Assembly: GCA_050331735.1 (NCBI GenBank)
Contig: JBHJGN010000023.1
Coordinates: forward strand, 96,001 to 160,000
Direction of reading: 5' to 3'
Source of the DNA: Cyanophyceae cyanobacterium
Lineage (GTDB): Bacteria; Cyanobacteriota; Cyanobacteriia; Cyanobacteriales; JBHJGN01
Length of the DNA stretch: 64,000 bases
Part shown: positions 1 to 64,000 of the stretch, piece after piece
Layout of the letters: the number at the start of each line of letters is the position of its first letter
Numbering within the stretch: the first letter of the stretch is position 1
Translations under genes and position numbers: made by a program
The notes under the pieces: model-generated
The model's database searches: none
What the model saw: the letters and a program-made list of their open reading frames with translations, nothing else
Told to the model about the DNA's origin: nothing

Positions 1-855
1 CCTCCTGACAAGCATGTAAATCAGGTAGATCAAAATCGCCATGCTTTCTAGGAACGTAATGGCAAATAGGATACTTCCCTCTGTAAGCACTTCACTGAGT
101 TTCGGCCCAATAAACGAGATTAACATGCCCTCAAAGGCTCTATTAAAGACATCGTATTGTTCAACCCAGAAAGCGCCTCGACTGCTTTCTCCGCCTGCAA
201 AGTGAGCTTCTACCTGAAAAGAAAGTTCTACGATTTTTTGTCTAAATATGTAGAGAGGAACGAGGGATAACAGCGGCACAATCGTGGCGAACCAAATTCT
301 GTCTTGGGAGACAAATTGAAAAGATAGTTTAGTGGCAACGAGAACAATAGCGACTGCAATAGCATAGTGGGGTTTGTAAAGAAGAAGCAGATAAAAGGCG
401 ATTAGATCGTACCACTGCAATTTATCTCGTCCTTTGTACATATCCGAGATATACCCGCAAATTATTCCCATCGCAAAGACGAAGATAGCTTCTTTAGAGG
501 CAACAGAAGACCATAGCGTAAACGAAGGCAGGAGCAGTAACGGCAGGGCCAGCTTGCGCTCGCTGCTGTCTAGGGAACTTAAAAATCGGTAGATGCCGAT
601 AAAAGCAATACTTTGAAAGCAAAGATTGATTAAAAAGACATTTCTACCAGTAATCGTGGCAAAGAAAGCGCCAACAGTATCGGTAAACAGAGTTTTTTCA
701 AATAAGAACCCAAAACCCTGCGGAAGAGAAGCTCGCTGGTAGCGTTTGGAATCGCCGAGAGAGGTCAATCCAGGAATGATGATTTGACCAGCAACTGAGT
801 AAAAGGCGCGATACAAGAATAAACTGAGCCAGAGTTTACTAAGTTTTAGTTTCAT
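1..855 (-). CDS. Polytopic membrane protein, possible Wzy-like polymerase or GT-C glycosyltransferase (3'-truncated by the window edge)
   Basis: Not in the ORF track. ATG at 855 and the frame stays open to base 1 (MKLKLSKLWLSLFLYRAFYSVAGQIIIPGLTSLGDSKRYQ...PSFTLWSSVASKEAIFVFAMG...). Many hydrophobic segments; lies at the end of the glycosyltransferase operon. Confidence 0.6.
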   Translation of the reverse strand, partial: MKLKLSKLWLSLFLYRAFYSVAGQIIIPGLTSLGDSKRYQRASLPQGFGFLFEKTLFTDTVGAFFATITGRNVFLINLCFQSIAFIGIYRFLSSLDSSERKLALPLLLLPSFTLWSSVASKEAIFVFAMGIICGYISDMYKGRDKLQWYDLIAFYLLLLYKPHYAIAVAIVLVATKLSFQFVSQDRIWFATIVPLLSLVPLYIFRQKIVELSFQVEAHFAGGESSRGAFWVEQYDVFNRAFEGMLISFIGPKLSEVLTEGSILFAITFLESMAILIYLIYMLVRR

Positions 856-928
856 ACGTTCAAGGCGAGAGGGCGGAGTTGCTCACTTAAAGAATCAATA
901 TAGCGGTTTTCGATTAAATCAGGGGAAG

Positions 929-2059
929 TTACTGATCAGCCTGCGTGGCGAGTGCCTGAATAATGCTCGTCACCTGTGCGCCAATGGTTGACCAGGCCAT
1001 CGTACGATGAACTTGCTGAAGGGCTTGGCGAGAACAGGCTTCGTAGAGCTGAGGATTCAAGATGAATTGTCGAATCGCTTCGGCGATCGCCTCAGCCGAG
1101 ACTGCTTGAGTCAGTAATCCGGTTTGCTGATGGATCACCTGTTCTTTGAGTCCGCCCACGGGAGTGGCCACGACTGGTACACCTGCCCCCATTGCAATCG
1201 TGACGACACCAGACTGGCTAGCTTCTCGGTAGGGGGCGACGAGGAGATCGGCTTGAGCGAAGATTTCGGCGATGTCGGCTTCTGGGATGTGGCGATTGTC
1301 TACCTGAATATGGGGGTCTGTGAGTGCTGCTGCATAGGCGGAGAGACTGCCTGCACCGGCAATCGTTAGTCTGAGCTGGGGAAACTCATCCTTGAGCCGT
1401 TGAAAGGCAGCGAGCAACAGAGATAAGCCTTTGTAGGGCAAGATCCGTCCAAAAAAAAGTAAGTTGATTTCGCGGTTCGGCAATGTTCTCCTGCTGCTCG
1501 ACGAGCCGTAGTTAAACACTCCGTGAGGAATGACGCTGCTTTTTGATGCTGGATAGCGATAAACCTGTTGGAGTTGAGTTTGGACGTGTTTGGTTAACGT
1601 AATGATGTGGTCGGCAGCTCGAATATCTTGACTAAAGAGCCACTGGCGAAAGCGTCCAATGCCGCCGTTATCTCCGGGGTGAGGGGTAGCATCGTGGAGA
1701 GTAAACAGATACTGGGTATGAGCTTTAATGACAGGCAGCATAGCGGCATTCCAGAGGTGGTCCATTGGGCAGTAAACCACCTGGATGTGGTGCTCGACTA
1801 GATAGTGGCGCAACTGGTTCCTGACGGCTGGGAGTTTGATCAGAGCCAGGAGGGCCGTGAGGCGATCGCTGTAGGTGTCAAGAGTAAAGCCGGGCAAGTT
1901 TAGGGCTGCAAACTGAGCATAAAATTCTGATTGTCGAGACAGCGAGAGATGAAGCTCTATGTTAGGCTGCTCTGCCAGGACTTTGGCCATCTGGAGAGCA
2001 TAATTTGGTCCGCCGCCGCGTCTTCCCCAGTACCACAGTAAAACTTTGATCTTCCTCAT
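929..2059 (-). CDS. Glycosyltransferase family 4
   Basis: GT-B motifs FFGRILPYKG, PYREASQSGV..AM..G.PVVAT.VGGL.E. Confidence 0.9.
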   Translation of the reverse strand: MRKIKVLLWYWGRRGGGPNYALQMAKVLAEQPNIELHLSLSRQSEFYAQFAALNLPGFTLDTYSDRLTALLALIKLPAVRNQLRHYLVEHHIQVVYCPMDHLWNAAMLPVIKAHTQYLFTLHDATPHPGDNGGIGRFRQWLFSQDIRAADHIITLTKHVQTQLQQVYRYPASKSSVIPHGVFNYGSSSSRRTLPNREINLLFFGRILPYKGLSLLLAAFQRLKDEFPQLRLTIAGAGSLSAYAAALTDPHIQVDNRHIPEADIAEIFAQADLLVAPYREASQSGVVTIAMGAGVPVVATPVGGLKEQVIHQQTGLLTQAVSAEAIAEAIRQFILNPQLYEACSRQALQQVHRTMAWSTIGAQVTSIIQALATQADQ

Positions 2060-2061
2060 TG

Positions 2062-3174
2062 CTAGTCTACACTGGCTTGGTACAGAGCCTGATACTGCTT
2101 CTTCACCGCAGCGGCGCGATACCGTTGCGCTCTGGCTCTGGCTTGCTCTCTGAGGTGAGCTGCTTGTGCAATAATCAGTTGAAATCCCTCATGGAACCGC
2201 GCTCGCGGCATCTGTATTCCTCCGGGACCGACCACCTCCTGCATCAGTTCCGTATCGAGGGTCAGTACGGGTAATCCGGCGGCTAAACATTCTGCTGCCC
2301 CAATGCCGAACCCTTCATTTTCAGAGGGAAATAGGCCAAAATCGGCGGCGGCTAAAATTGACGGTAGCTTAGCATGGGGAACGGCTCCTAAAAAACAAAC
2401 CTGTTGTTCTAGTTGATGAGACTTCACAAACTTGCTCACGTTGTCCTTTTCGGGACCGTCTCCGGCGAAGACGACAAAGATATTGTTTCTTTCTTGGGCA
2501 GATAATTTAGTCAGCGATTCTACCACCAGCATTTGGTTTTTGAACTTAATGAATCTGGCAATTTGAATAAATACCTGTTTATCTTGGGGAAAGCGAGCTA
2601 CAAATGTCGGCTCTGGTGAAGCTGGAGTATAAAAGCGATCGCTGACACAGTTGTACACGGTCCGAAATCGCGTGGTGATTTCGGGAAATGCCTGATTCAT
2701 CGACTCGCTGACCAGATTTGATGGCCCGGTACAGGCATCAAAGACGGAATACACCGGAGTAAGCACCGCTTTTTCTGACCAAGATGCCGGGGCGCGATAG
2801 AAGTGATGGGTGTAGATCCCGCTCACGGCAACAATTTTCCGGAGGAGATAAAACAGCAAACAGCCCGGATACCCCTGAACGTGAACCACATCAATCTGTT
2901 CTTGCTGAATAATCCGCAGGAGCTTGAAGGTGGTCAGCAGATTGGCTCCTGTCTCTACAGCCGCTTGCCACTTTGGGATTCCATAGCCAATACTTTTATG
3001 GCGCAGATGATAATAAGGAATTTGTTCCTTCGCTAACGCCGCTTCAAACGGGGCGGCACTGTAGATTAACGCCACTGATTCTTGCAGTTCCGGGCGTTTC
3101 TGGCCAAGCAGCGTAACGAGCAGTGATTCGCCGCCGCCAAAGGCAATGGGGGCAATCAGGTGCAGGACTTTCAT
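2062..3174 (-). CDS. Glycosyltransferase family 4
   Basis: EGFGIGAAECLAAGLPV motif. Start placed at ATG 3174 (MKVLHLI...), which overlaps the upstream stop as ATGA. Confidence 0.88.
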   Translation of the reverse strand: MKVLHLIAPIAFGGGESLLVTLLGQKRPELQESVALIYSAAPFEAALAKEQIPYYHLRHKSIGYGIPKWQAAVETGANLLTTFKLLRIIQQEQIDVVHVQGYPGCLLFYLLRKIVAVSGIYTHHFYRAPASWSEKAVLTPVYSVFDACTGPSNLVSESMNQAFPEITTRFRTVYNCVSDRFYTPASPEPTFVARFPQDKQVFIQIARFIKFKNQMLVVESLTKLSAQERNNIFVVFAGDGPEKDNVSKFVKSHQLEQQVCFLGAVPHAKLPSILAAADFGLFPSENEGFGIGAAECLAAGLPVLTLDTELMQEVVGPGGIQMPRARFHEGFQLIIAQAAHLREQARARAQRYRAAAVKKQYQALYQASVD

Positions 3175-3995
3175 CGGTCTAGCTTCTGCTTGAGTTTCCA
3201 TCTGACGAGTTTGCTATAGTACACCATCCAAGCGAGCAGCAGCGGAAATTTATAGCGAATGGTCACGTCTCTAAATTCTTGAAACGCTAGCTCAATATTG
3301 ACAGAACCAAATCCTTCGTGACTCATAACCACAAAAGGAGTATCGGTAAATTTTGCGGGATACTTGTTAAGTAAGCGGAGGGTAAAGTCGTGATCGGAGG
3401 CGATTTTTAAAGCAGTATCGTACAGCCCCACTTGCTCGTATTGCTGTTTAGCCACTACCAGAGCCGGATGAGGTAAACGGGGCAGGATGTACAGTTGCCA
3501 CCCCTGATAAGGAAACTTTTGTTGTTTTTGCCGGTCGTTCGGCAGGGTTCGCACCAGAGTAAAATAGTTCGTCTTACTCTCGTCGAGTGTTCGGACGGCT
3601 TGTTCGAGCACTGAATGATCGTAATAGCGGTCGTCGGCGTTGAGGAGATGAATCCACTGTCCAGAGGCAAGGGCGATGCCTTTATTCATCGCGTCATAAA
3701 TCCCTTGGTCTGGCTCGCTGATCCAGTAGGCGATGCGCTCTTCGTAGCTTTTGATAATGTCTAACGTTCGATCTGTGGAACAGCCGTCAACAATGATGTA
3801 TTCGATCGGGCGATACGTTTGGTTAAGGACGCTGTGAATGGTTTGCCGCAGCGTTTTCTCTCCATTACGAACAACGGTAATGACGCTGACAAACGGCTGT
3901 ATGTTGTTAGGATGCACTCCCTGAACGCGAAGTCCTCCTTCGATACGTTGAGGGGCAGCAGGTTTGGTCAGATAATTTTCTAGAGTGGGAATCAA
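3171..3995 (-). CDS. Glycosyltransferase family 2
   Basis: VSVITVVRN, YIIVDGCSTD, GIYDAMNKG, LNADD. Confidence 0.92.
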   Translation of the reverse strand: MIPTLENYLTKPAAPQRIEGGLRVQGVHPNNIQPFVSVITVVRNGEKTLRQTIHSVLNQTYRPIEYIIVDGCSTDRTLDIIKSYEERIAYWISEPDQGIYDAMNKGIALASGQWIHLLNADDRYYDHSVLEQAVRTLDESKTNYFTLVRTLPNDRQKQQKFPYQGWQLYILPRLPHPALVVAKQQYEQVGLYDTALKIASDHDFTLRLLNKYPAKFTDTPFVVMSHEGFGSVNIELAFQEFRDVTIRYKFPLLLAWMVYYSKLVRWKLKQKLDR

Positions 3996-4067
3996 TGCTT
4001 GTTGTTGATAGTTGATAGATAATGGCTACTTTGGCTTTACAAGCAACCTAGCGCTCTGTAAAAACGG

Positions 4068-5345
4068 CTATGATTCAAGCGATTTAGAACTACTGGCTGG
4101 TCTTTGAGCTTGTGCGGTTAACTCCCCAAAGAGAGTCAAGTACCGCTGAGCCTGTCGCTCTTGACTAAACTCCTGCTGTGCTTTCTCCCGAGCGCGATCG
4201 CTTAACTGTTGATAGCATTCATTGTTGAGTACCCAGGCGATACCCTGAGCTAAATCATCTGTATCATAGGGGTGGGCCAGATAACCATTCTGCTGATGCT
4301 CTATCATATCAGGCAGGCCGCCCACTTTGAAGGCCACACAGGGAGTGCCGCAGGCAAGGGCTTCGACGATAGTGTTCGGTAAATTATCCTGACGAGAAGG
4401 AGCGACAAACACATCGGCGGCGGCGTAGAGCAACGCAAGAGCAATATCGTCGCTCAGTTTACCGAAGTAATGAGCTTTAAAGCCAAAATCCGGTGGCTGC
4501 TCGGGTTGAGAGGCTCCGTAGATCACCAACTCGATGCCCGCTTCCGTCTGACTGAGCTTTTGCAGGGCGGGCAGCAGTAAGTCAATACCCTTGCGGTGAT
4601 CGCTGGTGGCGTAGGCAGCACCAAACAGAATCATCGGGCGCTCGGTTGGCAACCCCAACCAGCTTTTAGCCAGGCGTTTGTCGAGGAGTTTGTACCGAGT
4701 CAGGTCTAAACCGTTGGGAATCACTTCGATCCGCCTGTTCCGAAACAGGGAACTGGCCCTCGCGCATTGAGCCAACCAGACGCTCGGAGTGACAATGGTT
4801 AAATTGATTGCCCTCCAGGCTTTTGCTTTGCGTTGCCAAACCCACCGGGATAAGTCCCAGTCTCTGTGGCTGTGGAGCTGCGGACAGGAACCGCAGGAAC
4901 TGGTGTAGCGATCGCACCCCAAACTATAGTGACAGCCGCCGGTGAACGCCCACATATCGTGCAGAGTCCACACTAGCGGCTGGTCAAACTTGGCCAGGGT
5001 TTCGATCGGAAGGTAGCTACCACAGACCCAATGAAGATTAATAATCTCTGGAGCGAGGGCAGTAACCTGGGCGGCAATTTGACTGGGGAACCACTGTGCG
5101 GAAAAGGTGGCGGCTTCTCGCTGAGGGTAGAACGTGAGCGGCAGGGCATCGACAACTGACTGTAGCTGAGTTAGAGCTTTGGCGAGCTTCGTTTGCGGAG
5201 CCACAACGGTGCCATCATCGCTGGCTTTTGCCTGAACCAACATTTGGGAATCGGCATCAGCCGCCCGTAGCCCTTGGTGCAGACGATATGCCGCTCTGGC
5301 GGCTCCCCCTTGGAGATCGCTGGTGCTCAGCAGTAGAATTTTCAT
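4068..5345 (-). CDS. Glycosyltransferase family 4 with Cys-rich insert (WcaC-like)
   Basis: GGAARAAYRLH, TLHDMWAFTGGCHY..GCDRY...CGSCP, DNLPNTIVEALACGTP. Confidence 0.9.
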   Translation of the reverse strand: MKILLLSTSDLQGGAARAAYRLHQGLRAADADSQMLVQAKASDDGTVVAPQTKLAKALTQLQSVVDALPLTFYPQREAATFSAQWFPSQIAAQVTALAPEIINLHWVCGSYLPIETLAKFDQPLVWTLHDMWAFTGGCHYSLGCDRYTSSCGSCPQLHSHRDWDLSRWVWQRKAKAWRAINLTIVTPSVWLAQCARASSLFRNRRIEVIPNGLDLTRYKLLDKRLAKSWLGLPTERPMILFGAAYATSDHRKGIDLLLPALQKLSQTEAGIELVIYGASQPEQPPDFGFKAHYFGKLSDDIALALLYAAADVFVAPSRQDNLPNTIVEALACGTPCVAFKVGGLPDMIEHQQNGYLAHPYDTDDLAQGIAWVLNNECYQQLSDRAREKAQQEFSQERQAQRYLTLFGELTAQAQRPASSSKSLES

Positions 5346-5348
5346 TGG

Positions 5349-5375
5349 TTGATTGTTGATTGTTGATTGCTCATT
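5349..5375. repeat. STRR-type heptamer tandem repeat (TTGATTG)n
   Basis: ttgattg ttgattg ttgattg ctcattg. Similar runs near 4000, 20694-20721, 54020 and 60538-60560. Confidence 0.8.
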
Positions 5376-5384
5376 GTTCCCTGG

Positions 5385-6302
5385 CTAGCCTGAACGCTTC
5401 TTCAACAATCGCTTGACTCTTCTCCAAAAGCGCTGAATAAGAGTTTTTTGTTTAAATAGTTTGAGATAGAGCCTGTAATCGTATTCTCGATCGACAGCTA
5501 CTCCAGCGGGTTCTTTGAGCGGAAAGGTCATGGGGAGCACGGGCAAATTGGCGAGACTGTCGTCTTCGTCTTTGGTATGCGTAGCTTCTGCTCCAAAACC
5601 AATATTGGAAACCAGATTGACAGCAGGAATCACTGCCAACCCCGACTGGAACAAACACGCAAACAGCCACTGCAAATCCCAGCTATCTACCTTGCCAGCA
5701 TACATAGTATCAAACCGTTGTTTGCGGAGTTGATACTGCTGAGGATCGCAAATAACATCCCTCACGCAGCCCTGAATGTCTGGGTTGGCCCACAGCTTCA
5801 TGTCTACGTCGTAATAATCCCAAGCTCTTTTCCAAGTAGCCCAGCCCCAGATACAGCCATAATAGGAAAAATGATAGCTTTGGCGATCGCTCTTCCAGTC
5901 GCCTTGAAAGTTAGTGCCGTAAATAGCCATCATCCGGCGGTCGTGACGGTACTTTGCTAATAGTTCTTCACAAAATTGAAAAAATGTGGGATGGGGTAAG
6001 CAGTCATCTTCTAAGATAATGGCTTCCTCGACCAGGCTAAATACCCAATCTAAGCCACTAGAAACGCGCTTCTTACAGCCTAGATTGATGCTGGAGTAGT
6101 TAGCTAATACCTGGCAATCCCAATCCACGCCGTTAATAATTTGCTGTGCCGCCTGACATTTTTTGGCTTCCTCCGGACGTTCCTGGCGAGGTCCATCGGC
6201 AACGACTAAAAGTTGCGGCGGTTTTGCCTGACGAATCGCTTTAAATACCCTTTTTGTTGTATCGGGGCGGTTAAAAATTAACAAGGCGACTGGGGTTTTC
6301 AT
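5385..6302 (-). CDS. Nucleotide-diphospho-sugar transferase (GT-A fold, GT2-like)
   Basis: PVALLIFNRP, VVADGPR, IILEDDCLP, WGWATW, NLVSNIGFG. Confidence 0.85.
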   Translation of the reverse strand: MKTPVALLIFNRPDTTKRVFKAIRQAKPPQLLVVADGPRQERPEEAKKCQAAQQIINGVDWDCQVLANYSSINLGCKKRVSSGLDWVFSLVEEAIILEDDCLPHPTFFQFCEELLAKYRHDRRMMAIYGTNFQGDWKSDRQSYHFSYYGCIWGWATWKRAWDYYDVDMKLWANPDIQGCVRDVICDPQQYQLRKQRFDTMYAGKVDSWDLQWLFACLFQSGLAVIPAVNLVSNIGFGAEATHTKDEDDSLANLPVLPMTFPLKEPAGVAVDREYDYRLYLKLFKQKTLIQRFWRRVKRLLKKRSG

Positions 6303-6308
6303 CTAGAA

Positions 6309-7172
6309 CTACAGTAGGTGAGATCGGGAGTCGGGAGTCGGGGAGAAACTGACTGCTTGCTTAACAATTGTCAATGCCGACCATTTCCAAACTCTTACCA
6401 AATTTAGAGGAATCCAAGCTTTTGGACAGCTTAAGATCACAAAGATTGTCCAGTGCAGAGGATTGTTCATTGATTTATTGGAAAAATATTGCCTAATAAA
6501 TTTGCCAAAGCCACCATTTTCTGACTGAAAAAATCCGGTTGTTGCTTCGTTTACCCACAGCTTGAGTTCGGAGGATGTCGTTAGAGTTAATCCTCGTCGA
6601 TGAGCACGAATGGTAAATTCGTAGTCTGATAGATAATGGGGAAGCAGCCTCGGGTAAAAATTGCCAATTTCCATCAGATCGACAGACCGAACAAATAGTC
6701 CTCTGGTGGGCAAACAGTTAATCTCTTCAGAAGCAGGCGAGAGATCGAAGGTTAAACGTTTTAAGTCTGCATGAACTCCAGTGGTAAGCAGACGACCAGA
6801 TTGCTTGCTGAACGCTTGGGCGAGCAAAAGTGTACGGGGCTGATGCTTTAAAATTTCAGCGGCCTTAGCTAAAAAGTCTGGGCCGAACGTCACATCGTCG
6901 TTGATCGTTAAGACCAGATCGGACGGGGGAACAGCACGATTTTTGAGCCAGTTAATCCCCTGCTGCAAACTGCCAGCCCACCACCAATCACCTTGGCCTT
7001 TAATCACCGTCAGCGATCGCACCCGATTTCTCACCATTTCCTCAGTGCCGTCCGTCGAACCGTCATCGACTAGGATCAGGTGGTAGTTGGTCTCGGTTTG
7101 CGCTAGCAAACAATCGACAAAGCCTTGAGTAAGCTCGCGGCGGTTATGAACAGGCAGAATGATATAGATCAT
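6309..7172 (-). CDS. Glycosyltransferase family 2
   Basis: IILPVHNR, LVDDGSTDGT, INDDV. Confidence 0.9.
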   Translation of the reverse strand: MIYIILPVHNRRELTQGFVDCLLAQTETNYHLILVDDGSTDGTEEMVRNRVRSLTVIKGQGDWWWAGSLQQGINWLKNRAVPPSDLVLTINDDVTFGPDFLAKAAEILKHQPRTLLLAQAFSKQSGRLLTTGVHADLKRLTFDLSPASEEINCLPTRGLFVRSVDLMEIGNFYPRLLPHYLSDYEFTIRAHRRGLTLTTSSELKLWVNEATTGFFQSENGGFGKFIRQYFSNKSMNNPLHWTIFVILSCPKAWIPLNLVRVWKWSALTIVKQAVSFSPTPDSRSHLL

Positions 7173-8413
7173 GAGCTCGTCGGATCAGCGCTCGTCTGGA
7201 ATTGCTTCAACGTTTGATTATATAGCTCTCGGTAGCGTTGAGCCTGAAGCTCTAGGGAATATTCCGCCAGTGCGATCGCCCGACAATTTTGGCTCATCTG
7301 TTGCAGCGCCTCATCTGCCAGCAGTTGGACAATGCCCCTCGCCAAATCTTGGTCATCTTCCGGCTGCGCCAGGTAGCCAGTGATGCCGGGACGCACCAGT
7401 TCAGGAACGCCGCCAAGTTTAAAAGAAACCATTGGCGTTCCACACGCCATGCTTTCTTGCAGCACTAGGGGCAGATTATCTGCCCGAGTGGGAAAAATAA
7501 ACAGATCGGCAGCACTGTAGGCAATGGCTTTCAGGCGATCGCCACTAACGTAGCCGAGGTTGATAGTCGGTAGGCCAACGGCTCCCGCAATGGCTTCTCC
7601 GCCGTCGCCTAACGTCAGCAGTACCGCTTCCTGTTTCACGGAGTCAGGGAGACGAGAGAGAGTTTTCAGCAGCAGATCGCCCCCTTTACGACTATCTTTG
7701 AGACTATGAGCGCTAAACATCAGCACCTTTCGCTCTGCCGTAATACCGAGCAATGTACGACACTGGTGTTTGTTGAGGGGAGCAAAGATTTGCGTATCGA
7801 TGCCGTTGGGAACGTGGTGAATGGGAAAGCGCTGGAGGATACTTTGTCGGGCTTGAGCCGCTAGCCAAGCACTGGGAGTAATCACCGTCAGGCGGGAACG
7901 GCGATATACCCAGTCTTTAAGCTGCCATTCTCGGTGGGTACGATCGACTTTAATCTCGGGGTAGGTTTTGGGGTAAGGGCAGCGTCCGCATCCGGTTTGC
8001 CAGCGCGAACAGTCGTAACTGTAGGCACAGTGTCCGGTAAAACTCCACATATCGTGGAGAGTAATCACGGCTGGCTTTTGGGTGAGGGCGGGAATCGCTA
8101 AATAATTGAAGTAGCCACCGTGGAGATTGTGGAAGTTGAGAATGTTCGCGTCTTGGTAAAAAGCGTGGTGCGGAATGTTAAACGAGCTGACAATATTGGT
8201 ATAGTTCAAACCAAGATGCCAAGATAGGCGCAGCAGGACGCTTTCTAAGCGCGGCTGACGCGGGATTGCTGCCACGCGATCGCTTAGCGTTTTCGCCATA
8301 CCGACCAATAGCCGAGAGTTAACGCCCTGAGCGAGTAGCTGCTGGTGCAGTCGATACCCGGCGATCGCTGCGCCTCCGGCGGTGTCGGCTTGATTGATGT
8401 GCAAAACTTTCAT
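7169..8413 (-). CDS. Glycosyltransferase family 4 with Cys-rich insert (paralog of 4068-5345)
   Basis: GGAAIAGYRLH, TLHDMWSFTGHCAY..CSRW..GCGRCP, DNLPLVLQESMACGTP. Confidence 0.9.
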   Translation of the reverse strand: MKVLHINQADTAGGAAIAGYRLHQQLLAQGVNSRLLVGMAKTLSDRVAAIPRQPRLESVLLRLSWHLGLNYTNIVSSFNIPHHAFYQDANILNFHNLHGGYFNYLAIPALTQKPAVITLHDMWSFTGHCAYSYDCSRWQTGCGRCPYPKTYPEIKVDRTHREWQLKDWVYRRSRLTVITPSAWLAAQARQSILQRFPIHHVPNGIDTQIFAPLNKHQCRTLLGITAERKVLMFSAHSLKDSRKGGDLLLKTLSRLPDSVKQEAVLLTLGDGGEAIAGAVGLPTINLGYVSGDRLKAIAYSAADLFIFPTRADNLPLVLQESMACGTPMVSFKLGGVPELVRPGITGYLAQPEDDQDLARGIVQLLADEALQQMSQNCRAIALAEYSLELQAQRYRELYNQTLKQFQTSADPTSS

Positions 8414-8564
8414 GGCTGGTGCGGTAAGGGCGATCGCCTCGATGCTAACTGGTTGACAAACCCTTGATGAGCCTCAGTTGTCGTTCCGCGTTGAACTTCC
8501 GTTTTCGAGTCGGGGAACGGAGGAGGCTACTGTCGTCATGGCGCTCATCTACGGGTTTTACCTG

Positions 8565-9407
8565 CTATTCTATCGAAGGCTTAATCGCTTCCATAAACAG
8601 GGAGTCGGGCTTGTAAACACTTCCGTCGGGTTCGGTATCGAGTCCCCAACTCGTCCAGTTGGGAATGACGCTTTCCGTTGCCGAACGCTGCATAATGTCG
8701 GTCAAGCCAGTTTGTTTTAAGAGCATCCCGAGCGAGTGGCGATCGTACATCCACTGGTGAACTTCTCCACTCTGGCGAAACCGCCCAATTTGGAGGGCGC
8801 TGTATTCTTTGCCGAGTAACAGTTTGAAGATGAGTTCCCGGAGATAGCTTGGATAGCGGCGCAGGCGGAGGCTGGACTTGAGCAGGCGTTTGATGCTTGC
8901 TGCTGAAGACTGCTGAGGGCGATCGCGTCCTAGAGCAATTAAGTTTTTCGCTTCTGTGCCACACCGCTGGAGAATAAAGGCTTCATTAGGAATATTTTCT
9001 TGAAACAGGTAAGCCGCCATTTCTCCCCCAGAGTAGTTTCTGGCCACCTGATCGTACATTTCAATTAAGATCCAATCGTAGTTTGCCTGCCATACCGCAT
9101 CAGTACTAGCTTTCTCTAAAGCCATTAAATACGAGCGGACAATTTGCTCTAAATCGGGAACGACGACTCTTAAGACTCCTTGCGGGCGCAGCACCCGGCA
9201 GCATTCACTCAAAAAGGCTTGGGCCTGCGCTTTGGAAAAGTGTTCGAGGACGTGGGAATGGTAAACCACGTCAAAAGCCGCATCGGGAAACGGAATGCCT
9301 TGGATGAGATTGTGGGCGATGACGCGATCGCTCGTTGAGGTAAAGTCAACGTTGGTCCAATCGGGATGAAAGCGACGACCGCAGCCAAGATTAAGGTAGC
9401 TGACCAT
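8565..9407 (-). CDS. Class I SAM-dependent methyltransferase
   Basis: LNLGCG motif I, FDVVYHSHVLEH, RVLRPQG. Confidence 0.88.
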   Translation of the reverse strand: MVSYLNLGCGRRFHPDWTNVDFTSTSDRVIAHNLIQGIPFPDAAFDVVYHSHVLEHFSKAQAQAFLSECCRVLRPQGVLRVVVPDLEQIVRSYLMALEKASTDAVWQANYDWILIEMYDQVARNYSGGEMAAYLFQENIPNEAFILQRCGTEAKNLIALGRDRPQQSSAASIKRLLKSSLRLRRYPSYLRELIFKLLLGKEYSALQIGRFRQSGEVHQWMYDRHSLGMLLKQTGLTDIMQRSATESVIPNWTSWGLDTEPDGSVYKPDSLFMEAIKPSIE

Positions 9408-10204
9408 TATTCACGAAACGCAAAAATGTTTAACTGCATGTCCATTCCTAAATGAACGTTGCGATGATAGAAAGGTTGAGGAGAGGTCGCCGGTGGATGA
9501 ATGTGAAGTCTGTAGCCTGCGCTCGACAAAATATTAATAATCATGTGTAAGGTCTGGGGTTCATTAACAAATGAATGATATTCGATAAAGAAATTTTCAA
9601 CGTTGACTAACAAATCCTGGCAGTCTTGAATAACTTCTGTTTCCGCTCCCTCAATGTCTAGCTTGAGTAAGTCAACAGGTTGATACAAATAGTCGCGTAA
9701 ACGAACGGTTTTAACCTGATACTTTTCATGTTTTGATTCAATTTGAGTCACTCTTCCTCCATCTGCACCCTCCGCCATAAATTCGAGAGTCGTTTCTGAG
9801 CTCCAAACAGCCTTATCGATTAGCTCTACATTTGATAACTGAAATTCATCTACATTCTTTTGTAAAACCTGAAAAACTTTAACATCTGGCTCAAAGGCAA
9901 TCACCCGACTTTCAGGAAAAAGTTGCTTAAAATATAGAACGCTTAATCCAATGTTGGCTCCGCAGTCTATAATGAGTGGCTCTTCCTTTGTTTTTCTAAA
10001 TTTATAGATCTGCTGCTCGAATATCTCTTTATGCATGAACAGAAATGAGGCAGAATCTACAAACCCAAAGCTTTTACCCAAAAGATTAACAGAAGCCGGA
10101 GTATAGCGCGGGATGTTTTTCAGCTTGCTTTTAACAAATTGATGCTGCCTATATCCTGGTCTGAGAATGAGTTTTCCTAATTTTCTGACGTAAGTTGGTG
10201 TCAT
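9407..10204 (-). CDS. FkbM family methyltransferase
   Basis: IIDCGANIG, VIAFEP, LLKLDIEGAE. Confidence 0.92.
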   Translation of the reverse strand: MTPTYVRKLGKLILRPGYRQHQFVKSKLKNIPRYTPASVNLLGKSFGFVDSASFLFMHKEIFEQQIYKFRKTKEEPLIIDCGANIGLSVLYFKQLFPESRVIAFEPDVKVFQVLQKNVDEFQLSNVELIDKAVWSSETTLEFMAEGADGGRVTQIESKHEKYQVKTVRLRDYLYQPVDLLKLDIEGAETEVIQDCQDLLVNVENFFIEYHSFVNEPQTLHMIINILSSAGYRLHIHPPATSPQPFYHRNVHLGMDMQLNIFAFRE

Positions 10205-10276
10205 TTAAACTACAAATATCAATATTTTTTCAGCGCTTTTCAAAACAAAACTACTCCATTGCAAATGGTTTCGACA

Positions 10277-11185
10277 TTATTTTAGCCATGCTGACAAATC
10301 TTTTTGGAGTAAGTCTTGAAGTTTCAAAATATCTTCTTTATAAACCTGAATCAAATGTTTTCTAACGTCTGAAGTTAATTCTGGCTTAGTCAAGCTACGA
10401 TTTTTTATATCAGTTGTGAAGCTTTCGTATAATTTGCTAGGCAGCAGGAGTCGGAGTGCAAGAGTAAATAGGTTTCGCTGATTTAAAGCTTTATACAAAA
10501 CTTTATTTCTAGGAATGCCAGTCACATTGTATTTAGCAGACATATCTGGCATAAAACTTTCGTTTACTTGGAGAAACCGAAACAGATCTTGTAGTAGCGG
10601 CGTCGGCTGTTTTTGAAAGTCTTCGTACAGGTAAATTTTAATTTGACTGCGCTCAAATTTTTGAAAATACCGTGTTAGTTGCTCGTAGTAAAATCCTGGA
10701 TGCACGTAGAAAAATCCCCACCACCAGTTGCTCTCTCTACGTTTTGGTTCCTCCTGAATAGCTTGCTCAAAGTCAGCAATAGGTTCCAAATTATCTCTAA
10801 TCGTGTGTAAAAAGCCTGAGTAGGCTCTGTCAACCGGATTGCGGAGAATAGCGATGAGTTTTACGTCAGGAATATAGTGGTGGATGCGCTCAGGTGCTTG
10901 TGTTTCATAAAGATACATGGGAGAAATTTCCCCAATAGCCTTTTCATCGGATACACCTTCAAATAATTTCTGATAGGTGTGCAAGTCAGTTTGGCACTGC
11001 GATAAGTAATTATCTATTGTTTTACTAGCAGGATATTTGTAGTTGAGGTTTTCACCCTCCATCGCAAAAAAATTGGTTTCTTTGACAGGACTTAAATAAA
11101 TTTGAGGATGTTGCTGAAGGTAGGTATAAAGAGAGGTTGTTCCTGCTTTTGCTGCACCAATAACCAAAAAATTAGGCATTATCAT
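10277..11185 (-). CDS. Sulfotransferase
   Basis: 5'-PSB loop IGAAKAGTTSL and 3'-PB LRNPVDRAYS. Confidence 0.92.
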   Translation of the reverse strand: MIMPNFLVIGAAKAGTTSLYTYLQQHPQIYLSPVKETNFFAMEGENLNYKYPASKTIDNYLSQCQTDLHTYQKLFEGVSDEKAIGEISPMYLYETQAPERIHHYIPDVKLIAILRNPVDRAYSGFLHTIRDNLEPIADFEQAIQEEPKRRESNWWWGFFYVHPGFYYEQLTRYFQKFERSQIKIYLYEDFQKQPTPLLQDLFRFLQVNESFMPDMSAKYNVTGIPRNKVLYKALNQRNLFTLALRLLLPSKLYESFTTDIKNRSLTKPELTSDVRKHLIQVYKEDILKLQDLLQKDLSAWLK

Positions 11186-11261
11186 CGTACTTTTCCCGTA
11201 GCTATGTGTCTGGAAGACGAAAGAGTATTTGTCTACAGCGTTTTCTACTCTGGATCAACGA

Positions 11262-12170
11262 TCAGATTTTGTAAAACTGCACGTAGAGACTTTGGCCTAG
11301 TATAAAATTTCTTAAACCTAAACTGAGACACTTTTCGTATATAGAATTACTCAAGCGATTAAAAATCAATCGACTTCCAGGAAACCTAGAACGAAAGCGA
11401 TCGCTATAAGCATTTACATAAGCTGCTGTATGATAGGCAGCTAAAGGTTCATAAATCACCTTTGCTAACTTAATCGGAAACAGCTTTTCCAGGGCTTTAA
11501 AAGAGGATTTAGTCCACAAAGTCATATGATGGGGCGGCATGTCTAGCAAATTATACTGATGCTGCAAAAAACTCTCGGCGTTTGGAACGCAGTAAACTAG
11601 TTTTCCGCCCGGTTTCAGCATTTCGATTGACCACTCGATAAATTCTTTCGGGTTGGGAACGTGTTCTAAAACCTGAAAGCTACAGACTCCATCTAAAGAT
11701 TCGTGATAAATCTCGGCAGCTTCCTGTAGATCTAATCGCTCGACTGGAAGCTGCCTTTTTTGAGCTACATCAACGGCTGCTTCATTTAATTCAATGCCTT
11801 TAATATCTAGTCCTGCCTCAATACAGGTTTTGACAAAATCGCCATAGGCAGAGCCAATTTCTAAAATCTTCTGACACTTTTTCAAATCTCTTTGTGCAAT
11901 GCGATGTTCCCATTTATGAGGCATGTAATACCAGTCAAATTTTTGTAGCTGTTCGTAAAGCTTTCCTGAGCCAGCAATATCAGCCGGAGCAAAGAATTTG
12001 AGCTGAGTTTGATTGCACCTGTACAGATAGATTTTTGGGTGTCCCTGTAGTTCCTGAGCAATATTAATTCGGAAATGCTGCTGCCAATCGTCAATTAATT
12101 GATCTGCTTGAAAAATCCTGAGTAGACTAATATCGCTAGAATTAGAAATAATGCTCGTTTCCTGGCTCAT
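11262..12170 (-). CDS. Class I SAM-dependent methyltransferase
   Basis: ILEIGSAYG, FQVLEHV, LKPGG, PPHH. Confidence 0.88.
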   Translation of the reverse strand: MSQETSIISNSSDISLLRIFQADQLIDDWQQHFRINIAQELQGHPKIYLYRCNQTQLKFFAPADIAGSGKLYEQLQKFDWYYMPHKWEHRIAQRDLKKCQKILEIGSAYGDFVKTCIEAGLDIKGIELNEAAVDVAQKRQLPVERLDLQEAAEIYHESLDGVCSFQVLEHVPNPKEFIEWSIEMLKPGGKLVYCVPNAESFLQHQYNLLDMPPHHMTLWTKSSFKALEKLFPIKLAKVIYEPLAAYHTAAYVNAYSDRFRSRFPGSRLIFNRLSNSIYEKCLSLGLRNFILGQSLYVQFYKI

Positions 12171-12221
12171 TTGAACAACTTCTCCTCAAAGCTATTGACT
12201 ACTCTCATACAGTGATTTATT

Positions 12222-13073
12222 TCAGTATTGATATCCTAGTTTTTGAGCTATGTCTCGGCTAGCATCTTCAATAAACTTTCTATCTGTAGTAGATAATTTT
12301 TTTCCATCTGTCACTTGGCCCTGACGCACAAAAGGCTTTGATTTCGATTTCATTAAATAGGTAGAGCGATGAGTGTTTTCTGAAGCTTTCATCTTCTCTT
12401 TTGAACTTAGCTGGACAGCTTCTTTGAGAGCGGTTTCTCTGGCTTCAAGTCCTAGTAAGCTCATGAGCTTCGACATTTCTCTTTCGGGATCTTTAAGCAA
12501 ATCTTCGTAGCGAAAGAGCTGAATTATTTGTCCTTGCCGGAGAGACAAGAACCAAGATTCCGTATGTTTTACCCAAGCTTCTATGCCGTATTGTTTGTGT
12601 TTACAAAAATCGGAGAACTGATGATTTTGCGATATTGCTTGACGATCTCTTAAGTAGTGATAATAAGAAACGCATACGTCTCTGGGATCTCGAACGAGAA
12701 GGAAAACACGTAGATAATAAGGATTGTAATAGGAGTGAGATTTAATAATTCTTGGTATCGTGGTTCCAAATATTCCCTCGTAGCGAATGTTCTGTAAAAA
12801 TCTATCTTCTGAAGCACGAACCTCGGGGATAATATCTTGTATCGAGAAAAAGTTGACTTCACGCTGGATGCTGTAGTGAGTTTTAATAGCGTTGGCAATC
12901 AAAAACCGAAACCAAGTATTGCCAGACCGGGGAAAAGAAACCAAAAAAATATCTTCTCTAAGATAGTTTGCAGGAAGACCTTTCTGGTATTCTTTTTCTA
13001 TATTTTTTTTAGTTATCCGATTTAAAAAAAACATATCTTTTTTTAACTTAAGCTGAAGTCTATACCTAGACAA
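12222..13073 (-). CDS. Sulfotransferase (start uncertain)
   Basis: DIFLVSFPRSGNTW, IKSH, VRDPRDVCVS, RYEDL. Confidence 0.88.
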   Translation of the reverse strand: MSRYRLQLKLKKDMFFLNRITKKNIEKEYQKGLPANYLREDIFLVSFPRSGNTWFRFLIANAIKTHYSIQREVNFFSIQDIIPEVRASEDRFLQNIRYEGIFGTTIPRIIKSHSYYNPYYLRVFLLVRDPRDVCVSYYHYLRDRQAISQNHQFSDFCKHKQYGIEAWVKHTESWFLSLRQGQIIQLFRYEDLLKDPEREMSKLMSLLGLEARETALKEAVQLSSKEKMKASENTHRSTYLMKSKSKPFVRQGQVTDGKKLSTTDRKFIEDASRDIAQKLGYQY

Positions 13074-13310
13074 ATCAAGTTTTTGTATAGCATCAATTTG
13101 AAAATTTTTATAAATTTATCATTGTTTGTAACTTTGTTCTTTAGAAATTAAATTGTTCGAGCTTCAAAAGAAATACATAGCAATGCTTGCGCTTGTGAAG
13201 TACAGCCCTAAAATCTAGTTCTCTGTTGGTTTTTCCCCGCATACTTCTCGGTATACCTCACGAGTTTAAGAAACGCTATACAAATCTGCTTTACTTTAGA
13301 AAATGTGCTA

Positions 13311-14591
13311 CTAAATTTTGACGCTAGTCTTCCAACTCAATTTTGGAGCAACAACCCCTGGCCATTTTTCTGGAAAAATAGAGCCATGTTGATTAGCGTT
13401 TTCCACATAAAAACCGAGAAATTCTTGGCCTTGCAACAGCACTTTTACGCCTGGACAACCGATGTGAAGTTTAAGAGAATATCGTCCAAAGTTAAGCAAA
13501 AAAGCTGGTATGGTACAGTTTGTCTTGTATAGGCCGGGAGCTTCCTCTTCAGTTCGTAAAGCATGATCTGTTGACGAAAAAGCGATAATGCCCTCAGATG
13601 TCAGAATTTGCAGAATAATGCGCATTCCTCGCATTTGTGTAAACAGCCTGTAGACTATTTCTACCTGAATGGGTTCTTCGGCATCAAAATGGCTTTGCAC
13701 TCTATTTTCAGAGTTAAGTAAGCGAAGAGAAGCTAAACGCAGCTCTTCCCCGCCTGGGGCTTCTTGTTCCTGCCAGTAAACTTCTCCATGATGAAAATCA
13801 CGAATCGTCGCTGAATTAAGGTATGAATCTACAACTTGAGCAGTTGTTCCCTGAGCAACCACTTTTCCTTGTTCGAGGAGCATAGCCGAGTTACACAGGG
13901 TTTTAATCGTTCCCATGTTATGACTAACAAACAGCACTGTTCTACCCTCCTTGCCTACCTCCTCCATCTTGCCCAGACACTTTTTTTGAAAGGCGGCATC
14001 TCCTACCGCTAGCACTTCATCTACTATCAAAATTTCAGGTTCTAGATGAGCCGCTACCGCAAACGCTAGCCGGACATACATTCCCGAAGAATAGCGCTTG
14101 ACTGGGGTATCTAAAAATTTTTCTACCTCTGCAAAGAAAACGATTTCATCAAACTTTCTCTTGATTTCGAGCTTACTCATGCCCAGAATGGCTCCATTGA
14201 GATAAATGTTCTCTCTCCCTGTTAGTTCTGGGTGAAAGCCAGTGCCGACTTCGAGTAGACTGGCAACTCTTCCTTTAATGCAGATCCGTCCGGTGGTTGG
14301 GTCAGTAATCCGACTCAAAAGCTTGAGCAGAGTTGATTTGCCAGCACCGTTGCGTCCAATAATGCCCAGGCGATCGCCTCTTTTGATTTCAAACGAGACG
14401 TTTTGAAGTGCCCAAAATTCCTCGATGGCTGGATTGCTCTTGCTTCTGTGCTGAAGCAGCGATCGCCCAACAGATTTTGCCTTGCTAGTGAGAACATCTC
14501 GTAACGCCACGTAGGGCGATCGCCCTTGCTGCTGATGCCCAAGCAGATATTTTTTGCCTAAATTTTCAACTTTAACGACGGTATCAAACAT
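13311..14591 (-). CDS. wzt: Polysaccharide ABC exporter ATP-binding protein with C-terminal Wzt domain
   Basis: Walker A GRNGAGKST, signature YSSGM, DEVLAVGD, ~170-aa C-terminal extension. Confidence 0.93.
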   Translation of the reverse strand: MFDTVVKVENLGKKYLLGHQQQGRSPYVALRDVLTSKAKSVGRSLLQHRSKSNPAIEEFWALQNVSFEIKRGDRLGIIGRNGAGKSTLLKLLSRITDPTTGRICIKGRVASLLEVGTGFHPELTGRENIYLNGAILGMSKLEIKRKFDEIVFFAEVEKFLDTPVKRYSSGMYVRLAFAVAAHLEPEILIVDEVLAVGDAAFQKKCLGKMEEVGKEGRTVLFVSHNMGTIKTLCNSAMLLEQGKVVAQGTTAQVVDSYLNSATIRDFHHGEVYWQEQEAPGGEELRLASLRLLNSENRVQSHFDAEEPIQVEIVYRLFTQMRGMRIILQILTSEGIIAFSSTDHALRTEEEAPGLYKTNCTIPAFLLNFGRYSLKLHIGCPGVKVLLQGQEFLGFYVENANQHGSIFPEKWPGVVAPKLSWKTSVKI

Positions 14592-14600
14592 CCTCTCGCC

Positions 14601-15431
14601 TCAAATAACATCGGCGAACGTTCGTTCGGTTTTGCGGAAGTACCAAATCCCACCAACCAACAAACCAACGACTAATCCGATGGATAGTACAAATCCTGGT
14701 AAATAAATGGCTGACTCGCCTCCTAAAATGGCCCAGCGAAAGCCATCAATCACCCCAACCATCGGATTGACAGAATAAAGCAAGCGCCATTCTTGAGGAA
14801 CGACGTTGCTGCTAAAGCCCACAGGCGAGATATACAAACCAAACTGCACAATAAATGGCACAATATAGCGAAAATCTCGGTATTTGACGTTGAGCGATGC
14901 CATCCACAAACCGGCTCCCATAGCGGCGGCAAAAGCAATCAAAATGAAGACTGGCAAACTCAAAATCCGCCAGCTAGGAACAAAATCGTACCACGCCATT
15001 AACCCAAGCAGAATCATCCCAGACACCATAAAATCAACAAAGCTAACTATAACGGCACTTGTCGGTACAATCAGGCGGGGAAAATATATTTTAGAAATCA
15101 AATTAGAGTTGGTAATGAGGCTGTTACTACACTCTGCTAGCGCACTCGCAAAAAACTGCCAGGGCAGCATAGCCGCAAATACTAAGATGGGATACGGCAC
15201 TCCCTCTGATGGGAGCTTTGCCAGCTTACCAAACACAATGGTAAATACCACCATCGTTAGAAAGGGGCGAATCAGCGCCCAAGCAATTCCAATCGCCGTT
15301 TGCTTGTAGCGCACCAATATATCTCGCCATGCCAGAAAGTAAAACAGCTCTCGATAGCGCCATAGGTCTCTCCAGTACTGGCGCTCTGTTCGGCCTGCCT
15401 CGATTACTAACTCTGCTTCACTCCTGCTCAT
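14601..15431 (-). CDS. wzm: Polysaccharide ABC exporter permease
   Basis: RDILVRYKQT..G..WA, KIYFPR, about six TM segments, adjacent to wzt. Confidence 0.93.
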   Translation of the reverse strand: MSRSEAELVIEAGRTERQYWRDLWRYRELFYFLAWRDILVRYKQTAIGIAWALIRPFLTMVVFTIVFGKLAKLPSEGVPYPILVFAAMLPWQFFASALAECSNSLITNSNLISKIYFPRLIVPTSAVIVSFVDFMVSGMILLGLMAWYDFVPSWRILSLPVFILIAFAAAMGAGLWMASLNVKYRDFRYIVPFIVQFGLYISPVGFSSNVVPQEWRLLYSVNPMVGVIDGFRWAILGGESAIYLPGFVLSIGLVVGLLVGGIWYFRKTERTFADVI

Positions 15432-15642
15432 CCAGCCACCACTTTGTTAGACTGCATCAGGTTAACAAGTCACTGTTGCTTGATACTCTAGGCTGGAATT
15501 ATGATGGCATAACTTGGATCTGTCAAGGTTTAGCCAATCAATCTGCTGATACTCTTACAGTACCAAACAAGCATCCAGGATGAGGTTTCTATCAAGAAGT
15601 CGTCCGAAAAGAGATAACGAAGTTGGCAACTAAGGAGCGACC

Positions 15643-16416
15643 ATGAAAAAAATGCTTGCGGCAACCATTCAGTCATTGACCCATCAATTTAAAGGCGATA
15701 CAGAACGACCTAAAAAATATCCTCCAGATTTCAGCCAACAAAATCTAGAGATTTATAATTCTGTCAAGGCCTATACATCGACCAGTTTAGAAAGAGCAAA
15801 TGCCTTGATCAATGCAGTTAATTATCTTGTCGCTAATAAAATCGATGGAGCTTTCGTTGAATGTGGCGTGTGGAAAGGCGGCTCGATTATGGCTATGGCG
15901 CTTACGCTTAAAAAGTTGGGAGATGAAAGTAGAGAACTATATTTATACGATACCTTTTCTGGAATGAGTGCTCCTAGTGATGTTGATATTTCAGTTAATG
16001 GGGAAAAAGCAGCCGACCAGTTTTCCCAAACTAAACTATCCGCCGATTCATCAAACTGGTGCTTTTCTTCCTTGGAGGAAGTGAAAGAAAATGTATTGAG
16101 TACTGGCTATCCTCAAGAGAAAATATATTTCATTGAAGGAAAAGTGGAAGACACAATACCGACAAATATTCCCCAAGAAATCGCCTTGCTGAGACTAGAT
16201 ACTGACTGGTATGAATCAACTAAGCATGAAATGACTCATCTATTTCCGCTTCTCAAACCCAATGGCGTTTTGATTATCGATGATTACGGTCACTGGGAAG
16301 GAGCCAGAAAAGCAATCGATGAATATATTGCTGACAATAATATTTGTATCCTTTTAAATCGAATTGACTACACGGGGCGGATTGCCGTCAAGACAGTGAA
16401 CAACAAGCCTACTTGA
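15643..16416 (+). CDS. TylF/MycF/NovP-family O-methyltransferase
   Basis: FVECGVWKGGS, YDTFSGM, LRLDTDWYEST, IDDYG. Confidence 0.9.
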   Translation: MKKMLAATIQSLTHQFKGDTERPKKYPPDFSQQNLEIYNSVKAYTSTSLERANALINAVNYLVANKIDGAFVECGVWKGGSIMAMALTLKKLGDESRELYLYDTFSGMSAPSDVDISVNGEKAADQFSQTKLSADSSNWCFSSLEEVKENVLSTGYPQEKIYFIEGKVEDTIPTNIPQEIALLRLDTDWYESTKHEMTHLFPLLKPNGVLIIDDYGHWEGARKAIDEYIADNNICILLNRIDYTGRIAVKTVNNKPT

Positions 16417-16417
16417 C

Positions 16418-17251
16418 TTAAGTCTCTAAATCGGGTTCAATGCCGAGCGATCGCAATTGTTCGAGCAGTCGTTCGCTGCGCCGTCTTTCCTGTTCAGCCC
16501 GCTGCCGCTCCTGCTCAGCCCGCTGCCGCTCTCGTTCAGCCCGCTGTCGCTCCTGTTCAGCCCGCTGCCGCTCTTGTTCGGCTAGATTCGCTTCTCGTTC
16601 CGGGGGCGTAGGAATCCACTGCCCAGAGGCATTAAACCAGCGTAACCATTGACGCTCAACGTTCTCATAGGAGCCTTGCCAGAGTCCGATGCCTAATTCG
16701 ATTCCTGACATCCACACGCGCGACTGTTCTAAATCCAAAGCCCGATAGCGTCTTCCTTCTAAGCGGAATGCCTGTAGCTCATCGGTATAGCGATTAAAAA
16801 CTAGGTAGTAAGGAATTTGCAGAATTTGTTCGTAGACTTGCCACTTAGTCGGAGGTTGAGCAGCCTCTCGCAAAGTTTGTCCTAAATCTTCTTTTTCGGT
16901 TCCTGGAGACAAAAACTCAACCGCTACAAACGGAGCCACCCCTTCCTGCCAAATCACGTAGCTTAACCGCAGATATCGTTCCTCGTAGAGCTTAGGAATC
17001 CCAACAACGGCAAACCAGTCGGGTCGTTTATACCACTGGGTATGACGAGGATCGTAGTAAAGATTCAAATCGCTGGCAACCAAAACCTGATCTTCTGAAT
17101 AGGATGGCGGACAGAAGGTATCGCTCAACAGCCGCGCCTGCCAGATATGAAATTCGTCGGGCAAACCAGAATCTCCGATCTCTTCGCTAGGAAGATCGTA
17201 CATGGTCGGCATCACTTCTTTCGGAGACCGAGGCGGATCGGTTTGATACAT
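16418..17251 (-). CDS. Uma2-family (PD-(D/E)XK-like) protein with C-terminal coiled coil
   Basis: DLPSE..GLPDEFH, PDWF.V, VEFLSPGT; tail of (EQERQRA)n. Confidence 0.88.
   Translation of the reverse strand: MYQTDPPRSPKEVMPTMYDLPSEEIGDSGLPDEFHIWQARLLSDTFCPPSYSEDQVLVASDLNLYYDPRHTQWYKRPDWFAVVGIPKLYEERYLRLSYVIWQEGVAPFVAVEFLSPGTEKEDLGQTLREAAQPPTKWQVYEQILQIPYYLVFNRYTDELQAFRLEGRRYRALDLEQSRVWMSGIELGIGLWQGSYENVERQWLRWFNASGQWIPTPPEREANLAEQERQRAEQERQRAERERQRAEQERQRAEQERRRSERLLEQLRSLGIEPDLET
16488..16582 (-). repeat. 21-bp coding tandem repeat (EQERQRA heptads)
   Basis: Repeated ctgttcagcccgctgccgctc-like units. Confidence 0.85.
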
Positions 17252-17291
17252 ACGACATTATTAAAAGCTATTCTTTAACTTTAGCAAGTCT

Positions 17292-17357
17292 GTCCGGTGC
17301 GGGACGGGAAAGGGGAAGGGGAAACTGTCCCTCCGGGACGGGGAAAGGGAAAGGGAG
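17292..17357. repeat. Dispersed mini-hairpin/GGGGAAA repeat element, copy 1
   Basis: GTCCC-TCC-GGGAC at 17327-17339 among GGGAAA runs. Confidence 0.85.
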
Positions 17358-17454
17358 GACATGATAGGCTTGGTCCCTGTATCCTTGTGTTCTATTTGTA
17401 ACAAGAGTCAATAGAATTGGTGTAGATTGGCAAACTTTTAGATAACAGTTACCA

Positions 17455-17733
17455 ATGGCTAATATTAATATTCAATCTCAGACTGAGCTAGACAATGGCT
17501 GGTCTTACCAGGTCAAGCTGCAAGATAATGGTGAGCATAGCTACAGCGTGACGCTTTCTCAGTCTGATTACGAACAGTGGTCTCAAGGGGCATCGCCAGA
17601 CAAGGTGATCGAGGCGGCGTTTGCCTTTCTGCTCGAACGGGAACCCGCTTCTGCAATCCTGTCAGAATTTGACTGCTCGGTAATTCGTCGTTACTTTCCT
17701 GAAGTGGATCGAGAGCTGCCAAAAAGACTGTAG
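17455..17733 (+). CDS. Small hypothetical protein
   Basis: 92-aa ORF with protein-like composition (AFAFLLEREP..ILSEFD..I.RYFPE). Confidence 0.75.
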   Translation: MANINIQSQTELDNGWSYQVKLQDNGEHSYSVTLSQSDYEQWSQGASPDKVIEAAFAFLLEREPASAILSEFDCSVIRRYFPEVDRELPKRL

Positions 17734-17734
17734 A

Positions 17735-17800
17735 TCCGGTTATCTCTACCGAGGATTCGTAGCTTCCTCCCTGTTCCTTAAATCAGAAAAGAGACATACT
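17735..17800 (+). promoter_or_regulatory. K-box-like heat-shock promoter, upstream copy
   Basis: TCCGG-TTAT-CTCTAC, then TTCCTCCCTGTT, then a -10-like CATACT. Same spacing as the hspA promoter 208 bp downstream. Confidence 0.55.
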
Positions 17801-17805
17801 AAATA

Positions 17806-17894
17806 TTAGGTCTGATTAACACAGATCTAACTATTTTAATCCTTTATATGTAAAGTTTATTGCCCCTGGTAGATTGGTCTATCGGGGGTATTTT
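17806..17894 (+). ncRNA. Candidate ~90-nt small RNA
   Basis: 5' hairpin 17806-17830 and 13-bp terminator hairpin 17861-17890 followed by TTTT. G-U pairs form only on the + strand; no ORF. Confidence 0.5.
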
Positions 17895-17942
17895 AATGGC
17901 TAACAGTTGGCAGGCGGTTTTAGTTATTTAACCGGAAATATT

Positions 17943-18008
17943 ATCGGAAAGCTCTACTCTTATGCTCGGTTTTCCTCCCTGTTGTGCAAAGAAGCAATAT
18001 TGCACAAT
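17943..18008 (+). promoter_or_regulatory. K-box-like promoter of hspA
   Basis: ATCGG-AAAG-CTCTAC, TTCCTCCCTGTT, -10-like CACAAT about 55 nt before the hspA ATG. Confidence 0.6.
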
Positions 18009-18063
18009 AAAGATGTCACACAAAAGACAGTTCCACTAAAAAGTAATCCTAAAAGGACAAATT

Positions 18064-18528
18064 ATGGCAATTATTCTTCGTAATCCTTACAACGAAATTG
18101 AATCCTTCCGTCGTCAATTTGACAGCATTTTTAATCAAATGGCAGCTCCTCAGAATACCTGGAAGCCAGCCGTAGAACTTTATGAAGCTCAAGATCGTTT
18201 CGTTCTTAAAGTACAGCTTCCTGGCTTTGAAGGCAAAGATCTAGATATTAACGCTACTCGTGAAGCTGTTATGATCAAAGGCGAGTATCGCCACAACCAA
18301 GAAGAAGGACTGCGCTATTCTGAGTTCCGTTACGGTTCTTTCCAAAGAGCGATTAAACTGCCTGTCGCTATTCAGAATGACAACGTGCAGGCTGAATTTA
18401 ACAATGGTATTTTGACCCTCAATCTACCCAAAGTAGAAGCAGCCGTTAATCGGGTTGTTAAAGTCAATCTTGAAGCGGCTGAGGCGACTGCTCCCCAAGC
18501 TGAAGCTGAGCAGAATCAAGACAGCTAA
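18064..18528 (+). CDS. hspA: Small heat shock protein (Hsp20/alpha-crystallin)
   Basis: W.PAVEL.E, LPG, SEFRYGSFQR.I.LP, A.FNNGIL.L.LPK. Confidence 0.93.
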   Translation: MAIILRNPYNEIESFRRQFDSIFNQMAAPQNTWKPAVELYEAQDRFVLKVQLPGFEGKDLDINATREAVMIKGEYRHNQEEGLRYSEFRYGSFQRAIKLPVAIQNDNVQAEFNNGILTLNLPKVEAAVNRVVKVNLEAAEATAPQAEAEQNQDS

Positions 18529-18584
18529 TTGTCAGGTTCTTATTTGAGATTCAGTTTCAACGATACTGATTAAGCGAGATTAAC

Positions 18585-19250
18585 TTAGCCGTAAGCCGTA
18601 TTCTTGCCATTTGAGCGCAGGAGTGCGGCTTTTAATTGGGTAAACAGCAGGGCCACTTTTTCTAAATCTTTGTCTCCCGGCGATCGCTCAACGCCGCTCG
18701 ACAGATCGATGCCGTGGGGCTGTAGCTGAGTCAGAGCATTGGTAACGTTATCGGGGGTTAATCCGCCAGCCAATAGCCAAGGACGAGCTAAACAAGTCTG
18801 TCTGAGGGCTTCCCAGTCAAGCGTTTTTCCCGTTCCTCCTAGCTGTTGCGGATGATAAGCATCTAACAAAAAGGTGTCGATCCATTCGTAATAAGCATCA
18901 AGCTGAGCAAGAGTTTGTGGCGATTTAACGCGGATGGCTTTAATCAGTTCGGTGTCGGGAAGCCGTTGCCGTAACTGCTGGCAGTAAATGGGAGTTTCGT
19001 CTCCGTGTAGCTGAACCCCGCTTAGATCGGTGGCAGTCACCGTCTCAACAATTTCCTTTACGGTGGCGTTGGCAAATACGCCAATACGATCAACTTCTGA
19101 GGGCAACTGCTGCACCACGGCTCCAATTTGTTCCGGCTTGACGTAGCGAGGGGAGCGAGAAACGCAGATAAATCCGAGGGCGGTAGCTCCGAGTTCAGCG
19201 ATCGCCCGTCCTTGATCGGGTTTAGTAATGCCGCAGATTTTGATGCGCAT
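18585..19250 (-). CDS. trpF: Phosphoribosylanthranilate isomerase
   Basis: [32 protein letters not shown]. Start moved to ATG 19250. Confidence 0.95.
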
Positions 19251-19280
19251 AGATCCTATCGGGGGAAAGGGCAAAGGGAA

Positions 19281-20651
19281 TTAGACGTTAGTTAAGTGGT
19301 TGAGGAGGAGAGGACAAACAGCGGTGGCTTCGATGGCGGCTGCGGTGAGGAGAGCTTTTTGTGGGGTGATGAGCAGCGGTCCCTCTGCGGGGGATTGAGG
19401 GAGACAGCCGTGGGAACCGCGCACCAAGGAGGCATCGAGGGGAATTACGTCTAGGAGAGTGCGCAAGCCGAGCTTTTTTTGGAGGAGCTTCCAACCGACT
19501 TTGGCCTGGGGGAGCTTGAGCTGGGGGTCGAGAAACAATTCTACCGGATCGTAGCCCGGTTTGCGGTGGATATCGACTGTGCGGGCAAAATCGGGGGCGC
19601 GGCGGTCGTCGAGCCAGTAGTAGTAGGTAAACCAAGCATTCGGTTCGGCGATCACCACGAGTTCCCCAGAGCGAGGATGGTCGAGATGGGCAGCACGTTT
19701 TCCCTCGTCATCGAGCACCTGAGCGACTCCTGGAGTGGCTTCTAGGATGGCGCAGACTCGCTCTATCGATGCCGGATCGTTAACGTAGACGTGAGCAAGC
19801 TGATGATCGGCAACGGCAAAGGCGGTACTGGCTCCGGGGTCGAGGAGTTCTCGGCCCAGTTCTTCACGAACGGCAATGAATCCGCGATCGCGCAACAGGC
19901 GGTTGAGGTGTACAGGTTGAGAAACCGCGCTGATGCCGTACTCTGATAACACGATGACCTGAGCGTTTCGGGCTTCGTAAAAGTCGATCAGTTCTTGACA
20001 AACAGCATCAATCTCATCAAGATCCTGCTGTACTTTCTTGACATCAGGACCAAAACGCTGTAAACAATAATCGAGGTGCGGCAAGTAGACGAGGGTTAGG
20101 GTAGGGCTGTAGCGCTGCTCTGTCCATTGAGCAGACTGGGCAATCCACTGAGTCGCCGCGATGCCAGTTTTCGGACCCCAAAAGCTAAACAGCGGAAATT
20201 GACCCAACTCCGACTGAATAGAGCGAATTGTGGTTGGTTGAGTATAAATATCAGGAAGCTTACGCCCGTCTGCGGGGTACATCGGTCGCGGCGTAATCGC
20301 ATAATCAGCCGAGGAGTACATATTGTACCACCAAAACAAATTGGCGCAGGTAAATTCAGGATCGATGGCCTTGGCCATCTCCCACACTTTAGGAGCCTGC
20401 ACCAGTTTATTCGACTGTCGCCAAAACTTGACTTCACATTCGTCTCGAAAATACCAGCCGTTGGCCACAATGCCGTGTTCATCGGGCAGTTTCCCCGTGA
20501 GATAAGTAGCCTGCACCGAACAGGTCACTGCTGGCAGGACCGATTTCACGGCGGCTGTTTGTCCCCGCGCCGCCCAAGCCGACAGCAACGGCATCCGTTC
20601 GAGGAGGCGAGGCGTTAAACCCACAACGTTTAAAACAACGGTTTTTTTCAT
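19281..20651 (-). CDS. eboF: Alkaline phosphatase/nucleotide pyrophosphatase family protein EboF
   Basis: LNVVGLT, PAVTCSVQ, HGIVANGW, HLDY, SEYG, GSHG; last gene of the ebo run. Confidence 0.9.
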   Translation of the reverse strand: MKKTVVLNVVGLTPRLLERMPLLSAWAARGQTAAVKSVLPAVTCSVQATYLTGKLPDEHGIVANGWYFRDECEVKFWRQSNKLVQAPKVWEMAKAIDPEFTCANLFWWYNMYSSADYAITPRPMYPADGRKLPDIYTQPTTIRSIQSELGQFPLFSFWGPKTGIAATQWIAQSAQWTEQRYSPTLTLVYLPHLDYCLQRFGPDVKKVQQDLDEIDAVCQELIDFYEARNAQVIVLSEYGISAVSQPVHLNRLLRDRGFIAVREELGRELLDPGASTAFAVADHQLAHVYVNDPASIERVCAILEATPGVAQVLDDEGKRAAHLDHPRSGELVVIAEPNAWFTYYYWLDDRRAPDFARTVDIHRKPGYDPVELFLDPQLKLPQAKVGWKLLQKKLGLRTLLDVIPLDASLVRGSHGCLPQSPAEGPLLITPQKALLTAAAIEATAVCPLLLNHLTNV

Positions 20652-20693
20652 CGGTACAGGTTAGTTTGACGGTGAGTAATCAGCAATGAACAG

Positions 20694-21971
20694 TTAATTG
20701 TTGATTGCTGATTGTTGATTGGCAACGCTTACTAAAGTGGCTGGTCTCTGTCTATTTTTAGCCATCATCTGCTCTAAAACCCATTGATATTCACGCTCAA
20801 TAGAGTTGGATAAATCGAGCTTCATATCGGTAGGGAGAACGTCCCAGGTATAGGTTTCGATTTCTAAATGCTGGCAGACGGGTTGAGCGAGCAGCAGTTG
20901 GAGAAGCTCTACCAGGTGATCTTGAGTTGACTGCAAAATGTGGTAATCGTGGATGAAGATCGGGACGTGGAAGTGGGTGCGTAACTCCTCGGCGGGAGAC
21001 TGTTCGAGGGAGGAGAGGGCAGCAACAAGATCTCGGTAGTGACAGAGCGTTCCATCAGCAAACCGTTCGATGACCTGGTGTAAATAGGTAGACTCGGCAA
21101 AGGGGCGCAAGCGATTCAAAACCAAGCTCCGCTGTCCTGGAGGAGGTAAAGTCACTTTGATGGCGGCGCTAAGCTGAATTTTGCCAATCTTAATTCCAAC
21201 CTGGCTAAAGCGGTTCAATACAGCAGCGGGTTCCTCATACTCAACGGCAAAGTGGCAGGTGTCGTAGCAAACGTTAATGTGTTCGAGCAGCATCGTCTCG
21301 GCGGTGGACCGAGACAGGCTGTTGCGTTCGGCTAAGTAACCGCCGCCAATAGGCAGTAACCAATCTTGGAAAAAGTTGACCACTTCCGCCGCGTTTTCTA
21401 GCAGGCCATCGGGTTCTGGTTCTAAATCAACGTGAAGAAGTTTGCCCGTTTCCTGCCGCAGGCGCTCCAGTTCAGCAACCATCAGCGCTAAGTTAACACT
21501 GCTCTCAGTAAGAACACGGCAGCGCTGCGTCCCAACGTGCCAGGGTTTGTAGGACAAAGGCAGCGTAGAAATACTGCCGTCCATGCCTGCTGGCAGCAGA
21601 TGAGTGAGAATTCGAGCCAAGCGGAACGTGTAGGCTAGGCGTGATCGCTCGGTCCAGTCGGGAGCATACACCCGATCTTTGACCACCTGATGATGAAAGC
21701 CGCCGTAGGGAAAGCCATTCAGGGTAAAAACGTAGAGGCTGTGTTGGGCAAGCCACGTCTGGAACTGAGCCAGATTATCTTCTGCTAATAGTTCCCGCGA
21801 GGCGCGATCGCCGAGGCGCAAACCGACGCCAAAGGGAGCGTCAGGAGCGATGCGGGCTTTCAGGGGAGGAAGATAGTGGTGTAGATTAGCAAAGACCTGT
21901 TGCCAATCTTCGCCGGGATGAATATTCGTACAGTAGGTTAAATGGAAGTGAGGAGCCGTGCCGATTTTCAT
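20694..21971 (-). CDS. eboE: Xylose-isomerase-like TIM-barrel protein EboE
   Basis: LTYCTNIHPGE, NGFPYG.FH..VK..VY.PDW, LEPEP, CYDTCH, HFHVP, EIETYTW. Confidence 0.92.
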   Translation of the reverse strand: MKIGTAPHFHLTYCTNIHPGEDWQQVFANLHHYLPPLKARIAPDAPFGVGLRLGDRASRELLAEDNLAQFQTWLAQHSLYVFTLNGFPYGGFHHQVVKDRVYAPDWTERSRLAYTFRLARILTHLLPAGMDGSISTLPLSYKPWHVGTQRCRVLTESSVNLALMVAELERLRQETGKLLHVDLEPEPDGLLENAAEVVNFFQDWLLPIGGGYLAERNSLSRSTAETMLLEHINVCYDTCHFAVEYEEPAAVLNRFSQVGIKIGKIQLSAAIKVTLPPPGQRSLVLNRLRPFAESTYLHQVIERFADGTLCHYRDLVAALSSLEQSPAEELRTHFHVPIFIHDYHILQSTQDHLVELLQLLLAQPVCQHLEIETYTWDVLPTDMKLDLSNSIEREYQWVLEQMMAKNRQRPATLVSVANQQSAINN

Positions 21972-22074
21972 GATTAATTAGGATAGCGAGCAAGAAGCGA
22001 ATCAGTAGCGAGGTGCGAGCGAGTGGAAAGAGAGTCGGGCAACGGCTTGAGCGTTTCTAACTCCTTAACGAGAA

Positions 22075-23349
22075 TCAATTTAAGGTATGTTCAGTATCGC
22101 CCTCATAACTATGCGCCAGTAAGCTAGCTAAATCTGGATTTTCCGGTAGCCAATTAACTAATTTCGATTGGTGAAGTGTGAATTGTGAATTAGCGATTTT
22201 TAACAACAAAGCGGCCTGTTGGTAGAGAGCAATATCGACTTCGTGAACTTCCACGCCTTGCCCAATATTTTCTAGCAGCATAATGGTTAACTCTCCGCCC
22301 AGGTGTTCCCGAAATTCGGTGAGTCCTTGAAAAAGCGAGCTAGATTCGCTTAGTTCAGGAACGGACAGCGCAAAGCCCAAAGATTTCAACGTGCTGAGAA
22401 TCTGTTGCCAGCACCGCTGCGGGAGTAGTCCGGCTAGGTAGGAATAGGTGCTGTCTAAAGCGATACCAATAGCGACAGCTTCCCCGTGACGGAGACGGTA
22501 GTGAGTGAGGTGTTCGAGGCGATGTGCTGCCCAATGTCCGAAATCGAGAGGACGGGAAGACCCTGCTTCAAACGGATCGCCAGCCGTGGCAATGTGCTGG
22601 AGGTGAAGCTGAGCACAGCGATAGATGATCTGCTGCATCGTTTCGAGGTGGCGAGCAGAGATCGCCTCGGTGTGGCGAGCAATCTGATCGAAAAAGCTCG
22701 CGTCTTTGATCAGAGCGACTTTAATCGCTTCGGCGACCCCAGAGCGCCAGTCGCGCTCGTCTAGAGTTGTGAGAAACTGGCAGTCGTTGAGAACAGCGTA
22801 GGGAGGCGCAAAGGTGCCGAGGAAGTTCTTTTTGCCAAAGGCGTTGATGCCGTTTTTGACTCCAACTCCTGAATCATTTTGGGCTAGAACCGTTGTGGGC
22901 ACTCGAATGAGGCGAACGCCTCGATGGGCAGTAGCGGCGGCATAGCCAACGAGATCGAGAACGGCTCCGCCGCCAATGGCAATGATATAGGAATGGCGGC
23001 ACAGCCCCACTTGCTCAACAACGGCGTGAATGTGCTCTAGCAGCTTCGGGTCGTTTTTAGACGCTTCCCCACCGGGAACGATGACGGGCGGGGCGACGAG
23101 GGTCAGAAAATCTTGGTAGCGCTGCGCGTAGGCTTCGAGTTGTGCCGCTAGGTTGTGGTGTGCCAACACGCCAGAGTCAACAACGGCGATCGCTTTTTTC
23201 GGACCAGGTTCTTTATCAGCAGCAATGACCTGAGCCAATAAGGGATTTTTCGCCTTCAATAGTCCGGTTGTGAAATGAACGTCGTAGTGGAAGGTAACAG
23301 GAACACACTGCCGAATCGGATGAAAGCAGAGCGCGGGATTGGGGTTCAT
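22075..23349 (-). CDS. eboD: 3-dehydroquinate synthase-like sugar-phosphate cyclase EboD
   Basis: GGE..K, IGGGAVLD..G, PTTVLAQNDSGVGVKN, DFGHW.AH, HGEAV. Confidence 0.9.
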   Translation of the reverse strand: MNPNPALCFHPIRQCVPVTFHYDVHFTTGLLKAKNPLLAQVIAADKEPGPKKAIAVVDSGVLAHHNLAAQLEAYAQRYQDFLTLVAPPVIVPGGEASKNDPKLLEHIHAVVEQVGLCRHSYIIAIGGGAVLDLVGYAAATAHRGVRLIRVPTTVLAQNDSGVGVKNGINAFGKKNFLGTFAPPYAVLNDCQFLTTLDERDWRSGVAEAIKVALIKDASFFDQIARHTEAISARHLETMQQIIYRCAQLHLQHIATAGDPFEAGSSRPLDFGHWAAHRLEHLTHYRLRHGEAVAIGIALDSTYSYLAGLLPQRCWQQILSTLKSLGFALSVPELSESSSLFQGLTEFREHLGGELTIMLLENIGQGVEVHEVDIALYQQAALLLKIANSQFTLHQSKLVNWLPENPDLASLLAHSYEGDTEHTLN

Positions 23350-23467
23350 GAGCAGCTTGTTTGAGTCGCTAGGTGTAATGAAGATAGTGGAGTTGGAAAA
23401 AGGGAGAGCGTTTTGTCTCTCTACTTAAATAGTTTTGAGCTGTTAGCTCTTCGCTAAGAGCTTTCCT

Positions 23468-24355
23468 CTAAGTGACGGTAAACAGTCGAGCGAGGGCAAT
23501 GGAAAGGGGGAGCAATCCGAGAACGAGCAAGCCTGCTAAGCTATCGGCAAAACCAGCAGCGAGGGAGGCATCGAGCAGAATTAAGGACAGTACGCCTCGC
23601 TTCACAGCAGCGCGAATGAACTCGGCGCTCGGATGACGAGTGGCCTGGATAAAAGGCGGGAGGACTCGTCCAGCCAGCAGCAGCACAAAGGGCAGAGCCC
23701 TCAGCAGCGCATAGTTTGGCAATAGTCCCAGAGCTATCAGACTGCCTAATACCAGTGCCAGCAGCGCTAGCGCCCCCCATCCGGTGCGGCTTTTCCCGCC
23801 GTGAACCTCTCCTTGGCTAATAGCGGTGACGGCAGCGATATAGGCAATGGGAATGAGAGCAAGAAAGGGCTGCTCGAGCGTCGCGGCGGGAACAGCGCTG
23901 ATGCCGAGCAGCAGGTTGCCCCCCCGACAGAGGCCCATATTTAGGGGACCAAGCAGGGGATGATGCTTACTGTAGGCATCGTAGACTAAGGCCGCTAGGG
24001 CGATTGCTCCGGCGAGAATGGTGCTCGCGAGAGAAACCTGAGCAGCCGCCAGAATACCAACCGCGAGGAGAACGCTGCCGAGACCAATGGCGGCGGTACG
24101 AGAAATGCGATCGCTCGGGATTGGTCGTTCGGGTCTTTCCTGGGCATCGAGTTCAGCATCAAAGACATCGTTAAACACCACGCCACCGCCGTAGAGACCT
24201 GTTGTGGCCAGCAGCAGCCATACTAACGGAACCCAATCAATCCCGATTCCCGCAGCGGCAAAGCCAGCTAGAATATCGGCCCAAGCCGTAACAATGTTGG
24301 CAGGGCGCATGAGCTGTAAATAAGCCCAGAAGGGCGGCTTCAGAGTAGTGTTCAT
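23468..24355 (-). CDS. eboC: UbiA-family prenyltransferase EboC
   Basis: LMRPAN, NDVFDAELD..ERP.RPIP, YDAYSK, multiple TM helices. Confidence 0.92.
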   Translation of the reverse strand: MNTTLKPPFWAYLQLMRPANIVTAWADILAGFAAAGIGIDWVPLVWLLLATTGLYGGGVVFNDVFDAELDAQERPERPIPSDRISRTAAIGLGSVLLAVGILAAAQVSLASTILAGAIALAALVYDAYSKHHPLLGPLNMGLCRGGNLLLGISAVPAATLEQPFLALIPIAYIAAVTAISQGEVHGGKSRTGWGALALLALVLGSLIALGLLPNYALLRALPFVLLLAGRVLPPFIQATRHPSAEFIRAAVKRGVLSLILLDASLAAGFADSLAGLLVLGLLPLSIALARLFTVT

Positions 24356-24365
24356 GTCATTAATA

Positions 24366-24434
24366 GCGCCATCGGCGCGGGGGAAAGTTGCTCCGCAACG
24401 GGGAAAGGGGAAAGGGGCAGGGAGAAAGGGGGGA
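24366..24434. repeat. Dispersed mini-hairpin/GGGGAAA repeat element, copy 2
   Basis: GCGCC-ATC-GGCGC (24366-78) and GTTGC-TCC-GCAAC (24387-99), then GGGGAAA runs. Confidence 0.85.
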
Positions 24435-24478
24435 ATTGTTAGGCTCCTGAACCCTGTATTCTTTAAGGGCAGGGTTAA

Positions 24479-25393
24479 CTATTTGATAATCAAGGATTCG
24501 GGGCTGAGTTCTACCGTGGGGTTTTGCCCCCGCAGCACCGAGTTACCGTTAAACATCTCCCGCTGGTCGATCGCCTGCGGGTTGAGCCAGTCGGCGGAGC
24601 GCATCTGTCCGCTCTGGCTATACGCGACCAACGCATTTTCGTAACACACCGAGCGCACCTGCTCGGTCGGAATGCCCCGCTCTATCATGAGCTGAGCCGT
24701 TTTGGGAACGGCGAGCGGGTCGCTAATGCCCCAGTCAGCGCTGCTGTCTACGATGATCCGCTCTGCTCCATACTGGCGCACTACCTCGACCATGCGAGCG
24801 TTGCCCATTTTGGTATAGGGATAAATGGTAAATGCTGCCCAAAAGCCCCGCTCCAGGACTTCCTGTACCGTTTCTTCGTTGTTGTGGTCGATAATAACCC
24901 GCGACGGCTCCAGCCCATGCTCTAGGCATACATCCATGCTGCGGCTGGTTCCCGCTTTTTTGTTGCGGTGTGGCGTATGAATGAGAACGAGCATCTCCAG
25001 CTCTTTTGCTAGCTCAAGCTGCTGGCGGAAGTAGTGGTCTTCGGTTGGGGTCATATCGTCATAGCCAATTTCTCCAATGGCAACGACTCTCTCTTTGCAG
25101 GCAAACAGCGGCAGCAGCTCCATCACGACTTCAGCTAAGGCTTCGTTGTTCGCTTCTTTTGGGTTTAGACCAATGGTGCAGTAGTGCTGAATGCCGAACT
25201 GCGACGCTCGAAAACGTTCCCAGCCCACCAAGCTGCTGAAGTAATCCTTGAAGCTACCGGCATTCGTGCGCGGCTGTCCTAACCAAAAAGCGGGTTCAAT
25301 CACGGCGACCACTCCTGACTCCCGCATCGTGAGGTAGTCGTAAGTGGTGCGAGCCGTCATGTGAATGTGAGGGTCAATGTACATTTGGTTCAT
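24479..25393 (-). CDS. eboB: TatD-family metallohydrolase EboB
   Basis: DPHIH, AIGEIG, IHTPH, IIDH, DSSADW. Confidence 0.92.
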   Translation of the reverse strand: MNQMYIDPHIHMTARTTYDYLTMRESGVVAVIEPAFWLGQPRTNAGSFKDYFSSLVGWERFRASQFGIQHYCTIGLNPKEANNEALAEVVMELLPLFACKERVVAIGEIGYDDMTPTEDHYFRQQLELAKELEMLVLIHTPHRNKKAGTSRSMDVCLEHGLEPSRVIIDHNNEETVQEVLERGFWAAFTIYPYTKMGNARMVEVVRQYGAERIIVDSSADWGISDPLAVPKTAQLMIERGIPTEQVRSVCYENALVAYSQSGQMRSADWLNPQAIDQREMFNGNSVLRGQNPTVELSPESLIIK

Positions 25394-25473
25394 AGTTAAT
25401 CAATGATGTCGTCCTTATTCAGTGACCGGTTGCCGATTGATGGTGCTGAGTAAGTTAATAATTTGTTTGTTCA

Positions 25474-26397
25474 TCAAATTAATTTGGTCACTGATAACTG
25501 TAAGAAGTTGTCCCAGGTTAAGCGTCCCGATCGCACAGCCGATTCCAAGTCTGGGTGGCTAGCGAGCAGTGCTTGGGCTTCTGGGCGGTTACTCTGGGCG
25601 CAGGCGAGGGCCGCAGCGGCTTTTTGGGTCGGATCTGGCTGAGCAAACAGCCGCTCTAGATCGGTGACGAGAGTGAGGGTGCCGTAACTACCAACGGCTC
25701 GCCACAGTTCGGGGGAAACGCTTCGCTGGGCTGACCAGCGTTCGTGGGCGTAGTCGATTAACATTTGCGCCAGTTCGGGGTTGGTGCGCTGGTCGAGTCT
25801 GTGAATGAGATGGAGTGGGCTGTCAACAAACAGCGCTTTCAGCACCAGTTGATTCCAGGCTCCGTCGTCAAAATACTCAGAGGGATAGGGGTTGCGGAGG
25901 GCAACGGCATTAAACACTGCTGTTATGTTGCTGCGCAGCCCCTCCGCTGCTCGCAAACGAAACTGTTCTGGGTACGGCAGTAGCGGTAAGGCTTGGTAGA
26001 GGGCCACTAATTCCCCGATATCCGCCGCGTTGAAGAGCTGCTCGAGGGGATGTTGGTAGGAGGCGGCATCGCGCTCGGGTAGCGACAGCACCAGCAGGGT
26101 TCGAGCCGTCTGAGTGAGGCTCCAGTGTTTGGGATTCCAGCCGGGACGGATTCTGGCGATCGCCTGCCAGTCTTCTGTGGTGAGCTGAAGAGGCTCTTTG
26201 CTAATCTGGCGCGGCACGGCACTAAACGCAGCAAACAACACTCGCGCTGGCGCTCCTTGAACAATCTGTTGTCTCTTTTGCTCCAGCCATTCTAAGCCCT
26301 CTAGGGAAGTCTGCCGCGAGAGCCAGTGATGGAGTAGAGAAGTAACACTCATTTGGTCTAGATTTTGGGCAATATACATAAGACCTTTTGCAAACAT
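25474..26397 (-). CDS. eboA: EboA protein
   Basis: ALYQALPLL, A.EGLRSN...VF.A.A..NPYP..YF...WNQLVLK, YAHERW; first gene of the ebo run. Confidence 0.9.
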   Translation of the reverse strand: MFAKGLMYIAQNLDQMSVTSLLHHWLSRQTSLEGLEWLEQKRQQIVQGAPARVLFAAFSAVPRQISKEPLQLTTEDWQAIARIRPGWNPKHWSLTQTARTLLVLSLPERDAASYQHPLEQLFNAADIGELVALYQALPLLPYPEQFRLRAAEGLRSNITAVFNAVALRNPYPSEYFDDGAWNQLVLKALFVDSPLHLIHRLDQRTNPELAQMLIDYAHERWSAQRSVSPELWRAVGSYGTLTLVTDLERLFAQPDPTQKAAAALACAQSNRPEAQALLASHPDLESAVRSGRLTWDNFLQLSVTKLI

Positions 26398-26582
26398 TGA
26401 TAGAACCCCATTGAAAAAATCATAAGTTTATTTCGCTTTCTCCCCTCAGTTTCTTGTCATTAAATTGCTCACAATTTTGTTTCTCTTCTTTTACTCCACT
26501 AAAAGCTCTCGAAAATTATGCATGAAGTTTACAGCGTTCATATCTTTACTAGAAAGAGACACTAGGGAAAAGACGTAAGCTG

Positions 26583-28316
26583 CTATTGCCTATGTCGTCT
26601 AGCCGCTACTGCCCCACCGCCTAGCAGGAGCAAACCAAGGATTGAGGACGGTTCGGGAACGGTAGCCGCTTCTTGGCCAAGATTATCTCCGGCGATCCGA
26701 ATGCGGTTATTAATGCCTCTGGCTAAATAAACGTTGCCACTGCCGTCTACGGCAACCTGGTCGTCAGCAATCGTATAGATTTCTCCGTTGCTATCCACAA
26801 GCTCAATGCGGTTAGCGATTTTCTCGGCCTGGTAATAATCTTCATCTCGATTGCCAACGATCTCGTCAGCAAACACAATTTGCCCGTCGCTATCAACCCC
26901 CAGGTCTGCGAACACCTCCTCGATGTTAAATTCGCCCCCAACGGTGAAGCTTTGCCCAAGCCCTACCTGGGGAGGAATGCTGTCGGGAATGTTGCCGCTG
27001 GCGTAGTTGGCGAGGAAGTAAAGAAAGTTGCCGTCGATGTCGTCGCCGCTGCCAAATTCGGCCAGCACAGTATCGAGAACTTCAGGACTAAGAAATTCTA
27101 GCCAACCGTTCGCTTCTGGATTGCTAGCATCGTTGGCGAGGTAACGAACAAATTCAGGACTGAGGACATCGGCGCTATCGACACCGCCACCCATTGCTGC
27201 GGCATCTCCATTGACCTGACGCTCGGAATTGCTGTTGCTGCCGAATAACGACAGACTGGTGTCGGATATTTGAAGGCTGTTGTTGATGCCGTCTACTAGA
27301 TAAACGCTTTCTTTGTCTGCAATCTCGCTAGTTTTAATGACCTGAAGGGCATTGTTGAAGCCGTCAATCAGGTGAACGCCAAGCTGCTCTGAGGTAATGT
27401 CAATTTGGGAATTGATGGCCGTGCCGCCGCTGTACGCACCGCGCTGAAGCGATAGGTTACTGCCAGCCGCATTGACCGGTTCATTGACGGAAAGATTCTT
27501 CACCCATCCTAAATTTCGGTTAGGGTTGCCGACGTTGTTGATAATGTCCGCTTCTAATTCCTCGTCGGATGCACTATCGAAGGGTCCGTCAGCGATATCG
27601 CTAAAGGCTTCCTCGAAACTACCGGATTCGCTACTGCTCACGTTCGCAATGAGAGCCCCGAGTTCGTCTCGAATCTCCTCGATGCTGGTTTCACCAGCAA
27701 AGAAATTACTATAGGCTACGGGGACAAGGGGATTGGCTCTTGGAACCCCTTTGCGGTTGGTTATTTCTAAGCGATTATTAAACCCGTCCACAATGTAGGT
27801 GTCATCCGGGGAGTTGGCAGCGTTAGCAGGAAGAGTGAGCAAGCCGTTCCTGCTTCCGTTGGTGGCGATGAGTCCGGTGTTGTTTGGGTCGCCGACCGCG
27901 ATACTTTGATTAAAATCATCAACCAGAAAGGCGTTGCCGCGCGCTGGAGCGAAGCTATCTTGTCCATCAGTAGCGGCAAGCACTCCGATAGTGGTATCGT
28001 CTAGTACTTGTAAGGTATTGTTAATGCCGTCAACGAAATAAACGTTGGTCTTTTTGGAAGCGTCGATCCCCGTCTGATTGAGGGCAGACGTGAACCAGAC
28101 GCTGCTATCTAGAACTTCAAGGACGTTATTGATGCCGTCAACGACGTAGATATTATTCGCGTTACTAATTTTTATAGCGGACGCAACCGAGTTGCTATTG
28201 GGGTTGCCAACGGTGCGCGAAAAGTCTAATGTTGTCGATGTTGCTTCGAGCGCGATCGCACTAACCATTAAACTAGCTCCAGCAAACACCACTGGCAAAG
28301 TCGAAAGTGGCTTCAT
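26583..28316 (-). CDS. Exported PEP-CTERM protein with degenerate NHL repeats (ScyF-like position)
   Basis: N-terminal signal-like segment, about 8 copies of (I/V)Y(V/L)VDG(I/F)NN.L(E/Q)V, C-terminal VPEPSSILGLLLLGGGAVAARRHRQ. Confidence 0.75.
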   Translation of the reverse strand: MKPLSTLPVVFAGASLMVSAIALEATSTTLDFSRTVGNPNSNSVASAIKISNANNIYVVDGINNVLEVLDSSVWFTSALNQTGIDASKKTNVYFVDGINNTLQVLDDTTIGVLAATDGQDSFAPARGNAFLVDDFNQSIAVGDPNNTGLIATNGSRNGLLTLPANAANSPDDTYIVDGFNNRLEITNRKGVPRANPLVPVAYSNFFAGETSIEEIRDELGALIANVSSSESGSFEEAFSDIADGPFDSASDEELEADIINNVGNPNRNLGWVKNLSVNEPVNAAGSNLSLQRGAYSGGTAINSQIDITSEQLGVHLIDGFNNALQVIKTSEIADKESVYLVDGINNSLQISDTSLSLFGSNSNSERQVNGDAAAMGGGVDSADVLSPEFVRYLANDASNPEANGWLEFLSPEVLDTVLAEFGSGDDIDGNFLYFLANYASGNIPDSIPPQVGLGQSFTVGGEFNIEEVFADLGVDSDGQIVFADEIVGNRDEDYYQAEKIANRIELVDSNGEIYTIADDQVAVDGSGNVYLARGINNRIRIAGDNLGQEAATVPEPSSILGLLLLGGGAVAARRHRQ

Positions 28317-28351
28317 GAGTAGAATCGGTGAGATTTAATATAATTAACTGA

Positions 28352-28545
28352 CGGGCGATCGCTTCCTTTGGCCCGAGGCGGGCGATCGCTAAACGCGCTA
28401 CCCGGCGCGACAAGCGTAGCGGCCTGCCAATGCAGGCTCTACGCCTGACCCATTACTCTGAAGCTAAAACCTCTCTGCTGGCAGAGAGTGGGAAAAAGCG
28501 CCCCAAGGCGCGGAAAAAGAGGAAGGTTCTGGAACCGTTTCCTCC
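28352..28545. repeat. Cluster of short palindromes and a HIP1-flanked insert
   Basis: CGGGCGATCGCT twice (28352, 28379); hairpins at 28414-44, 28471-88, 28498-511 (GCGCC-CCAA-GGCGC) and 28519-44. Confidence 0.75.
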
Positions 28546-28696
28546 TTAACAGCATCCGGTTCGTTCTGGCTTGATTTTCACCGTTCAACAACTGTTAGTA
28601 TGGGATAAAAATTTCAGTAAAGACTCCTCGCTCCCTATAACAACAGGAATTAGGTCTAGATGAAATTGGCAGCCCGTGAGATAGACTGGTCTCAAT

Positions 28697-29668
28697 CTAC
28701 ACAGAGGCAACAGGAGTGGCAGAATCAGCGGGTTGATAGCTCATTCCACGCGCAAACGTTTGAGTATTGCCTGCTTTAGCTTCCAGCAATCGCTTAATGT
28801 TCATGCTTTCAGCACCGAAGTCGTGGATTTGCAGCTTGCCGCGACGGAGAGGGTTCTGAGTGGGCCAGAAGGTAATTCGGTGCTGGATGAACCCCTGAGC
28901 GCTCGGGTCGCCAAAGGCGTAGGAGCAGGGAATAATGACTGTTGGACAGCGCTGCATGAAGTCATCGTTGGGGTAGTAAAAACTCTGTTCGACGATGTAG
29001 AAATTGTTAAGGTCGTGGGCTTGAAGACTCACCTCAACTTGTTGGTTATATTCATCGAGGAAATTCCCGGACTCTGTACCAACTTCGCCGTCAGCGCGGA
29101 GTAGGTGCGCCCAATCATCCATGTTGCGGAGATCTTTGAGGAATTCAAACCCAAGCTCCCCGGGGGCATCGACGTAAATCGTATCGGCATCGATCCGATA
29201 GCGTCCCTGCGCCGCTGCCGTTGTCCCGGCGTTGCGTTCTAAAATAGCTTTCAACGAGCGGCATTCGGAGGTATGAACCGTTTCAATTCCCTGCATAATC
29301 ATCGGCGTTCTTCGTTTTGGATCGACGAAGCTCAGCCAGTGAAAGTACACGCCTTGCTCGTCTGTGCCGGGTTCAATATATTCAGGAGGAAATAGGAAAA
29401 CCGGATAAACCTGAAAATATTTCTGATACTCAAATCCGCAGTGCCATTCGATCCCGCGAAAAGAGTGAGTGGCAAATTTTTTGACGTGATAGTAGAGATT
29501 GTGCTGATATCCAGACGCAGTTCCTAGCCAAGTGTTATCATCGATTTGTTCGATCATCCGGCTGTAAAGGGTCCAGTCGTCTAGATTTTCTAGAGCGTAG
29601 ATGTAATCGAAAGCCGTTTCTGGAGAGCTGGCTATGTAGGCAGATGTGGCAAAGGTATTTTCTTCCAT
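28697..29668 (-). CDS. scyC: Scytonemin biosynthesis cyclase/decarboxylase
   Basis: FATSAYI..SPETAF.Y...L.NLD.WTLYSRM, GIEWHCG, HTSECRSLK, DFGAESMNIKR; directly after scyB. Confidence 0.92.
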   Translation of the reverse strand: MEENTFATSAYIASSPETAFDYIYALENLDDWTLYSRMIEQIDDNTWLGTASGYQHNLYYHVKKFATHSFRGIEWHCGFEYQKYFQVYPVFLFPPEYIEPGTDEQGVYFHWLSFVDPKRRTPMIMQGIETVHTSECRSLKAILERNAGTTAAAQGRYRIDADTIYVDAPGELGFEFLKDLRNMDDWAHLLRADGEVGTESGNFLDEYNQQVEVSLQAHDLNNFYIVEQSFYYPNDDFMQRCPTVIIPCSYAFGDPSAQGFIQHRITFWPTQNPLRRGKLQIHDFGAESMNIKRLLEAKAGNTQTFARGMSYQPADSATPVASV

Positions 29669-29670
29669 AT

Positions 29671-30723
29671 TTACGATTCCTTCAGTTTCTGTTTGGCTTT
29701 CGCAATGCGTTCCTCAGCAAGTGCTTGAGCCGCTTCAAAGTTACTAATTCCCCGGCTTTCAGCCAGGGTGAATATCTCCAGTAACGTGTTGTAAATCCCG
29801 TTGAGCTGCACAAACGCCTTGGCTTCGTCGTAGCCAATCATTTCGTTGTAGACGTTGATTAAGCCTCCAGCGTTAATAACGTAGTCGGGGCAGTACAGAA
29901 TGCCCTTGGCTCTGAGTAAACGGCTATGAAGCTGCTCGTCTTCAAGCTGGTTGTTTGCTGCGCCAGCAACGATTTTTGCTCGTAGTTGAGGAATAGTTGA
30001 GCTGTTAAGAACGCCCCCTAATGCACAGGGAGAGAAGACATCAACATTTTGGGAAAAAATTTGTTCTGGCGCAACAATTTCCGCACCATATAATCGCTTA
30101 ACTTCCTCTGTTTTTTGCGGATTAATATCGCAAACGGTGAGTTTGGCTCCCTGGTCGTGCAGCCGCTGGCAAACGTTTTTACCAACGTTTCCTAATCCCT
30201 GAACCGCAACTCTTAATCCGTCTATGTTTTGGCGGTGGAAGCGGTATTCCACAGCCGCTTTGATGCCAAACAAAACACCCGTTGCCGTGACCGGAGCTGG
30301 CCCACCAGACGCTTCTGACATGCCGACAACGTATTTGGTTTCGTGGCAAATTTCTCGGACATCTTCAGGAGTTAAATTAACATCTTGGCCTGTCACAAAG
30401 CGACCGTTTAATCGATTAATAAATCGGCCATAGGCTCTCAAAAGCTCGCTGGTTTTCTCCTTGGGATCAGCTATGATCACTGCTTTGCCCCCACCAACTG
30501 GAATATTGGCACAGGCAGCTTTATAGGTCATGCCTCGACTCAGACGCAGCGCGTCTCGCAAGGCATCTTCTTCACTAGCATAGGGCCAAAGACGAGTTGC
30601 TCCCATGGCTGAACCGAGTCCCGCATCATGAATAGCAATAATGGCTCTTAGATTGCAGTCTTGGTCATGGCAATAAAGAACCTGCTCGTGCCCCATATTT
30701 CTAACTGTTTCAAAAAGCTTCAC
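29671..30723 (-). CDS. scyB: Tryptophan dehydrogenase (Leu/Phe/Val dehydrogenase family)
   Basis: GTG start; LRLSRGMTYKAA, GGGKAVI, GLGNVG, GAANNQL, PDYVINAGG; lies between scyA and scyC. Confidence 0.93.
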   Translation of the reverse strand: MKLFETVRNMGHEQVLYCHDQDCNLRAIIAIHDAGLGSAMGATRLWPYASEEDALRDALRLSRGMTYKAACANIPVGGGKAVIIADPKEKTSELLRAYGRFINRLNGRFVTGQDVNLTPEDVREICHETKYVVGMSEASGGPAPVTATGVLFGIKAAVEYRFHRQNIDGLRVAVQGLGNVGKNVCQRLHDQGAKLTVCDINPQKTEEVKRLYGAEIVAPEQIFSQNVDVFSPCALGGVLNSSTIPQLRAKIVAGAANNQLEDEQLHSRLLRAKGILYCPDYVINAGGLINVYNEMIGYDEAKAFVQLNGIYNTLLEIFTLAESRGISNFEAAQALAEERIAKAKQKLKES

Positions 30724-30855
30724 GCTGTTTTCCCCTGATTAATTCTGCTTTCGGTCTGTAGACAAAATGACGACCGAATAGCAGTAAAAATAAATAGAAC
30801 AAACTAGAGTCTTTATGGGCAGGTTTAATAAGCAAAACCCTACGCTTTTAACAAA

Positions 30856-30937
30856 ATGTTATAGGAGGCAAAAGACGCTGCCAATGAACATTTTTTTGCT
30901 ACACGAATGAACATTCTTTCGGCAATGAACAATTTTC
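30856..30937 (-). promoter_or_regulatory. Internal scyB promoter with three TGTTCATT boxes
   Basis: On the - strand: AAAAAATGTTCA-TTGGCA-N17-TAACAT, with two more boxes at 30905-19 and 30923-37. Confidence 0.6.
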
Positions 30938-31034
30938 GGGTTGAGAGTTTTGTTAGTTGATTAATTTCGATTTATCTACCGATTAGCATCAGATTGCTGT
31001 TCCGTGTTGATGAATGCAGTCTATTGCTAATTTA

Positions 31035-31164
31035 GTCCCTACGGGACGGGGAAGGGGGAAAGGGAAAATTGTCCCTTTCGGGACGGGGAAAGGTTTAAGT
31101 CCCCCTTTCCCCGCGCCGCAGGCGCTTTTCCTTTTCCCGCCGTTTGGCGGCTTGGCCTGCGGCC
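31035..31164. repeat. Dispersed mini-hairpin/GGGGAAA repeat element, copy 3
   Basis: GTCCC-TAC-GGGAC, GTCCC-TTTC-GGGAC, GCGCC-GCA-GGCGC, CCGCC-GTTT-GGCGG, GGCC-TGC-GGCC; purine arm then pyrimidine arm; abuts the scyA stop. Confidence 0.88.
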
Positions 31165-32988
31165 TCAGACGAGGGGAAAAGAAACCTGCTTTTCCTCGTG
31201 ATTGTCTTGAGGAGTCGTTTTGACTCCCTGAGCGCTGAGGCTCTTATTGCGTCCTTTAGAAGGGGCAAACCGAGTCGGATCGATGAGTACGTCTACCACA
31301 ACTGGACCCGCGGCGGCGATCGCCTGCTGCAAGGCTTCCGCTAGTCCAGCTTCGGCAGTGACGCGAATGCCCTGAGCGCCCATGCCGCGAGCAATCAGAC
31401 TAAAGTCTGTCTCCGGCAGCTTGGCGTCTGCCCCCGTCATGCCGAGCATTTGCATTCCCTGGTTGCACATATTGTAGTAAGCATCGTTGAGCACAATCCA
31501 TACGGCTGGAAGCTGATACTTAACGGCGGTGCTGATTTCACCACTGTTCATCAGCATGGCTCCGTCTCCGGCGATCGCCACCGCTTTGCCGTTGCGCCCT
31601 TGGGCAGCTCCCACAACGCCCGTGACGTTATGACCCATCGAGCCAACCCCAGTGCTGACGCGGTAGCGGTTCGGCTGGGGGAACCGGAGGAAATGAGTCG
31701 CCCAGGTAAAGGAGTTCCCCGATTCTGCCAGCACTACCGCATCGCTGCCTTCCACGACCACGCGCTGAATAGCCTCCATGAGGATTTCTGGGCGCACCAA
31801 GTTGCTCTCTGCTAGGGTAATATCGTCTTTCTCGGGAGTGGGAAACGCTCCTGGTTCTGACGGAGGCAAATGATTCAGTAGTGCCTGCACAAAGACGTCG
31901 GCATCGGCGATCACAGGATAGGTTTGGGCAAACGGATAGGCGACACCAGGAACTTTCGGATCGATATCAACATGAATAAATCCTTTGGCAGGAACCATCT
32001 CATGGCTCCAAAATGAAGTCGGTTCGCCTAAACGTGTACCGATCACCAAGGTTCGGTGGGGTCGATGATCCTGAAGATACTCCAGCACCGATTCGTGACC
32101 GCCTAATCCTGTAACGCCGACAAACTGAGCATGATTTTCGGGGAAAACGCCTTTTCCGCGCGGCGAACACATCACAGCGGCTCCGGTTTTCTCGGCAAGC
32201 TGAAGAATGCTCTGAGCCGCTCCCCGCGCTCCGTAGCCGACCCAGATAGCAAACGGTCCTTCAGACAGCAGGGCGGCGACTTTAGACACCGTTTTCTGGC
32301 TAGGAACCGACAGATCTGGGGCTAAATTGACTTCCGGCACCGCCGTGGTCATCGGCGCAGACTGTACGGCAGTGGGAATGCTGATGTGAGCGACAAAAGT
32401 TCCCCTTTGGGAAACGCCTAGAGCTAATCGGCGAGCAATTTGGGGAAGCTGCTGCGGAGACTCAAGAACGGTAGCGTAGTTAAACAGGGCTCCAGAAGTA
32501 AAAATACCGCCTTGGGGAATGGTTTGCTCGCTGGTTTCTTGAATCGCCCACCGTCCGCGCTGTGGTGCAGACGTGCAGGCCGAAAAATGAATTACTTTTG
32601 CCCCTTCGTCCCGCGCTGCCATTAATCCAGTGAGCGAGTTGGTGATGCCGGGACTAGCGGTTGAAAAGGAAACCACCGGACGGTTGCTGGCAAAATGAGC
32701 TTCAGTCGCGGCAAAGGTCGCGCCGCTCTCGTGACGACAGTGCAGCACCTCAATCAGAGGGCTGTTGGATAAAGCGCCCCATAGCGTTGCCATCGCGCCA
32801 CCAGATACGCCAAAGGCTTCGCGGACTCCTAATGCTTCGAGAGCTTTTACCAGTGCCTGGGCAACGGTCAGTGAGGCGGTGCCGTTACCGTTGCTGGTAG
32901 AGGCGATCGCGTCCTGCTGGCGATTGTTGCCATCGCCATTGTGGTTCTCCACGAAGAATGATTGTTTTTGAGTCAAGTTTTCAGTCAT
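31165..32988 (-). CDS. scyA: ThDP-dependent acyloin synthase (acetolactate synthase-like)
   Basis: FGVSGG, HCRHESGA.FAA, ThDP motif GDGAMLMN...VLND; upstream of scyB and scyC. Confidence 0.93.
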   Translation of the reverse strand: MTENLTQKQSFFVENHNGDGNNRQQDAIASTSNGNGTASLTVAQALVKALEALGVREAFGVSGGAMATLWGALSNSPLIEVLHCRHESGATFAATEAHFASNRPVVSFSTASPGITNSLTGLMAARDEGAKVIHFSACTSAPQRGRWAIQETSEQTIPQGGIFTSGALFNYATVLESPQQLPQIARRLALGVSQRGTFVAHISIPTAVQSAPMTTAVPEVNLAPDLSVPSQKTVSKVAALLSEGPFAIWVGYGARGAAQSILQLAEKTGAAVMCSPRGKGVFPENHAQFVGVTGLGGHESVLEYLQDHRPHRTLVIGTRLGEPTSFWSHEMVPAKGFIHVDIDPKVPGVAYPFAQTYPVIADADVFVQALLNHLPPSEPGAFPTPEKDDITLAESNLVRPEILMEAIQRVVVEGSDAVVLAESGNSFTWATHFLRFPQPNRYRVSTGVGSMGHNVTGVVGAAQGRNGKAVAIAGDGAMLMNSGEISTAVKYQLPAVWIVLNDAYYNMCNQGMQMLGMTGADAKLPETDFSLIARGMGAQGIRVTAEAGLAEALQQAIAAAGPVVVDVLIDPTRFAPSKGRNKSLSAQGVKTTPQDNHEEKQVSFPLV

Positions 32989-33056
32989 TGCTCTTTAAAT
33001 TCAAAAATACTGAGGGTGACTACCGCCAAAGGGAATAAAAATTAGCAGAAGTTATG

Positions 33057-33096
33057 GTCAGGGTCGCATCAGCAATTAAGCAATGCGACCCGTGAC
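33057..33096. other. Intergenic stem-loop without a U-tract
   Basis: GGGTCGCAT (33061-69) pairs with ATGCGACCC (33083-91), extended by GTCA/TGAC. Confidence 0.6.
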
Positions 33097-33129
33097 TCAT
33101 GAGGCTATGTTGTTACGGTCGTAACCGAG

Positions 33130-35022
33130 TTAAGCAATGGTGTCAGGAGCACCACTGCCAATCGGTAATGGAATTCCAAATTCGCCTACTGGACCAGCAA
33201 CATTCAGATTCACTCCGCCATCTTCGGTGGTGTTAATACCCGCTCCAAAAGAGCCAATGCCAGCAGCACCACTTTGCAGCGGCGAATCGTCATCGCTAGC
33301 GGCTTCATCCGAACTCAAGAACCAGTTTCCTTCCTCATCGTTGAGGAGGTAGGCACCACCAGCAACAGGAATCGCCAGTTCGCTACCCTCTAGGAACGGA
33401 TTGGCAGCCGGAATTTCAAAGCCGTCTTCACCAGCGGGAATATTGGCTCCACCACCAACAGGGAACTGGATGCCGTCTTCACCAGCTACAGGAGCACCCG
33501 GTCCAACAGGAAGCTCCAGCTCGCCCTCTTCGCCGAAAATTGGCAGTTCAAATCCGCCAGCAAACTCTAGTTCGCCCTCGTCATTGAGAGCGGGAGCGCC
33601 ACCACCAATGGGAGGCTCAAATCCGCCCTCTTCGTTGAACAGGGGAATATTGCCGACATTCGGAATCTCTAGTTCGCCCTCGTCATTGAGAGCGGGAGCG
33701 CCACCAACGGGAGGCTCAAATCCGCCCTCTTCGTCGAGAACCGGAGCAACGCCAACAGGTAGCTCAAACTCGCCCTCTTCGTTGAGCAGAGGAACGTTGA
33801 TGCCGCCGGGAATTTCTAGAACGCCCTCATTATTGACAACGGCACTGCCAACCGGGCCGCCAACGGGAGGCTCTAATTCGCCTTCCTCGTTGAAGAGAGG
33901 AATGGCAACGTCATTGGGAAGAACAACCTGACCATCTTCGTTCAGTTCTACAGAGCCGTCACCGAAGGAGCCGTCGCCACCGAAGTCCCACACCCAAGGA
34001 GAGTCAGAAGCAGCAGGAGCGTCATCAACCGGTGTGCCGGTAGACACGGCGAGCTCTTCGTTAGAAAGTCCTTCGGGAACCTGTCCGACCGGAAAAATTC
34101 CCGCCGCAGAATCGGTGCCAGGAATATCAGAGCTGTCGGAAAGAGCGGCAGTGGGGTCAAATTCAAACGGGTTGCCGCCGAAAGGATTTCCTCCAGAAGA
34201 TAAGAGCTCTTCACTAACACCAGGAACATCAGGATTAGAAATAGAAGTGTCGTCGTCGCTTGGTTCAGCATCGTCACTGAGGAGCCACTCGCCATCCTCG
34301 CTTCTGATGATGTAGCTTTCGTCATCACCAACCACGACTTCACCGGTATCGGGAAGGCTGCCCAGACCGCCAGCGTCAGAATCAGCATCACCGCCTGGGA
34401 AAGAAACGTTAGGCTCGTCGCCCTCAACAAGAGGATTTCCTTCTGTTAGAGGATCCCAACCGGCCCAGGGGTTTTCTCCTCCGCCAGCACCGCCACCAAA
34501 GGGGCTACCGCCGCCAGAGTTGCCGCCGCCAAAGCCGCCAGCACCGCCACCGAAGGGGCTGCCACCGCCACCAAAGCCGCCAGCACCACCGCCACCGAAG
34601 GGGTTGCCACCGTCCATAGAGGGGCTACCATTGTTATTGGGGGTTTCCCCGCCTGTAGAGGAGTCCGTTCCATTTCCACCGGAGGGCTCCTCTCCGCCTG
34701 CGCCGCCCCCAAAAGGATTTTGTCCAGGAACACCGACGTTACCAAAAATATCTTCCGGACCGTCAATACCCGGTAAATCGAGTAAGCGACCAAATGGGCT
34801 GCTGCTGAGCTGGCTCATCATATCTGAACCGCCACCAGCATCGCCAAAGTCGTAATTGTAGTTGGGGTCTGTGTTGGTATTAGGAGCACCGCCCATCGGA
34901 CCACCGGAAGAGGCACCGCCGTCAGAGTTGCCGCCGCCGAAGCCACCAGCACCGCCACCGAAGGGGCTACCGCCGCCAGAGTTGCCGCCGCCGCCGAAGC
35001 CGCCCATATTTCCACCAAACAT
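33130..35022 (-). CDS. Gly/Pro/Glu-rich low-complexity repeat protein B (unknown function)
   Basis: 630 aa; RBS GAGGA before the ATG; (S/N)PFGGGAGGFGGG repeats and about ten PLFNEEGELE.P.GG-like repeats; no Lys, Cys or His. Confidence 0.8.
   Translation of the reverse strand: MFGGNMGGFGGGGNSGGGSPFGGGAGGFGGGNSDGGASSGGPMGGAPNTNTDPNYNYDFGDAGGGSDMMSQLSSSPFGRLLDLPGIDGPEDIFGNVGVPGQNPFGGGAGGEEPSGGNGTDSSTGGETPNNNGSPSMDGGNPFGGGGAGGFGGGGSPFGGGAGGFGGGNSGGGSPFGGGAGGGENPWAGWDPLTEGNPLVEGDEPNVSFPGGDADSDAGGLGSLPDTGEVVVGDDESYIIRSEDGEWLLSDDAEPSDDDTSISNPDVPGVSEELLSSGGNPFGGNPFEFDPTAALSDSSDIPGTDSAAGIFPVGQVPEGLSNEELAVSTGTPVDDAPAASDSPWVWDFGGDGSFGDGSVELNEDGQVVLPNDVAIPLFNEEGELEPPVGGPVGSAVVNNEGVLEIPGGINVPLLNEEGEFELPVGVAPVLDEEGGFEPPVGGAPALNDEGELEIPNVGNIPLFNEEGGFEPPIGGGAPALNDEGELEFAGGFELPIFGEEGELELPVGPGAPVAGEDGIQFPVGGGANIPAGEDGFEIPAANPFLEGSELAIPVAGGAYLLNDEEGNWFLSSDEAASDDDSPLQSGAAGIGSFGAGINTTEDGGVNLNVAGPVGEFGIPLPIGSGAPDTIA
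33565..33734 (-). repeat. Near-identical intragenic duplication, 102-bp offset
   Basis: ctctagttcgccctcgtcattgagagcgggagcgccacca at 33565 and 33667. Confidence 0.85.
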
Positions 35023-35156
35023 GTATGTGTCCTCTTATAGATAACGTTGTCAATTCGTTTGCCTTTGCGTCCTGCAATTAAATGGCAAACTTAATAGAAA
35101 GACTTGCGTTAACAAGCCTGAGTAGCTCACAATGTATTGCTACTGCTGAATGTGTC

Positions 35157-36728
35157 CTACGCCACTGGTAGAACATCCGGGGGAACATCTGTCGGAACTT
35201 CTCCTTCAGGGAAGATTCCTGCTGCACCACCCATAGAAGCATCGGTATCTGGTAAAGAACCTGTACCGGCACCATTCAAACTTTCGTAAACCTGGTCAAC
35301 AATCCCCTGACCTTCAGTATCGACTTCCACAGGCATCTCACCGCCGTTTAGAAGTGCGTCTGGTTCACCTTCATCAGATGCTCCAGCTACTCCGGTGAAG
35401 TCGAAGGTATAGTTAGGGTCACTGGCAGACTCGTCACTCACTAAGGTGACGCTGCCATCAGCATTAGTCTCGAAGTAGCGATCGGCGTTACCAAAGATGG
35501 TCAAATTATCGTCATCTAGGGTAAAGCGATTGCCGTTGATGCTGTTGCCGTCGCCGCTAACTCGATTGCTGTTGCCAGAAATACTGTTATCGCTACCGCT
35601 CGGACGGTTACCGTTCCCGCTCACCTGGTTGTTATCTCCGAGGCTCCAGTTCCCGTTGCCGTTGTCGATGGCGTTGTTACTGCCAAAACTCCAGTTCCCA
35701 TTGCCGGAAATGTTGTTCGTGCTACCGAAGTTCCAGTTCCCGTTGCCGTTGATGACGTTTTGGTTGCCGGTGGGATCCTCAGCGGTATCCGGCGTTTCAC
35801 CGTCGCCAACCGGAGTTGGTGTCGTGCTACCGCCCGACAATACGGGGTTGTTCCCGCCAACGTCTGCAAGCGGAGCATCGCCCTCGCCGAAACCAGACGG
35901 ATTACCGCCACTGAGAGGATTATTGTTCCCAGCAAACAAGTTATCAAAGGGAGTACCGCCCTCTTCTGCGTTCAGGTTCCAGTTTCCGTTTCCGCTGATC
36001 TGATTTCCTTCACCGAAGTTCCAGTTTCCGTTTCCACTAGCTTGGTTATCGTTGCCAAAGAACCAGTTTCCGTTTCCGTCAGCTAGATTGCCGCTGCCGG
36101 TTTCTCCCTCTGAATCCCCGAGAAAGTTGTTGCCGTTACCGTTGTCGGTGTTGCCAACACCCGTGTCGATGCTGCCGCTGAATCCACCGCCCATGCCCAT
36201 CATTGAGCCGCCGCCACCAAAAGGAGTTTCGGTGACACCTTCAGAGCCCTCACTCGGAGTATCATCTTCTTCAGTAAAAGGGCTGCCCTCGGTATTGGGG
36301 TCGTAGCCTCCTGCGAAGGGATTCGACGAGTTGTCTTCCGCATTGCCGCCAAAACTACCGAAGGGCATACCGCCACCAGCACCAGCCATGTCGCCACCGC
36401 CAGCAAAGATGTCGCCGACGTTGCCGAACTCTTCAAACTCCAGCAGTTGGTCAAAGGGAGTCCGCATCGGCAAACCGCTGTCGTGATCGTATTCATATCC
36501 CTCGGCGGGAGCTAACGGATCGCCAAGCGCCCCTCCTCCAAAGCCGCTAGCTGTTCCTCCTGCTAGCGGGTTACTCCCTCCGGCAAACGGGTTGCCGGAG
36601 GGAGAATCGTATTCATCGCTACCATCGGCACCAGCACCATCTGATAGGCTATTTACTGGAACGGTAGGCTCCCCTGAAGCAGCATCAGCAGACGTGCTTA
36701 TCGGGTTCACTGTTAGTTCTTCAGCCAT
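35157..36728 (-). CDS. Gly/Asn/Asp-rich repeat protein A with GNGNW 14-residue repeats (putative beta-roll)
   Basis: 523 aa; NPFAGG motifs; GNGNW(N/F/S)(F/L)G..N..S repeats grading into xxNx(V/I)SG heptads; no Lys or Cys. Confidence 0.8.
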   Translation of the reverse strand: MAEELTVNPISTSADAASGEPTVPVNSLSDGAGADGSDEYDSPSGNPFAGGSNPLAGGTASGFGGGALGDPLAPAEGYEYDHDSGLPMRTPFDQLLEFEEFGNVGDIFAGGGDMAGAGGGMPFGSFGGNAEDNSSNPFAGGYDPNTEGSPFTEEDDTPSEGSEGVTETPFGGGGSMMGMGGGFSGSIDTGVGNTDNGNGNNFLGDSEGETGSGNLADGNGNWFFGNDNQASGNGNWNFGEGNQISGNGNWNLNAEEGGTPFDNLFAGNNNPLSGGNPSGFGEGDAPLADVGGNNPVLSGGSTTPTPVGDGETPDTAEDPTGNQNVINGNGNWNFGSTNNISGNGNWSFGSNNAIDNGNGNWSLGDNNQVSGNGNRPSGSDNSISGNSNRVSGDGNSINGNRFTLDDDNLTIFGNADRYFETNADGSVTLVSDESASDPNYTFDFTGVAGASDEGEPDALLNGGEMPVEVDTEGQGIVDQVYESLNGAGTGSLPDTDASMGGAAGIFPEGEVPTDVPPDVLPVA

Positions 36729-36977
36729 AAATTGTTAATACCTTGTAGTTCATCAAAAACGCTGAAGCAGGTACACAACACTACCCGCGCTGAAGCCCCC
36801 ATCAACTAAAGCGCGATATCAAATAGCTAATCCTAAGTTGTTATCAAGCTGTTTAGAGCAACCATGCAGTTGCTGTGGAAACCTCAAGCTTGGGTGTGCA
36901 TAGTTGTGTTCAAGTCGCCAGTTCAATGTTTTTCGCGGGTGCAAAGTTTGAACTGCCCCAACTTTGCACTACCCAGA

Positions 36978-37019
36978 AGCTTAAGGAATTTTAAAGTCAG
37001 CAAACAATGAATAATCTTT
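36978..37019 (-). promoter_or_regulatory. Promoter of the leftward arm (repeat proteins-scyA)
   Basis: On the - strand: AAAGATTATTCA-TTGTTT-N18-TAAGCT. Confidence 0.65.
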
Positions 37020-37202
37020 TGATTGAGGTTCCTATTATTTAGCTGATGGCTAATCGAGTCGCAGTCAATGAGAAGGGTTTATGCAAAGAAATCTCGTTGG
37101 TGTTTCTCATCTTTTTGCGATACATAATTTTAATGTAGAGTGTCTCCAGAAGTAGAGAATTGCTGCCACGAGCAGAAAGCAAAAAAATAGAAAAAGCGTT
37201 CT

Positions 37203-37244
37203 AAAGATTGTTCATTGAAACGAAGCTTAAACAATTATTAAGCT
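37203..37244 (+). promoter_or_regulatory. Promoter of the rightward arm (trpE)
   Basis: AAAGATTGTTCA-TTGAAA-N18-TAAGCT. Confidence 0.65.
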
Positions 37245-37372
37245 TACTCGTACCTGCCATAAATTGTTGGCTGCTCTGTCTGTATCCGAGGTTTTTAATA
37301 CTAATTGATGGAGTCAAATTTTGTAAAGAGGCGATCGCACCCCCAATCACTGAACGCAGCACAGGAGACTGA

Positions 37373-39571
37373 ATGAAATTAACATCCCACCGTTACACGA
37401 CTCAAGGCGGCATCAGCGTCACTCGCTCTCGGGCTAAAATTCTGATGGAGACAGCAACAGACAGGATTTTATCCCGCTTAAACTCGCAAAGAGGCGGCTT
37501 GCTCGCCAGTAGCTACGAGTATCCGGGACGGTATAAGCGGTGGGCGATTGGATTTATCAATCCTCCCCTAGAATTGGCCACCCGCGATCGCACATTTACT
37601 ATCGCAGCTCACAACGAGCGCGGCCAGGTGCTGTTGCCCTTCATCGCTGACTGGCTGCGGGGACACGACCACCTAGAGCACCTCGAACTTCAGGAGCAGC
37701 GCCTCACGGGAGCCGTTAAGCCAGCGACTCAGTTCTTCTCCGAAGAGGAGCGCAGCAAGCAGCCATCGGTGTTTACGCTAGTGCGAGAACTCAGCCGTGC
37801 CTTCTTCAGCCACGAAGACGAAAACCTGGGGCTGTACGGCGCTTTTGCCTACGATTTAGTCTTTCAGTTTGAATCAATTACCCAACACCGCGATCGCCCC
37901 AACGATCAGCGCGACTTGGTTCTCTACCTGCCAGACGAACTCGTGGTGGTGGATTACTACTTGCAGAGCGCTTACTGCATCCAGTACGATTTCACCACCG
38001 AACACGGCACCACCAGAGGACTTCCACGGACCGGGGAAGCGATCGATTATCGCGGGGCTCAGCTTACTCCCGAGCGGGAATCCGACCATCACAGAGGCGA
38101 CTATGCCAAAAAAGTCGGCGTGGCTTTAGAATACTTTCGGCGCGGCGATCTCTTTGAAGTCGTTCCCAGCCAAAGCTTTTATCGCAACTGTGCCGAAACG
38201 CCAGCCAAGCTGTTCGAGATTCTCCAGCAGATCAACCCCAGTCCCTACGGCTTTCTGCTTAACCTCGGCGGCGAATACCTCATCGGTGCGTCTCCAGAAA
38301 TGTTTGTGCGCGTAGAAGGAAAATGCGTCGAAACCTGCCCGATCAGCGGCACCATCAGCCGGGGTCAGGATGCCATCGATGATGCCGCTCAAATCCGCCA
38401 GTTGCTCAACTCTCACAAGGACGAGGCCGAACTAACCATGTGTACCGACGTAGATCGCAACGATAAATCGCGGATCTGCGAACCCGGCTCGGTCCAGGTC
38501 ATCGGTCGTCGCCAGGTAGAGCTGTATAGCCATCTGATCCACACCGTCGATCACGTTGAGGGTATTTTGCGACCGGAATTTGATGCCCTTGATGCCTTTC
38601 TTACCCATACCTGGGCCGTAACGGTAACGGGAGCCCCCAAACGCTCAGCGATGCAGTTTGTCGAACAGCACGAACACAGCGCCCGTCGCTGGTATGGCGG
38701 GGCGGTGGGGTATCTCGCCTTCAACGGCGATCTCAACACCGGGTTGACGCTGCGCACCATTCGTCTCAAAGATTCCATTGCTGAAGTGAGAGTGGGGGCC
38801 ACGGTTCTCTATGACTCCAATCCCGAAGCCGAAGAAGAGGAAACCCATACCAAGGCAGCCGCCCTCTTTCAAACTCTCTGTGATGCCTGTCAAGGGTGCG
38901 AGACGGCGACGGGAACAGCATCCCGCAGCCCCAGCACAGTTTTTCCCGAGTCCTTAGCCCAGCGGATTCTGCTCATCGACTACGAAGACTCCTTCGTTCA
39001 CACCCTCGCTAACTACCTGCGGCAGTCAGGAGCCACGGTCACTACTCTCCGTCACGGCTTCCCCGAATCAGTCCTCGATTCCGAAGCACCCGCTCTCGTA
39101 GTGCTGTCTCCCGGTCCCGGCAAACCCAGCGATTTCCGCGTTCCCGAGATGGTGCAGGCGTGCGTACGACGGCAGCTCCCTGTGTTTGGTGTTTGTTTGG
39201 GGCTACAGGGAATCGTAGAAGCCTTTGGCGGCGAACTGGGCATTCTTGACTATCCCCAACACGGCAAGACCTCTCAAATTCTCGTGGTGGAGCCAGAATC
39301 GCGCCTGTTCAAAAATCTACCGCAGTCTTTTGAAGTGGGTCGCTACCACTCCCTGTTTGCCCTTCCCCATCGCCTGCCCGATGCGCTTCAGGTCACGGCA
39401 GTCTCAGAAGATAACGTCGTCATGGCGATCGAACATAAGGAGTTGCCCATTACTGCCGTTCAGTTCCATCCCGAATCCATCATGAGCTTGGCGGGTGGAG
39501 TCGGACTAGCGATTATTAATAATGTGATTCAGGCTCAGGCAGCGAGCGCTCCTGTTGTCTCGATTAAGTAG
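37373..39571 (+). CDS. trpE: Anthranilate synthase, fused TrpE-TrpG
   Basis: SSYEYPGRY, GASPEMF, PISGT..RG, GAPK; C-terminal GATase DSFVHTL, SPGPG.P, GVCLGLQ, QFHPES. Confidence 0.95.
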   Translation: MKLTSHRYTTQGGISVTRSRAKILMETATDRILSRLNSQRGGLLASSYEYPGRYKRWAIGFINPPLELATRDRTFTIAAHNERGQVLLPFIADWLRGHDHLEHLELQEQRLTGAVKPATQFFSEEERSKQPSVFTLVRELSRAFFSHEDENLGLYGAFAYDLVFQFESITQHRDRPNDQRDLVLYLPDELVVVDYYLQSAYCIQYDFTTEHGTTRGLPRTGEAIDYRGAQLTPERESDHHRGDYAKKVGVALEYFRRGDLFEVVPSQSFYRNCAETPAKLFEILQQINPSPYGFLLNLGGEYLIGASPEMFVRVEGKCVETCPISGTISRGQDAIDDAAQIRQLLNSHKDEAELTMCTDVDRNDKSRICEPGSVQVIGRRQVELYSHLIHTVDHVEGILRPEFDALDAFLTHTWAVTVTGAPKRSAMQFVEQHEHSARRWYGGAVGYLAFNGDLNTGLTLRTIRLKDSIAEVRVGATVLYDSNPEAEEEETHTKAAALFQTLCDACQGCETATGTASRSPSTVFPESLAQRILLIDYEDSFVHTLANYLRQSGATVTTLRHGFPESVLDSEAPALVVLSPGPGKPSDFRVPEMVQACVRRQLPVFGVCLGLQGIVEAFGGELGILDYPQHGKTSQILVVEPESRLFKNLPQSFEVGRYHSLFALPHRLPDALQVTAVSEDNVVMAIEHKELPITAVQFHPESIMSLAGGVGLAIINNVIQAQAASAPVVSIK

Positions 39572-39582
39572 GATAAAACACT

Positions 39583-40473
39583 ATGCAGATTCGTCGCCGT
39601 TGCGCACCGAGCCACTCGGGTTATCAGATTGTTGCTCCTGACGCGCCACCCCGTCATATTTTGGAAGAGATCGTTTGGCACAAAGAGCAAGAAGTGGCGC
39701 TGATGCAGGAACAAGTGCCGCTGGCTACCTTAAAGCAGCAAGTTTCATTCGCTGCGCGAGATTTTGTCTGTGCGCTTGAGCAGAATTCGCGGCAGCCGAG
39801 CCTGATTGCTGAGGTGAAAAAAGCCTCTCCTAGTCAAGGGGTAATGCGAGCCGATTTCGATCCGGTCAGCATTGCGCAGGCTTACGAGCGCAGCGGTGCT
39901 GCCTGCCTATCGGTCCTCACCGATTACCGTTTTTTCCAGGGCAGTTTTGATAACCTGCGGCGCGTACGGCAGCACGTCTCTTTACCGCTGCTGTGCAAAG
40001 AGTTTATTATCGATTCGTACCAGATCTATCTGGCGCGAGCGGCTGGAGCTGATGCGGTGCTGTTGATTGCTGCTATTTTGAGCGATCGCGATCTTCACAA
40101 ATTTATGTCGCTCATTCACTCGCTCGGCATGAACGCGCTGGTGGAAGTGCACACTTCAGCAGAACTCGCTCGCGTCCTAACGTTGCCGAATTTACGCCTG
40201 CTCGGAATCAACAACCGCAATCTTGAAAATTTCACGGTCGCTCTTCAAACCACCCAGCAGCTCATGGCGACTCATCCCCAAATTCGTGACTTAGGCATCA
40301 CGGTAGTCAGTGAATCGGGAATTCACGGGTCAGCAGATTTGCAGTTTGTGCGCACAGCAGGAGCCAGAGCGGTACTGGTTGGTGAATCCCTAGTCAAGCA
40401 GCCTAACGTCGAGCAGGCCGTCAGCAAGCTTTACAGCGATGCGGCGTTAGTTAAGTCGCTAGGACAAGGATAA
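39583..40473 (+). CDS. trpC: Indole-3-glycerol phosphate synthase
   Basis: [38 protein letters not shown]. Confidence 0.96.
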
Positions 40474-40597
40474 TTACGGTCTTTCTCCTGGTAAGGTTGC
40501 ACTTAAAGAGGGGGGAAACGGGGTGCCGTTGTCAAGAGACAATCAAGCAAATATCGCCTCTACGTTAACGTATTAGCAGTAAACGACTACCACTAAA

Positions 40598-41416
40598 ATG
40601 ACTTCTATTTCTGAACGCTTCAATTTTCTTAAAGACCGTCAGCAATGCGCTCTGATTCCGTTTATTACCGCTGGCGATCCCGATTTGGCCACCACCGAGA
40701 AAGCTCTCAAAGTTTTAGACCAGAACGGGGCTGATATCATTGAGCTGGGAATTCCCTATTCCGATCCCCTCGCCGATGGTCCCGTGATTCAGGCAGCCGC
40801 TACTCGCGCCCTTCAGCGAGGTACTAAGCTAGAGCAGGTGCTGGAGCTGGTGAAAAGGGTTAGCCCAGATTTGCAGGCTCCAATTGTGTTATTTACGTAC
40901 TACAATCCAATTCTCAATCGCGGGATTCGCTCGTTTCTAGAGCAAATTGCCGCCGCTGGAGCGCGGGGTCTCGTGGTGCCGGATTTACCCATCGATGAAG
41001 CCTCCGAGCTGCTAGAAACGGCAGCGGAGCTGGGAGTAGAGGTCATTTTACTGGTGGCTCCTACCTCCTCAGCCCAGCGCATCGAGGCGATCGCTCAGCG
41101 CTCTCAAGGCTTTATCTATTTGGTGAGCGTCACGGGCGTTACCGGCATGCGGACTCAGGTGCAGACACGGGTGAAAGATCTGCTCGCTCAGATGCGTACG
41201 CTCACCGATAAGCCCATCGGCATTGGCTTCGGCATTTCTGGGGGCGACCAAGCTCGCCAGATGAAGGACTGGGGAGCCGATGCGGTGATTGTTGGTAGCG
41301 CCTTTGTTAAGCGTCTAGCCGGTAGTTCTCAAGCCGAAGGTCTTGAGGCTGTCCAAAAGCTGTGCCAAGAACTTAAAGAAGCGATCGCCAGCGTTAAGGA
41401 AACCGTCTCCGCCTAG
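40598..41416 (+). CDS. trpA: Tryptophan synthase alpha chain
   Basis: [38 protein letters not shown]. Confidence 0.97.
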
Positions 41417-41517
41417 TAATGTAAGGATAAACGGCGAGCCATCAAAATAATATCCGTTCATTCTATGCCAATTCACCCAGCCTTGACCACACTCTTTCGT
41501 ACATTCGATCAATCAAT

Positions 41518-42750
41518 ATGGTAGCAACTCCCGATAAACCCATTAATGCTCAGCGCCCCGATTCTGCGGGACGCTTCGGACAATTTGGCGGCAAGTACGT
41601 TCCAGAAACGCTCATGCCCGCCCTCGATGAGCTAGAAGCAGCATTCCACCAGTACTGCGGCGAACCAGAATTTGAAGCAGAACTGCAACATCTGCTCAAA
41701 GATTACGTCGGTCGTCCCACTCCGCTCTACTTTGCTGAGCGGTTGACGGCGCACTACGCTAAGCCGGACGGGACAGGACCGCAGATTTACCTCAAGCGCG
41801 AAGATCTCAACCACACGGGCGCTCACAAAATTAATAATGCTCTGGCCCAGGTACTGTTGGCTAAGCGCATGGGCAAAGAGCGCATCATCGCTGAAACCGG
41901 AGCCGGACAGCACGGTGTCGCCACCGCCACCGCCTGCGCTCGCTTCGGGCTGAAGTGTATCGTCTACATGGGCGTTCACGACATGGAGCGACAGGCGCTC
42001 AACGTCTTTCGGATGCGCCTCATGGGAGCTAAAGTAGCTCCCGTTGAGGCCGGAACCGGGACTCTGAAAGACGCAACCTCTGAAGCCATCCGCGACTGGG
42101 TGACCAACGTCGAAACCACTCACTACATCCTCGGCTCTGTCGCCGGTCCCCACCCTTACCCGATGCTGGTCCGAGATTTTCACGCCATCATCGGTGAAGA
42201 AACTCGCATTCAGGCCCAGGAAAAATGGGGAGGGTTACCAGATATTCTGCTAGCTTGTGTCGGCGGTGGCTCCAATGCCATTGGTCTATTTCACGATTTT
42301 GTTAAAGAACCCTCCGTCCGGCTGATTGGCGTTGAAGCAGCCGGAGAAGGCGTAACTACCGAAAAACACGCCGCTACCCTCACCAAAGGTCGGGTTGGCG
42401 TTCTCCACGGAGCGATGAGCTACCTGCTCCAAAATGAAGACGGACAGCCCATTGAAGCTCACTCCATTAGTGCTGGACTCGATTACCCGGGTGTCGGACC
42501 AGAGCATAGCTACCTTAAAGAAACCGGGCGGGCAGAGTACTACAGCGTCACCGACCAGCAGGCACTTCAGGCCCTGGAGTTACTGTCGCGGCTAGAAGGC
42601 ATTATTCCGGCGCTAGAAACGGCCCACGCTTTTGCCTATCTAGAAACTCTCTGTCCGCAGCTAGCAGGCAGCCCCAAAATTGTCATCAACTGCTCAGGAC
42701 GCGGCGACAAAGATGTTCAAACCGTCGCTAAGTACTGGAAGCCTTCTTAA
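41518..42750 (+). CDS. trpB: Tryptophan synthase beta chain
   Basis: [48 protein letters not shown]. Confidence 0.98.
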
Positions 42751-42876
42751 AAGCGATTAGCCGTTAGCTGATTCATGAGTCATGTTCCAAACTCAAGACA
42801 AAGCGAAAAGCTTTCTTGAAGCTAGCAGCTAACAGCTAAAAATGCTCACCTGTGTACCCCCTACTTTGATAGACCT

Positions 42877-43959
42877 ATGGTTGAAACACCCACCAGAGAA
42901 GCCCCCCTTACTGAATCGCCAGCGTGGTCCGCTCTGCTCCAGCAGCTCCTTGACCGGGAATCGCTCGCGGTTTCTCAAGCCGCCGATTTGATGCAGGGAT
43001 GGCTCTCTGACGCGATTCCTCCGGTCATTTCTGGGGCCATCCTAGCCGCGATTCAGTGCAAAGGAGTCACCGCTGAAGAACTGTTGGGCATGGTTCAGGT
43101 TCTCCATGCTCAATCGGTGAGACCCGCCGTGGCCCACACCGATACTCCTATTATCGATACCTGCGGTACGGGAGGTGATGGAGCCTCAACGTTTAATATT
43201 TCGACAGCGGTTGCTTTTGTGGCGGCGGCGGCAGGAATTAAGGTTGCCAAACACGGCAATCGTTCCGCGTCGAGTAAAACAGGCTCGGCAGACGTGCTCG
43301 AAGCGTTGGGGGTCAATCTCCAGGCCAGTCCTCACCAGGTGCAGGCAGCAGTTGATGCTGTCGGAATTACGTTTCTATTTGCTCCCGGCTGGCATCCGGC
43401 CCTCAAGTCTGTTGCTCCTTTGCGGAAAACCCTCAAAATTCGCACCATTTTTAACCTGCTCGGTCCCTTGGCCAATCCCCTCCAGCCGACAGGTCAGGTT
43501 CTGGGAATTAGCGACCCGACTCTAGTGGAAACGTTTGCTCAGGTGCTGCGGCAAATGGGCACTCGCCGTGCCGTTGTCGCTCACGGACGGGAGAAGCTAG
43601 ATGAGGCCGGACTAGCGGATGTCACCGATTTGGCGGTGGTGACCGAGCAGCAAATCCAAACCGTTGAGCTTCATCCCGAACAGGTTGGTCTGAGCGTTGC
43701 TCCCACCGCTGCCATTCGCGGCGGCAACGTTCAGGAAAACGCCGAGATCCTCAAAGCCGTACTTCAGGGTCGAGGCACTCAGGCTCAGCAGGATGTGGTC
43801 GCTCTCAATGCCGCCCTCGCCTTGTTCGTCGGCGAAGCGATCGCTAAACCGAGCCTCCCAGAGACATTTACCACAGGAGTGGCTCAGGCCAAGGATGTGC
43901 TTCGCAGTGGCGAAGCCTGGCACAAGCTAGAAGAACTCGCTCAATTTCTGCGGAATTAA
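42877..43959 (+). CDS. trpD: Anthranilate phosphoribosyltransferase
   Basis: [40 protein letters not shown]. Confidence 0.97.
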
Positions 43960-44009
43960 ACCTAATTCACGGAAATGATGACCAATATTTAAGCAAAAGG
44001 ATAGTAACA

Positions 44010-45071
44010 ATGATTGTTGTCACTAAAAGTGGAACACCAGAAGAGGAAATCAATCGCATTTGTCAAGAATTAAGCACAACCTGGCAGGTTACTCCTGAAA
44101 AGAGTGCCGGACGACATAAAGTGGTCATTGGCATGATTGGCGATACGGCTAATCTAGACCCCCTGCAAATCCAGGAGGTGAGTCCCTGGATTGAGCAAGT
44201 CCTCCGCGTCGAAAAACCGTTTAAGCGAGTCAGTCGCGAATACCGTCACGGAGAAGCTAGTGATGTGGTTGTTGACACACCTAACGGTCCTGTACATTTC
44301 AGCGAGCAGGCTCCCCTGGCGATCGTGGCGGGGCCTTGCTCTGTGGAAAACGAAGCGATGATTATCGAAGTCGCCCAGCGCGTCAAAGCCGCTGGAGCTA
44401 AATTTTTAAGGGGCGGAGCCTACAAGCCCCGGACTTCTCCCTATTCCTTCCAGGGCCACGGCGAAAGCGCGTTAGGACTGCTGGCGGCAGCGAGAGCCGC
44501 TACCGGATTAGGCATTATTACGGAAGTCATGGATACTGCCGATATTGACATCGTTGCCGAGGTGGCCGATGTCCTCCAGGTCGGAGCGCGCAACATGCAG
44601 AACTTCGCCCTGCTTAAAAAAGTCGGAGCCCAGGACAAGCCCGTATTGCTCAAGCGCGGCATGGCCGCAACCATCGATGATTGGCTGATGGCGGCAGAAT
44701 ACATTCTCGCTTCCGGCAACCCCAATGTCATTCTCTGTGAACGAGGCATTCGCACGTTCGATCAGCGCTACACGCGGAACACGTTAGATCTGTCGGTCGT
44801 TCCCGTTCTGCGCAGCCTGACCCATCTGCCGATCATGATCGATCCCAGTCACGGAACCGGGAAGTCAGAGTTTGTCCCAGCAATGGCGAAAGCGGCGATT
44901 GTTGCCGGCACTGATTCACTGATGATTGAGGTTCACCCCAATCCAGCCAAAGCGCTCTCCGACGGTCCTCAATCTCTCAATCCCGAGCAGTTCGACCGTC
45001 TGGCGCGAGAGTTAGTCACCCTGGCTCAATCGATGGACCGCTGGGAGCAACCCTCTCCAGCGCTGGTCTAA
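44010..45071 (+). CDS. aroF: DAHP synthase, class I-beta, with N-terminal regulatory domain
   Basis: [44 protein letters not shown]. Confidence 0.94.
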
Positions 45072-45075
45072 GATA

Positions 45076-45337
45076 GTCCCTGGCGGGACGGGGAAAGGGA
45101 AATTGTCCCTGGCGGGACGGGGAAGGGGGAAAGGGGAAATTGTCCCTGGCGGGACGGGGAAAGGGGAAAGAGGAGGTCGCTCCGCGACTGGAGAAGAATA
45201 CAGAACTAAGGAAGAGGCTGACTAACCCCCCTTTCCCCTTACCCTTTCCCCGTCGCGGAGCGACTTCCCCTATCAGGAAGAGGCTGACTAACCCCCCTTT
45301 CCCCCTTACCCTTTCCCCGTCGCGGAGCGACTTCCCC
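45076..45337. repeat. Dispersed mini-hairpin/GGGGAAA repeat element, copy 4 (amplified)
   Basis: GTCCC-TGGC-GGGAC three times (45076, 45105, 45142); GTCGC-TCC-GCGAC (45176); a 62/63-bp direct repeat (45209-70, 45275-337), each copy carrying the inverse GTCGC-GGA-GCGAC. Confidence 0.92.
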
Positions 45338-45377
45338 CATACTGATCATTTGTCCTCCCGGCTTTACTTGAATAATT

Positions 45378-46454
45378 ATGTTGCCAGAGCTACAAAAAAT
45401 CGACCGAGAACTGATCGAGTTGTTGGGTCAAAGAATTGCCCTGCTGAAGGCATCACAAGCGTGCGATGCTGTTGACACCAGTCATCTATTGGCGCAGGCC
45501 GGGGTTCCCGAGTATGTCTGGCAACACCTCACTCTCGGATGTGCTGCCGCGAGCGTTGCTTCCCCGACTCCGGCGATCGCCCAACCTCAGCCACGACGGG
45601 TGACAATTATTGGCGGTCGCGGTCAAATGGGGCGTTTTTTTGCTCAGCAGCTTACGGCTGCTGGTCACTGTGTTCAGGCGATCGGACGCCATGACTGGCA
45701 ACGCGCCGATGAGCTGCTCAAAACGGCAGAGCTGGTGATTGTATGTGTCCCCATTGCTCAAACGCTGGCCGCGATCGAGCAGGCCGCTAAGTATCTCCAG
45801 CCCGATACAGTTTTAGTCGATCTCACCAGCATTAAGACAAGCATCGTTCAAGCTATGCTCGACCATCACTCAGGACCGGTTCTTGGCCTGCATCCAATGT
45901 TTGGTCCTGGAGTCCAATCGTTTCTCTCTCAAAACGTGGTCGTTTGTGTCGGTCGTCGGCAGGAGGCTGGTCAATGGTTCCTAGATTTAATCGCCAGTCG
46001 AGGGGGGAAGCTCATTTACTGCACTCCGCAAGAGCACGATCGCATCATGACGGTCGTTCAAGCGATTCGTCACTTTTGGGCCTTCAGCCTCGGGGTATTC
46101 CTAGCTGAGCAAGGCATCGACGTGCTGCGCTCTTTAGATTTTTCCAGTCCTCTCTATCGCCTCCAGCTCAACATCGTCAGCCGCCTGTTTGCCCAAGATG
46201 CTTCTTTGTCTTTAAAGATGATGCTGGCGACCGCTGAACGTCGTCACGCCATTCGGGACTTAGCCACCGTCTGTAGTCGGCTAGCGGAGATGATAGGGCA
46301 AGAAGACGAAGCGGGTCTCGGCTGTGAGTTTGAAGCCACTAGCCGTTTCTTTCACCAAGAAGCTAAGCGAGCTTTGTGCGAAAGTAATCACACTATTAAT
46401 AGTTTAAGCGTCCTGTTAGCAGCTAGCGAAACCAGCAGCGGGCAAGAATCATGA
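45378..46454 (+). CDS. tyrA: Prephenate dehydrogenase with vestigial chorismate-mutase N-terminus
   Basis: IDRELIELL..RIAL helix, IIGGRGQMG, DLTSIK, HPMFGP, HDRIM..VQA.RHF. Confidence 0.92.
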   Translation: MLPELQKIDRELIELLGQRIALLKASQACDAVDTSHLLAQAGVPEYVWQHLTLGCAAASVASPTPAIAQPQPRRVTIIGGRGQMGRFFAQQLTAAGHCVQAIGRHDWQRADELLKTAELVIVCVPIAQTLAAIEQAAKYLQPDTVLVDLTSIKTSIVQAMLDHHSGPVLGLHPMFGPGVQSFLSQNVVVCVGRRQEAGQWFLDLIASRGGKLIYCTPQEHDRIMTVVQAIRHFWAFSLGVFLAEQGIDVLRSLDFSSPLYRLQLNIVSRLFAQDASLSLKMMLATAERRHAIRDLATVCSRLAEMIGQEDEAGLGCEFEATSRFFHQEAKRALCESNHTINSLSVLLAASETSSGQES

Positions 46455-47050
46455 CAAAATTTATGCCTCGCCTTGCCACGCTTTATCTCTAGCAAATGTC
46501 CTCGGTGATCGCCGCTATTAGTTCATTTTGAAAACCAACAGCGTAGCAGAAACGAGCAGGCTTTGCGCTCGACTGCCAATTCTTTTCTATTTGATGACAC
46601 CTAGGGACTCAAATCGCTCCAATCGCTGTCCCTCATCTTGTTCGCGGACACCACGTCAAGATTGTAAATTTTGATGACAAAAACCAAAATTCGTGGCTAC
46701 GTTGTTTGAGTGTTAAATAACAGTCTTTCAAGCTCCTCTTCACGCACTCTGTCCAATTTGAGTGGTAGACCGAGAGACGCTGCTCAAAGCCAGACAATTA
46801 CCTCGTAAAACCCGCATATTATAGCAAACGGACTGAATTTAGGAGGTAGTACATCCGAATCTTACTTTTTTCCTGCCTAAAAAACTTTGTTTTTAGATTA
46901 AACTGATACTCTACTGAAAAAACCTGGGTAGCCTAACACTAGCATCGGAGTCATTCTCCGTGAGCTTATGCTCACAGTTCTTGATATCTACAATAATTTT
47001 AAAATTTTTTTTATCTTTACTATCAAAAATTAGGCCGCTCATGAAAACAA

Positions 47051-47440
47051 ATGGAAGAAATAGTCTCAAATTCTAGCTGCTTTCTCACGTCAATGTCCAA
47101 ATCAGTGAAGCTTAATCCTAGCTATCGGGTGGATAAACTTGTTGCGGCAGGTTCTAACTGGCAAGCAGTTTATGTGATCAACGAACAATACTATATTGAG
47201 GACATTGTCGCTTATGCCATGATTAAAAATGGTCCTCACTATGAGTTTGTCCCAATTACGCTTCCAGAAATCCATCTGTCTCAGACACTACAAGATTATA
47301 CTCTTAAAGATGGTTTTGTCGGCTTAATTAATCCGGAAAATGAATTGATTGTTAACGACTATCTAGTAGAAGATATTCAACAGCTAGACATTGCCAAAAT
47401 CAAAGAAAGCCTGAAGAAGAATAGAATTAAGCTGGATTGA
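47051..47440 (+). CDS. Hypothetical protein
   Basis: 129-aa AT-rich ORF followed by a strong hairpin; may start at the internal Met (MSKSVKLN). Confidence 0.65.
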   Translation: MEEIVSNSSCFLTSMSKSVKLNPSYRVDKLVAAGSNWQAVYVINEQYYIEDIVAYAMIKNGPHYEFVPITLPEIHLSQTLQDYTLKDGFVGLINPENELIVNDYLVEDIQQLDIAKIKESLKKNRIKLD

Positions 47441-47478
47441 CGTCTTTAGAGTTTTAGCGTTGGCAAGAGTAATTTTGA

Positions 47479-47519
47479 TATCTAGGAGCATGTCTTTGGC
47501 TCATCGATGCTCCTAGATA
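47479..47519. terminator. Hairpin between convergent genes
   Basis: Perfect 13-bp stem TATCTAGGAGCAT / ATGCTCCTAGATA. Confidence 0.7.
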
Positions 47520-47542
47520 GGTGTGTCTGCGACTAACCGACA

Positions 47543-48316
47543 TCAAGCTTGCCTTCTCCAAGCCTGAGGAGAAAAACCATTGTATTGACGAAACTGGCGA
47601 AAGAAGTGACACACGTTAGCATATCCCACTGTTATGGCAATTTGCTCTACCGATTGCTCGGTTTCCTTCAGCAATAAACGTGCTGCTTCCATCCGGCGCT
47701 CAATGATCCATCGATTGACCGTTTGCCCAGTTTCCCGTTTAACTCGGTTTGTTAAATAAGCCGGTGAATAGCCCACCGCTTGAGCCACGTCTGAAAGCGT
47801 AATTCCTTTGTCGTAATTAGCCTCGATAAATTGGAAAACTTGTTTGAGTTCTGTAACGTAAGGGAAAAAAGATTGGGGAGGAGCGGCTGGTTGGCGGGTC
47901 GACTTAGGCTCTTGCTGATACTCGGCTGCGTAGCACTTCTGTAGCAGAGCCTGCTTGTCTAGTCTAGCGTTAACGGCTCTGATTAGTTCCTCTGCCGTTG
48001 AAGGCTTAGTCAGATAATCATCTGCTCCCAGTTCCATTCCCTGACGCTGTTCGGCTTTGGTTGTTTTAGCAGTCAGAAAAATCAGCGGAATCATTGCCGT
48101 TGCTGGGTTTTGCCGTAGTCGAGCCAGCACTTCGTAGCCATCCAATTTGGGCATGATGATATCACAAATGACCAGGTCGGGCCGGTGTTGCTGTGCCTGT
48201 TGCAAACCGAATAGACCATTGTCGGCTTCAAGAGTTTGGTATCCTTCAAACTCAAGACATTCTCGAAACAGATTGCGGGTCTGGGCTTCGTCTTCTACTA
48301 CTAATATTTTAGTCAT
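47543..48316 (-). CDS. Response regulator, receiver plus AraC HTH (likely scytonemin regulator)
   Basis: ILVVEDE, ICDIIMP, FLTA, KP; C-terminal ITLSDVA..VGYS..YL...RRM..A..LL...VGY....F.RQF....G.SP. Confidence 0.92.
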   Translation of the reverse strand: MTKILVVEDEAQTRNLFRECLEFEGYQTLEADNGLFGLQQAQQHRPDLVICDIIMPKLDGYEVLARLRQNPATAMIPLIFLTAKTTKAEQRQGMELGADDYLTKPSTAEELIRAVNARLDKQALLQKCYAAEYQQEPKSTRQPAAPPQSFFPYVTELKQVFQFIEANYDKGITLSDVAQAVGYSPAYLTNRVKRETGQTVNRWIIERRMEAARLLLKETEQSVEQIAITVGYANVCHFFRQFRQYNGFSPQAWRRQA

Positions 48317-49033
48317 GAGTTTTTCGGTGGATTGAGTCAGCGCGATCGCCTGGTGTAGTATACTCTACAGCTTAGCTGGGCTTAGTTGCTCTTGGAGCAG
48401 GGTCGAACCCATAGGGTAATGTAATTAGCGCTGCTGTCTGATGAGGCTATCACTCGTAAGGACTACTAGGGGAACAGGGTTGATCTTAGAGCCTAAACGT
48501 AAAGTAAATTTTAAGAAAGTGCAGATTTTGATGAGCCTGTCGTTAAGAGTAGCCCTGAATTTCCTTTAGCTCCTGTGAAGCCGATAGCCAACTCGTGCAG
48601 CATTTGTAAACTTTGGTGACAAGTATCTGTTACTTTTCTTATCTGAAATTACCGCTGATGCTCTCGAAAACTATCTATCTAGGGGTAGACTCATTTCGCT
48701 AGCTTTTGGGATAGATATTGACGCGCCAGGGCTGTTTATCAGGAAATGCTCACAGCGTTCTTCGCTCTGGCTGCTACAGGTCTAGATTACCTCCGCCGCT
48801 TTCTGATAACAACTTTGCAAATCTTTACAAAACTCAGCATAAATGGTAAGTTATGTCTTTAGTTAGCGTAGCCGATTAGTGCATTGACGTGATGCTTATG
48901 CCTGAAACTTTCTGTCCCGTGCGATTAAGGCGGCTTTTTAACCGATGGATTTTGAGCTAGCTCGATTCACTTCGGTCATCAAAACGAAATTATTCGATAG
49001 CGTATCGACAGTCAACTATAAATCTATAAAGTT

Positions 49034-49075
49034 TATAGTTAAAACTAGCAATTATATAGTTAAAACTAGCAATTA
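49034..49075 (+). repeat. Perfect 21-bp tandem duplication upstream of the kinase
   Basis: TATAGTTAAAACTAGCAATTA twice. Confidence 0.9.
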
Positions 49076-49238
49076 TTTAGATGCCATTTACGGAAGTAGC
49101 AAGTAGCAACGTCTTAAAAGTTAGGGCACACAATTTGGTTGAAATAGGATTGCTCAGTAAATGCTACAAACCAACGAGAGTGAAGTTTGAGCGCAGAATC
49201 GCTCTTGAGGTGACCAATTAATCTAGCTAGGTTATCTA

Positions 49239-50843
49239 ATGAACAGTAATACTAAGCCGACATCTAATAATTTGCTCTTTGCCGACTCTCTGATTAATTC
49301 AGTCAGTGACGCTTCTTTCTGTGTAGCATCCGATGCTCGTTTGGTTTACGTCAATGATGCCGTCTGCCGTCTGCTTGAGTACCCGCGCGAGGAGCTTCTG
49401 GCTCTCTCTCTAGAACACGTAGATCGAGACTTTCAGTTTCAAACTTGGCGACAGCGATGGCAGCTATTGCAGCAGCAGGGACAAATTACTGTTCGGTCTT
49501 GCTACAGAACCAAGTCTGGCCAAATCGTCCCTTTGGAAATCACGCTGACCTGCATCTTAGAGCAAGGCCAGATGATGGCCTGTGCTCTAGTTCATAGAAG
49601 GGTTGAACCAATTCTCAATGGAGCTGGTGACGACATGATCCAGCGGCTTAACTTGGAGATTTCTCAGCTCGAAGTAGCAAAAACAGAACTATCGACAACT
49701 TTATCAATCCTGCGCGGGACTCTAGATTCCGCCGCGTACGGCATCGTCTCGGTTAGCTACGAAGGGGAGGTGCTGAGCTACAACCGCAAGTTTGTCGAGA
49801 TGTGGGGAATTGGTGAAGACCTCGAGTTATCTAAAGAATCAGCAGAGTGCCAGCGCTTCTTCGCTGAGCGACTTCGCAATCCGGAGGTTTTTCGGCATTC
49901 GGTTTGGGAAGTCTCTAGAGAATCGGATGCCGAAAGCTACGATATTTTACAGCTCAAAGATGGCAGAGTGTTTGCTCAGTATTCTAAACCGCAGCGGCTT
50001 GCAGACCAAATTATCGGGCGAGTGTGGAGTATTTGGGATATTACGCAGTTCAAAGAGCGCACTGAAGCAGAACTCCAGCAGACCAAGCAAGATATCGATG
50101 CTCAAAAAGCTATCGACGAAGCCAAACAGCTTGGTGAGCTGCGATCGCGTTTTCTGTCGATGCTGTGCCATCAGTTTCGCTCGTCTCTCAACATTATCTC
50201 CTTCTCCAACAGCCTACTGAAGCGCTACTTAGACAAGTGGGCTGGGGGCCAAAAAATTCCCTATCTCGACAATATTCAAATCGCCGTCAAGCAGATTAGC
50301 TCTCTTCTAGACGATTTAGTTTTCCTCGGCAAGTCAGAGGTCGGTCAGCTTAACTTTGAACCCAAACCAACGACTCTCAACGTGTTTTGCCGCGAACTGA
50401 CAACGCAGATGAAGCCCATGAGCGATGCTCGTCAGCAGAGCCTCAACTTTGTAGACCGCAGCCGCTGTCAGGAAGCATGGGTGGATACCGACTTACTCAA
50501 CCACATTTTCACCAACCTCCTCGCAAACGCCATTAAGTATTCTCCCGACGGCAGCACCATTAATTTTGAACTAGATTTTGAAGCAGAACAGGTGGTTTTT
50601 AGCGTTCAAGACCGCGGCATTGGCATTTCAGCAGAAGACCAGCAGCGCCTCTTTGAACCCTTTTACCGAGGCAGCAACGTAGACGATATTCCCGGAACCG
50701 GACTCGGACTCGCCATCGTCAGCAACTTAGTCCAGACCCACGGTGGCAAAATTGAGGTGGAAAGCGAAATCGGCGCCGGAACCACGTTCAAAGTTACGTT
50801 ACCAGCAGCCAATCAACCATCAACTACCAACCATCAGCCTTAG
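49239..50843 (+). CDS. Soluble PAS-PAS sensor histidine kinase (likely scytonemin-associated)
   Basis: PAS motifs YVNDAVCRLLEY.REEL and YNRKFVEMWG; H-box CHQFRSSL; NLLANAIKYS, DRGIGI, GTGLGL; no TM segments seen. Confidence 0.92.
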   Translation: MNSNTKPTSNNLLFADSLINSVSDASFCVASDARLVYVNDAVCRLLEYPREELLALSLEHVDRDFQFQTWRQRWQLLQQQGQITVRSCYRTKSGQIVPLEITLTCILEQGQMMACALVHRRVEPILNGAGDDMIQRLNLEISQLEVAKTELSTTLSILRGTLDSAAYGIVSVSYEGEVLSYNRKFVEMWGIGEDLELSKESAECQRFFAERLRNPEVFRHSVWEVSRESDAESYDILQLKDGRVFAQYSKPQRLADQIIGRVWSIWDITQFKERTEAELQQTKQDIDAQKAIDEAKQLGELRSRFLSMLCHQFRSSLNIISFSNSLLKRYLDKWAGGQKIPYLDNIQIAVKQISSLLDDLVFLGKSEVGQLNFEPKPTTLNVFCRELTTQMKPMSDARQQSLNFVDRSRCQEAWVDTDLLNHIFTNLLANAIKYSPDGSTINFELDFEAEQVVFSVQDRGIGISAEDQQRLFEPFYRGSNVDDIPGTGLGLAIVSNLVQTHGGKIEVESEIGAGTTFKVTLPAANQPSTTNHQP

Positions 50844-50915
50844 CGACTGGTCACTGTTTCCCCGGTTCAGTCGTTAAAATAAAAACACGCGACCCTGGAT
50901 CTTTAATCTGCTCCC

Positions 50916-52874
50916 ATGACCGTTCCTTTTCCTGCCGCTCAACGTTCCGCCGGAGCTGCCTCTGGCGGCTGCGTTGAGCAAGCTCAAGAGTACTTCGATG
51001 TGATTGTTGTCGGTGCTGGACACTCCGGCTGTGAAGCGGCGTTAGCCAGCGCACGGCTTGGCTGCCGGACCCTGATGCTGACTCTTAATCTCGATAAAAT
51101 CGCTTGGCAACCCTGTAATCCAGCGGTTGGCGGTCCCGCTAAATCGCAGTTGACCCATGAAGTGGATGCGTTGGGAGGGGAAATTGGCAAAATGGCAGAC
51201 CGCACCTATCTTCAGAAGCGGCTGCTCAACTCTTCACGGGGTCCGGCAGTGTGGGCCTTGCGGGCGCAGACCGATAAGCGGGAATATGCCGCCGTGATGA
51301 AAGAGCTGGTGGAGAACCAGGAGAATTTAACCATCCGCGAAGGGATGGTAACCGATCTGGTGTTGGGCAAGAACGACGACATTCAGGGAGTTCAAACCTA
51401 CTTCGGCACCTGCTTTCGGACGAGAGCAGTCATTCTCACCACGGGAACGTTCCTCGGAGGACGGATCTGGATTGGCAGTAAGTCCATGAGTGCTGGACGG
51501 GCCGGAGAATTCGCCGCCGTGGGGCTGACAGATACGCTCAATCGCCTTGGCTTTGAAACCGGACGGCTCAAAACCGGAACTCCCGCCCGGGTCGATCGGC
51601 GGACGGTAGACTACAGCCGGATGGAACCTCAGCCCCCCGACCCAGAAGTGCGCTGGTTCAGTTTCGACCCCCAGGCCTGGGTAGAACGAGAGCAGATGAA
51701 CTGCTACCTAACGCGGACCACTGCCGAAACTCACCGACTGATTCAGGAGAACCTGCATCTGTCTCCTATCTATGGCGGCTGGATTGATTCTAAAGGACCG
51801 CGCTACTGCCCCAGCATTGAAGACAAAATCGTGCGCTTTGCCGACAAGGACAGCCACCAAATTTTCATTGAACCAGAAGGGCGGGAGATTCCTGAGCTAT
51901 ACATTCAGGGGTTCTCCACCGGTCTACCGGAGCAGCTTCAGCTCGCCATGCTGCACACCCTGCCGGGATTAGAGCACTGCCAGATGCTGCGCCCTGCCTA
52001 CGCAGTTGAGTATGACTATCTGCCCGCGACCCAGTGCTACCCGACCCTAATGACGAAGAAAATTGAGGGGCTATTCTGCGCTGGGCAAATTAACGGCACC
52101 ACCGGATATGAAGAAGCTGCGGCGCAGGGAATCGTGGCGGGAATTAATGCTGTGCGGCTGGTGCGGGGCGAAGAGCCGGTCGTGTTTCCCCGCGAGCACA
52201 GCTATCTTGGTACCCTAATCGACGACCTCTGCACAAAGGATTTGCGGGAACCTTACCGCATGCTCACCTCCCGCTCTGAATACCGTTTGGTGCTGCGTTC
52301 AGACAATGCCGATCAGCGCCTGACTCCCCTCGGGCGCGAAATTGGGCTGATCGACGATCGCCGCTGGGAACTTTTCCAGCGCAAGCAGGCCCACATCGCC
52401 GCAGAGAAGAAACGGCTGTCTGCTACCAGAGTTAAACAACAGGACGAAGTAGGGCAGCAAATCGCCGCCGCTACCGGACAAAAAATTAAAGGCTCCGTAA
52501 CGTTAGCAGATTTGTTACGCCGCCCCGGGTTTCACTACGACACCCTAGAACGCTACGGCCTCGGCGCAGACCTCGCTGCCTCAGAAAAAGCGGGAGCGGA
52601 AATCGATATTAAGTATTCTGGCTACATTAAACGTCAGCAGAATCAAATTGAACAGATCGCTCGCCATAGCCATCGCCCGCTTCCCGCCGATCTTGTATAT
52701 ATGAATATTGAAACTTTGTCAATGGAAGCAAGAGAAAAGTTAACGAAAGTGCGACCGTTAACGGTGGGTCAAGCGTCCCGCATTGGCGGGGTGAATCCGG
52801 CAGACGTGAACGCCCTGTTGATTTATCTGGAATCGCGCAGCCTGGCCGAGCGATCGCCTGTCGTGACTGGATAA
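50916..52874 (+). CDS. mnmG: tRNA uridine-5-carboxymethylaminomethyl modification enzyme MnmG/GidA
   Basis: [55 protein letters not shown]. Confidence 0.97.
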
Positions 52875-52894
52875 GCGATCGCGCCCATTCTCTC

Positions 52895-54010
52895 CTATAC
52901 GGCTACTTGGGCCTCCTGGTAGGGAGGAAAGTCTGTATATCCTTCTGCCTCAAAGGAATACCAAATTTCCTGTTCCGCATCGGGGTTTAGTTCCCAATTG
53001 TTGGCAAAACGAGCTACCAGATCGGGGTTACTAATAAAGGGTCTGCCAAAGGCAATCAGATCCGCATCCCCAGCCGCGATCATTTTTTCTGCCGATTGGC
53101 GATCGTATCCACAGTTACCCATTAAAGGACCGTCATAGACTTTCCTAAACTCAGCGAGAGTCATGGGTTCTCCCAGTTCGTGGAAACCAAACGCCAAACC
53201 ATCTAGTAGATGCAGATACGCAAGTCCATAGCTGTTTAACCGTTGGGCAACATCGGTAAAGGTCTCTCGAAAGTCTGGCGACCCCATATCGTTGTAATTG
53301 CCGTTCGGAGACAGTCTCAGTCCTACCCGTCCGGCATCCCACACCGTCAGAATCGACTCGACTACTTCTTGCAGAAACCGAAAGCGATTTTCCAGGCTGC
53401 CGCCATAGCGATCGCTGCGATGATTCGTTTTAGACTGCAAAAATTCATCAATGAGATAGCCGTTAGCACCGTGTATTTCTACTCCATCAAAGCCAGCCTG
53501 TTTTGCATTGGCGGCAGCTTGGCGATAGTCTTCAACAATCTGAGGAATTTCTGCTGTTTCTAAAGCCCGAGGCGTTTCATAAGGCTGTTTTCCGTTGGGA
53601 GTATGGGCTTGTGAGCCTTCAATTTTAAGAGCCGAAGGAGCAACCGGAAGCTGATTGTTGTCCTGAAAGCTGCTGTGCGAGGCTCTGCCCGTATGCCAAA
53701 GCTGCAAAAAAATTGAAGTTCCTTGAGCGTGAACGGCATCGACAACCTGTTTCCACCCTTCTGTTTGCTCAGGCGTATAAACACCCGGAGTCTGCTGCCA
53801 GCCATTCGCCTGGGGAGAAATCGTCGTTGCTTCGGTAATAATGAGGCCCGCACCCGCCCGTTGAGTATAATATTCTGCCATCAAAGCGTTAGGAATCCTG
53901 TCTGCGCCTGCTCGAGAGCGAGTCATCGGAGCCATAACCACGCGATTTTTTAAGGAAATATCCTGAAGGTTGAAAGGGCTGAGGAGGTGGGGAACGTTTG
54001 TTGAAGTCAT
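52895..54010 (-). CDS. Old yellow enzyme family alkene reductase (NemA-like)
   Basis: NRVVMAPMTRSRA, QLWH.GR, EIHGANGYL..FL, GRPFISNPDL, GYTD.P. Confidence 0.93.
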   Translation of the reverse strand: MTSTNVPHLLSPFNLQDISLKNRVVMAPMTRSRAGADRIPNALMAEYYTQRAGAGLIITEATTISPQANGWQQTPGVYTPEQTEGWKQVVDAVHAQGTSIFLQLWHTGRASHSSFQDNNQLPVAPSALKIEGSQAHTPNGKQPYETPRALETAEIPQIVEDYRQAAANAKQAGFDGVEIHGANGYLIDEFLQSKTNHRSDRYGGSLENRFRFLQEVVESILTVWDAGRVGLRLSPNGNYNDMGSPDFRETFTDVAQRLNSYGLAYLHLLDGLAFGFHELGEPMTLAEFRKVYDGPLMGNCGYDRQSAEKMIAAGDADLIAFGRPFISNPDLVARFANNWELNPDAEQEIWYSFEAEGYTDFPPYQEAQVAV

Positions 54011-54180
54011 CTATACGTGTTGATTGGTGATTAGTGATGGTTTGACCACTACACACTGTACTCTACTCATTCAAAATTCGCTGTCAAGTTGGTTGACCAA
54101 GAATAGCAAGAGTCGGCAGCAAAACGCTTCACCAAACTAACTGTCAAATCGTATCAAGCTGAGCGGCTCTACCCAAAACA

Positions 54181-54252
54181 AGCCTCAGACAAGATTTGAA
54201 CTTGCGACCGTCCGCTTACAAGGCGGATGCTCTACCACTGAGCTACTGAGGC
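54181..54252 (-). tRNA. trnT: tRNA-Thr(UGU)
   Basis: Reverse complement folds as a cloverleaf: GCCTCAG acceptor stem, AGTGGTA D-loop, TCCGC-CT-TGT-AA-GCGGA anticodon arm, GTTCAAAT T-loop; CCA not encoded. Confidence 0.97.
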
Positions 54253-54423
54253 ATAATAAGCAAGTGCTGCTTTCCTGTCGAGCTACACCAGCACGCAATT
54301 AATAGAATAGCAAATTTTGTCGGGCGTTCGTGCTACCAATGGAGCCACACGATTCACTTGACTAACCAGCACGGAGCTTGAGAGCGTTTTCCTTCTTTGT
54401 GCCCATCGCCTATCAGCTCAACG

Positions 54424-55068
54424 CTAAGCCATGTTGTTTTCCATCGCCCATCGCGCCAGCTCCGTCCGATTATGGAGGCTCGTTTTGTTCAGCATGTTGG
54501 AAACGTGGCTTTCGATAGTGCGCTGGCTCACTCTTAGCCTCTCCGCAATTTCTTTATTGGCCATGCCCTGAGCAACTAATCCAACCACTTTGAGCTCAGT
54601 AGGCGTTAACTCTACATTTTTAGGAACCTGAATTTTGGGACTATCATCTGTAGCCTTGATGTTGTGCCGCATCAGACGATTGGCCTGATTGAGGGAAGAC
54701 TCTACCTGCGCCACCAGTTCCTCTGGCTCAAATGGCTTGACCATGTAGACATCAGCCCCAGTCGTTAATCCTTCAACACGGTCTTGAATTTGCCCCTTGG
54801 CAGAGAGGAACAAAACCGGAATCCAGTCTGTGCGAACATCGTCTCTAATCTGCTTGACAAAAGCATAGCCGTCCATCTCGGGCATCATAATGTCGCAAAT
54901 AATCATATTTGGCACTTGACGCTCTAAAATTTCTAGAGCTTCTCGACCGTTTTCAGCGGTGATCACCTCGTATCCTCGAAACTCTAAATAGTCTTTAACT
55001 AACAGGATGAGGTTGGGGTCGTCATCGATGAGCAGTAGTTGCTTACTATCCTTAGAATTGTCCTTCAT
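54424..55068 (-). CDS. NarL/LuxR-family response regulator
   Basis: LLIDDD, ICDIMMP, KPF; LTPTE..V..LVAQGM.NKEIA..L.VS.RTIESH. Confidence 0.94.
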   Translation of the reverse strand: MKDNSKDSKQLLLIDDDPNLILLVKDYLEFRGYEVITAENGREALEILERQVPNMIICDIMMPEMDGYAFVKQIRDDVRTDWIPVLFLSAKGQIQDRVEGLTTGADVYMVKPFEPEELVAQVESSLNQANRLMRHNIKATDDSPKIQVPKNVELTPTELKVVGLVAQGMANKEIAERLRVSQRTIESHVSNMLNKTSLHNRTELARWAMENNMA

Positions 55069-55175
55069 CAGTAGCCTTTAAGTCCGAGTGGATTTAATGA
55101 ATGGGTGCTGCTTCTCTAAATTTCCCAGTTTTACAGCAGTTTATATCATGTCTGCTTTAGAAAACTACTAACCTC

Positions 55176-56345
55176 CTACTCCCGAGGAAACTCTCCAGGG
55201 CGCACCACAACGGTTCTTTGTTGCTGATTACGAATCACGACCACATCTAGCGAGGCTCCAATTTCGCTGGCTTCTACCTGTTCTTGAACCTCAACAGCCG
55301 ATTGTGTAGTCTGTCCTCCGACGTCAACAATTACATCTCCAGGCTGCAAGCCCGCTCTTTGGGCCGGGGAGTTTTCCACAACGCGCACAATTAATACGCC
55401 TTCTGCTTGACTCACCTGAAAGTCAAAATCGTCGCTTTGATTGATTTCTTCTTGCACATTGTCGTTGAGGGTTACCATCTGAATCCCGAGATAGGGATGG
55501 TCGGCTTGTCCGGTGGCAAATAGCTGCTCGGCAACTCGCTGAGCCGTTTCTATGGGAATGGCAAAGCCGAGTCCTTGGGCATCAGCGCGAATGGCGGTAT
55601 TGATGCCAACCACCTCGCCTTGGGCATTGAGCAGAGGCCCCCCAGAGTTACCGGGATTAATGGCGGCATCAGTTTGAATAAACCGTACGCGCTTGTCGGG
55701 AACGCCAACCTGAGAGCTAGAGCGGTCGATGGCGCTGATGATGCCTACTGTCACCGTATTATCTAATCCGAGAGGATTGCCAATGGCGATCGCCCATTCG
55801 CCCGGAGTCAGAGATTCTGCATCGCCAAGCGTCACAGTTGGTAAATCGTTCGCCTCAATTTCGATGACGGCGATATCCGTTATCGGGTCCGTCCCCAACA
55901 CCTGACCCTCAAAAATCTGCCCATTCTTGAGAGTCACCTTGACCGTATCGGCTCCTTCCACAACGTGGGCATTGGTAATCAGGCGACCATCGGCGCTCAG
56001 AATAAATCCCGACCCGGTCCCGCTCTCAAAACGCTCCGGTGGCGGGAGCTGATTGCCAAAAAAGCGGCGGAAAAACGGCTGCGTAAAATCTGGTTGACTG
56101 GCAATGGTTCGAGAAGAGTCGATGCGGACAACGGCGGGACCCACTTTTTGAACGGCGGCGGCAATAAAATTCAATCGCTCTGGGGAAGCAATCGATGGCA
56201 AGGCCGGACGGGCTGAGACGAGAGGTTCGCTGGTTGGCTGGCTCAAGTAGCGAGCGCCAACGATTCCGGCTCCGCTTCCGACTGCTAATAGACCAAGATA
56301 GACACCCAGCTGTTTCAAAGATACACTCATAGATTTGGGTTCCAA
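55176..56345 (-). CDS. HtrA/Deg-family serine protease with one PDZ domain (HhoA/HhoB-like)
   Basis: TNAHVV, TDIAV, INPGNSGGPL, YLGI.M PDZ start. Confidence 0.95.
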   Translation of the reverse strand: MEPKSMSVSLKQLGVYLGLLAVGSGAGIVGARYLSQPTSEPLVSARPALPSIASPERLNFIAAAVQKVGPAVVRIDSSRTIASQPDFTQPFFRRFFGNQLPPPERFESGTGSGFILSADGRLITNAHVVEGADTVKVTLKNGQIFEGQVLGTDPITDIAVIEIEANDLPTVTLGDAESLTPGEWAIAIGNPLGLDNTVTVGIISAIDRSSSQVGVPDKRVRFIQTDAAINPGNSGGPLLNAQGEVVGINTAIRADAQGLGFAIPIETAQRVAEQLFATGQADHPYLGIQMVTLNDNVQEEINQSDDFDFQVSQAEGVLIVRVVENSPAQRAGLQPGDVIVDVGGQTTQSAVEVQEQVEASEIGASLDVVVIRNQQQRTVVVRPGEFPRE

Positions 56346-56383
56346 TTAATGATGCCCTAACTGGACACAACACACTAAAAATT

Positions 56384-57628
56384 ATGACATTCGTTGAGGG
56401 AGCATCACAAACCCAAAGACCAATCGCCGTCGATCTCTTTGCAGGGGCTGGCGGCATGTCCCTCGGCTTTGAACAGGCCGGATTTGACGTTTTAGCCGCT
56501 GTCGAAGTCGATCCGGTTCACTGTGCTACTTACGAGTTTAACTTTCCGATTGGGTCTGTCATCTGCCGGAGCGTCACCGACGTTACCGGAGCCGACATTC
56601 GAGAGCGCTCGGCCATCGGTAGCCGCGAGATCGATGTCGTCATGGGAGGAGCGCCCTGTCAGGGCTTCTCGATTATCGGGAAGAGAGTGGCTCACGATCC
56701 CCGCAATCATCTCATCTTTGAGTTTGGCCGACTTGTGCTCGAGCTGCGACCGAAATATTTTGTCCTTGAAAACGTTCCCGGTATGGCGTGGAACAAATAC
56801 AGACCCCTCCTGAAGGGTCTGATCGAGACCCTGCGTCAAGACTACCAGATCGCTGACTATCGCATTCTCAATGCAGCTCACTACGGAGTGCCGCAGACGC
56901 GCAAGCGGCTATTTCTCCTCGGCAGTCGCCAGAATCTGCCTCCCGTTGCCTATCCGCCACCGCTAACCACTCCCCCAAGTTCGCCCCCGTTGCCTGAGCT
57001 ACCGCCTAGTCCAACAGTTGCCGATGCTCTGGGGGATTTACCAGAGGTAGAACGCTATCCAGAACTGCTGCACCGAGATTGGGTATTGACTGAGTTTGGT
57101 CCGCCAAGCTGCTATGCTCGTTCGCTGCGTGAGGGGAGCCAAGCTCATCACTATGCCTATCGCCGCGCCTCCGATCCGCAATTGCTCTCCTCTAGCTGGC
57201 TCACCCACCATACGCCTGCTTCTATCCAGCGTTTTCAGGCTACGCCGCCGGGGTGCAAAGAACGTATCAGCCGCTTCTATCGCCTGCATCCCCAAGGCGT
57301 ATGTAATACCCTCAGAGCCGGAACCGATCGGCAGCGAGGCTCTTTCACAGCCCCCAGACCCATCCACCCCGAGCGAGCGCGATGCATCACCGTCCGAGAA
57401 GCGGCGCGGCTGCACTCTTACCCTGACTGGTTTCGGTTCCAGGTCACAAAATGGCATGGGTTTCGTCAGGTGGGAAATTCCGTACCGCCGCTGCTGGCTC
57501 AGGCGATCGCCGCCGAAATCATTCGCTGCCTCGGAGTAATTCCGATTCAACCGGGTCAACGCTACCAACTCGGCGACGAAACCCTACTACAGCTTACCTG
57601 GTCTCAAGCCGCGCGACTGTATCTCTAG
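56384..57628 (+). CDS. DNA (cytosine-5) methyltransferase, orphan
   Basis: DLFAGAGG, GAPCQGFS, ENV, PQ.R.R, REAARL..YPD.F, QVGNSVPP. Confidence 0.93.
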   Translation: MTFVEGASQTQRPIAVDLFAGAGGMSLGFEQAGFDVLAAVEVDPVHCATYEFNFPIGSVICRSVTDVTGADIRERSAIGSREIDVVMGGAPCQGFSIIGKRVAHDPRNHLIFEFGRLVLELRPKYFVLENVPGMAWNKYRPLLKGLIETLRQDYQIADYRILNAAHYGVPQTRKRLFLLGSRQNLPPVAYPPPLTTPPSSPPLPELPPSPTVADALGDLPEVERYPELLHRDWVLTEFGPPSCYARSLREGSQAHHYAYRRASDPQLLSSSWLTHHTPASIQRFQATPPGCKERISRFYRLHPQGVCNTLRAGTDRQRGSFTAPRPIHPERARCITVREAARLHSYPDWFRFQVTKWHGFRQVGNSVPPLLAQAIAAEIIRCLGVIPIQPGQRYQLGDETLLQLTWSQAARLYL

Positions 57629-57787
57629 CAATTAGTTAGACAAAATTGTATAACTGTGTAAACAAATACGTCACTCCACTCGTTTTATGTATACAGTATT
57701 CATTGACGCTCATTTGATGATGTGTTAATCATCCGATGCGAATTTTTAGTCGCGTCATGCAGAAACAGGAACTTAAATTTATTGAGC

Positions 57788-59407
57788 ATGTCTTTCAATC
57801 TCTTTAATTGTCGTCGGCATCAGCTTTGGCAATCTGCGGTGCTTCTCTCTCTTTCAGTAGCCAGCGCTGGCTGCCTCAACACAGATACAGCCGTGAACGA
57901 TGCCGGGGACGGGGAAGCCCCTGGCGGCTCTCTCACCTGGGCTAGGTATGGAGATGTCGATTCTCTCGACCCCCACCGCACTACCACGACTCTTTCCTGG
58001 CAGATTTTCGATCAAATCTACGATACCTTGCTGGCTTTTGACGATGACGGCAACGTACAGCCGAACCTCGCTCAGGAGTGGACCATCAGCGAGGATGGGC
58101 GTGAGGTGACGTTCGTGCTCAACGAAGGCATTACCTGCCACGACGGCACTGAATTTACTGCCGAAGATGTTAAGTATACTGCTGATCGCGCCCTCAGTGA
58201 AGAGAATCCAAGCGTGACGAAAGCAAGCTGGGGCAAGATTCAAGCAGTCGAAGTGGTTGACCCGCAAACGGTGACGTTTAATTTTGAAGAACCCTTTGGA
58301 GCCTTTATTCCCTTCATGGCCGATCCCTTTGCCAGCATGATCTGCGATAGCGCCGCCGAACTAGGCGATCAGTTTGGGGTCAGTGAAGCCGTGGGGACAG
58401 GACCGTTTAAATTGGTAAGCTGGACTAAAGGCGATCGGGTCGTGTTAGAGAAAAACCCTGACTACACCAACTACGGTCGCCCCGTCGAAAATCAGGAGGC
58501 CCCGTATCTCGATCAGCTCATTGTTCGACAAATTCCCGAACCCCAAACCCGGCTAGCGGGACTGGAAACCGGAGAACTCCAGCTTATTGCCGAACCCCCC
58601 CTAGAGCAAATTGAGGAGATTGAAGCCGATCCTAATTTAGAAAACTACGTGGCCACTAAAACCGGTCAAAACGTCTTTTTTGAGTTTACCGTCTCCCGTC
58701 CTCCCTTCGACGATATTCGAGCGCGTCGCGCCGTGGCTCACGCTGTCGATCCTCAAGCAGCCATTGAGATTGCCTTTGGGGATTTGGTCAAGCGCGAAGA
58801 ATGTCCCGTAGCGCGGGGGGTTGTGGGGAACGATCAGGAATTATGCGATCGCTTCGGCTACGAACACGATCCGGAAAAGGCCAAGGAACTGCTCTCAGAA
58901 CTCGGTTACGGTCCCGATAACCCTTTAAATGTCAAGCTACTTACCTGGGTGGGCGGCAATCGGGAAAAAGTCGTGCAGGTGTTTCAAAGTCAGCTTGCTG
59001 AAGTTGGCATCAACGCCGACATCGAAACCATGGACATTGGTACGCTCAACGCGAGAGTCAAGCAGGAAAACGAAAAGGACAGCGGCACTAGCACCTTCGA
59101 CATGATGGGCTGGGCCTGGTACGACCCCGATATTCTTTACTCTTTGTGGCACTCCCCAGGAGCCTACAACGGCTACCACACCCCCGAACTCGATGCCATG
59201 CTAGAACAAACCCGCACCATCGTTGACCCCGAAGAACGCCTCGAAGCCGTTCAGGAAGTTCAGGAGTACTTGTTAGAAAACGCCGTAATGGTTCCCCTCT
59301 ACACTCCCGGCTGGCTATGGGTTTACACCAGCCGCGAAGCGGTGGATGGATTCAAAATCGGCCCCTTCAATCGTCCGCTATTCAACGACGTCAGGCTGGA
59401 CACGTAA
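57788..59407 (+). CDS. ABC transporter substrate-binding lipoprotein, family 5 (Opp/Dpp)
   Basis: Start likely at MSFNLF; lipobox ASAG-C; SLDPH, P.LA..W, GTGPFKL. Confidence 0.9.
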   Translation: MSFNLFNCRRHQLWQSAVLLSLSVASAGCLNTDTAVNDAGDGEAPGGSLTWARYGDVDSLDPHRTTTTLSWQIFDQIYDTLLAFDDDGNVQPNLAQEWTISEDGREVTFVLNEGITCHDGTEFTAEDVKYTADRALSEENPSVTKASWGKIQAVEVVDPQTVTFNFEEPFGAFIPFMADPFASMICDSAAELGDQFGVSEAVGTGPFKLVSWTKGDRVVLEKNPDYTNYGRPVENQEAPYLDQLIVRQIPEPQTRLAGLETGELQLIAEPPLEQIEEIEADPNLENYVATKTGQNVFFEFTVSRPPFDDIRARRAVAHAVDPQAAIEIAFGDLVKREECPVARGVVGNDQELCDRFGYEHDPEKAKELLSELGYGPDNPLNVKLLTWVGGNREKVVQVFQSQLAEVGINADIETMDIGTLNARVKQENEKDSGTSTFDMMGWAWYDPDILYSLWHSPGAYNGYHTPELDAMLEQTRTIVDPEERLEAVQEVQEYLLENAVMVPLYTPGWLWVYTSREAVDGFKIGPFNRPLFNDVRLDT

Positions 59408-59409
59408 AA

Positions 59410-59563
59410 TCGCTTCGCGACTGGGGAAAGGGGAAATAGTTCCTGTCGGAACGGGGAAAGAACACAAAACGGAAAAACAAGCTTGACAACTCCTCCCTTT
59501 TCCCTTACCCTTTCCCCGTTGCAGAGCAACTTCCCCCTTTCCCCTTTCCCGCGCCTGCGGCGC
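59410..59563. repeat. Dispersed mini-hairpin/GGGGAAA repeat element, copy 5
   Basis: TCGC-TTC-GCGA, GTTCC-TGTC-GGAAC, GTTGC-AGA-GCAAC, GCGCC-TGC-GGCGC; purine arm then pyrimidine arm. Confidence 0.88.
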
Positions 59564-59570
59564 TTAATTG

Positions 59571-60494
59571 ATGGCTAACTACATCTTCAAGAGAATTTTA
59601 TCGGGGTTACTCACCATTTGGATTACGACTATTGCGGTGACGTTGTTGATCCATCTGGTTCCGGGAGATCCGGTGCAGATTATGTACGCCCAATCTCAGT
59701 CAACGACCCCAGAACAGCTAGAGGAAATTCGCCGCAATTTGGGGTTAGACCGACCCATTTACGAACAGTATTTTATCTGCATGAGTCGGGTGCTGCGCGG
59801 GGACTTTGGCACGACCATTCGCGGCAATCAACCGGTATTAGAGTTACTGTTGATTCGTCTCCCCAATACCTTAACTCTGGCGTTTACGAGCCTCGTCATT
59901 ACGATGGTTGTAGGAGTCTCGCTGGGCTTTTTTGCGGCTTACAAACGCGATACCTGGATAGACACCACTTTAATGACAACTTCAATCATCGGCATTTCGA
60001 TTCCGAACTTTTGGTTGGGGTTGATGTTGATTTATCTCTTTTCGATTCGGCTGGGGTGGTTTCCCGTATCAGGAACCGACTATCAAAACCTAATTCTGCC
60101 TGCCTTCACCCTCGGTATTGCCAACGCCGCCGCCGTATCGAGATTAACGCGATCGTCAATGATTGATGTCTTTTCTCAAGACTATATGCGCACAGCACGG
60201 GCCAAAGGATTGCCGGAGAGGATCGTCCTCTCTCGTCATGCGCTCAGAAACGGTTTGGTGAATGTTGTCAACATGCTCGGACTCCAGTTTGCCTACATGA
60301 TGGGCGGGGCGATTGTCATTGAAAACGTCTTTGCCTGGAACGGATTGGGAAGACTGGCGATTCAGTCGATCTTTCAGCGCGACTATCCGGTAATTCAAGG
60401 GTTTATTCTCATCTTTGCCACCGTGGTTGTCATCGTTTCGATTGTATTGGATCTTCTCTACGCCTTGATCGATCCGCGCATTACTTACAAATGA
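59571..60494 (+). CDS. ABC transporter permease (DppB/OppB-like)
   Basis: PGDP, GLDRP, DY.RTARAKGL, IENVF.W.GLG, RDYPVIQG, DPRI. Confidence 0.93.
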   Translation: MANYIFKRILSGLLTIWITTIAVTLLIHLVPGDPVQIMYAQSQSTTPEQLEEIRRNLGLDRPIYEQYFICMSRVLRGDFGTTIRGNQPVLELLLIRLPNTLTLAFTSLVITMVVGVSLGFFAAYKRDTWIDTTLMTTSIIGISIPNFWLGLMLIYLFSIRLGWFPVSGTDYQNLILPAFTLGIANAAAVSRLTRSSMIDVFSQDYMRTARAKGLPERIVLSRHALRNGLVNVVNMLGLQFAYMMGGAIVIENVFAWNGLGRLAIQSIFQRDYPVIQGFILIFATVVVIVSIVLDLLYALIDPRITYK

Positions 60495-60661
60495 AGTGTC
60501 GTACAGCGTTTGATTAAAGCGGGCACGGTCTAGTTTTTTGTTGATTGTTGATTGTTGATATTCTGACTTCTACGCAATTCCTCTCAGTGAGTAGGGAAAG
60601 AAACAATTGCACTGACGACTGCCGACTCACCTATTTTCTCTGTAAGTTCATCTGGCTACTT

Positions 60662-61552
60662 ATGACTCAAGAACTAGCTGACCGTCATCCTACGTCAATT
60701 CGCCGCAGTTTTCTCGGGGATGCTTGGGAGTTTCTCACACTTCTCTTTCGTTCCCCCAGCGCTAAAATTGGGAGCGGTATTTTCTTCGTGTTAGTGGTTA
60801 CAGCACTGTTTGCTCCGCTCATTGCTCCCTACGATCCCTTTGAATTGGGGGTTGGACAGGGACTCATGCCACCAAACCCGCAACACTGGTTTGGCACTGA
60901 TGAGTTTGGACGAGATTTGTTTAGCCGCATTGTCTACGGTACGCGGCTGACGCTGCAAATCGGCGCGATTGCGGTAGGCATTTCGATGACGGCAGGGGTA
61001 TTAATCGGTTTAGTCGCTGGCTATGCGGGAGGTTGGCTCGAAAACATTTTGATGCGGGCAGTGGATGTCCTGTTTTCGTTTACGGAAATCCTGATTGCCC
61101 TGGCAGCCGTTGCCGTGTTGGGCCCAAGTTTGACTAACGCTATGATTGCTGTGGGCATTAGTTCGATTCCCTTCTATGCCAGAGTGACCTATGGGGCCGT
61201 TCTGGTAGAGAAAAACAAGGAATACTTCAAGGCGGCAAAGGCGTTAGGGGCCAAGCACAGCCGCCTAATTCTCCGTCACCTGCTGCCTAACGTTCTGTCT
61301 CCGATTATTGTGGTAGCCACCGTTGGCGTTTCGACGGCAATTTTGGCGGCTTCTGCCCTGTCTTTCCTCGGTCTAGGCGCACAGCCGCCGTCGCCCGAAT
61401 GGGGAGCAATTTTAGCGGCTGGACGCGACTATTTCCGCACGGCCCCCTGGATGACGGCGTTTCCAGGAGTGGCGATCGCACTGACCGTCCTCAGCTTTAA
61501 TCTGGTCGGGGATAGTTTACGCGAAGCCCTCGATCCGCAACAGCGGCGCTAG
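60662..61552 (+). CDS. ABC transporter permease (DppC/OppC-like)
   Basis: Start likely at MTQELAD; HWFGTD.FGRD..SR, AKALGA, RHLLPN, SFLGLG..PP.PEWG. Confidence 0.92.
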   Translation: MTQELADRHPTSIRRSFLGDAWEFLTLLFRSPSAKIGSGIFFVLVVTALFAPLIAPYDPFELGVGQGLMPPNPQHWFGTDEFGRDLFSRIVYGTRLTLQIGAIAVGISMTAGVLIGLVAGYAGGWLENILMRAVDVLFSFTEILIALAAVAVLGPSLTNAMIAVGISSIPFYARVTYGAVLVEKNKEYFKAAKALGAKHSRLILRHLLPNVLSPIIVVATVGVSTAILAASALSFLGLGAQPPSPEWGAILAAGRDYFRTAPWMTAFPGVAIALTVLSFNLVGDSLREALDPQQRR

Positions 61553-61707
61553 AAATAGAGTGTTGTGCTGGTCCTGTTAAACTGACAGAAGGATGGCTCT
61601 ACTAAACGGCTTTAGCAATTAAGCCTGTTAGGGCTGTTTGAAGTAGAAACCATTTTCCTAAAAAAAGTACTTAGCTTATTAAAACTCAACCTTTTGGATG
61701 TGCCCCC

Positions 61708-62142
61708 ATGAAAGAGCTAAACCGAGAAACAGCCATTGAAGTTCTCAATAAAATTATGGAATTTGAGCTAGCGGGAGTTGTGCGCTATACTCACTATTCA
61801 CTCATGGTTACAGGACCGAATCGAATCCCCATCGTGCAGTTTTTTCAGGAGCAGGCAACCGAGTCTCTCACTCATGCACAGCAGGTTGGAGAAGTGCTGA
61901 CGGGTTTAGAAGGTCATCCAAGTTTACGCATTGCTCCCATTACTGAAAGCAACGAGCACGATCTGCAAACCATCCTATCTGAAAGTCTTAACCACGAAAA
62001 GACATCTTTAGAGCTATACAAAGAACTCCTTGATGTTGTTGAGGATGCTAGCGTTTATTTGGAAGAATTTACGCGAGGGATGATTGGGCAGGAAGAACTA
62101 CACAACATTGAAATTAGAAAAATGCTGCGGGATTTTCTCTAG
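61708..62142 (+). CDS. Ferritin-like/bacterioferritin-family protein
   Basis: Diiron-type ligands E(LAGV..Y), ES..H, E, EE.H. Confidence 0.85.
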   Translation: MKELNRETAIEVLNKIMEFELAGVVRYTHYSLMVTGPNRIPIVQFFQEQATESLTHAQQVGEVLTGLEGHPSLRIAPITESNEHDLQTILSESLNHEKTSLELYKELLDVVEDASVYLEEFTRGMIGQEELHNIEIRKMLRDFL

Positions 62143-62264
62143 CGAGAAACAATTGTGACAACCGATAAGAACGTTTAGGTACTGCGTTTTGACCTAGCCA
62201 ATTGCTCCTCAGACAGACAAAACTCTGTCCAAAGCATATTTCATAGCATGGGAGTTTGAGTTGC

Positions 62265-64000
62265 CTAGGCCCATCCCAACTCGGAGGCGCGATCGCGGGC
62301 GAGTTTTGGCACATCGGTAGCCACAAAATGTTCGTGCATCATCTGCACACTGAGCAGATGATTGATCACCGCATCTAGCTGCACCCGTTGGGACACTGGT
62401 GTATTTTCATCTCCATGACGCTGAAGCACCTGCTGCACTCTTTGATAATCCAGCAAGCTACTCTCGGTGATCGCCTGCTTAGATAAATAAGTATCGGCTA
62501 ACCCCTGCATGGCTTTTTGCTTCTCTAAATCGGTATGAGATGGGGGAGCCATGAATGCAAATTTCTGCCGTTCGTACAGGGCTTTGGGCAGCAGCGGACG
62601 CATCATTTCCCGCAGGATATATTTATCCTGACGACCCCGCAGGCGCATATTAACAGGTAAGGTGACGGCAAATTCTACTAGGGGATGGTCGAGAAAGGCC
62701 GGACGCGCTTCTAACGAGTTGGCCATATCTACGCGATCGCCGGCCCACCCGAGAACCTGCGACTCAAACTGAGTTTTGATCCAGACATACTGCGCTTTAT
62801 CAAGGGGATGGCGACCGTCGAGTTGCTCTCGATCTAGGGTTTGAGCGATCGCCGCACCGGGAGAATACTCCCGCGTGGCGGCACGACGGTCTGGATGTAG
62901 CAAGTTGGGAACTAATGAGGCAGCCGATAGCCAAGATTGCAAACAGCTAGGGGTGAAACCTATTAACTCAGTCAGGGCCGGATCGTCAATGGTATTTTCT
63001 GCTAACAAATTGCCCTTAAACAAGCGATTGCTCTCTTGTAGCCAGGCTTGCAAATCGGCTTTTTCCTGGGGTGGGGCATTGTCCATGCCGTGGAGAATAT
63101 AGTCGAGGCGCAGTTGTGGGTAACCCGCAAACAGTTCGTCCGATCCCTCTCCAGTGACGACGACCTTATAGCCAGAGTGATGCACGTATTCACTCATCAA
63201 CAGCTTGGCAACGGTAAAGGTATTGTAGATGCTGCGCTCAGTGTGCCAAATCGTCCGCTGAAAGTGTTCGTAAAGCTGCCTGCCGTCGATAGTGAGGATT
63301 GCTTGGTCGGCGTTAACTGCCTGCGCCATTTCCCGTGCGATCGCCGTCTCATCATAATCTTGGTCATCAAAGCCGATGGTAAACGCTTTTACGGGTGACT
63401 GCTGACAGGCGGCGGCAATGCCCATGATTGAGCACGAGTCAATCCCTCCAGAGAGATAGCAGGCCACGGGAACATCAGCTTCTAATCGTAACTGAATCGC
63501 TTCGACGAAGTGATGACGTAACTGCTCAATATAGGCTTCATCTGGTAGTATGGTTCCCCGTTCCGAAAGCGGGGGAAAGTTCAAATCCCAATACTTTTGC
63601 TTGCGAACCTGCAACCGTCCATCACGACGCTCAAACATCACCATCTGACCCGGTTCGACCGCATAGATCCCTTCAAAAGCCGTTGTCCCCGGGACCATTA
63701 ACTGCATTAATTGGTGGTACAGCCCTTGAGAAGAAAAGCGTCGCTGAACGGCAGGATGAGCGAACAGCACTTTAATTTCTGAGCCAAACACCAATCCTTC
63801 TGGAGTGAGCGTCCAGTAGAGGGGTTTAACGCCAAAGCGATCGCGCACCAGCGTCAGCTTATCTGCCGACCGTTCGTACACAGCAAAGGCAAATTCTCCC
63901 CGCAGATGGGGTAAAGTGGCTTCTAGCCCCAATCTATCGGTCAGATGCAGGACGAGTTCCGAATCGCACTTACTGAAAAAGCGATAGCCCCGCGATGTTA
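62265..64000 (-). CDS. asnB: Asparagine synthase (glutamine-hydrolysing)-like amidotransferase (5'-truncated by the window edge)
   Basis: Frame is open to the window edge (RGYRFFSKCDSEL); RDRFGVKPLY, YLSGGIDS, TGEGSDELFAGY, E.R.AFLDH. Confidence 0.88.
   Translation of the reverse strand, partial: TSRGYRFFSKCDSELVLHLTDRLGLEATLPHLRGEFAFAVYERSADKLTLVRDRFGVKPLYWTLTPEGLVFGSEIKVLFAHPAVQRRFSSQGLYHQLMQLMVPGTTAFEGIYAVEPGQMVMFERRDGRLQVRKQKYWDLNFPPLSERGTILPDEAYIEQLRHHFVEAIQLRLEADVPVACYLSGGIDSCSIMGIAAACQQSPVKAFTIGFDDQDYDETAIAREMAQAVNADQAILTIDGRQLYEHFQRTIWHTERSIYNTFTVAKLLMSEYVHHSGYKVVVTGEGSDELFAGYPQLRLDYILHGMDNAPPQEKADLQAWLQESNRLFKGNLLAENTIDDPALTELIGFTPSCLQSWLSAASLVPNLLHPDRRAATREYSPGAAIAQTLDREQLDGRHPLDKAQYVWIKTQFESQVLGWAGDRVDMANSLEARPAFLDHPLVEFAVTLPVNMRLRGRQDKYILREMMRPLLPKALYERQKFAFMAPPSHTDLEKQKAMQGLADTYLSKQAITESSLLDYQRVQQVLQRHGDENTPVSQRVQLDAVINHLLSVQMMHEHFVATDVPKLARDRASELGWA

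Follow-up and report, generated by a model that had tools for sequence, protein, structure and literature searches.

Scytonemin is a sunscreen pigment whose route to the sheath has been called an unanswered question (PMC7997468). Its monomer is all that has been obtained so far in non-native hosts (PMC12188702). In the window, the whole 64,000-nucleotide stretch of cyanobacterial DNA analysed here, two genes for acidic, repetitive proteins, A and B, accompany the scytonemin (scy) genes, and, as the original prediction stated, no such gene is assigned in the published 18-gene scytonemin cluster of Nostoc punctiforme. Here, we ask what these proteins are, whether they belong to the scytonemin system and what they could do within it.

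Genes A and B and their neighbourhood

Open reading frame (ORF) coordinates agree with the original prediction on the lengths of both proteins and on their place, on the same strand as scyA and 5′ to it. The features of the neighbourhood are as follows.

18585–26397, minus strand: eboA, eboB, eboC, aroB/eboD-like, eboE, eboF and trpF block (eboA by NF035937; the others from translations and gene order)
26583–28316, minus strand: divergent ScyF-like PEP-CTERM protein with a signal-peptide-like N-terminus (NF035926 43 bits, cut-off 350; TIGR02595 over cut-off)
28697–29668, minus strand: scyC (NF035924, 606 bits, over cut-off)
29671–30723, minus strand: scyB (NF035922, 631 bits, over cut-off)
31165–32988, minus strand: scyA (NF035923, 1003.6 bits, just under the cut-off of 1020)
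33130–35022, minus strand: gene B, 630 aa; NPF/SPF-Gly repeats, H motif, hairpins and 17-residue acidic repeats, without a roll
35157–36728, minus strand: gene A, 523 aa; acidic Gly-rich low-complexity N-terminus, split beta-roll, hairpin cap and acidic tail (80 homologues, AF2 model)
37373–46454, plus strand: divergent supply arm trpE C A B D aroG tyrA (names read from translations)
47543–48316, minus strand: AraC-type response regulator (Pfam domains)
49239–50843, plus strand: PAS histidine kinase (Pfam domains)

The synteny of the supply arm is as described in PMC6529634. The response regulator and histidine kinase are probably the scy two-component system, a role assigned from their position. 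A and B are separated by 134 bp, B and scyA by 141 bp, and A lies 644 bp from the divergent trpE. The leftward promoter that had been proposed is not borne out by the promoter scan, with 7 sites found against 6.7 expected, and the terminator scan was also at chance level (15 found, 11.6 expected). A search for RNA runs covering window positions 31200–37300 gave none. The gap between A and B holds one weak terminator-like hairpin.

The composition count bears out the claim that lysine and cysteine are absent from both proteins. Arginine occurs five times in A and twice in B, and the two have the lowest Lys plus Arg content among 3036 six-frame ORFs of at least 200 aa in this genome. Net charge is −75 for A and −105 for B (−0.14 and −0.17 per residue), glycine makes up 20% and 24%, and by composition both cluster with RTX-type proteins. 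The lack of a recognisable signal peptide was likewise upheld (best 10-residue N-terminal hydropathy 0.6 and 0.5). Neither protein matched the NCBIfam models for ScyA–F (0 families at E 0.1), and tblastn found no A/B paralogues in this genome and no match in plasmids. The family is easy to overlook because it is of low complexity, has no family model and yields few tryptic peptides (of 7–40 aa, two in A and zero in B). Their conserved homologues and the fusions speak against A and B being shadow ORFs or artefacts.

Modules shared by the two proteins

The original prediction listed six motif pairs common to A and B, in shuffled order. All six are present, but as raw pairs only AAGIFP..VP exceeds chance, being matched in 0/300 global and 0/300 block shuffles, while the remaining pairs gave p values of 0.13–0.5. 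Profiles built from A-side homologues matched three segments of B: PFxxLL..DIF, termed here the H motif (19.2 bits; shuffle maximum 4.7), the hairpin/SSDEAAS segment at aa 558–576 (12.3 bits; maximum 3.2) and the AAGIFP tail (23.6 bits; maximum 5.3). DPNY.F in B was not above chance with the A-side profile (3.3 bits against a shuffle maximum of 4.5), and DP..EG.P in B had no match to it. The H motif of B also scored 32.3 bits with a profile from stand-alone B-type genes (shuffle maximum 5.2; the runner-up ORF of the genome scored 4.8); the reciprocal score of A's copy, 2.9 bits, lies inside the shuffle range. A second hairpin copy in B comes from alignment alone, along the diagonal A392–452/B211–271. 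The shared and repeated modules are located as follows.

36405–36464, minus strand: A aa 89–108, diverged copy of the H motif (A-side profile matches B's copy)
34726–34812, minus strand: B aa 71–99, H motif (profile of B-type genes that stand alone in other genomes)
35421–35513, minus strand: A aa 406–436, beta-hairpin cap (strands in the predicted model)
35160–35273, minus strand: A aa 486–523, C-terminal tail duplicating the SLPDT and AAGIFP segments of B (profile matches)
33382–33945, minus strand: B aa 360–547, eleven acidic repeats of about 17 residues, P-x-x-N-E-E-G-x-x-E-x-P type

The H motif is probably an amphipathic helix. The (N/S/T)PF(A/G)GG motifs, earlier called 'many', are present and number three in A and five in B. 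Tandem, partly duplicated modules are a better reading than motifs in shuffled order, and in nine of ten long homologues tested A matches the N-terminal half and B the C-terminal half. A and B are thus modules of one family, which relatives carry as a fusion and this genome as two genes. The first reading of the sequence had overlooked the GNGNW beta-roll repeats of A (aa 190–255 and 321–413) and the acidic repeats of B.

The predicted beta-roll of protein A

The roll of A is split into two segments.

35964–36161, minus strand: A aa 190–255, first GNGNW roll segment with three W coils (moderate model confidence)
35490–35768, minus strand: A aa 321–413, main 14-residue-repeat beta-roll with Asn ladders and W-to-R and F-to-L/S columns

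The AF2 model of A has a pLDDT of 85–96 in the main roll; a single-sequence model (pLDDT 40.6) was set aside. The prediction for A is a beta-roll in which Trp and Phe line up in columns: across 410 family repeats the aromatic positions hold W in 80% and F/Y in 84%, and the W column turns to Arg in the last coils of A. Judged from sequence register and not from model coordinates, these columns would face outward. Stacked aromatic ladders are also used for oligomer interfaces or sugar binding. The proposal of a disordered chain of aromatic stickers and Gly spacers is incomplete because A has a predicted folded core. The ESM Atlas placed A in an unnamed cyanobacterial cluster (0.91) and B in none, and the Atlas model of B has a pLDDT of 0.36.

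The closest match in fold and sequence is the ryegrass ice-binding protein LpIBP (PDB 3ULT; Z 14.6, rmsd 1.4 Å across 111 residues; phmmer E 2.5e-6); both have coils of 14 residues, made of two heptads in which position 4 is Asn. With Foldseek, no PDB entry passed E 0.001; 3ULT came at E 0.08, with probability 1.00. This likeness raises the possibility that the family is an ice-binding or desiccation protectant that merely shares a habitat with scytonemin producers. The ice-binding face of LpIBP is flat, with small Thr/Ser/Val residues. In one heptad the matching columns hold W/R and F/L/S, bulky residues on a face where those of 3ULT are small; in the other they hold N/S/Q and S/D/N in A and T/A and I/L in the family as a whole. 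A further differs from LpIBP in carrying W-x-F in one heptad and long acidic low-complexity arms around the roll, in being cyanobacterial and scy-linked, and in scoring 24.7 bits with PF21300 (LbR_Ice_bind), under the gathering cut-off of 30. Habitat also leaves unexplained that the roll gene is inserted at four different positions of the scy cluster across genomes, and the protectant reading is the most improbable of those considered here.

The heads of YadA-type adhesins (CbpF 9GH4, UspA1 3PR7, YadA 1P9H, AtaA 3WP8) belong to the same solenoid class (Z 13.4–14.1), and the most distant roll-profile matches include YadA_head proteins. In contrast to these heads, which align at rmsd 2.6–4.5 Å, A has no PF05658 match (E 0.1), stalk, membrane anchor or signal peptide. 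The label PPE, attached to one homologue in UniRef, was rejected, with no NCBIfam match there and no PPE Pfam match in A.

Distribution and linkage to scytonemin genes

Within the order, 291 genomes were each scored for the roll profile and for ScyC. The roll family occurs in 22 of 23 scyC-positive genomes and in none of the 268 scyC-negative ones, and the two are jointly patchy by family (both in 11/17 genomes of f18, 2/12 of f2, 2/7 of f14 and 1/17 of f33). A phylum sample of 401 genomes, which overlaps the order sample, had the exact repeat pattern in 12 genomes, all 12 among the 21 with a ScyA-like match and none among the 380 others. These counts overstate independence because the genomes are related. 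A strong roll match is absent from 4 of 15 genomes with both scyA and scyC in the phylum sample (none in G101, G188 and G386; E 5e-7 in G263). Single-protein search of 61 relatives gave two weak matches and missed one genome (G013) that the profile recovered, and a metagenome scan with the Dankookia-type protein gave just four loci of cyanobacterial type.

Of the 22 genomes, 11 have the roll gene no more than 7 kb from scyC, on the same contig and strand, and three have it at a distance of 26–38 kb; in G552 and G141 it is far from scyC on the same replicon. Gene orders include scyABCDEF-[B-PEP]-[roll-PEP]-eboA (L131–L133) and scyF-[roll]-eboA (L129, L147). The scy block is absent from the flank in 49 of 80 fetched roll loci. 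Among 46 genomes with no scy marker near the roll locus, scyC is nevertheless present in 42, and two of the four without it are Planctomycetota that match the pattern but lie outside the family. Many Nostoc-type roll copies are unlinked to scyC.

The linkage of homologues to scy genes on which the original prediction hung its case thus came out in its favour: the family tracks scyC almost one-to-one and lies repeatedly inside scy clusters. Passenger genes of low complexity, inherited with the cluster and without a pathway role, would fit the rapid change in length and repeats and the absence from 4 of the 15 scy genomes just mentioned. Such a history is very improbable, however, given the invariant Gly/Asn positions and conserved Trp, the retention of the family in scyC genomes even where unlinked, and its joint decay with the pathway in G416, where scyA has three stops, scyC is absent and the roll is a 5′-truncated remnant. 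We consider it highly likely that A and B represent a dedicated scytonemin accessory, well supported by scyC co-occurrence, linkage, the PEP-CTERM tails and position directly after scyF of both partners in several clades, and the leaderless RTX ScyE described below.

Export and location

PEP-CTERM tails were recognised by pattern and hydropathy in 37 rows of A and B homologues. Support from hidden Markov models is weak (for L132, PF07589 17.5 bits against 20.7; none for P0078 and L129). Judged by a hydropathy proxy and not SignalP, 0 of these 37 rows have a signal peptide, against 24 of 26 controls; 97% of PEP-CTERM members are described as having one (PMC1569441). In three of the rows, the frame continues 5′ of the ATG into a hydrophobic stretch. 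A and B of the window themselves have no PEP-CTERM tail (no Pfam or NCBIfam match) and zero RTX nonapeptide repeats each, and their C-termini are acidic.

This genome (G000) encodes the exosortase CrtB (TIGR04156, 446 bits) and an adaptor of type I secretion (TIGR01843 with neighbouring stretches, over cut-off). The one ScyE-family protein that it has carries RTX repeats and no leader. A and B match the traits of type I substrates in being leaderless, acidic, Cys-free and poor in Lys/Arg in a genome with a secretion apparatus. For potential-driven export of acidic N-tails, no support was found in the literature searched. ScyD, ScyE and ScyF share with the family an operon block and, for many A/B homologues, a C-terminal sorting tag. 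In some genomes ScyE has modules in common with the family: the L136 ScyE homologue has an inserted H motif (23 bits), and the C-terminal domain of L134 ScyE is the same by eye as the C-terminus of the B-type protein P0092. A and B differ from ScyD/ScyE/ScyF in being beta-roll or low-complexity rather than propeller-like and in lacking a signal peptide and, in the window, a PEP tail.

Leaderless proteins could act in the cytoplasm, as a sink that binds the photosensitising monomer or a scaffold that clusters ScyABC and passes monomer to the Ebo exporter, with PEP-like tails as inner-membrane tethers. The missing signal peptides of A, B and all 37 PEP-tailed rows would suit this, as would the place 5′ of scyA here and beside ebo genes in L016, L051, L067 and L080, the aromatic stickers within Gly spacers, and the UVA cell damage of monomer-accumulating mutants (PMC6282210). 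We nonetheless judge it unlikely, as the retained PEP motif and basic C-terminal cluster imply that the N-terminal domain faces outward and that an exosortase processes the protein (model of PMC1569441), the composition matches secreted proteins, and ScyABC yield monomer in Escherichia coli without A/B (PMC4870267). The charge per residue of both proteins, with almost no cations, also opposes self-condensation. Of the original proposal, membership in the sunscreen system is backed by co-occurrence and linkage, and its sheath option fits better than its condensate, since A and B homologues carry PEP-CTERM tails after scyDEF and share modules with ScyE.

Outside the cell, a sheath structural protein of the sunscreen regulon need not bind pigment; its aromatic face could bind polysaccharide or other rolls and build a laminated sheath that traps scytonemin later. 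The scyC co-occurrence and PEP-CTERM tails fit this too, the fold neighbours of the roll are adhesin heads and CsgA (Z 12.6–14.1), many family copies are unlinked to scy genes, and PEP-CTERM proteins are tied to exopolysaccharide adhesion in Nostoc (PMC12188702). If the family were a general sheath protein, sheathed cyanobacteria that lack scyC should have it too, but none of the 268 such genomes does, and its location between scyF and eboA and the ScyE modules also count against a purely structural role, which we hold to be possible but rather unlikely.

A possible role in scytonemin deposition

The A/B pair may help in handling or depositing scytonemin outside the cell. As a tentative model, to which we give slightly less than an even chance, the two form an extracytoplasmic, non-enzymatic pigment-binding scaffold beside ScyE. 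The W/F columns would face outward as an aromatic track for the flat, poorly soluble monomer or dimer, and the H motif and NPF-Gly repeats could be multivalent docking sites joining A, B and ScyE. The acidic chains, without Lys and nearly without Arg, may hold the complex in solution and anchor it in the polysaccharide of the sheath, perhaps via Ca2+. Export would be Sec-leaderless, by the PEP-CTERM tail in other clades or by the route of this genome's RTX-tailed ScyE. Exported monomer would thus be captured and presented to ScyE, and the pigment carried or deposited in the sheath. The pair is probably adjuvant, not essential.

A bolder version, doubtful in its entirety, makes A and B both pigment carrier and template: the Trp/Phe-ladder roll would order scytonemin into the sheath, the acidic H-motif arms and ScyE would form an extracellular deposition complex, exit without a signal peptide would follow a route not yet described and shared by members with PEP-CTERM tails, and in lineages with RTX-tailed ScyE dimerisation would occur outside the outer membrane and not in the periplasm. 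Leaderless PEP-CTERM members together with an RTX-tailed ScyE would revise the model of scytonemin export.

No description of the family was found in the literature searched, which covered papers outside subscription, and the accessible parts of comparative studies of the scytonemin operon do not mention it. With that absence and its tracking of scyC, the family is a direct candidate for the periplasm-to-sheath step. WspA of Nostoc commune and N. flagelliforme is an acidic sheath protein, produced under UV or desiccation, with atypical export that binds scytonemin non-covalently in vitro (PMC8445988). It differs in being a beta-galactosidase that has not been described within the scy operon; likeness of description would still make it the nearest functional analogue of A and B.

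Organization of the locus

The two acidic, Gly-rich proteins A and B had been predicted to be encoded on the minus strand ahead of scyA, and both ORFs lie exactly where they were placed:

33130-35022, minus strand: gene B (630 aa), directly upstream of scyA
35157-36728, minus strand: gene A (523 aa), directly upstream of the scyA block, in the order A-B-scyA

Their composition bears out the claimed absence of Lys and Cys from both proteins. The net charge is -75 for A and -105 for B, and the pair has the lowest K+R content (ranks 1 and 2) among 3036 ORFs of at least 200 aa in the genome, which encodes no paralogue of either; proteomics based on trypsin would hardly see them. A scan of the downstream genes places ScyB and ScyC above their cut-offs and ScyA slightly below (1003.6 bits), followed by a divergent ScyF-like PEP-CTERM protein and EboA. 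The trp/aro/tyr arm runs in the opposite direction, 644 bp from A; the leftward promoter proposed for this region is not borne out by a promoter scan, which gave 7 sites where 6.7 would be expected.

Several neighbours were named from family scans or translations. The ScyF-like protein (26583-28316) is strongly diverged, with 43 bits against a cut-off of 350. It bears an acidic insertion as well as VDG(I/F)NN motifs that recur along the chain, and a protein of similar type is encoded after scyC at locus L030. The ebo arm ends with a trpF-like gene (18585-19274), beyond which an Hsp20-like gene (18064-18528) lies on the other strand. Next to the scy cluster, at 929-15431, glycosyltransferase genes are clustered with an ABC-2 (Wzm/Wzt-like) exporter; a permease of this type is considered for monomer export in PMC6282210.

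Fold of A and composition of B

A contains a repeat of 14 residues, missed in the original prediction, with the consensus G-N-G-N-W-x-F-G-x-x-N-x-x-x. Over the 410 repeats at the loci fetched, conservation reaches 100% for G1 and N4, 99% for N2 and 90% for N11; W5 is found in 80% and F/Y7 in 84%. An AlphaFold2 model of A, built from a 55-sequence alignment, has a pLDDT of 85-96 over residues 321-420, where a strand recurs every seven residues to give a beta-roll (hereafter the roll); the remainder is mostly below 50. Among 48,161 chains, the closest structure to the roll is 3ULT, the ryegrass ice-binding protein LpIBP (Z 14.6, rmsd 1.4 Å over 111 residues), with the adhesin heads of CbpF (Z 14.1), UspA1 (13.6) and YadA (13.4) close behind; such Z values are frequent for repeats, and the match therefore settles the fold class and not the function. 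A is predicted to share its fold with LpIBP and with YadA heads, but it stays below the Pfam cut-off for the former (PF21300, 24.7 bits against 30) and shows none of the head repeats, stalk, anchor or signal peptide of the latter. Ice binding is an extremely improbable role.

The Trp and Phe side chains of the roll probably point outward, as judged from sequence and model. In most homologues Arg replaces Trp where the column runs into the final coils, and the model overlays tightly on 3ULT, whose compact core presumably has no space for Trp; both observations argue for exposure.

B has no roll. It comprises NPF/SPF-Gly repeats, a PFxxLL..DIF motif (the H motif, probably an amphipathic helix), hairpins and eleven acidic repeats of about 17 residues, and its structure model is of low confidence. 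Every motif pair said to be shared by A and B is present; when profiles were compared with 300 block shuffles, homology held for the H motif, the hairpin and the AAGIFP tail, whereas the DPNY.F and DP..EG.P pairs scored no better than chance.

A modular family

Searches return 80 homologues of A and 26 rows for B, and the named homologues are nearly all cyanobacterial and annotated as hypothetical. In nine of ten long homologues tested (887-1102 aa), A corresponds to the N-terminal half and B to the C-terminal half, in the order seen in the window; one of these, from Pleurocapsa sp. CCALA 161 (L057), occupies the same site between trpE and scyA. Where a roll ORF is present (76 loci), the H motif occurs in an adjoining co-oriented gene at 38, in the roll protein itself at 25 and in either at 48. 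When 1.84 billion representatives are searched with a profile, 54 proteins are recovered at E 1e-10. The weak end of this set, past about 1e-13, mixes additional family members and fragments with other beta-roll proteins and YadA-type proteins.

The modules are arranged in various ways. At L135:6342-10072, the A/B modules are split among four small genes that lie in a row upstream of scyA and encode roll, NPF-Gly, H-like and hairpin repeats. B-like proteins include P0097, P0098, P0100 (Dankookia rubra) and P0102, one of which is assigned to a named alphaproteobacterium. The N-terminal repeat differs in P0097 and P0100, each of which contains two H motifs. In Rivularia/Plectonema (L038, L044, L045, L075), a B-type and roll pair occurs twice in tandem after trpD. 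In Nostoc, a tail-less paralogue precedes a response-regulator gene at a site that is conserved and unlinked (L015, L024, L028, L052, L065, L072), near pheT in five of the six. A PEP-tailed second copy is preceded by genes for a Zn-dehydrogenase, a pentapeptide-repeat protein and a B-type protein (L010, L017, L018, L025, L026, L049, L064).

Co-occurrence with scytonemin genes

In a sample of 291 genomes from the order, a match to the roll profile at E 1e-12 occurs in 22 of the 23 with ScyC and in none of the 268 without it, counts that are inflated by genome kinship; the distribution is patchy within families, a pattern that suggests the two were lost or gained together more than once. In a phylum sample of 401 genomes, which overlaps the order sample, the exact repeat pattern occurs in 12, every one of which belongs to the 21 that have a ScyA-like match. 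A strong roll match is present in 11 of 15 genomes with both scyA and scyC (this genome included) and lacking in four, and five genomes in which a ScyA-like match stands alone lack it too. In genome G416, scyA is broken, scyC is missing and the roll gene is 5'-truncated (L145, C1, ~1134650-1135170), a case of joint decay.

Within 7 kb of scyC and on the same strand, the roll gene is found in 11 of the 22 genomes; it lies 26-38 kb away in three, on a different contig in six and far off on the same replicon in two. Of at least 121 loci found, 80 named ones were fetched with flanks: scyABC adjoins six, ebo two and trp/aro 23, leaving 49 with none. A trp block alone is insufficient proof of linkage, since duplicated blocks occur (PMC6529634). 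Of 46 genomes tested from the 49 block-less loci, 42 have scyC elsewhere, and the four without it comprise two MAGs and two pattern matches in Planctomycetota. The family thus very probably belongs to the sunscreen system, and it is highly improbable that A and B are passenger genes.

Location and export

In several genomes scyABCDEF is followed by a B-type gene and then a roll gene, both ending in a PEP-CTERM-like tail, and finally by eboA. A hydrophobic N-terminus is missing from all 37 PEP-tailed rows, among which a few genes appear twice, and present in 24 of the 26 other PEP-CTERM proteins at these loci; a signal peptide is reported in 97% of the PEP-CTERM class (PMC1569441). That A and B form a cytoplasmic sink or condensate is improbable.

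The scy cluster of this genome lacks scyD and scyE, and the sole ScyE-family gene is on another contig (L149:3223-6726, contig C75). Its product, of 1167 aa, is leaderless and combines a GDSL-like domain with RTX repeats, an architecture suggestive of export beyond the outer membrane; the genome also encodes CrtB and an adaptor for type I secretion. The first GDSL motif reads FGDR at the position expected of the catalytic Ser. The same ScyE-GDSL fusion directly follows scyC at L057:17533-20375, L134:15034-18222 and L136:11141-14827; its C-terminal modules differ between loci, and an H motif is inserted in the L136 protein. These three loci have tail-less A-type genes before scyA, and the export style of A/B thus tends to follow that of ScyE. 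L135 is an exception, with a canonical PEP-CTERM ScyE, yet four tail-less genes for the small A/B modules.

Proposed role

Members of the family sit with ScyDEF, but A and B match no Scy model, and no description of the family was found in the open-access literature searched on the scytonemin operon and such proteins. The family is real and very probably an accessory to a known pathway, undescribed in that literature. Some scy genomes lack it, which suggests that it acts as an adjuvant in the manner of ScyF, whose loss reduces yield and no more (PMC4870267). We tentatively predict, as quite possible, that A and B form an extracytoplasmic, non-enzymatic scaffold, in which the W/F track would bind monomer or pigment while the H motifs and NPF repeats would dock the proteins to their partner and to ScyE. 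A structural protein of the sheath that does not bind pigment is less likely. By analogy, A and B may work like WspA.
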